DNA from: Desulfarculales bacterium
Lineage (GTDB): Bacteria > Desulfobacterota > Desulfarculia > Desulfarculales > Desulfarculaceae
Direction of reading: 5' to 3'
Assembly: GCA_031554335.1 (NCBI GenBank)
Contig: JAVBVK010000003.1
Location: 86,144 to 150,143, forward strand
Length of the DNA stretch: 64,000 nt
Shown: positions 1 through 64,000 of the stretch, piece after piece
Layout of the letters: every line of letters begins with the position of its first letter
How positions within the stretch are numbered: the stretch's first letter is position 1
Translations under genes and position numbers: made by a program
Notes under the pieces: generated by a model
Databases searched by the model: none
What the model was told of the DNA's origin: nothing
Seen by the model: the letters and a program-made list of their open reading frames with translations, nothing else

Positions 1-575
1 GCGGCCCAGAGGGCAACTACGGGCGTAAGCTTCTTATTTTAGTAATAATTGCCAGCGTGCCCACCGCCATCATAGGCTTGTGCTTCCGTAAAATTTTTAT
101 TGATATGTTCAGCTCGTTGGCCATTGTGGGCTTTACCTTAATGCTTACCGGAGCGCTTTTATTGCTGACCAAGCTTTATCAGCCGCGGAAGAACATTGGC
201 CTGGGGAAGATGTCCTGGCTGCTGGCGGCCATCATTGGGTTAGTGCAGGGCATGGCCATTACGCCGGGCTTAAGCCGTTCGGGCGCCACTATAAGCGCCG
301 GGCTCTTTTTGGGTTTAGAGCGCCAATTGGCTTTTAAGTTCTCTTTTTTAATTTCCATCCCAGCCATTTGCGGCGCGGTTCTTTTGGAGTCCCTGCATTT
401 GCGCGAAATAACCAGCGCCATTAGCACTGGCCCCGTATTGGCCGGTACCCTGGTTGCCGGCCTGAGCGGGCTATTGGCGCTAAGCCTGGTGGGGCGCCTA
501 GTCAACAAGGGGCAAATTTGGGGGTTTTTCCCCTATTGTCTGGCCTTGGGGATAATTGCTGTTTTGTACAGCTAG
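1..575 (+). CDS. uppP: undecaprenyl-diphosphate phosphatase (UppP/BacA), 5' end outside window
   Basis: Frame 3 is open from base 3 with no stop before the listed ORF at 57. Signature 'PGLSRSGATISAGLFLGLER' and a multi-TM hydrophobic profile. Confidence 0.85.
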   Translation, partial: GPEGNYGRKLLILVIIASVPTAIIGLCFRKIFIDMFSSLAIVGFTLMLTGALLLLTKLYQPRKNIGLGKMSWLLAAIIGLVQGMAITPGLSRSGATISAGLFLGLERQLAFKFSFLISIPAICGAVLLESLHLREITSAISTGPVLAGTLVAGLSGLLALSLVGRLVNKGQIWGFFPYCLALGIIAVLYS

Positions 576-847
576 CGATCAAATAGGTTAGCCGTCCAGC
601 CAGGTACGCTCATAATTTGTTGGATAATTATTCAATAAATTAAGTATATTGTCCGCGGTAGCCATGTGCCCTCAGGCTAATATGGCTGTTTTCTCTTTTT
701 ATCCGCATACATTTTTAGTAATATATAAAAGATGAACAGGTGTCAAACCTTAGGCTTCATGCCGGAGTACCGGGCACCTGGGTGTTGGTCTTGAATTTAT
801 ATTTTTCAACCGGCGCAAGCGTCTTTATTAACTTAAAGGAGTTAGGC

Positions 848-1825
848 ATGAGTATTCTTTCACCTGTGCGTTTACAGCCTATAACCGTAACCAAAGTTTG
901 GGGCGCCTCCAAAATGTTGGGCCCCTTGTCCGAGCACTTGCAGGTGGAGCCGGGAGTGGGAGAAGTTTGGCTGGCCAGCGCGCAGCAATATGTGAATAAG
1001 GTGGCGGAAGGCGCTTTGGCCGGCATGGGGCTGGACGAGCTGCACGGGCAGTTTGGCCGTATGCTGACCGGCGACAGTGGCAATGGCGAATTTCCTCTTA
1101 CCTTAAAGCTGCTGAACGTGGGTGATTGGCTTAGCGTGCAGGTGCATGGCGATGAGGAAGAAAAAAAGTACAAGGAAGAGATGGGGGAGGTGTGGCATGT
1201 GCTGCACGCCGACCGCGACGATACGGAAATTGTAATGGGGCTAAAGATTGGCGCGGGCCGCCAGGAGGTGGAAGAGGCGGTGGAGCGCGGAGACCTTACC
1301 GATTTGCTGGCCAAGGTGCCAGCCCGGGCCGGCGATACATTTTTTTTGCCATCTGGCACAGTGCATAGCGTGGGGCCTGGGTTGGCCATTTTTGAACTGC
1401 AGCAGCCCAGCAGCGCGGCCTATCGCTTTCATGACTGGAACCGTCCCGACGTAAATGGAGCCATGCGCCAACTACACCATGAAAAGGCCCTGCAGGCTAT
1501 AACTTTAAGCGGGCACGCTCCTTCTGAGCCCGTGCGCCGGCTGGAGATATACGGCGCGCCCAACCGCCTGCGTCTTTTAGTGGAGACGCCGACATTTGCC
1601 CTGCTTAAGGTGGATGCCACGCAGACATACCGTCCCTGGTGGGGGGGGGCCAAATTGAGGGTACTTTTTGTGCTGGAAGGAGAAGGGCAGATGTGCTCTC
1701 CTGGTGGTTATTTTGCCCCCATGCAGGTTGGCGCCGGGCAGACCTGGCTGCTGCCAGCCGGGCTTACCACCCCGCTTTTAATTCCCGCCAAAAGCAAGCT
1801 GGCCTTTTTGGAGGCAGTGGCATAG
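848..1825 (+). CDS. class I mannose-6-phosphate isomerase (cupin)
   Basis: 'TKVWGA', 'GEVWLAS' and 'LSVQVHGD' with a downstream 'GTVHSVGPG' metal-site-like motif. ATG at 848 is preceded by AAGGAG (836-841); the listed 740 start gives a non-homologous extension. Confidence 0.65.
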   Translation: MSILSPVRLQPITVTKVWGASKMLGPLSEHLQVEPGVGEVWLASAQQYVNKVAEGALAGMGLDELHGQFGRMLTGDSGNGEFPLTLKLLNVGDWLSVQVHGDEEEKKYKEEMGEVWHVLHADRDDTEIVMGLKIGAGRQEVEEAVERGDLTDLLAKVPARAGDTFFLPSGTVHSVGPGLAIFELQQPSSAAYRFHDWNRPDVNGAMRQLHHEKALQAITLSGHAPSEPVRRLEIYGAPNRLRLLVETPTFALLKVDATQTYRPWWGGAKLRVLFVLEGEGQMCSPGGYFAPMQVGAGQTWLLPAGLTTPLLIPAKSKLAFLEAVA

Positions 1826-1887
1826 GCAAAGCATGATGTGGGCAACACGCCATAGCATATAATTAAAAAACAATAACAGGAGGCTTA

Positions 1888-3246
1888 ATGGCAATGCAGC
1901 CAGGAATTTTTAGAGAATATGATATACGTGGAGTGGTGGATAAAGAAATAAGCGATGCCGATGTGAGCCTGCTGGGAAGGGTTATTGGCACCTATATGGA
2001 GAACCATGGGGTGAAAGAAATAACTCTGGGGCAAGACTGCCGCCTGTCTTCACCCCATTACCACGATCTGTTGCTGGAGGGGCTGTTGGCCAGCGGCCGT
2101 AAAGTTATTGATATAGGCGTATGCCCCACGCCATTGCTCTATTTTTCGGTGTGGCATTATAAAACCCAAGGCGGGGTAATGATAACCGCCAGCCATAACC
2201 CTAAAGAATATAACGGGTTTAAGGTGATGCTGGGCAAGACCACCATCTTTGGCGAAGAAATACAAAAGCTTTACCAAATGAGCCAGCACAGCTCGTTTGC
2301 CAAGGGCCGGGGCAGTGTTAGCCAAAGCCCTATTGTTGAGCCTTATATAGATTATGTGAGCCGCGATATTAAGCTGGCAGCGCCTTTGCACCTGGCGGTG
2401 GACGCGGCCAACGGCACTGCTGGGCCGGTCGCCACCAAGCTCATGGAGAAACTGGGTATAAAGGTGGAACCGCTTTACTGCGAGATGGACGGCAATTTCC
2501 CCAACCACGAGGCAGACCCCACGGTGGAGGCCAATTTAAGAGATTTACAGGAAGTGGTACGCGCCAAAAAACTGCGCGCCGGAATAGCCTACGATGGCGA
2601 CAGCGACCGCGTGGGCATTATCGATGAAAATGGCACTCCCATCTGGGGAGATATGCTGCTTTGTATTCTGGCGCGCTCCATTTTAAGCGATAACCCTGGC
2701 GCCACTTTTATTGGCGAGGTTAAATGCAGCAAAAATTTGTATGATGATATTAAAAAGCGCGGCGGCAATGGCATTATGTGGAAGGCCGGACACAGTTTAA
2801 TTAAACAAAAAATGGCGGAAACCGGAGCGCTTCTGGCCGGAGAGATGAGCGGCCATATTTTTTTCAAGCACCGCTGGTTCGGCTTTGACGACGGTATCTA
2901 CGCCAGCATGCGTTTTGCCGAGCTTCTCGCGCAAAACAGCGCACCGCTCTCTACCTGGCTGGCCGATCTGCCCCAAACCTACAGCACCCCGGAAATACGG
3001 GCAACCTGCCCGGATGAGCTCAAATTCAAAGTGGTGGAGCGGGTGAGTCAGGCCATGAAGAGCAAATATCAGGTTATAGATATAGACGGGGTAAGGGTTA
3101 CTTTTGCCGACGGCTGGGGGCTGGTTCGGGCCAGCAACACTGGCCCGAACTTGGTAATGCGTTTTGAGGCGGAGCGCCCTGAGCGCCTTGCGGAAATACA
3201 GGGGCTGGTACAAGGCGCGGTGGAAGAGGCCATCAAACAGGGTTAA
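1888..3246 (+). CDS. phosphomannomutase/phosphoglucomutase
   Basis: Phosphoserine loop 'TASHNPKEYNGFK', Mg loop 'AYDGDSDR', sugar loop 'GEMSGH'. AGGAGG lies upstream. Confidence 0.9.
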   Translation: MAMQPGIFREYDIRGVVDKEISDADVSLLGRVIGTYMENHGVKEITLGQDCRLSSPHYHDLLLEGLLASGRKVIDIGVCPTPLLYFSVWHYKTQGGVMITASHNPKEYNGFKVMLGKTTIFGEEIQKLYQMSQHSSFAKGRGSVSQSPIVEPYIDYVSRDIKLAAPLHLAVDAANGTAGPVATKLMEKLGIKVEPLYCEMDGNFPNHEADPTVEANLRDLQEVVRAKKLRAGIAYDGDSDRVGIIDENGTPIWGDMLLCILARSILSDNPGATFIGEVKCSKNLYDDIKKRGGNGIMWKAGHSLIKQKMAETGALLAGEMSGHIFFKHRWFGFDDGIYASMRFAELLAQNSAPLSTWLADLPQTYSTPEIRATCPDELKFKVVERVSQAMKSKYQVIDIDGVRVTFADGWGLVRASNTGPNLVMRFEAERPERLAEIQGLVQGAVEEAIKQG

Positions 3247-3282
3247 CACCCCATACCATATTGTAATGGCACCTAAAAATGT

Positions 3283-3315
3283 AAGCCCGCGCCCAAGGTG
3301 GCGCGGGCTTTTTAT
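3283..3315 (+). terminator. intrinsic terminator after phosphomannomutase gene
   Basis: GC-rich stem agcccgcgcc/ggcgcgggct followed by a T-run. Confidence 0.7.
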
Positions 3316-3366
3316 TGCGCGAAGGCCTGTTATGTTTATTTCATGAAATAAGCTAACAATACATAG

Positions 3367-3395
3367 TTGCGCGCTAATTGCATTGTTGCTAGAAT
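3367..3395 (+). promoter_or_regulatory. sigma70-like promoter candidate (TTGCGC-17 nt-TAGAAT)
   Basis: -35 TTGCGC at 3367-3372, exact 17-nt spacer, -10 TAGAAT at 3390-3395, inside a 515-bp non-coding gap. Confidence 0.4.
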
Positions 3396-3517
3396 TACTT
3401 AATACGTGGGGTGCTCGCTTTTAGCGTTTAGCCGCATGGACAACAAGTTGTTTTGCAAAAAGGAGCACAGTCGCTTGTGCCGCTTAACATGAGTTTTTGT
3501 AGTTGCATATTAGAAAT

Positions 3518-3563
3518 CCGCTTCGCTGGTCACCCTACCGGTTGAGCGGGTTTTTTGTTTTTT
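3518..3563 (+). terminator. terminator-like imperfect hairpin plus long T-run inside the leader of the 3761 gene
   Basis: CCGCT..CTGG / CCGG..AGCGG stem followed by TTTTTTGTTTTTT. Confidence 0.5.
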
Positions 3564-3760
3564 GCTCCTGCCTTTCTATTGTTTCTGCGCAAGCGTGTTC
3601 CAAGCTGCTTGCCCGCTTTGTTCCAGCCATAACAACCCCGTGTTATTAAGTTTTGCTAGTTTACCTTTTGGCAGAAGCCGGGCCTGAGGCTGGCGCTTGT
3701 TTAAACCGCCAGCAATTATGGCTGCGATATTTGAGTAGTTAGAAAGGAGAAGTTTTATTT

Positions 3761-5395
3761 ATGCTGCAGTTATCAAAAAGCAACGATGTGTTGTCTACCA
3801 CCAATCGCGGTAACCCCGCGGAATCGGGGTTGTGTACTTTATGCCGCGCTGACTGTATAGGCAAGTGCGAGGTATGGCTTTCCAGCTTGCGGGGAAGAGA
3901 AGTTCTATACCCCAGAGATTTTGGTTTGATTACCGCAGGCAGTTCCAGCAGCGCAGCCATTGGTTTGGGATATCACGCTTTACACATTCAAGGCTATAAC
4001 TATGGCGCCAAAGGCGCGCCAGCGGCGGCGGCCAAGGGCGACGTATTATTTACCGACGTTGACCTAAAAACCAGCTTTGGCCACCAAGTTAAAACCGAAT
4101 GCAACTTACCTTTTATGACGGGTGCCCTAGGCTCCACCTTTATTGCCGCGAAATACTGGGAGTCTTTCGCCGCTGGCTGTGCGATATGCGGCATACCCAT
4201 TGTTATTGGTGAAAACGTAGTTGGGGTTGACCAGGAATCTATAATTCAAAACGGGCGAGTGATCAAGGCTCCGGAGTTGGAGCGGCGTATCGATACCTAT
4301 TACAGGTACTATAATAACGCCGGTTCCATCATTGTGCAGCTCAATGTGGAAGACACCCGTAATGGTGTGGCGGAATACGTCATGGAGAAGTATCCGGATA
4401 AGGTGATTATTGAGCTGAAGTGGGGGCAGGGTGCCAAAGATATTGGCGGTGAAATAAAGGTGAATGATATAGAATACGCCAAGTTCTTAAAGGCGCGCGG
4501 CTATCTTTTAGACCCAGACCCAACCATGCCGGAAGTAGAGGCCGCATTCAAGGCTGGCGCGATTCACGACTTTGCCCGCCACAGCCGCCTGGGCTATACC
4601 AACCGCAACAGCTATGAAGAAGTGCGCGAGGATTTTTTAAACAACGTAGCTTACTTAAGAACATTGGGCTTTAAGCAAATATCGCTTAAAACCGGCGCCT
4701 ATGGCATGGAAGGCCTGGCCATGGCCATTCGCCTGGCTTCAGAGGCCAAGCTGGATTTGCTTACTATTGACGGTTCGGGCGGCGGCACGGGCATGAGCCC
4801 ATGGGACATGATGCAACACTGGGGCGTGCCGTCCATATTGCTGCATGCTAAAACTTATGAATATGCCAAAGCTTTGGAAGCGCAAGGCATGCCGGTGGTG
4901 GATATGGCCATGGCCGGAGGCTTTGCCTCTTCCAGCGCTATTTTCAAAGGACTTGCTCTTACCTCGCCTTACACCAAGCTTATTTGTATGGGGCGCGCCA
5001 TGATGATTCCTGGCTTCCTGGGCGCAAACATAGAAGGTGTGCTGAGACCGGCTAACCGCATTAAGGTAAATGGCAACTGGGACAAGTTGCCTAAAACCGT
5101 GTCTGATATAGGTGCCACGGCGGAAGAGATTTTTGCCGGCTATCAGAGCGTGGAGAAAATAGTGGGCAGGCAGGCCATGCAAGAGTTGCCATTTGGCGCC
5201 ATTGCCATGTGGACTTGCCTAGACAAAATGGGCGCGGGTTTGCAGCAGTTTATGGCGGGCGCGCGTAAATTCCGTGTTTGCGACATAAGCCGTGAAGATA
5301 TAGCTTCGTCTAACCGGGAGATGGAGCGGGAAACGAAAGTACCCTTTATTACTGAAGCGCAGAACGAAGCCGCACGGCGGATTTTGAAGGTTTAA
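3761..5395 (+). CDS. FMN-binding glutamate synthase family protein (GltB central-domain-like)
   Basis: 'DGSGGGTGMSPWDMM' FMN/TIM-barrel motif, N-terminal Cys cluster 'CTLCRADCIGKC', AAGGAG RBS. Confidence 0.75.
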   Translation: MLQLSKSNDVLSTTNRGNPAESGLCTLCRADCIGKCEVWLSSLRGREVLYPRDFGLITAGSSSSAAIGLGYHALHIQGYNYGAKGAPAAAAKGDVLFTDVDLKTSFGHQVKTECNLPFMTGALGSTFIAAKYWESFAAGCAICGIPIVIGENVVGVDQESIIQNGRVIKAPELERRIDTYYRYYNNAGSIIVQLNVEDTRNGVAEYVMEKYPDKVIIELKWGQGAKDIGGEIKVNDIEYAKFLKARGYLLDPDPTMPEVEAAFKAGAIHDFARHSRLGYTNRNSYEEVREDFLNNVAYLRTLGFKQISLKTGAYGMEGLAMAIRLASEAKLDLLTIDGSGGGTGMSPWDMMQHWGVPSILLHAKTYEYAKALEAQGMPVVDMAMAGGFASSSAIFKGLALTSPYTKLICMGRAMMIPGFLGANIEGVLRPANRIKVNGNWDKLPKTVSDIGATAEEIFAGYQSVEKIVGRQAMQELPFGAIAMWTCLDKMGAGLQQFMAGARKFRVCDISREDIASSNREMERETKVPFITEAQNEAARRILKV

Positions 5396-5401
5396 ATTTT
5401 A

Positions 5402-5430
5402 CCCTCGGCGGGCTTCATGCCCGCCGAGGG
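5402..5430. terminator. bidirectional hairpin between convergent genes
   Basis: Perfect 12-bp stem ccctcggcgggc/gcccgccgaggg with a 5-nt loop. Confidence 0.6.
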
Positions 5431-5457
5431 TGGCAGGAATACATTATGTTAGGCCAG

Positions 5458-7395
5458 CTAGCCAGTGGTGCCAGGAGCCTTGAAAAATACAGCGCTTAAG
5501 GGTGGCAGGGTAATTTCCAGATGATAGGGGTGACCATGGCAAGGCGCATCTATGCTGTGCCGGCCTCCGTTATTGCCAAGATCGCTTCCCCAATAAATAT
5601 GCGAATCACTGTTTAAAAGTTCATGCCAAAAGCCGGGGTGTGGCACTCCCACCCAATAATTGTAGCGAGGCACAGGGGTAAAGTTAAAGGCGGCTATCAA
5701 TTCATCCCCAGCGCTATCTCCCTTACGCAGCATTACCAGGGTGCTGGCCTGATAATCGTTGCAATCTATCCACTCAAAACCACCTTGCTGGTTATCTTTG
5801 CGGTGAAGGCCTTTTTGCTCTCTGTAAATATGGTTAAGATCACGCACCAGATTCTGTATGCCGGCATGATTGGGGTAGTTGGTTAGATGCCAATCCAAAC
5901 TATCATCATGGTTCCATTCGCGCCACTGCCCAATTTCCCCGCCCATGAAGAGCAGCTTTTTGCCGGGCTGGGCATACATATAGCAAAGCAGTAAGCGTAA
6001 GTTGGCAAATTTTTGCCAGTCGTCTCCTGGCATTTTATTGACTAAAGAACCTTTGCCATGCACAACTTCATCGTGGCTTAAAGGCAATACAAAATTTTCA
6101 CTAAAGGCATATAGCATACGGAAAGTAATTTGGTTGTGATGGAACTGGCGGAAGATGGAATTCTTTTCCATATAAGTTAAGGTGTCATGCATCCACCCCA
6201 TGTCCCACTTAAAGCCAAAGCCCAAACCACCCAAATAAGTGGGGCGGCTTACCATGGGCCAATCGGTAGACTCTTCGGCCGTGGTGTGCACCCCAGGGAA
6301 TGATTGATAGATTTCCTTATTAAACTCTTGCAGGAAACTCACGGCCTCTAAATTTTCGCGGCCTCCAAATTGATTGGGGATCCACTGGTTGCCCTCGCGT
6401 GAATAATCCAAGTAAAGCATAGATGCAACCGCATCCACCCTAATTCCGTCAATATGCATTTTATCCAGCCAGAAACAGGCGCTGCTCATAAGGAAGGAGC
6501 GCACTTCATTGCGGCCGTAGTTGAAAATATAGCTCTGCCAGTCTGGATGAAAGCCTTTGCGTGGATCGGCATGTTCAAATAAATGAGTGCCATCGAAGAA
6601 GCTTAATCCGTGTTGGTCAGAGGGAAAGTGTGAAGGCACCCAGTCCAGAATAACCCCTATCCCGGCCTGATGCAGGCTGTCTACCAGAAACATGAAGTCT
6701 TCGGGCGTGCCGTAGCGACTGGTGGGGGCAAAATAACCAGTGCTTTGATAACCCCAGGAACCATAAAACGGATGTTCCATCAGCGGCAAAAACTCTATGT
6801 GGGTAAAGCCAAGATAGGTTACATATTCACACAGCAGCGGGGCCAGCTCGCGGTAACTTAGAAAGCGTTTGGGGTTATTGGGGTCACGCCGCCAAGAGCC
6901 CAGGTGCATTTCATAGATACTCATGGGATCCCGCATTACATCGTTTTGAGCGCGGGCTTGCATCCAAGCGTTGTCGTTCCAGGTATAATCCAAACTCCAG
7001 GCCTTAGATGCGGTGAAAGGCGGGGTTTCAGCATGGATGGCAAAGGGATCGGCTTTGTCAACCCTGTAGCCGGCAAAACGCGAGTGAATACGGTATTTGT
7101 AACTCTGCCCCTTAGTTACGCCGGGCACAAACCCATGCCAAATGCCAGAACTGTCCAAAGGTTTCAACTCCAGTTCTTCCTGCCACCACTGGTTGAACTC
7201 GCCCATTACGAAAACCCGGTCGGCATTGGGAGCCCAAACTGCAAAGTAAATGCCAGGCTTGCCGTTGTGGGTTAGAAAATGGCTGCCTAGCTTATCATAT
7301 AAGCGATAGTGGGTTCCTTCATTAAACCAGTATATGTCTTGTTGGCTGAATAGGTTGATATCATATTCAATGTGAGGGCGAATGTTTTTTTTCAT
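5458..7395 (-). CDS. glgB: 1,4-alpha-glucan branching enzyme
   Basis: Full-length GH13 branching-enzyme pattern: 'GIRVDAVASMLY', 'TTAEESTDWP', 'LPLSHDEVVHGK'. Confidence 0.95.
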   Translation of the reverse strand: MKKNIRPHIEYDINLFSQQDIYWFNEGTHYRLYDKLGSHFLTHNGKPGIYFAVWAPNADRVFVMGEFNQWWQEELELKPLDSSGIWHGFVPGVTKGQSYKYRIHSRFAGYRVDKADPFAIHAETPPFTASKAWSLDYTWNDNAWMQARAQNDVMRDPMSIYEMHLGSWRRDPNNPKRFLSYRELAPLLCEYVTYLGFTHIEFLPLMEHPFYGSWGYQSTGYFAPTSRYGTPEDFMFLVDSLHQAGIGVILDWVPSHFPSDQHGLSFFDGTHLFEHADPRKGFHPDWQSYIFNYGRNEVRSFLMSSACFWLDKMHIDGIRVDAVASMLYLDYSREGNQWIPNQFGGRENLEAVSFLQEFNKEIYQSFPGVHTTAEESTDWPMVSRPTYLGGLGFGFKWDMGWMHDTLTYMEKNSIFRQFHHNQITFRMLYAFSENFVLPLSHDEVVHGKGSLVNKMPGDDWQKFANLRLLLCYMYAQPGKKLLFMGGEIGQWREWNHDDSLDWHLTNYPNHAGIQNLVRDLNHIYREQKGLHRKDNQQGGFEWIDCNDYQASTLVMLRKGDSAGDELIAAFNFTPVPRYNYWVGVPHPGFWHELLNSDSHIYWGSDLGNNGGRHSIDAPCHGHPYHLEITLPPLSAVFFKAPGTTG

Positions 7396-7429
7396 ATACT
7401 ATGCTCTTTGCGTAAATAGCGGTAAGTTA

Positions 7430-8380
7430 CTAAAGTGCCTTGTCGCTCTTGAATGCTGGCACCCGCTCGGTGCCGCATGAGCTTAATTCTTGTATAAAGC
7501 CGTTGTTAAGCCCGTGTTTTTTAAGCGCAGCCAGAGCCTCTTCATATTCGTCGCGGCTGATGGGCCGGTTCAGCCCTTCTCTGGTTGCCGCTTTATGCAT
7601 AGGCGTATACTGCGCCATAAGGCTTACCCACACATCAGTGGTGCAAAGACTGGCCAGGCGTTTAAGCACGGCCGGCGAGTCTGCCTTGCCTTGCGGTAAT
7701 ACCAGATGGCGCACTAAAAGCCCCTTCACGGCAACGCCCTGTTCATCTACAGCCAAGTGCCCCACCTGGGCCAGCATTTCTTTCAAGGCGGCCCGCACCA
7801 CCAGCGGATAATCTTCCGCATCGGACAGTTCCGCTGCTATATCTTCGTCAAAATATTTGAAATCGGGCAGATATATTTCTATGAGACCGTTTAGGACTTT
7901 CAGCGTATCCAGGCGCTCATAACCGCTGGTGTTATACACCACTGGTATGTTTAATCCCATATCGCGCGCCAAGGCCAACGCCTTTAATATAACCACTAAA
8001 TGCGGAGTAGGGGTAACCAGATTTAAGTTGTGGGCTCCCTGCTCTTGTAAAGATAAAAAGGCCTCGGCCAGCTCAATAGCCCCCATCATAGTGGGGTTGT
8101 CTTGCCGGCGGCTTATTTGGTGGTTTTGGCAAAACAGGCAGGAAAGGGTGCAGCCGCTAAAAAATACAGTGCCCGAGCCGTTGCTGCCAGAGATAGGAGG
8201 CTCTTCGCCAAAATGTAGCTGCGTGATATTGACCGGGGCCAAGGTGCCGGCGCCGCAGTAGCCGGTTTCGCCCATTATGCGGTTAACGCCACACTGGCGT
8301 GGGCACAGACGGCAAGAGCTAAGCCAGCTATTAAGCTCTTGGGCGGCTTCAAAATATTTTTTAAAGTTGGGAAATTCCAT
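7430..8380 (-). CDS. radical SAM protein (PflX-like activase family)
   Basis: 'CTLSCLFCQN' CxxxCxxC cluster plus N-terminal 'CRLCPRQCGVNR'. Confidence 0.8.
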   Translation of the reverse strand: MEFPNFKKYFEAAQELNSWLSSCRLCPRQCGVNRIMGETGYCGAGTLAPVNITQLHFGEEPPISGSNGSGTVFFSGCTLSCLFCQNHQISRRQDNPTMMGAIELAEAFLSLQEQGAHNLNLVTPTPHLVVILKALALARDMGLNIPVVYNTSGYERLDTLKVLNGLIEIYLPDFKYFDEDIAAELSDAEDYPLVVRAALKEMLAQVGHLAVDEQGVAVKGLLVRHLVLPQGKADSPAVLKRLASLCTTDVWVSLMAQYTPMHKAATREGLNRPISRDEYEEALAALKKHGLNNGFIQELSSCGTERVPAFKSDKAL

Positions 8381-8481
8381 TGCCTAAGTTATATCCTTCT
8401 AATCGGCGTTTGTTTAGTTTGCGGCGTATAGCCATTTTTTATCCATATTGTTGCTCAAGGTCAAAAAGATAATATGTCGTT

Positions 8482-10617
8482 TCATACTTCCATGCTCAGG
8501 GAAAAATCTTTTTTAAATTCGCCACCGTTGAGATTCCACAACACAACCAGGGAAGTGCCTTGATAGGTGCGCTCCAGGCCAGACTCTGACTGGCTTACCG
8601 TATATACCGGCCAGCTCCAGAGCGTGCCCGGAAGGCTTAGCTTGAAATCTACCTTGAAACCATCGCTTTTGTTGATCAGGCTGAAGGTTTCTATGGGCAT
8701 TTGTCCGGCGAAAAAATCTTTGAACTCCACCCGCAAGCCATCTGCCATAATATATCGTTCGGTATCAATATCAGAAAGCAGGGTTAGGTTGAGCTCCACC
8801 CCCCACATAAAGCCTGGGGTGCGCTGGTTTGTGCTGTTAAGCGTATAATGGCAGCGCAGGCCGCCGTTTGCTTGCAGGTGGAAACTTTTTTCCACCGAAA
8901 GCGGCCACGGACCGTCGGGAGACCATATATGACCATGCCGTAGCATATGGCAAACAGCTTGCGTGTTGTTTTTGTGAGCTGCAAGTAGGGTATAGGGCTG
9001 ATCGACAAAGTCTCCCCATTCCGTAAAAATGGCTTTATTGAAAGAGTCCAGATCGGTATGATAAGGTAGAGCGTGATCTTGAAAAACCGCACGTTCATAC
9101 CAATCGTACAGCAGAAAATTTTCCAGCCCCTCTTCCTTGACCACAATTTTATCGTGCGGGGAAAAAGCTTCAACACTATCACTGTTATCACCATCGGCGA
9201 GCACGCAACTGCTATTGATGTGCTTATCTTGGTTGAATAAGGAATGGTAGGCCTCAGGCCTGCGGGTTAGCGTGTCGGCCAGGTTGAATTTGGGGCCGCG
9301 CAAGTTAAGCATGCTAACAGAGCCGCCATAGGCCGGATGGATTACAAGGTCTAGCTTGGGGCAGGCAAAAACAACTTCTTCATTGCCGTCCAGGTCAAAG
9401 TCTCGCGTGCCGCATTTTATGGCCTGGCCGCTTTTGGCAAATTCTGTCTCATCCAGCAAAGACTCGGAAGTAATTAAGTTGCTGTGCACGGCATGGCGTA
9501 TATGGCTTAGGTAGAGCCCACCAAAAAGGCCGTGCCAGTAAGAGCAGTTGCACTGGGCTTGCAGCAAATGGTCGTAGGCCAGTGGCTGCGCCGCGTTCAG
9601 GCGGCTGCTGATAGTCAGCATCTTTTTATGCATAAGGTTGGATTCGCGGTATTTAACCAAAAAATTTTCCCACAGGCCGCCGCGCAAGAAACGCCGCATT
9701 TGTTCATAACGGTTCTCTTGCTTAAGCTGCTCTATCATCTCCTCCATCTGGCGGGTTACCTGCCAGGGCAGCGCCCACATAAGCATTTCCTCATAGGCCG
9801 AGGTGGGCAGATATATTCTGCCTTTGGGTGAAAAATTTTGCATAACCGCGCCGGGAGTATCAGGCTGCAGCCAATCTTGTTCCTGCAAAATGGTTTCTAT
9901 AAAATTTTTAAGCCAGGCGCGCTCTATAACCAAATTGTATGTTTTGGGCCAAAGACCGAATTTTTCACAATCGTCGCCGTATGTGGCACAGGTTGGCCCG
10001 TGCTTTTCATAGCTCTGTTTTAAAAAATTCACTGTCTGGCCAGGGTCTTGAAAAGGTATGGCGTAGCGTAGCTGTTTGTTGGTGGGAAATAGGGCCATAA
10101 CATGACCTTCCCGTTCAGTAAGATGGTAGCCGAACATATCTTCATCGTTAAGGCCCGCATAGTAAAAATGAGTGTCGTCCACAATGGTATAACCCAAGTT
10201 GGCCTGGGCCACCACCTCCGGCAGGGACGGCTCCCAGATGCGCTCAGCCAGCCAAAAGCCATTTGCCTGGGCGTTAAAATATTTTTGTAAAAACGCATTT
10301 TGCATTTTAAGTTGGGTAATGGCGTCGCGCCGGGGAATGGCGGCCAAAAGCGGCTCATAAAAAGCGCCGGACAAAAGTTCCACCTGGCCGCGGGCATACA
10401 TTGCGCCTATCATATCCAGTAATTCGCTGTCATTTTCCTTAAGCCAGATTAGAAGCGGGCCGGAAAAATGCAAAGCTATGCGAAAATCCGGATATTGGTA
10501 AAGTATCTCCATTACCGGGCGATAGCATTTTTGCGTTGCCATGGCGAAAACGTGATGAAAATTGCCAACCGGCTGATGGCTGTGCAACACTATTAATAAA
10601 CGCATTTTGTTGGGCAT
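8482..10617 (-). CDS. GH57 family alpha-glucan enzyme (4-alpha-glucanotransferase/amylase-like)
   Basis: N-terminal 'LHSHQPVGNF' GH57 signature. The ~700-aa architecture is typical of GH57 with C-terminal DUF1925/1926-type extensions (recollection). Confidence 0.8.
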   Translation of the reverse strand: MPNKMRLLIVLHSHQPVGNFHHVFAMATQKCYRPVMEILYQYPDFRIALHFSGPLLIWLKENDSELLDMIGAMYARGQVELLSGAFYEPLLAAIPRRDAITQLKMQNAFLQKYFNAQANGFWLAERIWEPSLPEVVAQANLGYTIVDDTHFYYAGLNDEDMFGYHLTEREGHVMALFPTNKQLRYAIPFQDPGQTVNFLKQSYEKHGPTCATYGDDCEKFGLWPKTYNLVIERAWLKNFIETILQEQDWLQPDTPGAVMQNFSPKGRIYLPTSAYEEMLMWALPWQVTRQMEEMIEQLKQENRYEQMRRFLRGGLWENFLVKYRESNLMHKKMLTISSRLNAAQPLAYDHLLQAQCNCSYWHGLFGGLYLSHIRHAVHSNLITSESLLDETEFAKSGQAIKCGTRDFDLDGNEEVVFACPKLDLVIHPAYGGSVSMLNLRGPKFNLADTLTRRPEAYHSLFNQDKHINSSCVLADGDNSDSVEAFSPHDKIVVKEEGLENFLLYDWYERAVFQDHALPYHTDLDSFNKAIFTEWGDFVDQPYTLLAAHKNNTQAVCHMLRHGHIWSPDGPWPLSVEKSFHLQANGGLRCHYTLNSTNQRTPGFMWGVELNLTLLSDIDTERYIMADGLRVEFKDFFAGQMPIETFSLINKSDGFKVDFKLSLPGTLWSWPVYTVSQSESGLERTYQGTSLVVLWNLNGGEFKKDFSLSMEV

Positions 10618-10626
10618 GAAGATTCC

Positions 10627-13056
10627 TTATTGATTGTTGGCGCTAAGCATTTCAGGCGCAAAGCCTAGGCGGGCGACTAGCGGTTTCATTTTTTCCGGTA
10701 TGGTGCCCGGCGAAAGGCTGTCTACCAAAAGGTGAACAGTATTCTGGGCACGCCACAAATTGGGTTTTATGCTAAAGGCCTGAGCCAGATCTAGCAAGTT
10801 GTTAACCAGCTCTATCCTAGAGGGATCGTTCTGCGCTCTGTGCAGGTACAGGTTGTCGGTTTCGCGTTCCAAGAGAGACTCAAAGGCCAGTTGCAGGGCG
10901 GAATAGTTGCTCACCATAACCCCCATGGCCTTGGCCTGCATTGCCAACTGGTTAAGTTTGTGTGGTATGGGGTCGCCCGTGGTTAGCGACTCCAGGCTGC
11001 TCATAAGCTGGTCTACCGTGACGATTTCAGCCAACGTTAAAAAAATGCGCGGCAGAGGTAAATTCATTTCCCGAAAGATCCGCATGGCCTCCCGGGCTTC
11101 GTCGTAAATAGAGGTTATTGACTTGCGGTAATTGTTGAGTACCGTGCCAAAGGCGGCCTTGGCCAGCATAGAACGGGTTTCTTCAGCCAGCTGTGTCGGA
11201 TCTACCCGTTTGTAGCCATGGGCATTGGTAAGCACCGCCCTAAGCTGATGAGCGTTGGCGTCTTGCAGCAGAGCGTAGAAATACTTCCAATTGGCCTTAT
11301 CATCGCTAGATTCGCTCCATGGCGATACAATGCATACAGGTTCGGTTTCCGGAACATAAAAAATGATATAACTGAATTTGTGCTGCAACAGTAAGTGGTG
11401 GTGCCGAAAACTCAACGCACCGCCAAACAAACGCATGCTTAAATGCTTGGCTTGTTCACTCCAGTCAGACTCTACCGCATAACAGTGAAAGTTGCTATCT
11501 ACCGTAGTACGGTTTACAATTGAGGGCAGCACTGCCTCTATTACCAGTTGTTCTGGCTTTATCCAGTCGCCCCATACATGGCGGCGCCATATATCGAGCC
11601 CGGTGCCTTCGGTGCGTTGATTGGAAATGGCGGTTTCCAGCGTGGCCAGCAGTTTGCGCTGATAGCTGCCAGATTTAATTGATTCGGCCAGTTCAATGGC
11701 GCGCGCCGCGTAGCGCATATTTTGTATTGGTTCCAGGCCCGCTATATCATCGAAAAACCATCCGCAGGAAGTAAACGTATACATACTGTAACGGCTACAT
11801 TCCATAAGTTTCATGGCCGTATGGGCTTCAAGCTGGTTTAATTCTTTAGCCTGGTTACGTCGCAAAAAATCGTGAATGGCTTCTATCGTGGCCGGGCCCT
11901 GCAAAAAATTTATATAGTCGTTGCGCGCCTGGTAAGGGTCTTTGAAAAGCTCGCGGCCATAAGTTTCCATAAGCCCGCTTATGTCGTCTCTTAGCTCGTC
12001 AAAGGCCTTACGTAGAGGCGCGCGCCAGGCCAGGCTCCACCCCTGCCCGTGCCCGCCACAGCCGCAATCAGAGCGCCAGCGTTCCACCCCATGCGCGCAA
12101 GACCATGATGACCTCTCCACGATTTGCGCTTCCCAGGTGGGAGGGTTGTCAGCCAGAAAGGCGGCGTAGTTGCTAAGGGTGGTTGTCGGGTCTTTGTGCA
12201 GGGCCTGCAAGGCATAGGCTAAAGCCATTTCGCCAAAACGGTGGTGATGGCCGTAAGACTCTCCGTCGGTGGCCATATTGGCCAGTTGCGCTTCCGCCGG
12301 AAACTTATCCAACGCATCACGCACGCGGTTTGCAAAAACAGCGCCATCATTAAGCACGCCTTCAAAAGCAATGGCCTGGCTCAAGGGGCCGTCATAAAAA
12401 AACAGGGCCAGCCTGCCGCCGCTGGGCAGGGTGACAAAATAGGGGCGTTTAGGGTCAATGCGCCCTCCACGCATGTCCTGCCAGGGAGAGTAATTGCTGG
12501 CACGTGCCGCCGCGGCCTGTCCTGGAGCCAGAATAGTGAACTTTATGCCTTCCGCTGCCAGCACATCCAGGGTTTCCAAATCTACCGCCGCTTCGGCCAG
12601 CCACATGCCTTCGGGCTTGCGCGCAAAATATTTTTCAAAATTGGCTATACCCCATTTTACCTGGGTTATTTTGTCTTGGCGGTTAGCCAAGGGCATTATG
12701 ATATGATTGTAAACTTGGGCTATGGCATTACCGTGCCCAAGGCGTGCCAGGCTTTTTTTGTCGGCGGCCTGCAGCTCTTCCACCGTGCGCGGGTTATGTT
12801 TGGCCAGCCAGTCTAACAATGTAGGGCCGAAATTAAAAGATATGAATTCGTAGTTATTTAATATTTCGATAATTTGTGCCGCGTTGTTTAAAATGCGGGC
12901 TGCGGTGTTGGGCGCATAACATTCAGAATTTACTCTCTCATTCCAGTCATGGAAGGGACTGGCGCTGGGCTGGGTTTCTATATCTTCCAGCCAGGGGTTC
13001 TCTCGGGGGGGCTGATAAAAATGTCCATGAATGCAGACAAATTTTTTGTTTTTCAT
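10627..13056 (-). CDS. GH57 domain protein with long C-terminal extension (DUF3536-like)
   Basis: 'IHGHFYQPPRENPW' GH57 N-terminus. Start moved to the ATG at 13056 (MKNKKF...). Confidence 0.8.
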   Translation of the reverse strand: MKNKKFVCIHGHFYQPPRENPWLEDIETQPSASPFHDWNERVNSECYAPNTAARILNNAAQIIEILNNYEFISFNFGPTLLDWLAKHNPRTVEELQAADKKSLARLGHGNAIAQVYNHIIMPLANRQDKITQVKWGIANFEKYFARKPEGMWLAEAAVDLETLDVLAAEGIKFTILAPGQAAAARASNYSPWQDMRGGRIDPKRPYFVTLPSGGRLALFFYDGPLSQAIAFEGVLNDGAVFANRVRDALDKFPAEAQLANMATDGESYGHHHRFGEMALAYALQALHKDPTTTLSNYAAFLADNPPTWEAQIVERSSWSCAHGVERWRSDCGCGGHGQGWSLAWRAPLRKAFDELRDDISGLMETYGRELFKDPYQARNDYINFLQGPATIEAIHDFLRRNQAKELNQLEAHTAMKLMECSRYSMYTFTSCGWFFDDIAGLEPIQNMRYAARAIELAESIKSGSYQRKLLATLETAISNQRTEGTGLDIWRRHVWGDWIKPEQLVIEAVLPSIVNRTTVDSNFHCYAVESDWSEQAKHLSMRLFGGALSFRHHHLLLQHKFSYIIFYVPETEPVCIVSPWSESSDDKANWKYFYALLQDANAHQLRAVLTNAHGYKRVDPTQLAEETRSMLAKAAFGTVLNNYRKSITSIYDEAREAMRIFREMNLPLPRIFLTLAEIVTVDQLMSSLESLTTGDPIPHKLNQLAMQAKAMGVMVSNYSALQLAFESLLERETDNLYLHRAQNDPSRIELVNNLLDLAQAFSIKPNLWRAQNTVHLLVDSLSPGTIPEKMKPLVARLGFAPEMLSANNQ

Positions 13057-13243
13057 AGCGCGTCCTCGGCAAGGCTTGAGAATTAGGGGGCCATAACTCA
13101 AGCCCAAGATAAACTAAAGTTGCATTATAGTATAATACCATAATAATTATACACATAAGCATCAATAAGTAACCACCGGCCAAAGTGTGTGGCACGGTTG
13201 AAGTAAGTGGGAAAACAAGCTGCACTAGTTAGCGGGAAAAGGT

Positions 13244-14671
13244 ATGCGCCAATATCATGAAGAGACAATTTATCAACGAGGTTCATTGCTGGGGCACAGC
13301 TTGGATTGGGGCAACCGCCCCATAACCGTAAAAAATTATAAAAATAGAAGCCTTATACCAATAGCGGCTGAAGCTTCGATAGCTGGCGGCTTTTTTGACG
13401 TGGCAACAAGCTGGCCGCCGCGCTATGGCAAAGCGTCCAAAGCCGCCCCCCATGCCACCGGGCTTTGCCAGGTGCTGCAAATGAGCGCCGGCATCACCAG
13501 CCCGCGTTGGGAAGACGGGCGGCTTTTGGGGTTGCGCGCCAATCCCAGCGCGGGCGCGCTTTATCCCTGCGAGCTTTACGTGGCTGCCAGTGAAGTACAA
13601 GGTGTGGCGGACGGGCTTTACCACTACAGCCCGGAAGGGCCGGGTTGGCATTTTTTGTGGGAAGAGAACTTGGCCGCGTTTGCTGCCACCGCTTTGGGGG
13701 GGCGCCCCGCGCGGCTTACATTTTTTATAACCAGCCTGCTGTGGCGCAGCTTATGGAAATATGGCAGCAGGGCCTACCGCTATTGTTTGTTGGACGCGGG
13801 GCATTTGCTGGCCAATCTGGAGCTGGCGCTGGCGCTACATGGCTGGCAGCCTCGCACCACTGCCAACTTTGCCGATAATGCGCTTTCCGTATTATTGTCT
13901 TTGGCAGATCAGAGCGAGCTTCCTTTGGTGGCGGTGCGCGCGGGCGGCGCACCCGGCGAGCCAGGGGCCAGCGACATAGACCTGCCGCCTTTGGATTTAC
14001 AGATGCAACCTTTGTCGCGCAGAGAAGGGCGCGATTTTGCCGTGTTAAACTTTCACCAGCAGTCTCAACTGGCCAAGCCCAAGGCAGAGCCAGTATGGCA
14101 GGGGATAACTCTTAAAGCGGGCGTCCGAAGCATAGATTTGCCCAAGCCTGCGCCGGGCGGACTGCCTCTGGCCCGGGCCATGTCAAGCCGCCGCTCTCAG
14201 CGCGTCTTTGCCGGCAAAGGGTTGAGCCTGCGGCAATTAGGCCAGCTCTTAAGCTGTATGATGCCCATGAGTTCACCGGTTATGGCCACCGTGGTGTGCG
14301 GAGCCAACTGCGAGGCTGGCGCGGGTACGCACCTATATCTGCCTGTACGCCACCAGTTGCTGCCGCGTAGCTTAGGGCAAGATTGGCGTGGTGTGGTTGC
14401 CGAAGCATGCTTAAGCCAAAACTTTATGGCCAAAGCCAGCGCACAGATTATTTTGTGGGCTGACTTGGCTGCTCTGGAAGAGCAGGTAGGCAATAGGGCC
14501 TACCGTCAAGCCATGCTGGCCGCTGGGCGCGTAGGTCAGCGCTGTTATCTGGCTTGCCAGGCCTTGGGCCTTAACTGCTGCGGTATAGGGGCTTTTTATG
14601 ATGAAGACTTGGCCGCCATAAACGGAATGCCGGAGAGGGCACAGCCGCTCTATGTATTGGCGTTAGGCTGA
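13244..14671 (+). CDS. SagB/ThcOx-type nitroreductase-fold dehydrogenase (two-domain)
   Basis: 'NPSAGALYPCELYV' and 'RRSQRVFAGKGLSLRQLGQLL' motifs typical of SagB-type dehydrogenase domains. Confidence 0.7.
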   Translation: MRQYHEETIYQRGSLLGHSLDWGNRPITVKNYKNRSLIPIAAEASIAGGFFDVATSWPPRYGKASKAAPHATGLCQVLQMSAGITSPRWEDGRLLGLRANPSAGALYPCELYVAASEVQGVADGLYHYSPEGPGWHFLWEENLAAFAATALGGRPARLTFFITSLLWRSLWKYGSRAYRYCLLDAGHLLANLELALALHGWQPRTTANFADNALSVLLSLADQSELPLVAVRAGGAPGEPGASDIDLPPLDLQMQPLSRREGRDFAVLNFHQQSQLAKPKAEPVWQGITLKAGVRSIDLPKPAPGGLPLARAMSSRRSQRVFAGKGLSLRQLGQLLSCMMPMSSPVMATVVCGANCEAGAGTHLYLPVRHQLLPRSLGQDWRGVVAEACLSQNFMAKASAQIILWADLAALEEQVGNRAYRQAMLAAGRVGQRCYLACQALGLNCCGIGAFYDEDLAAINGMPERAQPLYVLALG

Positions 14672-14676
14672 AGCGC

Positions 14677-14706
14677 TTGGCCAAAGCGCTTGGCTTGCGG
14701 TATAAT
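14677..14706 (+). promoter_or_regulatory. promoter candidate for tRNA-Arg (TTGGCC-18 nt-TATAAT)
   Basis: Perfect -10 TATAAT at 14701-14706, ending 13 nt before the tRNA 5' end. Confidence 0.45.
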
Positions 14707-14719
14707 CTTTCAATTCTAT

Positions 14720-14796
14720 GGCCCCGTAGCTCAGTAGGACAGAGCGACCGCCTCCTAAGCGGTAGGCCGTGCGTTCGATTCGCGCCGGGGCCACCA
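14720..14796 (+). tRNA. tRNA-Arg (anticodon CCU)
   Basis: Cloverleaf folded by hand: acceptor GGCCCCG/CGGGGCC, D stem GCTC/GAGC, anticodon stem ACCGC/GCGGT with loop CTCCTAA, T arm GTGCG-TTCGATT-CGCGC, encoded CCA. Confidence 0.9.
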
Positions 14797-14807
14797 TGTG
14801 CATAGAA

Positions 14808-14832
14808 GGCAGGGGCAACCCTGCCTTTTTTG
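14808..14832 (+). terminator. intrinsic terminator after tRNA-Arg
   Basis: ggcaggg-GCAA-ccctgcc stem-loop followed by TTTTTT. Confidence 0.8.
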
Positions 14833-15115
14833 TCTTTCATTGCTTAAGGTTATAATTATATAAATGCAGGCCAGGCTAAGGCAGGCGTATGATGGCGTTA
14901 GAATATGCCAACTTACCTTCAGGATGGCTGTGGCATGGAAATTTTTTACCGGCTCAAAGCAATCTTTTTCTTTATTACCAGTATCTTGACGAATAATCAT
15001 AAACGTGTAACACTAACTCCGTAATTGTTGTAAATGCTTTTTGAGTTATTGTAATCACATTTTTTTTACTGCGGCGGAGCCAGCTTGCTTTGGGTTCACG
15101 TCTTGAGGAGGATTT

Positions 15116-15817
15116 ATGAAACGTTGTTTGGCAGAATTGATAGGCACCTTTTGGCTGGTATTTGGCGGCTGCGGCAGCGCGCTTTTGGCCGCCGGGGTGG
15201 AGCCAGGAGGCATTGGCCTTTTGGGTGTTTCTTTTGCTTTTGGCCTTACCGTGCTTACCATGGCCTACGCCGTGGGGCACATTTCGGGTGGGCATTTCAA
15301 TCCGGCGGTTTCTTTTGGTTTGTGGGCAGGCGGCCGTTTTGCCGGTCGTGATCTGCCTGGCTATATTATCTCTCAAGTTATTGGCGGGTTGTTGGCGGGC
15401 GCGCTGCTATATTTCATTGTAACCGGCCAGCAAGGATTTAGCGAGCTTGGCCGTTTTGCTTCCAACGGCTTTGGCGAAGCCTCGCCTGGCCATTATTCCA
15501 TGGGTGCCTGCTTGGCCGCCGAATTTGTTTTAACCGCGGTATTTATTTTTGTTATTATGGGCGCTACCGACTCCAATGCCCCGCAAGGTTTTGCTCCCCT
15601 GGCCATTGGCTTGGCTCTTACCTTAATTCACCTAATTAGCATACCACTTACCAACACTTCGGTTAACCCGGCGCGTAGTATGGGGGTTTCGGTTTTTGCC
15701 GGCGGCATTTATTTACAGCAGCTTTGGTTTTTCTGGGTGGTGCCCATTGCCGGCGGCATTATCGGCGGAGTATTATACCGTTTTTTGGGTTGCTGCAAAT
15801 GCTGTAAAAAAGATTAG
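15116..15817 (+). CDS. aqpZ: aquaporin Z
   Basis: Two NPA boxes ('HFNPAVS', 'SVNPARS'), six-TM profile, GAGGAGG RBS. Confidence 0.95.
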
Positions 15818-15840
15818 GGCATAGGCTGCCCGCCTGTTTA

Positions 15841-15870
15841 ACCCCCAGCCGTATGGCTGGGGGTTTTTAT
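15841..15870 (+). terminator. intrinsic terminator after aqpZ
   Basis: acccccagcc-gtat-ggctgggggt followed by TTTTT. Confidence 0.85.
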
Positions 15871-16236
15871 TTGTTCGCTGCCAAGCGTCGCAACTTGCAG
15901 GCTGGCTATGTAGAGTGTTACGCTTTATAGGCAGGGCAAAATAGCTTTCATTTGGCAGATACGAGGGTTGCCTCATTGAGCCTTAGTTTTTATTGCCGGG
16001 TAATGGTGCCGCATGGTGCTAGTTCTTTAATAACGCTATTTTTAACTTGGCCTGTTGTTAGCAGCCCCTACTTAATTGCACGATCACTATCGTTGGTTAT
16101 CTGCCAACAGAAATATATGGAATCCTATGTAACGTCGGGGCAAGATATCCAGGTCACCATAATTGTGGCATGCTAAGGCGCCCCCCCCCATGCCAGCTAA
16201 GCGTTTGTGCCAAGCGTAGGCATTAGCAATGTTTTT

Positions 16237-17046
16237 TTACGACAAGTTGCAGTATTTGGCCAGTTTGTCATAGCTGGGTGGAAAAACCGGATCCGCACTT
16301 ATGCCAAAATAGGGCGTTGGCATACGCGCCACGCCGCCATCGTGGGTGGCCTTTACCCCGCGCAGCACGCTTTGTATTTTTTCGCCAGGCATGGCAAAAC
16401 ACATTTCGTCGTCGCAGGTCATGGCAAACACCCGCTCGCCGCCGCCAGGCAATACCACATTGCACTGCTTGGTTTTAAACGGATAGCCTATGGAAGCGCC
16501 GCAGGCCCCCCTGCCCATAAAGCTGGAGGTTATATTGCCACCTTCTTCAAACAGCGCGCCTTGTATAAGGCGCACTATCTGCGCCGGGTTGCCGTAAATA
16601 ATCAGCACATCCGGCTCAAAGTCCGCTCTATGCAAAGGTGCCAGAATTAAGCTGTCAAAGCTGCCGGGGGCAAGATGCAGCTCCTTGCTGGCGGTATTTT
16701 TACCAGCGCTTAGATCCTTCACATAAAGAGGGTAAGCCACCTCGCCTTTTTTATTCATGGCCGGTTCTTTTACAAAGCCAAAAAGCACATGAGTAATGGG
16801 GCAGGCATGGTCTTGTTTACTGAAACCAATGGCACGCCCCAGGCGCCGGGCAATGGTTATGCCCTGGCACACCGCCAAGCCGTGTTGATAGAATTGGCGC
16901 GCGCTTTTTACCTTTTCCGGCAGGGAGCCCTTGAATAGCTTTACCGCCACCGGAAAAGTGGCTGGGCGCAGGTATTCGCTGATAAAAGCGTTGAGTTCAT
17001 AGTTAGTTATATTGTCTCCGTTTTTTTTGAGAGCTAGCGTACCCAT
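16237..17046 (-). CDS. DUF169 domain-containing protein
   Basis: 'FPVAVKLFKG...AVCQGITIARRLG' pattern typical of DUF169 (recollection); ~270 aa. Confidence 0.65.
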   Translation of the reverse strand: MGTLALKKNGDNITNYELNAFISEYLRPATFPVAVKLFKGSLPEKVKSARQFYQHGLAVCQGITIARRLGRAIGFSKQDHACPITHVLFGFVKEPAMNKKGEVAYPLYVKDLSAGKNTASKELHLAPGSFDSLILAPLHRADFEPDVLIIYGNPAQIVRLIQGALFEEGGNITSSFMGRGACGASIGYPFKTKQCNVVLPGGGERVFAMTCDDEMCFAMPGEKIQSVLRGVKATHDGGVARMPTPYFGISADPVFPPSYDKLAKYCNLS

Positions 17047-17448
17047 AATAACTCCTTTCGCTATCTAACAGTTAAACCGTAATATTTGTTTTTGCAGGGG
17101 GCCAGCCGGTTTGCGCTAGTTTGCGCCATACTCTTGTCTTGCATGCGTCATGTTAGTTTGGCGCGTGCCGTTAAAAGGCTATCCAGCCTGACACGGCCCG
17201 GCCTCCCACGCAGGCGGGGCCATGTTGTACTCTGGCGTCTAATTATAAGATAACACATATTTTTGCTGTGTGAAATAGGCATAAAAAACAGAAGTAGTTG
17301 GATAAAAGCGCATTACGCAGCTTTTCATGAGTTAGTCATATTTTTATGACTAATATATTTATTGCCGTTTTAATTACAGACAATTACAGACAAAGCGGAG
17401 GCGCGCAGGCCGGTTGGGTAGCGAAAAACATTTTTCTTAATCGGTTTT

Positions 17449-17474
17449 TTGTTATATAACTATCTTTATAACAA
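17449..17474. promoter_or_regulatory. 8-bp inverted repeat (TTGTTATA-N10-TATAACAA) upstream of the HxlR gene
   Basis: Perfect inverted repeat ending 36 nt before ATG 17510; candidate operator. Confidence 0.3.
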
Positions 17475-17509
17475 AAAAGGGCGGAGTTTGCTTATACGGG
17501 AGGATAGTT

Positions 17510-17962
17510 ATGAACAGAGACCTGGTAACATCTGAAAAGGGCTCTCTTAACGAACACACGCTGCCCACCAGCAAAGAAGCTTTCGATCTGGCCAGTTGCC
17601 CCATGGTCTCCACGGTGGAGTTGATTGGAGGTAAGTGGAAGCTTGGCATTATTTGCTATTTGCGTCAGGGCACCTGGCGCTTTAAGGAGCTGCAGCGCCA
17701 TTTGCCCAAAGTAAAACACCAGGTGTTAAGCCAGCAATTGCGCGAGCTGGAAGAGGCCAATATTGTGCGGCGCAAGGTTTATGCGGAAGTGCCCCCCAAA
17801 GTGGAATACTCGCTTACGGAAACAGGGCAAAGCCTGCTGCCGGTACTTAACGCCCTGCATGCCTGGGGCAGAGAACACTTTGCCGACTGCTGCGCCCGCC
17901 CCATGAAGGAGGGGGCCAAGCGAGAGAGGGCGCGCAAAAAAGCCCAACCCGCAGAGGCCTGA
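17510..17962 (+). CDS. HxlR family transcriptional regulator
   Basis: 'CPMVSTVELIGGKWKLGIICYL...FKELQRHLPKV..LSQQLRELEEANIVRRKVYAEVPPKVEYSLTETG'; GGAGG RBS. Confidence 0.85.
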   Translation: MNRDLVTSEKGSLNEHTLPTSKEAFDLASCPMVSTVELIGGKWKLGIICYLRQGTWRFKELQRHLPKVKHQVLSQQLRELEEANIVRRKVYAEVPPKVEYSLTETGQSLLPVLNALHAWGREHFADCCARPMKEGAKRERARKKAQPAEA

Positions 17963-17992
17963 AGCAGCCTCGTCCGCCAAAGGTAATCTTCA

Positions 17993-18610
17993 ATGTTCCC
18001 CTGTCTAAATTTATTAGAGCTGGCTCAACTAAGTGTAAGCCGGGTGTTAGCTCCGGGCGGGCTGGCCGTAGACGCCACGGCTGGCAATGGCTTTGACACG
18101 CTTTTTTTGGCCAGGCAGGTGGGAGAGGCCGGTCTGGTTGCGGCTTTTGAAATACAGGCCCAAGGCTTGGCCAATACCGGCGCGCTGTTGCGCGAACACG
18201 GGCTTGCCCGCAGAGTGCGTTTGCTGGCCGTGGGCCACGAGCACATGGCCGCTCAGGTGGAGCTGTTTAAAGAAGAGGATAAGAGGCGGCAACCGGGGGC
18301 GATAATGTTTAACCTGGGTTTTTTGCCGGGCAGCGACAAACAGATTAAAACCAGGCCCGCCACCACCTTGGCGGCATTAGAGCAGGCGGTCGGTTTACTG
18401 TCGGCCGGGGGCATAATTACTGTCCATTGCTACAACGGGCATGCGGGCGGGCAGGAGGAAGGCGATGCGGTGCTTGAATGGGCGCGCGCTTTGGATGCCA
18501 AGCGCTTCAGGGTTTACGGCTATCAGGCGCTCAACAAAAGGCGCGGGCCCGAGCAGTTGTTGCTGATAGGCCGTAGGGTTGCCCGAGAGGCAAGACACCC
18601 GTCACTATAA
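17993..18610 (+). CDS. class I SAM-dependent methyltransferase (YtqB/MnmM-like putative RNA methylase family)
   Basis: 'VDATAGNGFDTLFLARQVG' motif I and ~200-aa size. Confidence 0.65.
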   Translation: MFPCLNLLELAQLSVSRVLAPGGLAVDATAGNGFDTLFLARQVGEAGLVAAFEIQAQGLANTGALLREHGLARRVRLLAVGHEHMAAQVELFKEEDKRRQPGAIMFNLGFLPGSDKQIKTRPATTLAALEQAVGLLSAGGIITVHCYNGHAGGQEEGDAVLEWARALDAKRFRVYGYQALNKRRGPEQLLLIGRRVAREARHPSL

Positions 18611-19083
18611 ACCAACACCCCCTAACGGCCTGGGCCGGCCTTTTCCACAAGCCCGCGTCGCAGCATATTGGCATAGGCCCTGCGGTACGTCGGTTGGCTG
18701 GGCCGCAAGCCCCTTTGCCCCAGCAATTCCGCAACCCGCGATATAAACAGCATTCCCTTTCTTCGTATCCACAGCAATGCAAGGGTGCAGCCATTGCCAG
18801 GATGCGCGTAACTGTATAACTAATGCACCCCCAAAAATTCACAACGGGTAAGCTTGTCTTCGGCAAAACTGAAATTGGCAAACCCCACATTGGAAGCATG
18901 CAAATATACTGAAAAAAGTTTCTGCAATGCCATGGCGCAGCTAAGTTGCTGTAAAGAAAGGTGTTTAAAAAAATATCGTCACTATGCAGCCTGTGAATAT
19001 TGCTATTTACCCAGAAGTTTCCAGGCCCAGCTCACGAGCAAAAACGTTGTTTTTTGCATAGTTATACAAATATGTCCGGGATT

Positions 19084-19335
19084 TCAGCCTGATTGTGGCA
19101 GGCGCCGCAGTTGAACACCGCCAAATGGCTCAGTTGGTGGCCAGGGGGCATCGGCGCCATGGGTCATCACCGTGTACATGGAATCCACCCCGCCGGAAAA
19201 ACCGCTGGCCACCCCGGCGCTGGGCTGGGCCTGGCCGTTAAGCGGACCATGGATGGCAAAGAGCTGCTTGTTCTGGCAGTTGGCGGAAAGCGTGGGAATA
19301 TAATATTGGCTTGGCTGGTAATACAAGCGCGCCAA
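19084..19335 (-). pseudogene. possible truncated PP-loop ATPase/amidotransferase fragment
   Basis: The 83-aa ORF contains 'GFSGGVDSMY' (SGGxDS PP-loop) but stops after about 30 further residues. Downstream frames look protein-like but are broken. Confidence 0.3.
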
Positions 19336-19367
19336 TATGGAACATGCGCTATTTTCTATTCATACTA

Positions 19368-19508
19368 CAAGCCATTTCATAAATGGCTTGTAACGCCGCC
19401 TGGAACAGGCTTACGCGGCGGCGCAAGCCGCCGGGAGCGAAGCAAAAATCACACTTTTTGCTTCGCGCTCCGTCATAAATCACCCTTTAGGGGGATTTGT
19501 GAAATAAC
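19368..19508 (+). repeat. multi-hairpin intergenic element, copy A
   Basis: CAAGCCATTT-CAT-AAATGGCTTG hairpin, CAGGCTTACGCGGCG block and AAATCACCC-TTTA-GGGGGATTT hairpin. The related copy at 56709-56796 is inverted. Confidence 0.6.
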
Positions 19509-19637
19509 TTCCAATATTGGTTAGTAAAGCGTTAAGTTGAATTTTGGTGTATTATTATATTATGATAATGCCATTGCTTATCGTTTTTTACTACAATACC
19601 CTGTTCTCTTTGACAAGAATTAGTGTACATAATTGCC

Positions 19638-20816
19638 ATGGCCGCTTCTACGGTTAGCTATTTGCATTTTTTCAAAACTGCTCTGCACCTTAATGGGACA
19701 GACCTGAAGCTGCTCCGCCTGCTGTTTGCTCCCAAGATAGATCCGCAAAACCTGGCGGATATTTTTGCCCGCTTCAAAGTTGATGAATTGCGCCAGGAAG
19801 AGGTAAGCCTGCTTTCGCAATTGTGCATTAAGGCCAATTATCAGGGGGTGCCTCCAGCACAGCGCCCTAGGATGAAAGGTGTTTCGCGCTATTTTGTTAC
19901 CCTGAACGCCCGCCAGACCTTCACCTTCCTGCAGTTGGCAGAACTTTATGCCCAAGCGGGCATTGAGGTGCTTTTATGCAAAGGCATTGCCATGCGCCTG
20001 GGTTACATGAAGGATCAGTCCCGCCATATGTGGGATGTGGACATTGCTGTCCGCCCGCGAGATTACGAGCGCGCCGTAGCCCTGGCCCGGCAGCATGGCT
20101 ATGCGGGCAAGCCGGGCATGCATGCCACCACCTTGGAAAAAGAAAAATACCTGCCCATAGACCTGCATTCTTATTTTCATAAAACCAGTGTGAAGGGCAT
20201 TGATGAAGGCGGAGTGTGGCAACGCAGCCGGCGGTTGAACATTCACGGGCAAAAACTTTTGCTGCCCGGCGTGGAAGATATTCTGGCACAACTGCTCACC
20301 AACGCCTTTTCCAATATTGTCATTGAAGGCAATACGCGGCCGCACCTGAAATGGATATATGATGCCGGCTGGCTTATACGATTTGCTGGTGTAAGTTGGC
20401 CACTGCTTTTCAAGGTTGCCCAAGAACTGCGGGTGGCCCATTTTGCTAAGCTTATGCTGCTGCTGCTGGAAGAGGTTTTACCGGGCACTGTCAACATGGC
20501 CGCTTTGGACAAAGCCTTTCCAGGCTATGAAAACAACAATACGCTGTTTGCCCATTATTACCGCAGCGCCATTTACTTCAAACGCTACTTCAGCGCCAAA
20601 CAAAGCGGCAAGCTAAGCAAATACATACTGCTGTGGCCCGGCTTTTGCTGGCACTACCACCGTTATTATCAGTACGGCCTGCCGTTGGCCAAACAAATCG
20701 AGCTGTTTCCCCAATATATAAAAACCATAATGGGTGCCCGTTCATGGTGGGGTTTACCGCTGGCCAGCATAAACAAAATTGCCCTTAGAATGAAGCGTGA
20801 TCGGGAGCTGTGTTGA
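19638..20816 (+). CDS. uncharacterised nucleotidyltransferase family protein (NTP_transf_5-like)
   Basis: 'MWDVDIAVRPRDYERAVALARQHGY' nucleotidyltransferase-fold motif. First ATG is at 19638; the listed 19623 start is GTG. Confidence 0.65.
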   Translation: MAASTVSYLHFFKTALHLNGTDLKLLRLLFAPKIDPQNLADIFARFKVDELRQEEVSLLSQLCIKANYQGVPPAQRPRMKGVSRYFVTLNARQTFTFLQLAELYAQAGIEVLLCKGIAMRLGYMKDQSRHMWDVDIAVRPRDYERAVALARQHGYAGKPGMHATTLEKEKYLPIDLHSYFHKTSVKGIDEGGVWQRSRRLNIHGQKLLLPGVEDILAQLLTNAFSNIVIEGNTRPHLKWIYDAGWLIRFAGVSWPLLFKVAQELRVAHFAKLMLLLLEEVLPGTVNMAALDKAFPGYENNNTLFAHYYRSAIYFKRYFSAKQSGKLSKYILLWPGFCWHYHRYYQYGLPLAKQIELFPQYIKTIMGARSWWGLPLASINKIALRMKRDRELC

Positions 20817-21889
20817 TAAGAGGGGTTACCAGAAGGATAAGCGGCGACGAGCAGCACCTGGCGCTTTATTTCGACAAAGTAAAGGAACGCCTGGCCGGGC
20901 TGCAGAAAAGCCGTAATTACGCTCCCCAGCCCATTGTGTTGAATCTTGCCGGCAAGCGGGTGGGGGTGGTTTTCGGTTCACAGGCCAATGAAGACGCGCT
21001 CATGCCTTCCCTGGCCTCCCAGCGTGCGCCGGGGCAAACCCCCGATGCGGGCTGCCTGTATTTCTGGCAGGATTGGCCCGGCAACTACTGCCCGGCCATT
21101 GAGCAAGACGACTTTGATGAAGAAGTCTGGCGCCATGAAAGCGCGGCGGCTAAGATTTTTGTGCCCATTAAAAAAGTGTACTACCTGGCCTGGCACTATG
21201 CGCGCAACGAATTTTTCTATTGTCTGCCTGCCACGCATTGCCAAAACTTCATCCACACCACCCATCCGCTGCGCCCCCAGTTGCATGCCTGGGCTTTGCA
21301 GCATGACCTGCTGTTTGCCCATGGCGCGGCGGTGGAGGTTGCCGGGTGCGGCATTTTCATAGGCGCGGCCAGTGGCAGCGGCAAATCCACCCTGGCTACC
21401 AGCTGCCTGTTGGCCGGCCATAAGTTTGCCGGCGACGACTATGTGCTCATTGATCGTGGCAATGTGGCGCACATGGTTTGCGCCACCGCCAACCTGCACC
21501 TGGACATGCTTGAGCGCATGCCCGCTTTGCGGCGGAAGGTCATCGGTAAAGATGCCAGATGCGACAACAAAACTCTGCTGGACTTGAGCGATTACGCTCA
21601 AGCATTAAAACAGCATATTAAACTGCGCATGGTGCTTATCCCCCGGCTAAGCACCAATGAAGGGCCCGCCATACGCCAGGTAAGCCCGGCGCGGCCGCTT
21701 TGGGAGGTGGTGCGCTCCACCGCCGAGCAGAATGGCGTACCTCATAGCCGAATTTTTATTAACAAAGTTTTTACGCAACTGACCTCTTTGCCAGTGTATG
21801 AATTTTTATTAAGCCCGGATGTTAACTGTAATGTCGAAGCGCTTGAAACATTTGTGAAGAAAAGGAAAGCTTATGTATTGTCTGAATGA
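20810..21889 (+). CDS. HPr kinase/phosphorylase-like P-loop protein (HprK-related kinase)
   Basis: 'GAASGSGKSTLATSCLLAGHKFAGDDYVLI' matches the HprK C-terminal P-loop plus DD motif. Overlaps the upstream gene by 7 nt. Confidence 0.7.
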   Translation: MLIRGVTRRISGDEQHLALYFDKVKERLAGLQKSRNYAPQPIVLNLAGKRVGVVFGSQANEDALMPSLASQRAPGQTPDAGCLYFWQDWPGNYCPAIEQDDFDEEVWRHESAAAKIFVPIKKVYYLAWHYARNEFFYCLPATHCQNFIHTTHPLRPQLHAWALQHDLLFAHGAAVEVAGCGIFIGAASGSGKSTLATSCLLAGHKFAGDDYVLIDRGNVAHMVCATANLHLDMLERMPALRRKVIGKDARCDNKTLLDLSDYAQALKQHIKLRMVLIPRLSTNEGPAIRQVSPARPLWEVVRSTAEQNGVPHSRIFINKVFTQLTSLPVYEFLLSPDVNCNVEALETFVKKRKAYVLSE

Positions 21890-22295
21890 AAGCAAAATGT
21901 TTTACGATTTGGCCGACAATCAGGCCATTATTATCGATTCCAGCACCGGTTTTTATTATGCGCTGAACATGCTGGGCTCCATGGTGTTCGACTATCTGGC
22001 CAAGGGCGCTTCCAGCGCGCTTATCCGCGCTGAACTACAAAAGCTGCCCCAGGCGCCCCCAGATGCCCCCAAACTGCTGGAAGAGTTTGAAGCGTACCTT
22101 TTGCGGCATGAAATTCTTCTGCCCGCTGAACAAGCTGTTGATATGCCCATAGCCTTTGCCGCGGAACTGGCGGCCAATGGTTTTGCCTTGGAAATTGAAC
22201 AATTCAACGATGCCCAGGAAATAATGCTGGCCGACCCTGTGCACGATGTGGACCTTGAAACAGGCTGGCCTTTTCTCAAGCAACCTGAACAATAG
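21873..22295 (+). CDS. PqqD family (RRE-like) protein
   Basis: Small protein with the pattern '...IIIDSSTGFYYALNMLGSMVFDYL'. Overlaps the upstream gene by 17 nt. Confidence 0.6.
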   Translation: MYCLNESKMFYDLADNQAIIIDSSTGFYYALNMLGSMVFDYLAKGASSALIRAELQKLPQAPPDAPKLLEEFEAYLLRHEILLPAEQAVDMPIAFAAELAANGFALEIEQFNDAQEIMLADPVHDVDLETGWPFLKQPEQ

Positions 22296-22297
22296 AG

Positions 22298-24130
22298 ATG
22301 CGGCCCGCCCTAGCGCCCCCGGAGCAATGCTTTGGCTGCCATGCCTGCCAGGCGGTTTGTCCAGAACAGGCTATTTTCATGCGGGAAGATGAAGAAGGCT
22401 TCACTTATCCTCATGTGGATTACGCGCGCTGTAAGCAATGCGAGTTATGTGCGCGCACCTGTCCGGCTTTGCGGCCCCATGAACATACGACATTGCCCAT
22501 AAAATTTTTAGGGTGCAGGCACCTGGACGCATCCACCAGAATGGGCAGTTCCTCGGGTGGCCTTTTCCCGGCCCTGGCGCGCGCCATGATCGCCCAGGGT
22601 GGTGTGGTTTATGGGGCCGCTCTGAAGCCGGCCGGTTTGGGCCTGGTGGTTCAGCACCGGCCCATCACCCATGCCGGCCAGCTTGGCGCCCTGCAAGGCT
22701 CCAAGTATGTGCAGAGCGCCATGGGCGGGGTTTGGCAAGCGCTGCGCGCGCATTTGGCTCAAGGCCCGGTGTTGTTTTCCGGCACGCCATGCCAGGTGGC
22801 TGCGGCCCGCGCCCTGGCCGGCCAGTACCATGACAGGCTGCTGACTATGGATCTTATCTGCGACGGTGTGGCCAGCCCCAAACTGTTTGCCCGATATCTG
22901 GCAGCGCTGGGCTCGGTTACAGGTTTTTGTTTTCGCGACAAAGCCGGCCACCAAAATTCGCGCGTGATTAGCTGGGAACAAAACAATAAGAAGTATTTTT
23001 CCCCTTATATCATCAATAGTTTCATGCATTTTTATTGTACAAAATTGTGCATGCGCCCCGCCTGCCATAGCTGCCCCTATGCCAGCTTGCAAAGAGCAGG
23101 CCATATAAGCGCCGGAGATTTTCATGGCGTGGAGCTGGTTGGCGGTGAATTGGACGATGGCATGGGGGTAAGCCTGGCCTTGCTCAACACTGCTGAGGGC
23201 ATGGCGGCATGGCAGGCTGTGGACCATTTATTCCACAACGTGGAAGTGACACAAGCACAGGCCATGCAGCCTCGTTTGCAACAGCCGCCTCAGGCTTCAT
23301 CGCAGCGCGCCAGCTTCATGACCCACCTGGCAACCATGTCATACCCGCAATTGGAACAACATTATCCCATCCATAAAAATCGGCAGCAAACCATGCTGCA
23401 CAATATAAAAGCCTTGCACAGCCTGCGCGCGCGGCAAGGCGCGCAAAATCCGCCTGAAATTTCAGTGCTGATAGTATGCTATAATTACGCGCATTTTCTC
23501 ATGCAGTGCCTAACCAGCGTGGGCGCGCAAACCTTTACCAGTTATGAAATTATTTTGGTAGATGACGGCTCCACAGACAATACCGCGCAAATAGCCAAGG
23601 CTTACCCGCGTGTACGCTATATCCGGCAAGAACACCAGGGCGTGGCCGCCGCCCGTAATACCGCGGTTAGAGCTGCGCGCGGTCAGTACCTGGCCTTTCT
23701 GGATGCGGACGACTATTGGCCGGTCCAGCGTTTGGCCACATTGTTGAACCATGCCAAAGCCTGCGCGCCAAAACTTGTGTTTGGCGCAATGCGGAATTTT
23801 TACCACAGCCCCCAGGTTGAAGATATCCCGCTGGCCCGGATCATGGCCAGGCGTTCCCAGGCGGTGCTGCCTTCCCTGACCCTGCTGCCCCGCACATTCT
23901 TTGATCTTTACGGCTGGTTTGATGAAAGCAAATTGTTCGGAGAAGACAGCGATTATATGGAGCGCCTGGTGGCGGCCCGCCTGGAGTTCGCCCACATCAA
24001 GGCCCCGGTGTTATATCGCCGCCTGCATGGAGACAACATTTCCTTAACACTGCGCAAAGAAAGTTTTCATCAAGACAGGTTGCGGCGCCTGGCGGCCGAT
24101 ATTCGCAAGCACCGCAAGGCAATGGCGTAA
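22298..24130 (+). CDS. fusion protein: 2x[4Fe-4S] ferredoxin + FrhB-like domain + family 2 glycosyltransferase
   Basis: 'CFGCHACQAVCP' and 'CKQCELCARTCP', then the 'SSSGGLFPALA' FrhB-like region. The C-terminal half carries 'ISVLIVCYNY...ILVDDGSTDNT...FLDADDYW'. Confidence 0.75.
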   Translation: MRPALAPPEQCFGCHACQAVCPEQAIFMREDEEGFTYPHVDYARCKQCELCARTCPALRPHEHTTLPIKFLGCRHLDASTRMGSSSGGLFPALARAMIAQGGVVYGAALKPAGLGLVVQHRPITHAGQLGALQGSKYVQSAMGGVWQALRAHLAQGPVLFSGTPCQVAAARALAGQYHDRLLTMDLICDGVASPKLFARYLAALGSVTGFCFRDKAGHQNSRVISWEQNNKKYFSPYIINSFMHFYCTKLCMRPACHSCPYASLQRAGHISAGDFHGVELVGGELDDGMGVSLALLNTAEGMAAWQAVDHLFHNVEVTQAQAMQPRLQQPPQASSQRASFMTHLATMSYPQLEQHYPIHKNRQQTMLHNIKALHSLRARQGAQNPPEISVLIVCYNYAHFLMQCLTSVGAQTFTSYEIILVDDGSTDNTAQIAKAYPRVRYIRQEHQGVAAARNTAVRAARGQYLAFLDADDYWPVQRLATLLNHAKACAPKLVFGAMRNFYHSPQVEDIPLARIMARRSQAVLPSLTLLPRTFFDLYGWFDESKLFGEDSDYMERLVAARLEFAHIKAPVLYRRLHGDNISLTLRKESFHQDRLRRLAADIRKHRKAMA

Positions 24131-24804
24131 TGGATCTGTCAGTGATCATACCGGCCTATAATGCGCGGGCCTATCTTGCCCAGTGCCTGCAAAGCGCTTT
24201 TGCGGCCTGCCAACGGGCTGCCATAACCTTTGAAATAATTGTTGTTGATGACGGCTCCACTGATAATACCGCGGCACTGGCCGCGCAACTGGGCGCGCGG
24301 CTTATCCGCCAGCCGCAGCGTGGCGCGGCGGTGGCCCGCAATGCGGGTTTGCTGGTGGCTAGGGGGCGGTTTGTTATGTTTCTGGATGCGGATGATATAT
24401 TGCTGGATCAGGCGGTGGCCAGCCTGCTGGCCCCTTTATTGGCCGACGCCGCTTTGCTGGCCAGCTTTGCTCTGGCGCAAGAATTCATCTCGCCAGAATT
24501 GCCGCCGGAACAGCAACGCCGCTTTGCCGTGCGCCCCTTGCCCTATGCCGGCTGTCTGCCGGGCTGTGTTATGGTGCGGCGTCCGGTCTTTGACAAAGTC
24601 GGCCGGTTTGACGAAACCCTGCCGGCCGGGGAAACCGTTGCCTGGCTGTTAGCGCTTAAGGATACGGGTGGCCCCTTTGCCGACCTTGACATCACCACTT
24701 TGCATCGCCGGCTGCATCCGGCCAGCACCGGCATGACCCAACGGGCCCTGGAGCAAAAAAGCTACCTAGCCCTGTTGCGCAACCGCATGAAGAACCGCTT
24801 ATGA
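24130..24804 (+). CDS. glycosyltransferase family 2
   Basis: 'SVIIPAYNA...IIVVDDGSTDNT...FLDADD'. The start overlaps the upstream stop (TAATG). Confidence 0.85.
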   Translation: MDLSVIIPAYNARAYLAQCLQSAFAACQRAAITFEIIVVDDGSTDNTAALAAQLGARLIRQPQRGAAVARNAGLLVARGRFVMFLDADDILLDQAVASLLAPLLADAALLASFALAQEFISPELPPEQQRRFAVRPLPYAGCLPGCVMVRRPVFDKVGRFDETLPAGETVAWLLALKDTGGPFADLDITTLHRRLHPASTGMTQRALEQKSYLALLRNRMKNRL

Positions 24805-25637
24805 ACGAACTGGTAAGCATTATAACCCCCACCTATCGGGCGGAACCATTTATCGCGGAATTTTTGCAAAGCGTGCTGGCCCAGAGCTATTCGCCCATAG
24901 AGTTTATCCTGGTTAATGACGGTTCTGACGACAATAGCGAGGCTATCATAAACGCCAGCGCCGCCGCTTTCCGGCAGCGCGGCATTAGCTTGCGCTATTT
25001 GCGCCAGCCTCACCAGGGGCAGGCCGCCGCCTTCAACCTGGCCCTGCCGCAGGTTTCGGGTAAGTATCTTACCTGGGCCGACTCTGACGACATTCTGCAT
25101 GCCGACAACATAAGGCTTAAAGTGGAATACATGCGTGCTCATAAAGATTGCCGCATGCTGCGCTGCAACGCTGTTGAGTTCAACCAGCTAACCGGGAGGG
25201 TAATTGGCCAAACCGCGCGGGCGCATGACAAAGCGGCCAGCAATATTTTCGAACGCCTGGTCAGCAGCACAACTTATTGCCTGGCCGGCTGCTATATGCT
25301 GGAAACTTCGCTGTTCAGGGAATGCTACCCCGGGTTGCGCATTCCGGAATCGTCCCTTGGGCAAAACCTGCAAATGCTTTTACCGCCAGCCAGCCGGGTT
25401 GTTTGTCACTATATTGACGCGGTTCTGCTCAATTACCGGCGGCATCCCGGCAGCCACTACCATTCGCAGCTTTCCTGGGGCAAAAGCCTGGCCAGGCTGA
25501 AGGCCCATGGCGCGCTGCTTAAAGCCATAGCCCCTTATTGCGCTACGGGCCAAGAATTTTTATTGAGCTACGAACCGGAAAAACCTATGTTGGATAAACT
25601 GCGTGCCACCCTAAACGCGCGCTCGGGTATGTTATGA
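24801..25637 (+). CDS. glycosyltransferase family 2
   Basis: 'VSIITPTYRAEPF...ILVNDGSDDNS...WADSDD'; 4-nt overlap with the upstream gene. Confidence 0.85.
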   Translation: MNELVSIITPTYRAEPFIAEFLQSVLAQSYSPIEFILVNDGSDDNSEAIINASAAAFRQRGISLRYLRQPHQGQAAAFNLALPQVSGKYLTWADSDDILHADNIRLKVEYMRAHKDCRMLRCNAVEFNQLTGRVIGQTARAHDKAASNIFERLVSSTTYCLAGCYMLETSLFRECYPGLRIPESSLGQNLQMLLPPASRVVCHYIDAVLLNYRRHPGSHYHSQLSWGKSLARLKAHGALLKAIAPYCATGQEFLLSYEPEKPMLDKLRATLNARSGML

Positions 25638-26713
25638 AGGTTGGAATTGTCACTTTCCATGAAGCGGCCAATTATGGCGCTGTGCTGCAGGCCTATGCGC
25701 TGCAAGAGGCCGTTAAGGAGCTGGGGGCCACGCCGTCATTTATTTCCTGCACCCCACTGGCCCCCGCGCCGCCGCCCGAGCCACCCGAGCTGCTGGCCCG
25801 CTTGCAAAAATTTCCGCGTTTGCGTGAAGAGCGGGAAAAAATGAAAGTCCAGCGCGGCAAAAGGAACGCTTTGTTCAGCGATTTCAGGCAGCGTTTGTCT
25901 ATTTCCCCGTCCTATACAGCCGAACAACTGCCCCAGTTGAATGCCGTTTATGACACATTCATTACCGGCAGCGACCAGGTGTGGAATTATGAGATTATTG
26001 GGCGCAATCCTTTTTACTTTCTGGACTTCGCCCATCGGGCCAAGCGTTTTTCCTATGCCGCCAGTTTCGGGCTGCATGAATTGCCAAAGCAGTTGCACGG
26101 CTGGTATGCCGAGCATCTGCTCCACTTTGCCCAAATATCTGTGCGAGAGGCTAGCGGGCAGAAGCTAGTTGCGCAACTGCTGCAACGGCAAGCCCACTTG
26201 TGCCTGGATCCGGTGTTTTTGCTTGACGCGCACAATTGGAAAAAACTGGCGTTATCTGCCCGTGCTGACGGACATGGTGGCGGGCAGCTTTTTCTGTATC
26301 TGGTAGACCTGGATAAGCGCCTGCTGCGCCTGGCCGGCACCTGGGCGGCGCAAACCCATAGGGAAGTAAAAATTGTAACCGCCAGCCTGCAGGGGCCACT
26401 GCCTCCTGAAACATGGTGCGGCACCGGTGTGGCTGAATTTGTGGCCGATATAGCCCAGGCCTCGCTGGTGCTCACTGATTCTTTTCATGGCCTGGCTTTG
26501 GCCATAATTTTCGGTAAGGATTTTTATGTGAGCGACAGGGTGCTGGAATCTCCCCGCGGCTCTCGCCTTGCGCATCTGTTGGCGCTAACCGGTCTATCCG
26601 CCCGCAGGGCTGACAATGCGCCTGCACCAGCCATAGACTGGCATGATGTCCATGACCGGCTGGCGCGGCAGAGGCAATTGTCGCTTCAGTATTTGCGCGA
26701 CATTGTAACTTGA
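25634..26713 (+). CDS. polysaccharide pyruvyl transferase family protein
   Basis: 'KVGIVTFHEAANYGAVLQAYALQ' N-terminus and 'TDSFHGLALAI' motif; 4-nt overlap with the upstream gene. Confidence 0.8.
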   Translation: MKVGIVTFHEAANYGAVLQAYALQEAVKELGATPSFISCTPLAPAPPPEPPELLARLQKFPRLREEREKMKVQRGKRNALFSDFRQRLSISPSYTAEQLPQLNAVYDTFITGSDQVWNYEIIGRNPFYFLDFAHRAKRFSYAASFGLHELPKQLHGWYAEHLLHFAQISVREASGQKLVAQLLQRQAHLCLDPVFLLDAHNWKKLALSARADGHGGGQLFLYLVDLDKRLLRLAGTWAAQTHREVKIVTASLQGPLPPETWCGTGVAEFVADIAQASLVLTDSFHGLALAIIFGKDFYVSDRVLESPRGSRLAHLLALTGLSARRADNAPAPAIDWHDVHDRLARQRQLSLQYLRDIVT

Positions 26714-28549
26714 GTGAAAAAAGAATTTATGTTATACGCCAGCCTGCAGGCCATTAAATCGGTATTCAAATATCTGCCCGGAAGGTTCCGTTTCCGCTTT
26801 GGCGTCAATATAGTTTTTTCAATAATTTTAAGCGGCCTGGAATTACTGCTGGCCGGCATTGTTTCCTTGATCGGGGTGTCCATGGTTTCTCCGGCTTTCA
26901 TGCTCCAACAGCCGGCAGTGGCCTTGCTGCTCACCCATGTTCCCTCACTCACCATGTTGTTTGCCGACCAGATGATACTGCTGGTGGCATTGATGGTACT
27001 GTTGTTTTTCATGTATCTTATCAAGATAGCCGCTTCCGCCTTCCTGGCTTGGTATCAATCGTTGTTCAGCCAGAACGTGGGCATTGAGTTGGGGCATAGA
27101 ATGTTCAGCGGGTTTTTGCATGCCCCTTATCTCTGGCACATCCAGCAAGATCTGTCCCGCCTGATGACCGATCTGTCCTGGCGTAACCATCTGGTTCTTT
27201 ATCTGCGTTTATCTCTAAATGCCATCAGCCAGACCATTGTGGTAATAATTCTGCTGGTTGCGCTTTTTTGCCTGGCTTCGGCCGCCGAGTTTTCAGCGGT
27301 GCTGCTTACCGGCCTTATTGCCTTTGCCGTATATTTAATGCTTAAAAAAAAGGTGCGCGCCATTACCCAAAAACTTACCGAACTGGAGGCGGAACAGGCG
27401 CGTATTACCTGGCCGGCCATACGGGGCATTCGTGAAGTTATCATACACCGGCAGCAAGACGCCTTTAGCCAGTATTTTAGCCAGATTCAAAAAAAGATGC
27501 GCCGTCTGAGGCTGTGGCTGGCAGTGCTGCAGCCTTCTCCGCCCTGGTTGCTGGAGCTGGCGGGAATTGGCATCCTGCTTTTGATCGTCTTTTACATGCG
27601 CGCTTCTGGCGCGGCGGTGGACCATATTGCCGGCACCATCGTAATCTTGTTTGCCATCTGCTGGCGTTTTCTGCCCTCGCTCAGCAAGGCGGTAAATTCC
27701 CTGCTGCAGATGCAGGCGTCTTTGCCATATTTAGAGCGTGTGATCATGCGCCTGGATGATGTGGAGCACGCTGAAGCACAACGCGGCACAGATAACACGG
27801 CCATAGCTTTTGCGCGCACAGTACAGTTACAAGGCATTAGTTTCAGATACCCCTCAACCCCTGGCGATGCCCCGGATGTTGTGAGCAACATCAACCTTAG
27901 CGTCACTAAAGGTACCATGGTGGGCTTTGTGGGGCTGCCCGGTTCGGGCAAGAGCACCCTGGCCGGCTTGCTTACCGGGCTTTTTGCGCCCACCAGCGGT
28001 GCCGTGCTTATTGACGGCCAGCCCTTAAGCGCCGCTTCACGGCAGCGATGGACAGCCAGCCTTGGTTATGTGCCGCAAACCCCCTTTGTATTGCATGACA
28101 GCATTGCCAACAATATTGCCTTCAGCAGGTGGGGGCAGCCGGTGGATGAGCAACGCATCATGCATACCTGCCAACTCAGTTCCATGGATTTTATCAATGA
28201 TTTGCCCGACGGCATTCATACGGTTGTGGGAGAAAACGGGGTACGCCTTTCTGGAGGGCAAATTCAGAAAATCGCCATTGCCAGAGCTTTATATGCGCAG
28301 CCGCAGCTTATTTTCTTTGACGAAGCCACCAACTCCTTAGACGAAGCTTCCGAACAGGCCATCTTGCGGGCATTGGTAAAACTGCATACTCACGCCACGG
28401 TGCTTATGGTAACTCACCGGCTCAACGCGCTTGCATCTTGCGATGTTATTCACTGGGTTGAAAATGGGGGTATTCGCTGCAGCGGGGAAAGCGGGTATGT
28501 GCTAGACCAATATCGCGATTTCCTGGCGCGGCGGGAATACAAACCGTAA
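26714..28549 (+). CDS. ABC transporter, fused permease/ATPase (MsbA-type exporter)
   Basis: Six-TM N-terminal half, Walker A 'GLPGSGKST', signature 'LSGGQIQKIAIARAL', Walker B 'LIFFDEATNSLD'. No C39 peptidase domain. Confidence 0.9.
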   Translation: MKKEFMLYASLQAIKSVFKYLPGRFRFRFGVNIVFSIILSGLELLLAGIVSLIGVSMVSPAFMLQQPAVALLLTHVPSLTMLFADQMILLVALMVLLFFMYLIKIAASAFLAWYQSLFSQNVGIELGHRMFSGFLHAPYLWHIQQDLSRLMTDLSWRNHLVLYLRLSLNAISQTIVVIILLVALFCLASAAEFSAVLLTGLIAFAVYLMLKKKVRAITQKLTELEAEQARITWPAIRGIREVIIHRQQDAFSQYFSQIQKKMRRLRLWLAVLQPSPPWLLELAGIGILLLIVFYMRASGAAVDHIAGTIVILFAICWRFLPSLSKAVNSLLQMQASLPYLERVIMRLDDVEHAEAQRGTDNTAIAFARTVQLQGISFRYPSTPGDAPDVVSNINLSVTKGTMVGFVGLPGSGKSTLAGLLTGLFAPTSGAVLIDGQPLSAASRQRWTASLGYVPQTPFVLHDSIANNIAFSRWGQPVDEQRIMHTCQLSSMDFINDLPDGIHTVVGENGVRLSGGQIQKIAIARALYAQPQLIFFDEATNSLDEASEQAILRALVKLHTHATVLMVTHRLNALASCDVIHWVENGGIRCSGESGYVLDQYRDFLARREYKP

Positions 28550-28583
28550 TCTGGGTCTGTCAATAATTTCGTGATAATGCATT

Positions 28584-28907
28584 TCATCGCAAGCGGGATT
28601 TGACTTTGTCTGGGAAGAAGACGCTAAGCTGGAGGAGTATTTGTCTCCAGTTATGTATTCTTCCGGTCCATTTCAACATTACATTTCGGGTAACCAGGTA
28701 GAGCATTTTCAACAAGGCCTTGTCAGAGGGGAAGACGGATTTGCCCTTGGTCACCCCGTGTAATTGGCGGTGGCAGCTTTCGATAAAGTTGGCGATGTAG
28801 ATAGTTTTCCCGGTCTCAGTCTCTGGCCGCCACCTCAAACAAACGGGATATAACCGCCAAATCCAGGCGTATGCTATTGGCGCCCACGCCTTCTTCCTGC
28901 CTTTCAT
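28584..28907 (-). pseudogene. IS256/mutator-family transposase C-terminal remnant
   Basis: 'IYIANFIESCHRQLHGVTKGKSVFPSDKALLKMLYLVTRNVMLKWTGRIHNWRQIL' matches the conserved IS256 C-terminus. The catalytic part is absent. Confidence 0.6.
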
Positions 28908-29019
28908 TCATAAAATCAACAGCATCTCTGCCTGTGATGGCAAAAAGATTTGAAGGCTATTTCCCGCTGTTGGAGCGCCCTGGCCCTTGTTGCCTGCTTT
29001 TGCGCATGCTGGCCATAAA

Positions 29020-29064
29020 AAAATGCTCCTCATTGATATGGTTTCATATCAATCGGAGCATTTT
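29020..29064 (-). terminator. probable ancestral terminator of tRNA-Phe, now displaced by the island
   Basis: Long hairpin aaaatgctcc..gatatg/catatc..ggagcatttt. On the minus strand it is followed by a T-run and lies about 55 nt downstream of the displaced tRNA 3' fragment. Confidence 0.5.
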
Positions 29065-45603: not shown

Positions 45604-46227
45604 TTAGGCAAAGCCAAGAATACCGGGAATGCTCCTGAAATCATTTACATGGGCCCAGGCCCGCAAGCTTGGATTTTGAAAAGCCAGCAGCCGTACCTGG
45701 CTGTTTAAGCACAATATTTCATCCACCGAGGAATCTCCCACATAAATCGCCTGGTTGGCATCCATGTTAAGCTGCGAGAGCAGGTAGGCCATAAAGGCGG
45801 GGTGGGGCTTGGGCTCCGGCGCCTGGATGGGGGTTACCACCAGGTCAAAGTAGTCCAGTATTTTCAGGTCGCGCAAAAGGCCTAAGGCGGAGTGGCTGCG
45901 GTTAGTGCCTATGGCCAGCTTGGCCTGAGGGCGCAAAAGGGCCAGGGTTTCTTCAACGCCTTCAAACAGGCTTAGGTTTTGCTGCAGTTGCTTGGCATTG
46001 TATTGGCTGCCCAGGGCCATGGCCTCTTGCAGCCTGGCCGGCCCTGCAATATGCAGCAATGCCTGCTCGTGGGTTTCGCGGTGCACCACCGCCTGGTCGT
46101 GGGGGCTTAGGGGGGCTAAACCAAGGCCCAAGGCAATATGGCTGTAGTAGGCCACATTGGAGGCAAAGGAATCGATGATAACTCCATCCAGGTCAAAAAC
46201 CACGGTTTGGGGCGGAAAAGAGGGCAT
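45604..46227 (-). CDS. HAD-superfamily hydrolase (phosphatase)
   Basis: 'VVFDLDGVIIDS' motif I and 'YVGDSSVD' motif IV. Confidence 0.8.
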   Translation of the reverse strand: MPSFPPQTVVFDLDGVIIDSFASNVAYYSHIALGLGLAPLSPHDQAVVHRETHEQALLHIAGPARLQEAMALGSQYNAKQLQQNLSLFEGVEETLALLRPQAKLAIGTNRSHSALGLLRDLKILDYFDLVVTPIQAPEPKPHPAFMAYLLSQLNMDANQAIYVGDSSVDEILCLNSQVRLLAFQNPSLRAWAHVNDFRSIPGILGFA

Positions 46228-46665
46228 TTAGTCTACTCCGGCTAAAATACGGGCTTTGTTTATAAGGGCCAAGGTGGGTGGCCAAATATTAAGTTCGGCA
46301 AGTTGGCGCCAGCTAAACCAGGCGGCTTGGGTGGCGTCGCCGCCAGCTTGCAAGCTGCCACTATTGAGGGCGCACAAATAGTCGAACAAAATATAATGAT
46401 ATTGTATACGGCCGGCGGCGTCGGGCACTATGCTTTCTATGGTATCAACAAGCGGGCCCACGCTTACATTAAGGCCGGTTTCCTCGCGCACTTCGCGCAT
46501 CAGGGCCTGGCGCAGGCTTTCGCCTAGCTCCACCACCCCGCCCGGTATGGACCACATGCCGCGCATGGGGGGCTGGCCGCGCTTTACCAACAGCACCAAC
46601 GGGCCGTCCAAGACCACCGCGCCCACCCCCACTACCGGAAGTTTGGGATAGCTTATGCCCATCAA
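46228..46665 (-). CDS. NUDIX hydrolase
   Basis: Nudix box 'GGVVELGESLRQALMREVREETGL'. Confidence 0.85.
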   Translation of the reverse strand: MMGISYPKLPVVGVGAVVLDGPLVLLVKRGQPPMRGMWSIPGGVVELGESLRQALMREVREETGLNVSVGPLVDTIESIVPDAAGRIQYHYILFDYLCALNSGSLQAGGDATQAAWFSWRQLAELNIWPPTLALINKARILAGVD

Positions 46666-47519
46666 ACTCTGCCTTGTGCCTTTAGTTGCCGCCAGTACCG
46701 GCTAAGCGCCTCTGACCACAAAGGCAGGCTGTAGCCCAGGCAGGCCGCGGCCCGCGAACTATTAAGCGCGGAAAAGGCCGGCCGGAGCGCGCCGGGGAAT
46801 TGGGAGCTTTTGGCGGGAACAATGGCTGCCGGATTTAACCCCAAAATGGTAAAAGAGGCCAACGCCACCTGCAAACGCGAGGCAAAACCGCTGCCCGCCA
46901 CATGGCAAAGGCCCCGGGCCGGCGTTTGGCAAAGCTTGAGCAGGGCTTTGGCCAGGTCGGGGGCGAAAGTGGGGCTGCTGATCTGGTCGTCCACCACCTG
47001 TGGCCGCTGCCCGGCCTGATACTGGCGCAGCGGCCTTTCCACAAAGCTTTCTTTGGCCGCCCCAAAAACCCACGAGGTGCGCGCTACCAGCGCCTGGGGC
47101 AAATGTTGCAATACCAGTCTTTCGCCCTCAAGCTTGCTCTGCCCGTATACGGAAAGGGGGTTTACCTGATCCGTTTCCAGGTAGGGTTCATTTTTTTGCC
47201 CGTCAAACACATAATCGGTGGATAAATGGATAAGGCGGATATCTAGCGCCTTGCAGGCCAAAGCTAGCAGGCCGGGGGCAATGGCGTTAAGGCTGAAGGC
47301 GGCTTCAGGGTTTTGTTCGCAGGCGTCAACATTGGTCATGGCAATGCAGTTAATGCACACTTTTGGCTTTACGCTTTGCAGCGCCCGCTTAATATGCTCC
47401 AATCCGCCGTTCAAATCCAAATGCTCACGGCCTCCATCTATTACGGCCAGGGCCGGGTCTTGCTCCAACAGCGCCTGGCCCACCAAGCCGCTATGCCCTA
47501 AAACTAGCGTTTTAGCCAT
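46662..47519 (-). CDS. rfbD: dTDP-4-dehydrorhamnose reductase
   Basis: 'LGHSGLVG', 'HLSTDYVFDG' and 'YGQSK', and adjacency to rfbB. Confidence 0.85.
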   Translation of the reverse strand: MAKTLVLGHSGLVGQALLEQDPALAVIDGGREHLDLNGGLEHIKRALQSVKPKVCINCIAMTNVDACEQNPEAAFSLNAIAPGLLALACKALDIRLIHLSTDYVFDGQKNEPYLETDQVNPLSVYGQSKLEGERLVLQHLPQALVARTSWVFGAAKESFVERPLRQYQAGQRPQVVDDQISSPTFAPDLAKALLKLCQTPARGLCHVAGSGFASRLQVALASFTILGLNPAAIVPAKSSQFPGALRPAFSALNSSRAAACLGYSLPLWSEALSRYWRQLKAQGRV

Positions 47520-48538
47520 AACTGGCTATCCTCGGTGGAGTTTGGCCACCAATTTTCATGCTCAACATACCATTGGGTCGTTATGTTCAGGCCCTGGGCA
47601 AAATTTACTTCAGGGATGAACCCCAGCTCTTGTTCTATTTTGCGGCAGTCTAAGTCATAACGGCGGTCGTGGCCTGGCCTGTCTTGCACATGGCGTATAA
47701 GGGCGCCGAATTCCTCTGGCTTGCGTCCGGATACAGCCCCCAGCGAAGCCAGTATCATGTTGAGCAGGGTTAAGTTATTTAGCTGGTTGTTGCCGCCAAT
47801 GTTATACACCTGGCCTGGCCTGCCTTTTTGCGCAACCATGGCCAGCCCCCGGCAGTGATCTTTAACAAACAGCCAGTCGCGCACGTAAAGCCCGTCGCCA
47901 TAAACCGGAAGTTCGCGCCCGCTTAAGGCGCGCCTTATCATTAGCGGTATGAATTTTTCGGGAAATTGGTGCGGGCCGTAGTTGTTGGAAGCTCTGGTAA
48001 CCACAACCGGCAGGTTGAATGAGTGGTAATAGGCCAGGGCCAGCAAGTCGGCACTGGCTTTGCTGGCGCTGTAAGGGCTGCGCGGGGCCAGCGGGGTGCT
48101 TTCCGTAAAGCGGGCCGGGTCTTCCAGGCTTAGGGACCCGTACACTTCGTCGGTAGAGATATGGATGAAGCGCCGCTCGGGAAACTTTTGCCAGGCCTTT
48201 ACCGCCGCCTGCAGCATTGTGCTAACCCCTAGCACATTAGTGCGCATAAACACATCGGGATCGTGTAGGGAGCGATCCACATGGGTTTCCGCGGCCAGGT
48301 TGAAAACCAACTCTGCCTCGGGCATAAGCCTGTTCATCAATTCCCCGTCGGCAATGTTACCATGAATGAATTGATAGCGTTTGCCGTACATCCGTTCCAC
48401 CTGCTCCAGGTTGCGCGGGTTGGCGGCATAGCTTAGGGAATCGAGATTTATAACGCGGGCCTCGGGCAGGTTTTGCAAAAGATGCAAAACCAGATGCGAG
48501 CCAATAAACCCCATGCCCCCGGTAACTAATATTTGCAC
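47504..48538 (-). CDS. rfbB: dTDP-glucose 4,6-dehydratase
   Basis: 'VTGGMGFIGS', 'HISTDEVYG' and 'YSASKA'. Confidence 0.95.
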   Translation of the reverse strand: MQILVTGGMGFIGSHLVLHLLQNLPEARVINLDSLSYAANPRNLEQVERMYGKRYQFIHGNIADGELMNRLMPEAELVFNLAAETHVDRSLHDPDVFMRTNVLGVSTMLQAAVKAWQKFPERRFIHISTDEVYGSLSLEDPARFTESTPLAPRSPYSASKASADLLALAYYHSFNLPVVVTRASNNYGPHQFPEKFIPLMIRRALSGRELPVYGDGLYVRDWLFVKDHCRGLAMVAQKGRPGQVYNIGGNNQLNNLTLLNMILASLGAVSGRKPEEFGALIRHVQDRPGHDRRYDLDCRKIEQELGFIPEVNFAQGLNITTQWYVEHENWWPNSTEDSQLWLKR

Positions 48539-48698
48539 TGGCCCTCTCCCTAAGTGATTTATACGCCCGTAAAATACTAAAATAGAATACCATTAAAGTT
48601 AAGTTAAAGTAAGTGTTTTTTGTGCTGGTTGAGCCCGCGTAAAACAGCTATATTATGTTAGCGCGCATTTTGTGTTACATTTTTACAGAGGCCGGAAC

Positions 48699-49331
48699 AT
48701 GGATGACAGCATATTTAAGTTGGGCTTTGACCGCTATCAGCGCTTTCGCCTTACCCAGGAGCTTATTGATAGCCTGGCCCTGGGCGGCCCGTTAAGCATT
48801 TTGGAGGTGGGAGCTTTTGACAATGCCTTCCAGCCTTTTGTGGCGGGCCACCGGCACAGCCTGTGGCCGCGGGAAGTGCGGCCCGGAGAACCAATAGATT
48901 TTGCCGACAATACCTTTGATGTAACCTTAGCCTTGGATGTGCTGGAACATGTACCCGCCGAGGAGCGCGGGTTTTTTGTGAGCGAATGCGCACGGGTGGC
49001 CTCTAACGCGTTTATTATAGGTTTTCCGGTAAGCACTAGCCTGGCGGCCGAACAGTTTGTGTTAAAGCTTACCGGCAGCGCCTGGCTGGCCCAGCATCAA
49101 GAGCTGGGCTTGCCCGACAAAAGCGAGATGGAAGCCCTTTTCAAAAAGCTTGGGCTTAGCTTTACCTGCCATGCCAATGGCTCGCTGCCTTCGTGGACAG
49201 CCATGATGCTTTTAATGCATGGGCTGCGGGGAGAGCAGAGAGAAGAGGTGAGCGACTTTTTTAACCGGCGCTTTTACGCCCTGGAAAACAGGGAGCCAGC
49301 CTACCGCTACATTTACGTGTTGCAAAAATGA
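48699..49331 (+). CDS. class I SAM-dependent methyltransferase
   Basis: 'ILEVGAFDN' and 'FDVTLALDVLEHV' motifs. Start taken at the first ATG (48699). Confidence 0.55.
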   Translation: MDDSIFKLGFDRYQRFRLTQELIDSLALGGPLSILEVGAFDNAFQPFVAGHRHSLWPREVRPGEPIDFADNTFDVTLALDVLEHVPAEERGFFVSECARVASNAFIIGFPVSTSLAAEQFVLKLTGSAWLAQHQELGLPDKSEMEALFKKLGLSFTCHANGSLPSWTAMMLLMHGLRGEQREEVSDFFNRRFYALENREPAYRYIYVLQK

Positions 49332-49375
49332 AAGACGGGTGGCCAGTTCCACCCGTCTTCACTTAAGCCATCACC

Positions 49376-50152
49376 TCAGTTGCCAGTAAATTTAGGCGCG
49401 CGCTTTTCCACAAAAGCGCTGATGCCTTCCTTGCCGTCCTGGCTGGCCCAGCAGGCAACCTGATTGGTGGTTTCAATCTGCAGCAAAGTCTCCCAGGTGC
49501 ATTCTAAACTGCGGTTTACCCCCTGTTTAATCATTTTAAGGGCCAGCGGAGCGGCTTTGGCCAGTTTTGCGGCCAGGGCATAGGTTTGGGCGTTAAGCTC
49601 TTCGTCGGCCACTACCCGGTTCACAATGCCCAAGCGCAGGGCGTCGTCGGCGGTTAGGATGTCAGCGGTGAACATAAGTTCTTTGGCTTTGGCTAAACCC
49701 ACCACTCTGGGCAGCAGGTAGGTGCCGCCCATGTCCGGGTGCAGGCCCACCGCGGAAAAGCTTTGGGCAAAGCGGGCCTTTTGGCTAGCTACGAGAATAT
49801 CGCAGGCCAGGGCAATGTTAAAGCCGGCGCCCGCGGCCACCCCGTTTATCATGCCTACTACCGGCTTGGGAAAGTCGAAAAGTTTACTGGCCAGCCCGCC
49901 CGCGGCCTTGATAAAGGTTCTGGTGTCTTCATTGGTTTTGAAAGATAAAATGGTAGGCAAGTCGCCACCCGCGCAAAAGCCCTTGCCTTGGCCGGTGAGC
50001 ACTACCGCCCGCACGTTGGCGTCGGCCTCCAGGTCGTTTAGTATTTGGCTAAAGTATCTAATGAAGTCCCAGTCAATGGTGTTGAGCACTTCCGGGCGGT
50101 TGAGGGTAATGGTGGCTATCTGGTCTTTTTTTTCACACAATACGGCACTCAT
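49376..50152 (-). CDS. enoyl-CoA hydratase/isomerase family protein
   Basis: 'VVLTGQGKGFCAGGDL' oxyanion-hole motif; crotonase-length protein. Confidence 0.9.
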   Translation of the reverse strand: MSAVLCEKKDQIATITLNRPEVLNTIDWDFIRYFSQILNDLEADANVRAVVLTGQGKGFCAGGDLPTILSFKTNEDTRTFIKAAGGLASKLFDFPKPVVGMINGVAAGAGFNIALACDILVASQKARFAQSFSAVGLHPDMGGTYLLPRVVGLAKAKELMFTADILTADDALRLGIVNRVVADEELNAQTYALAAKLAKAAPLALKMIKQGVNRSLECTWETLLQIETTNQVACWASQDGKEGISAFVEKRAPKFTGN

Positions 50153-50191
50153 ATCAGCATCTCCTCTTTTAGAATGGTCACCCCTCTGAAA

Positions 50192-50953
50192 TTATTGTCC
50201 CACAGGGCAGGTCTTTTGACAATTAAAACAAAAATATTGGTTACCCATATGGCAGGCTTGCAATAAATTAAAATAGCGGGGCGAGCGCAGCATTTTTTGC
50301 TGTTCGCTATTGTCTTTTGTTAGCAGCTCACTGAAAAAGGCGGCACTGGCCCCCATGCCGGTGGGTTGGGAATTTTGCATGCAGCGCATTACATCAGTCC
50401 TGCCTGGTTCATTCAGGGCGCCAGCCGGGCACTGGCTTACGCACAAGCCGCAGTCAACACACAAATCTTCAGTTAAGGGAGAATCCGTGGGTAAGGGCAG
50501 GCTGCACAGCAGGGCAAATATGCTCACCCGGCTGCCGTGCACTGGGTGCATGAAGAGGTTGTGGCGGCCCAACGAGCCTAAACCTGCGGCTAATGCGGCA
50601 TGGCGTAGGGAGACAATGCCCATGGGCAGTTTGCTCTTACCTATGGCCATGGGGTAGCTATAGGGCAGGGTTACCGCCTGCGCGGCAAATTCTTTTTCCA
50701 AATAGCGGGCCAGATGGTAGCTAGCATGGCGGATAAAACTCACAACATCCAGGCGGCCGTTCATGGCGGCATAGGGGTCGTTAGTATAGGGGCTGCCAAT
50801 TTCCTTGGCCAGCAACACCAACAGGCTCTGGGCACCAGGCATTATTTGGGGAAGCTCGGAAGTGCCAGGCAACGTGGCAACCGGGGCCACTCCCATATCT
50901 TCAGCGCCCAGGCTTAAGGCAAAATCTTTAATTTTTTGCTTAGCTGCTTGCAT
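50192..50953 (-). CDS. 4Fe-4S cluster protein (epoxyqueuosine-reductase/reductive-dehalogenase-like)
   Basis: 'CVDCGLCVSQCPAGAL' and a C-terminal 'CFNCQKTCP'. Confidence 0.5.
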   Translation of the reverse strand: MQAAKQKIKDFALSLGAEDMGVAPVATLPGTSELPQIMPGAQSLLVLLAKEIGSPYTNDPYAAMNGRLDVVSFIRHASYHLARYLEKEFAAQAVTLPYSYPMAIGKSKLPMGIVSLRHAALAAGLGSLGRHNLFMHPVHGSRVSIFALLCSLPLPTDSPLTEDLCVDCGLCVSQCPAGALNEPGRTDVMRCMQNSQPTGMGASAAFFSELLTKDNSEQQKMLRSPRYFNLLQACHMGNQYFCFNCQKTCPVGQ

Positions 50954-51090
50954 AAAGCTTCTCCTGTGTATTTAGCTGGCTGCGCTTTGGTTTGGCTTGT
51001 TGCCAAGTATAGCACAAAACTAGACAGACCGGTTTACTTTTAAGTGGGGAAAATCAAAATATTTTACAGGGAGGTGTCTGATAAAGTATT

Positions 51091-52353
51091 TTATGGTTTT
51101 TTATCGGGGCGATAGATTATGCTTGAGTCTTTGTCGCGCCTCATGGGTAAAAAAGGCAGGAAGGCAAAAGCGGGCAGGGCTACTAAAAAGCTCAAGCTGA
51201 AAAACCAGGTAAAACCTAGCTGCTGGGCCACCAGGCCGCTCAAGCTGGAGGCCACTGTGCCCGAAAGCCCGAAAACGGCTGACAGGATGGCGTATTGGCC
51301 GGCCGAGGCCTGGCGGTTACATAGCCGCATAAGCAGGGTGAGAAAGGGCGCGTTGCCAAGGCCCCCGCAGAAAGATTCCACCATGCTGGCGCCATAGGTG
51401 GGAATGGCCTGGCCCAGGTTAAGGGCGGCATAGGCATAGCCAAGGTTGCTTATGGCCTGTAGCCCCCCCAGTATCCATAGGCTGCGCCACAGACCCCAGC
51501 GCTTGCACAGCACGCCGCCCCAAAGCGAGCCCACAATGGTTAGCCCGGTACCCAGGGTGCCGCTCACCAGGCCAAACTGGGCACGGCTAAAGCCGGCGTG
51601 GTGCCAAAAGGGGCCCACCATTTGCCCTAAAAAGGCCTCGCCGGCCTTAAAGCACAAAATAAACAGCACCACAGCCCACAAGTTCGGTATTCTAACAATG
51701 CCCAGCCAGGCCAGGCGCGCGGCGGCGGCCAAGCTTTGCCGGCTGGCCGCCTGCTCGGCCGGGCGCGGGGCATGGGCCGCCGGCCAAAGCAGCACCACCA
51801 GGCTCACCAGGCCTAAGCTGGCGGCAAACAGCATCAGAGAACCTGTCCAGCCTAAGTATTCACTAAGCCATATCATCAGCCCGCCGGCGGCAATCAAGGC
51901 CACCCGGTAGGTTGCCGCCCTAACCCCATTAGCCGGGCCTTGTTCCTCCGGCTCTAGAATGTCAATGGTATAGGCGTCTATGGCAATGTCTTGGGTAGCA
52001 CCGGCTACGGCCACCATAGCCAGCATGGCCATGAACAACAACGAGCCCACGGCCAGCCACGGAGTTATTGCCATGCCGGCAATTAGCGCTACCTGGCAGC
52101 CAAGCATCCAGGCGCTGCGCTTGCCAAAGCGGTCTACCAAAGGCGCCCAGATGAATTTGAGCGTCCAGGGCAGATGCAAGAGCCCGGCCAGGCCAATGGC
52201 GGTAAGGCTAAGGTTTTCGGTGGCCAGATAATAAGAGAGGGTTTTGAACAAAAAGCCGTAGGGCAGGCCCTCGGCATAATATAATACCCCCACCACCAGC
52301 ATTTTATTCCAATACTGGCGGCGGGGGTGCTTGCTCAACGCGGAAAAAAGCAA
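51091..52353 (-). CDS. MFS transporter, AmpG family
   Basis: 'LKFIWAPLVDRFG' signature and a 12-TM profile. Confidence 0.8.
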   Translation of the reverse strand: MLFSALSKHPRRQYWNKMLVVGVLYYAEGLPYGFLFKTLSYYLATENLSLTAIGLAGLLHLPWTLKFIWAPLVDRFGKRSAWMLGCQVALIAGMAITPWLAVGSLLFMAMLAMVAVAGATQDIAIDAYTIDILEPEEQGPANGVRAATYRVALIAAGGLMIWLSEYLGWTGSLMLFAASLGLVSLVVLLWPAAHAPRPAEQAASRQSLAAAARLAWLGIVRIPNLWAVVLFILCFKAGEAFLGQMVGPFWHHAGFSRAQFGLVSGTLGTGLTIVGSLWGGVLCKRWGLWRSLWILGGLQAISNLGYAYAALNLGQAIPTYGASMVESFCGGLGNAPFLTLLMRLCNRQASAGQYAILSAVFGLSGTVASSLSGLVAQQLGFTWFFSLSFLVALPAFAFLPFLPMRRDKDSSIIYRPDKKP

Positions 52354-52359
52354 AACAGG

Positions 52360-52833
52360 TTAGCCTTGGTTTATTTCAACCACTTCCAGTAAACGCATGC
52401 CGCCCGGGGTTTTAAAACGCACCTCATCGCCCTCTTCGTGGCCGATCAGGGCCTGGCCTATGGGTGAGGTAAGGGAGATGCGGCCACAGGCCGGATCGCT
52501 CTCCCACTGGCCTACTATCTGATAAGTTACTTCTTCTTTTATTTCAGGATCATATACCGTAACGCACGAGCCGAATACCACCCGGCCCTCAGGCTCCGGC
52601 AAGGGCTCTATCACCTCTATTTGCGACAGAATTGTTTCTAATTCCACCATCTTGGCGGCTATAATGGATTGGCGCTCCTTGGCCGCATGGAATTCGGCAT
52701 TCTCCGAGATGTCCCCATGGGCCCTGGCTTCGGCTATGGCCTGTACGTTGCGCGGCAATTCCACTTTGCGCAAATTTTCCAACTCTTCTTGCAAACGCTG
52801 CTGTCCCTGACGGGTCATAGGATGACGAGTCAC
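52360..52833 (-). CDS. greA: transcription elongation factor GreA
   Basis: 'GDISENAEFHAAKERQ' and the C-terminal 'SPIGQALIGHEEGDEV'. Confidence 0.95.
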   Translation of the reverse strand: MTRHPMTRQGQQRLQEELENLRKVELPRNVQAIAEARAHGDISENAEFHAAKERQSIIAAKMVELETILSQIEVIEPLPEPEGRVVFGSCVTVYDPEIKEEVTYQIVGQWESDPACGRISLTSPIGQALIGHEEGDEVRFKTPGGMRLLEVVEINQG

Positions 52834-53065
52834 GATAATCCACCTTTTGAGTATAGTTTAAAAACAACTCACCTGACCGTAGCCAAAGGTTAGACTACGG
52901 TCAGGCTTGCTCCAAGTTCTTTTCATCATAGCACCCTTTATAAGCAAAGGCAAGCTATGTTTTTTAGCATGGCTTAAGGCGCGGCATGTGCTATATTATA
53001 TGTCTTAGCTGCAAATTAAGTCGCTGCCCGCTGGGCAAGTGCTGTTATTTTTTAGGAGTAAGTCC

Positions 53066-54856
53066 ATGAAAAAAATCCTCTCCGGCAATGAGGCCATAGC
53101 CCGTGGCGCCTATGAGCACGGGGTGTTGTTCGCCTCGGCCTACCCGGGCACACCAAGTACTGAAGTTTTAGAAAATATTAGTAAATACAAAGAAATTTAC
53201 GCCGAATGGGCGCCTAACGAAAAGGTGGCCATGGAGGCGGTGGCCGGGGCCAGCCTTATGGGCGTGCGCTGTTTAACCGCGTTTAAGCATGTGGGGCTTA
53301 ATGTGGCGGCCGACCCTTTAATGACCCTGACCTACACTGGGGTTAAAGGCGGGGTGGTGTTAATCAACGCCGACGACCCGGGCATGCACAGCTCGCAGAA
53401 CGAGCAGGATAACCGTTTTCTGGCCGCCTTTGCCCAGATACCCATGCTGGAGCCGGCCAGCAGCCAGGAAGCCAAAGACATGGTGGGCGTGGCGCTTAGC
53501 CTGTCTGAAGAATATGACACCCCCGCCATGCTGCGCACCACCACCCGCACCGCCCATTCCAAGGGCGTGGTCAGCCTCAATGAACGCCAGGCGCCAGCCC
53601 CGGCCGGGGGATTTGCCCGACAGATAGAAAAATACTGCATGTTGCCGGGCAATGCCATCAAGCGCCACCCTTTGGTGTTGGAGCGTGAGGCCAAATTACA
53701 GGCTTTGGCGGAAAGCACGGATCTCAACCAATGGGAAAAGGGTAGCGGCAAGGTTGGCATCATCAGCGCCGGCGCGGCCTATCAATATGCTAAAGAGGCC
53801 ATGCCAGAGGCCAGTTTTTTGAAATTGGGCCTTACTTGGCCTTTGCCCGCGCAAAAGATAAAAGACTTTGCCGCTTCAGTGGAAAACCTGGTGGTGGTGG
53901 AGGAACTGGAGCCTTATCTGGAAAACCAGCTTAAGATCATGGGCATTGAAAATGTAATAGGCAAGGAATTTTTTCCACGTTTGGGCGAGCTAAGCCCTGA
54001 AATAGTGGCCCACGGGCTGGCTAAAGCCGGGCTCTTGCCCGTGCCGGCGCAGGCTGTGTCAACTGTGGGCGCGCCGGCCATGCCCCGGCCGCCCTTGCTT
54101 TGCGCGGGCTGCTCGCATCGCGGCATAGGTTATGCGCTCAAAAAAGTAAACGGCATTGTCACAGGTGACATTGGTTGTTACACCTTAACCGCCCTGCCGC
54201 CTTTGCAGGCCATTGAAACCACGTTATGCATGGGCGGCGGCATCAGTATGGCCCATGGCCTGTACAAGGCCAGGGAGCAGGCTGGCCTGCGGGACAATAC
54301 CCCCATTTTCGCGCTCATTGGCGATTCCACCTTCTTCCATTCGGGCATAACCAGCCTGTTGGACGCGGTTTATAACCAAAGCGCCATTACCGTGCTTATT
54401 CTGGATAACCGCATAACCGCTATGACCGGCGCCCAGGACAACCCCGGCACGGGCCGCACTTTAATGGGCAAGCAGGCGCCACAGGCCGACATTGAGACCA
54501 TTTGCAAGGGCTTGGGCGTAACCAGAATACGCCAGGTGGACCCCTACAACCTGAAAGAGTGTGAAGCCGCCCTGCGTGAAGAGGCCGCCTTTAACGGGCC
54601 TTCGGTTATAATTACCAAGCGCCCCTGCGTGCAATTACTACAGTTTGATCCGGCACAAGCCTACCATGTAAACGAAAGTTGCATTGGCTGCGGAGCCTGC
54701 CTGCGCCTGGGCTGCCCGGCCATTTACCAGGGCGCGGCCATAGATAACCCTAAAGCCAAAAAGACCATGTACAGGGCGGAGATTGACGCCAATTTGTGCA
54801 CGGCCTGCAGCATGTGCGCTCAGGTCTGCCCCAAAAATGCCATTGTGCAGAACTAG
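53066..54856 (+). CDS. iorA: indolepyruvate ferredoxin oxidoreductase subunit alpha
   Basis: TPP motif 'GDSTFFHSG' and C-terminal 2x[4Fe-4S] 'CIGCGACLRLGCP' / 'CTACSMCAQVCP'. ATG 53066 follows AGGAG. Confidence 0.9.
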   Translation: MKKILSGNEAIARGAYEHGVLFASAYPGTPSTEVLENISKYKEIYAEWAPNEKVAMEAVAGASLMGVRCLTAFKHVGLNVAADPLMTLTYTGVKGGVVLINADDPGMHSSQNEQDNRFLAAFAQIPMLEPASSQEAKDMVGVALSLSEEYDTPAMLRTTTRTAHSKGVVSLNERQAPAPAGGFARQIEKYCMLPGNAIKRHPLVLEREAKLQALAESTDLNQWEKGSGKVGIISAGAAYQYAKEAMPEASFLKLGLTWPLPAQKIKDFAASVENLVVVEELEPYLENQLKIMGIENVIGKEFFPRLGELSPEIVAHGLAKAGLLPVPAQAVSTVGAPAMPRPPLLCAGCSHRGIGYALKKVNGIVTGDIGCYTLTALPPLQAIETTLCMGGGISMAHGLYKAREQAGLRDNTPIFALIGDSTFFHSGITSLLDAVYNQSAITVLILDNRITAMTGAQDNPGTGRTLMGKQAPQADIETICKGLGVTRIRQVDPYNLKECEAALREEAAFNGPSVIITKRPCVQLLQFDPAQAYHVNESCIGCGACLRLGCPAIYQGAAIDNPKAKKTMYRAEIDANLCTACSMCAQVCPKNAIVQN

Positions 54857-54868
54857 AGGAGAATTGTA

Positions 54869-55444
54869 ATGGTAAAAAATATTCTAGTTGTAGGGGTGGG
54901 CGGCCAGGGTGTGATAATGGCCAGCGATTTGCTGGCCGACGTGGCTCTGGCATCCGGTTTTGACGCCAAAAAAAGCGAAGTGCATGGCATGAGTCAGCGC
55001 GGTGGCGTGGTGAGCAGCCATGTGCGCTATGGCAAAAAAGTGCATTCGCCGCTTATAAAAAAAGGCGAGGCGGACTTGCTGCTGGCTTTTGAGCTGGCCG
55101 AGGCCGTGCGCTGGCTGGACTTTTTGAACCAAGATGGACAGGTGATAGTAAACGAACATAAAGTGGTGCCGCCTCTGGTTTCCATGGGGCTGGCCAGCTA
55201 CCCGGAAGATGCGGTGCAAATTTTGCAGAGCCGCAGTAGAAATCCTCAGGTGGTAGACGCGATGAGCCTGGCAACCAAGCTTGGCAATCCGCGCCTGGTC
55301 AACACCATATTGCTGGGCGTGGCCTCGCGCTTCTTGGATTTGGACGCGGAAAAGTGGTTGGCCACCATAAAAGGCCGCATGAAACCAGCCTTGCAGGAAA
55401 TTAACCACAAGGCCTTTGTGGAAGGGGCCAAGCTGGCCTCTTAA
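54869..55444 (+). CDS. iorB: indolepyruvate oxidoreductase subunit beta
   Basis: 'VGVGGQGVIMASDLLA' gamma-domain motif and adjacency to iorA. Confidence 0.85.
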   Translation: MVKNILVVGVGGQGVIMASDLLADVALASGFDAKKSEVHGMSQRGGVVSSHVRYGKKVHSPLIKKGEADLLLAFELAEAVRWLDFLNQDGQVIVNEHKVVPPLVSMGLASYPEDAVQILQSRSRNPQVVDAMSLATKLGNPRLVNTILLGVASRFLDLDAEKWLATIKGRMKPALQEINHKAFVEGAKLAS

Positions 55445-55458
55445 GCTTGGCGTATGGC

Positions 55459-64000: not shown

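Follow-up and report, generated by a model that had tools for sequence, protein, structure and literature searches.

The closest described relatives of this locus come from lasso-peptide biosynthesis, in which the characterised tailoring set consists of a B1 RRE protein, a PsmK/PadeK kinase, and the nucleotidyltransferase PsmN (PMC6993621). In the pseudomycoidin pathway, PsmK phosphorylates a Ser residue and a hexose is then placed on the phosphate (PMC6993621). Lasso sets of this type (paeninodin, with PadeK; pseudomycoidin, with PsmB1, PsmK, PsmN, and PsmD) combine B1, K, and N with an exporter, D, and the operon described here has the same four kinds of protein side by side; we annotated a Halalkalibacter locus (L035) as a canonical lasso cluster with K, B1, N, and a TMD-NBD exporter. 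Phosphorylation followed by hexose transfer is also chemistry that is compatible with the glycosyltransferases attached to the operon. An earlier, sequence-only reading of this DNA had noted that HprK-like kinases and PqqD/RRE proteins otherwise act on RiPP precursors, and the sole characterised relatives of its first three genes do act on lasso-peptide precursors (PMC6993621).

The HPr-rel-A system likewise pairs an HprK-like kinase (HprK-related kinase A, TIGR04352) with a PqqD-family protein (TIGR04353), and in mycofactocin biosynthesis a PqqD-like RRE protein (MftB) and a GT2 (MftF) likewise belong to one pathway. The gene for ScmC of the SynChlorMet system (Pfam PF27840) also adjoins a PqqD homologue. 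Glycan pathways with ABC exporters (PglK/Wzk/HepA/MsbA-type flippases) share with the operon the use of soluble GT2s and a fused TMD-NBD exporter, and pyruvylated polysaccharides (CsaB, WcaK, and ExoV-type PF04230 enzymes) share with it a pyruvyl transferase. We know of no ABC-exporter-dependent or pyruvylated glycan pathway that contains an RRE/kinase/PF14907 module.

The operon, whose genes we call g1 to g8 in order, differs from these systems at several points. No lasso cyclase, B2 protease, or precursor was found with it, and g1, g2, and g3 are only remotely similar to the lasso set, so that transfer of function from lasso N, K, and B1 is weak. The HPr-rel-A identity that had been proposed for the first three genes was rejected, because g2 scores 31.8 bits against TIGR04352 (cut-off 200) and g3 has no TIGR04353 match at E<=0.01. 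Ten further HprK-like kinases from a sample of genomes likewise fall below the TIGR04352 cut-off. Precomputed Pfam annotation contains weak or faint PF27840 matches on g2 homologues, whereas a Pfam scan of g2 itself gave PF07475 only, and radical SAM/SPASM partners are absent from the operon and do not recur among the neighbours of related genes. The top NCBIfam matches of g5 are TIGR04283 (glyco_like_mftF, 78 bits) and MftF TIGR03965 (77 bits), far below the respective cut-offs (182 and 280), and the operon lacks both the radical SAM protein MftC and an MftA-like precursor.

An intact operon of eight genes

The operon comprises eight co-directional ORFs on the + strand, from a GTG at 19623 to 28549. 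The sequence-only reading had placed its end correctly and its start at 19638, which is the first in-frame ATG of g1. The list of junctions was exact (overlaps of 7 and 17 nt, a gap of 2 nt, overlaps of 1, 4, and 4 nt, and 0 nt), but these are seven junctions, and so there are eight genes rather than the nine that had been counted. Every junction is tight, and the operon contains no small ORF. The nucleotidyltransferase, the HprK-like kinase, the three GT2 domains, the pyruvyl transferase, and the fused TMD-NBD exporter that had been read from the sequence were all confirmed by Pfam. The products of g1–g7 are predicted to be soluble, and g8 is the sole membrane-embedded protein of the operon.

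An AT-rich stretch directly upstream of g1 (19537..19597, + strand) carries two sigma-70-like promoter matches, which are weak (9/12 each, not above shuffle expectation). It closes a region of about 1 kb (18610-19623) without a supported ORF; the ORF at 19093-19524 has no Pfam or NCBIfam match. The 3' side of the operon is marked by a transposase fragment and by the att site of an island that has integrated into tRNA-Phe, and a 51-bp att repeat places this island beyond the operon's 3' end. Because a promoter-like region lies upstream, and the transposase fragment and the att site lie downstream, we conclude that the operon is intact and complete, and not a fragment of a larger locus.

In agreement with the sequence-only reading, no priming phosphoglycosyl transferase, Wzx, Wzy, Wzm/Wzt, or chain-length gene is present among the annotated genes of the 64-kb stretch of DNA that was analysed (the window), and, in contrast to known ABC-exporter glycan pathways, the window also lacks a ligase and a polymerase.

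The first three genes

The 397 aa product of g1 (19623..20816, + strand; 392 aa from the ATG at 19638) is a nucleotidyltransferase-fold protein of family PF14907 (NTP_transf_5; 101.8 bits, cut-off 31.2, E 6e-29), with a DVD metal motif within the sequence HMWDVDIAV. It is a soluble protein without a TM segment, it shares 20% identity over 138 aa with the N protein of the L035 lasso cluster, and we found no solved structural relative.

Pfam, profile comparison, and a structure model identify g2 (20810..21889, + strand; 359 aa) as a two-domain P-loop phosphotransferase with the HprK/PEPCK fold. Its sole Pfam match is PF07475 (Hpr_kinase_C; 36.3 bits, cut-off 33.3), and it matches HprK/P 1ko7 (E 2e-6) and a lasso K protein (34% identity over 59 aa). 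It is longer than the lasso-cluster kinases (303-315 aa), with about 160 residues before the P-loop domain. When the AF2 model (pLDDT 89.6) was searched with Foldseek, the top matches were ATP-PEPCK structures over 370-400 columns (TMq 0.52-0.60), and the HprK/P C-domain matched with TMt 0.55-0.63. As both domains of the full-length model resemble those of PEPCK, a small-molecule kinase, g2 and the PF14907 protein might act on a small molecule (as LicA/LicC or HldE do) to produce an unusual nucleotide-activated donor for the GT2s, with the PqqD protein as only a regulatory or assembly partner. PGM is encoded directly upstream of the related genes in several other loci and LicD downstream, and Zyubko et al. 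left open the possibility that PsmN makes a substrate for host glycosyltransferases. However, the residues that are invariant among 28 g2 homologues (H171, A174, V175, G191-K-S-T194, D209-D210, and K254) all lie in the P-loop domain, and the N-domain varies widely across the family, as a small-molecule site would not. Moreover, PF14907 proteins have no demonstrated sugar-1-phosphate nucleotidyltransferase activity, and the obligate RRE partner, the gene fusions, and the conserved tail described below would be left without explanation. We consider donor synthesis very improbable.

The 140 aa product of g3 (21873..22295, + strand) has no Pfam match of its own, and its sole NCBIfam match at E<=0.01 is a weak one to the lasso-PqqD model (20 bits, E 5e-4); its PqqD/RRE nature, which the sequence-only reading had proposed, could thus be recognised only with a profile and a structure model. 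BLAST detects no similarity to a lasso B1 protein, but the family profile matches TbiB1 (E 1e-8), the lasso B1 chaperone 9x90, and TfuB1. In a Foldseek search, the AF2 model (pLDDT 81) best matches leader-peptide complexes of TbiB1 and TfuB1 (TMt 0.79-0.83). Profile and model together predict a lasso-B1-like RRE fold. The family, whose members are about 140 aa long, contains 2029 clusters at 50% identity (E<=1e-10).

In addition to the RRE fold, g3 has a C-terminal extension of 55 aa that the 100-aa B1 protein of L035 lacks. It carries a tail motif (FNDAQEIMLADPVHDVDLETGWP; residues 111-133, 22203..22271, + strand) that is near-invariant in the family ([FY]xD.Q[DE]LLLxDP[IV]H[DE]V[DE]..GWP). 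The D, P, and H are invariant in 101/101 tail segments that were extracted at a DP[VILM]H match, and the fuller motif DP[VILM]H[DEN]..GW is present in 133 of 150 family representatives, ending 4-13 residues before the C-terminus in most of them and up to 30 in a few. In the monomer model, residues 122-140 of g3 fall below a pLDDT of 50, which marks them as disordered.

No part of the family is more conserved than this tail, and disorder would be expected if it functions within the active site of a partner. The tail (DP[IV]H[DE]V[DE]..GWP) could therefore itself be the substrate, phosphorylated on His or Asp or otherwise modified, and could act as the carrier arm where glycan synthesis begins, prior to transfer or export. 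Natural fusions (RREx3-kinase, RRE-kinase, kinase-RRE, and RRE-GT2), retention of the motif in both copies of a duplicated Devosia locus, and the failure to find a separate precursor gene are all in keeping with this idea. On the other hand, HprK-type enzymes are known as Ser kinases only, and with Ser, Thr, and Tyr all absent from its conserved positions the tail is no obvious substrate for such a kinase. In the fusions the motif is internal (about 12 residues ahead of the GT2 fold in RRE-GT2), which suits a docking or interface element equally well, and a type IV ABC exporter would not obviously carry a cytoplasmic protein of 140 aa. We therefore regard modification of the tail as quite unlikely.

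A module of cell-surface sugar loci

We found that the first three genes form a conserved triad of unassigned function, as had been claimed. Of 49 non-redundant loci with g3-family genes, drawn from many phyla, 42 have a PEPCK/HprK-fold kinase gene next to the g3 homologue, 42 have an adjacent gene for a small soluble GT2, and 36 encode PF14907 within 6 kb. Counts are similar when only the 20 loci with 2.5 kb or more on each side are considered (kinase, 18; GT2, 18; PF14907, 16). A GT2 lies near the g2-type kinase in 12/14 genome loci, compared with 5/106 loci of other HprK-like kinases. The link between triad and glycosyltransferases that the sequence-only reading had proposed is thus supported, as is its view that the pathway is uncharacterised; the link is not peculiar to this genome but defines the family. 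The small GT2 is an obligate partner, unlike in the lasso set. We found no paper that describes an RRE/kinase/PF14907 module, and we conclude that the RRE/kinase/GT2/PF14907 combination is a module that is widespread in the cell-surface sugar loci of bacteria and has so far gone unstudied. The triad family is large, unnamed, uncurated, and separate from HPr-rel-A.

The neighbourhoods of the module include Wzx, CpsB, a BY-kinase, and Wzy (L003); Wzy, MurJ, GT4, and Wzm/Wzt (L007); and PIG-L, CotH, Wzm/Wzt, LicD, and PGM in rumen-type loci. CotH, ABC, pyruvyl transferase, ABC-2, PGM, and SLH recur among 98 other neighbours, and neither a lasso cyclase nor a B2 protease is recurrent. The concern that such triads might always sit in Wzx/Wzy or exosortase EPS loci, with this locus a fragment of one, was justified in part: triads often, but not always, occur in Wzx/Wzy or Wzm/Wzt loci. 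In L129, the module stands alone between housekeeping genes, with no exporter, polymerase, or glycan export genes nearby. As there is no priming transferase in the window and some loci, such as L129, lack a nearby exporter or polymerase, a lipid-linked route is itself hypothetical.

To our knowledge, an RRE domain binds a peptide in every characterised case, and one in a pure glycan pathway would be an exception. The RRE of g3 could bind a ribosomal peptide whose gene lies outside the locus or has escaped detection because its ORF is very short or very variable. The kinase would then phosphorylate a Ser or Thr of this peptide, PF14907 and the GT2s would build a pyruvylated phosphoglycan on it, and the ABC exporter would secrete it. 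The structures nearest to the g3 fold are crystal structures of lasso B1 proteins with their leader peptides, the K, B1, N, and exporter genes of L035 correspond to this gene set, a GT2 is likewise found in Lachnospiraceae lasso clusters (L123), PsmK/PsmN chemistry provides a direct precedent, and the stand-alone module of L129 would be consistent with such a product. However, the usual neighbours of the module are Wzm/Wzt, Wzx/Wzy, LicD, and CotH, and the operon has no internal small ORF. The search for conserved small ORFs that the sequence-only reading had proposed returned nothing precursor-like in the 49 loci, the sole small-ORF clusters being antisense shadows of GT2 genes. The RRE features are thus present, but a peptide substrate was not found. 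In addition, g8 lacks a leader peptidase domain, and the GT2s resemble sugar-to-sugar transferases. We consider a glycosylated peptide of this kind unlikely. Glycan-locus neighbourhoods, GT2s like sugar extenders, and the absence of a conserved precursor ORF make a glycan or glycoconjugate likelier; of the products that had been suggested, a glycosylated or pyruvylated peptide or an oligosaccharide, the classical RiPP peptide is the less likely.

Glycosyltransferases, pyruvyl transferase, and exporter

The 610 aa product of g4 (22298..24130, + strand) had been read as a GT2, which is correct for its C-terminal domain (residues 386-562, 23453-23983); the redox part had been missed. Residues 8-57 (22319-22468) contain two intact CxxCxxCxxxCP motifs for 2x[4Fe-4S], followed by an FrhB/FdhB-like domain (residues 75-307, 22520-23218; PF04432, 51 bits). 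In L128, whose g3 homologue is 56% identical, a Fer4+FrhB protein (384 aa) and a GT2 (236 aa) are encoded by separate genes in the same order. The GT2 part of g4 is closest to chondroitin synthase (108.8 bits). The small soluble GT2 g5 (24130..24804, + strand; 224 aa; PF00535, E 1.4e-31) resembles chondroitin synthase (74 bits), GalT1, and PglI; g5 and the GT2 domain of g4 are the top seed matches to the 220-255-aa GT2s found beside kinase/RRE genes elsewhere. The third GT2, g6 (24801..25637, + strand; 278 aa; PF00535, E 8.8e-26), is TuaG-like (72 bits, below cut-off). The GT2 domains of the operon are far nearer to these sugar-extending enzymes (chondroitin synthase, GalT1, PglI) than to the peptide glycosyltransferase SunS (about 29 bits). 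A polysaccharide pyruvyl transferase is encoded by g7 (25634..26713, + strand; 359 aa; PF04230, PS_pyruv_trans, 95.6 bits, E 6e-27), and its family also follows the module in L135, L149, and L151.

The reading that we prefer, to which we give slightly less than an even chance, is that the operon product is a cytoplasmically built, pyruvylated, probably phosphate-linked glycoconjugate that is exported by the ABC exporter. The locus would then be a complete, self-contained operon for a small glycoconjugate. In it, g1–g3, the GT2 domain of g4, and g5 represent the widespread module, which has four parts: a PqqD protein of RRE fold whose invariant tail is acidic and contains His, an HprK/PEPCK-fold phosphotransferase, a small soluble GT2, and PF14907. 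We read this module as an accessory of cell-surface glycan loci and not as a lasso or other classical RiPP cluster. As an adaptor or scaffold, g3 would select the acceptor (a lipid-linked glycan, a protein, or a peptide) and dock the enzymes via its tail, and g2 would phosphorylate the acceptor. PF14907 and the first GT2 would put the first sugar or sugars on or beside the phosphate, as PsmK/PsmN do on pseudomycoidin, and g5 and g6 would extend the chain. Finally, g7 and, by pure analogy, the FrhB-like iron-sulfur/flavin-type domain of g4 may add a pyruvate-derived group (a ketal or a reduced carboxyethyl group), before g8, an MsbA/PglK-like half-transporter, carries the product to the other side of the membrane.

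The 611 aa product of g8 (26714..28549, + strand) is a fused TMD-NBD ABC exporter (ABC_membrane + ABC_tran; type IV, MsbA/HepA/PglK-like) with eight hydrophobic 19-aa windows, several of them abutting. Its scores against MsbA (248 bits), HepA (236 bits), and PglK (226 bits) are all below the equivalog cut-offs. It has no C39 peptidase domain, and its match to the NHLP bacteriocin exporter model begins at profile position 172. FrhB, GT2s, a pyruvyl transferase, and an MsbA-like exporter accompany the module in L128, L135, L149, and L151, as in the window, and exporters similar to g8 adjoin it in L097, L103, L126, L140, and L151-L153.

An intact operon of eight genes

The operon occupies positions 19623-28549 of the plus strand and is intact. 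The sequence-only reading had counted nine genes with overlapping or abutting junctions; all seven of the junctions that it listed are exact, and because seven junctions join eight open reading frames, the gene count is eight (g1 to g8, all on the plus strand). The first gene, g1 (19623-20816, 397 aa), matches the nucleotidyltransferase-fold family PF14907 with 101.8 bits against a gathering score of 31.2; it has the nucleotidyltransferase DxD motif, and a search for a solved structural relative found none. It is followed by g2 (20810-21889, 359 aa), which matches Hpr_kinase_C (PF07475) with 36.3 bits against a gathering score of 33.3, and by g3 (21873-22295, 140 aa), a PqqD/RRE protein.

The product of g4 (22298-24130, 610 aa) had been described as a family 2 glycosyltransferase (GT2). 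The C-terminal GT2 domain stands, and the description was incomplete, as g4 is a three-part fusion that also contains two complete CxxCxxCxxxCP ferredoxin motifs and an FrhB/FdhB-like region, in which the PF04432 C-terminal domain scores 51.4 bits (cut-off 23.3) and the PF04422 N-terminal domain 18.1 (cut-off 22). Two further GT2 proteins, g5 (24130-24804, 224 aa) and g6 (24801-25637, 278 aa), precede g7 (25634-26713, 359 aa), a polysaccharide pyruvyl transferase (PF04230, 95.6 bits; gathering score 25.3). For both g4 and g5, the GT2 domain comes closest to chondroitin synthase, GalT1, PglI, and heparosan synthase, and SunS is a weak match. The last gene, g8 (26714-28549, 611 aa), encodes an exporter with the architecture of a fused TMD-NBD half-transporter and is the only operon protein with transmembrane segments. 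Its nearest NCBIfam models are MsbA (248 bits), HepA (236 bits), and PglK (226 bits), all below their cut-offs (602, 725, and 1000, respectively), and neither Pfam nor NCBIfam indicated a peptidase domain.

An FrhB/FdhB-like 2x[4Fe-4S] protein recurs beside pyruvyl transferases, at 22298-23218 (plus strand) in the window, where it is fused to a GT2, at 2282-3436 in the related locus L128, where it is a stand-alone gene, and at 14322-15404 in the related locus L135. By analogy with MurA/MurB, we speculate that this domain could turn an enolpyruvyl intermediate into a carboxyethyl ether by reducing it. The module family described below also offers a testable handle on the recurrent pairing of the Fe-S protein with pyruvyl transferases.

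A recurrent module of RRE protein, kinase, GT2, and PF14907

Among the profile checks that had been proposed for PF14907, HprK, and PqqD, g1 and g2 passed with Pfam, and g3 needed a family profile and a structure. The Pfam scan gave no match for g3, and its sole NCBIfam match at E ≤ 0.01 was lasso_PqqD_Strm, with 20.3 bits against a cut-off of 70; PF05402 is present in some g3 homologues. When a profile of five g3 family members was compared with the PDB, it matched the lasso B1 proteins TbiB1 (E 1e-8), 9x90, and TfuB1. Because the AF2 model of g3 (pLDDT 81) superposes on the leader complexes of TbiB1 and TfuB1 with TMt values of 0.79-0.83, the N-terminal 85 residues are, as modeled, a true RRE fold, consisting of a winged helix and a three-stranded sheet.

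Beyond the RRE, g3 has a folded extension and then a tail (residues 122-140) that is disordered in the AF2 model (pLDDT <50) and is the most conserved part of the g3 family. The consensus of 101 tail segments, which were cut around a DP[VILM]H match, is [FY]xD[ML]Q[DE]LLLxDP[IV]H[DE]V[DE]x2-3GWP. The motif DP[VILM]H[DEN]..GW was found in 133 of 150 representatives sharing <50% identity, and it mostly ends 4-13 residues before the C terminus. This conservation invites the idea that the tail is itself the acceptor of the modification; the family tail has no conserved Ser, Thr, or Tyr, and we consider a self-acceptor quite improbable. An exhaustive HMMER search (E ≤ 1e-10) placed the g3 family at 2,029 clusters at 50% identity, spanning many phyla.

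The kinase-like protein g2 has His171, a GKST P-loop, a DD pair, and Lys254, all of which are kept in 28 of 28 homologues, and its AF2 model (pLDDT 89.6) resembles both ATP-dependent PEPCK, across its two domains, and the catalytic domain of HprK/P. The earlier suggestion that g1-g3 are an HPr-rel-A-type system did not survive: g2 scores 31.8 bits with the TIGR04352 kinase model, whose cut-off is 200, and g3 has no match to the PqqD model TIGR04353. Ten further HprK-like kinases, taken as a sample from genomes, likewise fell short of the TIGR04352 cut-off.

We scanned one genome per species with a degenerate kinase pattern (H..AV-x15-GKST-x14-DD), which returned at least 120 loci. Most of these belong to other HprK-like subfamilies; at least 14 true family members were found among the matches listed, including kinases from Bradyrhizobium, Bosea, two Synechococcus strains, another cyanobacterium, Solirubrobacterales, Gaiellales, Acidimicrobiia, Smaragdicoccus, Gemmatimonadaceae, a gammaproteobacterium, and a chlamydial MAG. 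Carriers of the module that are in culture include Bradyrhizobium sp. AT1, Smaragdicoccus niigatensis DSM 44881, Synechococcus sp. Cruz-7E5 and ATX 2A4, and rumen isolates of Butyrivibrio type. Among the matches listed, 12 of 14 family loci have a small GT2 adjoining the kinase, compared with 5 of 106 other HprK-like loci; a PqqD protein is present in 40 and PF14907 in 33 of these 106.

A metagenome scan with the g3 motif yielded 41 more loci, and neighbors were counted in 49 non-redundant loci and in a subset of 20 with at least 2.5 kb on both sides. The kinase lies within 0.6 kb of the RRE gene in 42/49 loci (18/20 of the subset), a GT2 within 1.5 kb also in 42/49 (18/20), and PF14907 within 6 kb in 36/49 (16/20). 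The triad of RRE protein, kinase, and PF14907 is conserved, as the sequence-only reading had supposed. In those neighborhoods of g2 and g3 homologues that carry precomputed Pfam labels, RRE, kinase, PF14907, and GT2 were present in all.

Natural fusions occur in the forms of three RRE modules plus kinase, RRE-kinase, kinase-RRE, and RRE-GT2. They confirm the functional link of RRE, kinase, and GT2 and are evidence for physical coupling of the module parts. In three of the fused proteins (P0056, P0069, and P0120; 780-850 aa), the kinase comes after three RRE modules in tandem; the DPVH..GWP tail is kept in the first RRE module only, and the tails of the other two are degenerate. The existence and composition of the four-part module are solid, and its catalytic motifs are kept. 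We found no description of the module in the literature searched, in keeping with the earlier judgment that the pathway is uncharacterized, and its make-up is surprising for RiPP and glycan specialists alike.

Lasso-type proteins in glycan surroundings

An RRE/PqqD domain is taken as a near-diagnostic sign of a RiPP pathway. We compared the operon with a textbook lasso cluster in Halalkalibacter (L035), which contains a cyclase, a kinase (K), B1, B2, a PF14907 protein (N), and an ABC exporter (D), and with a Lachnospiraceae lasso cluster (L123) that has an additional GT2. The operon and the Halalkalibacter cluster have four kinds of protein in common, all remotely similar: g1 and N are 20% identical over 138 aa, g2 and K are 34% identical over a 59-aa P-loop region, g3 and B1 give no BLAST alignment, and g8 and D are 27% identical, which is the generic ABC level. 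An asparagine-synthase-like macrolactam cyclase is absent from the operon and its flanks, and the transglutaminase-like leader peptidase B2 (PF13471), which both lasso clusters contain as controls, had no match among the window proteins scanned.

The sequence-only reading had raised a peptide substrate as one possibility. The RRE features of g3 were upheld by the family profile and the AF2 model; the precursor was not. The operon junctions are tight, no short precursor gene lies in the operon, and a search for a conserved small ORF near the 49 modules found no credible candidate, although a highly variable precursor could escape such a search. The small-ORF matches that did appear were rejected; apart from one 22-aa ORF in close relatives, they were antisense shadows of GT2 genes. 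An unlinked peptide or protein as the acceptor is a reading that we regard as unlikely.

To our knowledge, PsmN provides the only functional datum for PF14907, and the module family offers a testable handle on this domain. In the PsmK/PsmN system, which serves as the biochemical precedent, PsmK phosphorylates the C-terminal Ser, and one or two hexoses are added to the phosphate in a PsmN-dependent manner, the exact activity of PsmN having been left open by the authors (PMC6993621). In a survey of rumen genomes, 23 "incomplete lasso clusters" were reported, and lasso clusters were seen with HPr kinase, PqqD, nucleotidyltransferase, and GT2 genes around them (PMC7533575); these "incomplete lasso" calls may include the RRE-kinase-GT2-PF14907 module.

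The surroundings of the module elsewhere are of a glycan type. They include Wzx, CpsB, a BY-kinase, and Wzy in L003; Wzy, MurJ, GT4, and Wzm/Wzt in L007; Wzy in L152; and a sugar aminotransferase, KAS III, methyltransferases, and radical SAM in L005. Rumen-type Firmicutes loci have PGM upstream of the module and PIG-L/GT, CotH, Wzm/Wzt, and LicD downstream. Among 98 other neighboring proteins, the recurrent Pfam families were CotH, ABC_tran, PS_pyruv_trans, ABC2_membrane, PGM, and SLH, and no asparagine-synthase or transglutaminase family was recurrent. An MsbA-like exporter lies within 10 kb of the RRE gene in 6/49 loci (5/20 of the subset with longer flanks), a pyruvyl transferase within 10 kb in 4/49 (4/20), and Wzm/Wzt within 12 kb in 5/49 (5/20), a count in which the flag in L129 is probably an unrelated ABC ATPase. 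The cassette of the window is repeated in its closest relatives, L128 (where the g3 homologue is 56% identical), L135, L149, and L151. We conclude that glycan loci re-use the lasso-type B1/K/N trio together with a dedicated GT2 and that this form is widespread.

In low-GC loci (38-47%; we guess from rumen Firmicutes), CotH, Wzm/Wzt, and a LicD-family phosphotransferase come after the module. The CotH-kinase-family proteins, about 559 aa long and one or two per locus, occur in L139, L145, L146, and L150, LicD is found in L145-L147, and L154 holds one unscanned member of a CotH-containing cluster. This company suggests teichoic-acid-like, phosphate-rich glycopolymers. Recurrent proteins of 368-647 aa with no Pfam match also occur near the module, at 10480-11757 and 5947-7053 in L135 and at 10445-12388 in L149 (clusters c11 and c17).

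A Devosia MAG (L129, 5200-11754) carries a tandem-duplicated RRE-kinase-GT2 unit followed by a GT2 and PF14907, and the tail motif is kept in both RRE copies. The module is flanked there by housekeeping genes, and no polymerase or glycan exporter is nearby. Because this copy stands alone, the module can be said to lie in a complete polysaccharide locus often but not always.

The earlier suggestion of a glycopeptide or an oligosaccharide can now be weighted. We tentatively favor, at somewhat less than even confidence, a short, pyruvate-decorated, probably phosphate-containing glycoconjugate that would be made in the cytoplasm and exported via g8; the unlinked peptide or protein acceptor is favored less. 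In making such a glycoconjugate, the kinase, PF14907, and the first GT2 would have the RRE protein as their adaptor. A lipid-linked glycan is one candidate for the acceptor. The proteins annotated in the 64-kb window include no priming transferase, Wzx, Wzy, Wzm/Wzt, or chain-length gene, an absence that the sequence-only reading had noted for the locus. Activation of a small molecule as a donor is a further reading, which we consider very unlikely.

Glycan synthesis might also start independently of lipid. In this scheme, the RRE would offer the HprK/PEPCK-fold kinase either the invariant tail that it carries or a segment of a bound protein or peptide, after which PF14907 and the dedicated GT2 would build a phosphodiester-linked sugar primer for extension by ordinary glycan enzymes. 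We put both the primer scheme and the presentation by the RRE forward with low confidence. If true, they would represent a widespread bacterial route of protein or peptide "phosphoglycosylation" to cell-surface glycoconjugates, and the first role of an RRE outside RiPP and cofactor biosynthesis.

Here, some 2,000 clusters at 50% identity in many phyla form a very large RRE family that is tied to glycosyltransferases and surface-glycan loci, and no precursor was seen. If these RREs bind peptides, a class of phosphoglycosylated peptides or proteins has gone unrecognized; if they bind none, the rule that an RRE implies a RiPP needs revision, and genome-mining tools would be miscalling such loci.

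Operon borders and the rest of the window

Upstream of the operon are an HxlR regulator, an rRNA methylase, and then about 1 kb with no supported ORF, which ends in an AT-rich, promoter-like stretch next to g1. Between 18610 and 19623 there was no Pfam- or NCBIfam-backed ORF and no Rfam match, and an Rfam scan near the operon revealed neither a riboswitch nor another RNA. The longest ORF of this stretch (19093-19524, TTG start) has no homologue signal.

Downstream, a Mutator-family transposase remnant (28584-28907, minus strand, 107 aa; C-terminal end only, E 3.6e-4) sits between the g8 stop codon and the attachment site of a 16.4-kb integrative element (29118-45528) that is inserted in tRNA-Phe (45479-45554, minus strand). 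The element is bordered by a perfect 51-bp direct repeat (29118-29168 and 45478-45528), which is the 3' end of the tRNA gene. It contains an integrase (29362-30561), type III restriction (31254-34334) and methylase (34996-36870) genes, an SNF2 helicase (36941-39496), a MobA/VirD2 relaxase (42314-43585), an HTH_17 excisionase-like gene, and DUF4417, and its GC content is 44-49% compared with about 53-57% in the flanks. We rejected the idea that its insertion cut a larger EPS locus: because the 51-bp repeat at tRNA-Phe lies past the g8 stop codon, the island is beyond the operon and left it uncut. Beyond the tRNA gene are convergent HAD, NUDIX, RmlD, and RmlB genes. Judged by homologues of IorA, the host belongs with the Thermodesulfobacteriota.

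The only asparagine-synthase-like protein in the window is encoded outside the operon (60009-61775, plus strand), where its neighbors are a type III glutamine synthetase and a flavin reductase. It begins MDIFCGIW and lacks the N-terminal Cys2 of class II amidotransferases, and its best NCBIfam match, the XrtA/PEP-CTERM amidotransferase, is far under the cut-off (256 bits; cut-off 817). We rejected it as a distant lasso cyclase, as it scores 80 bits against a cut-off of 525 and is 31 kb from the operon.

At the other end of the window, positions 740-13107 form a glycogen/sugar-phosphate block with phosphomannose isomerase, phosphoglucomutase, a GlgB-like branching enzyme, and two GH57 enzymes, one of which carries DUF3536. 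The block is unrelated to the operon and could supply it with hexose phosphate.
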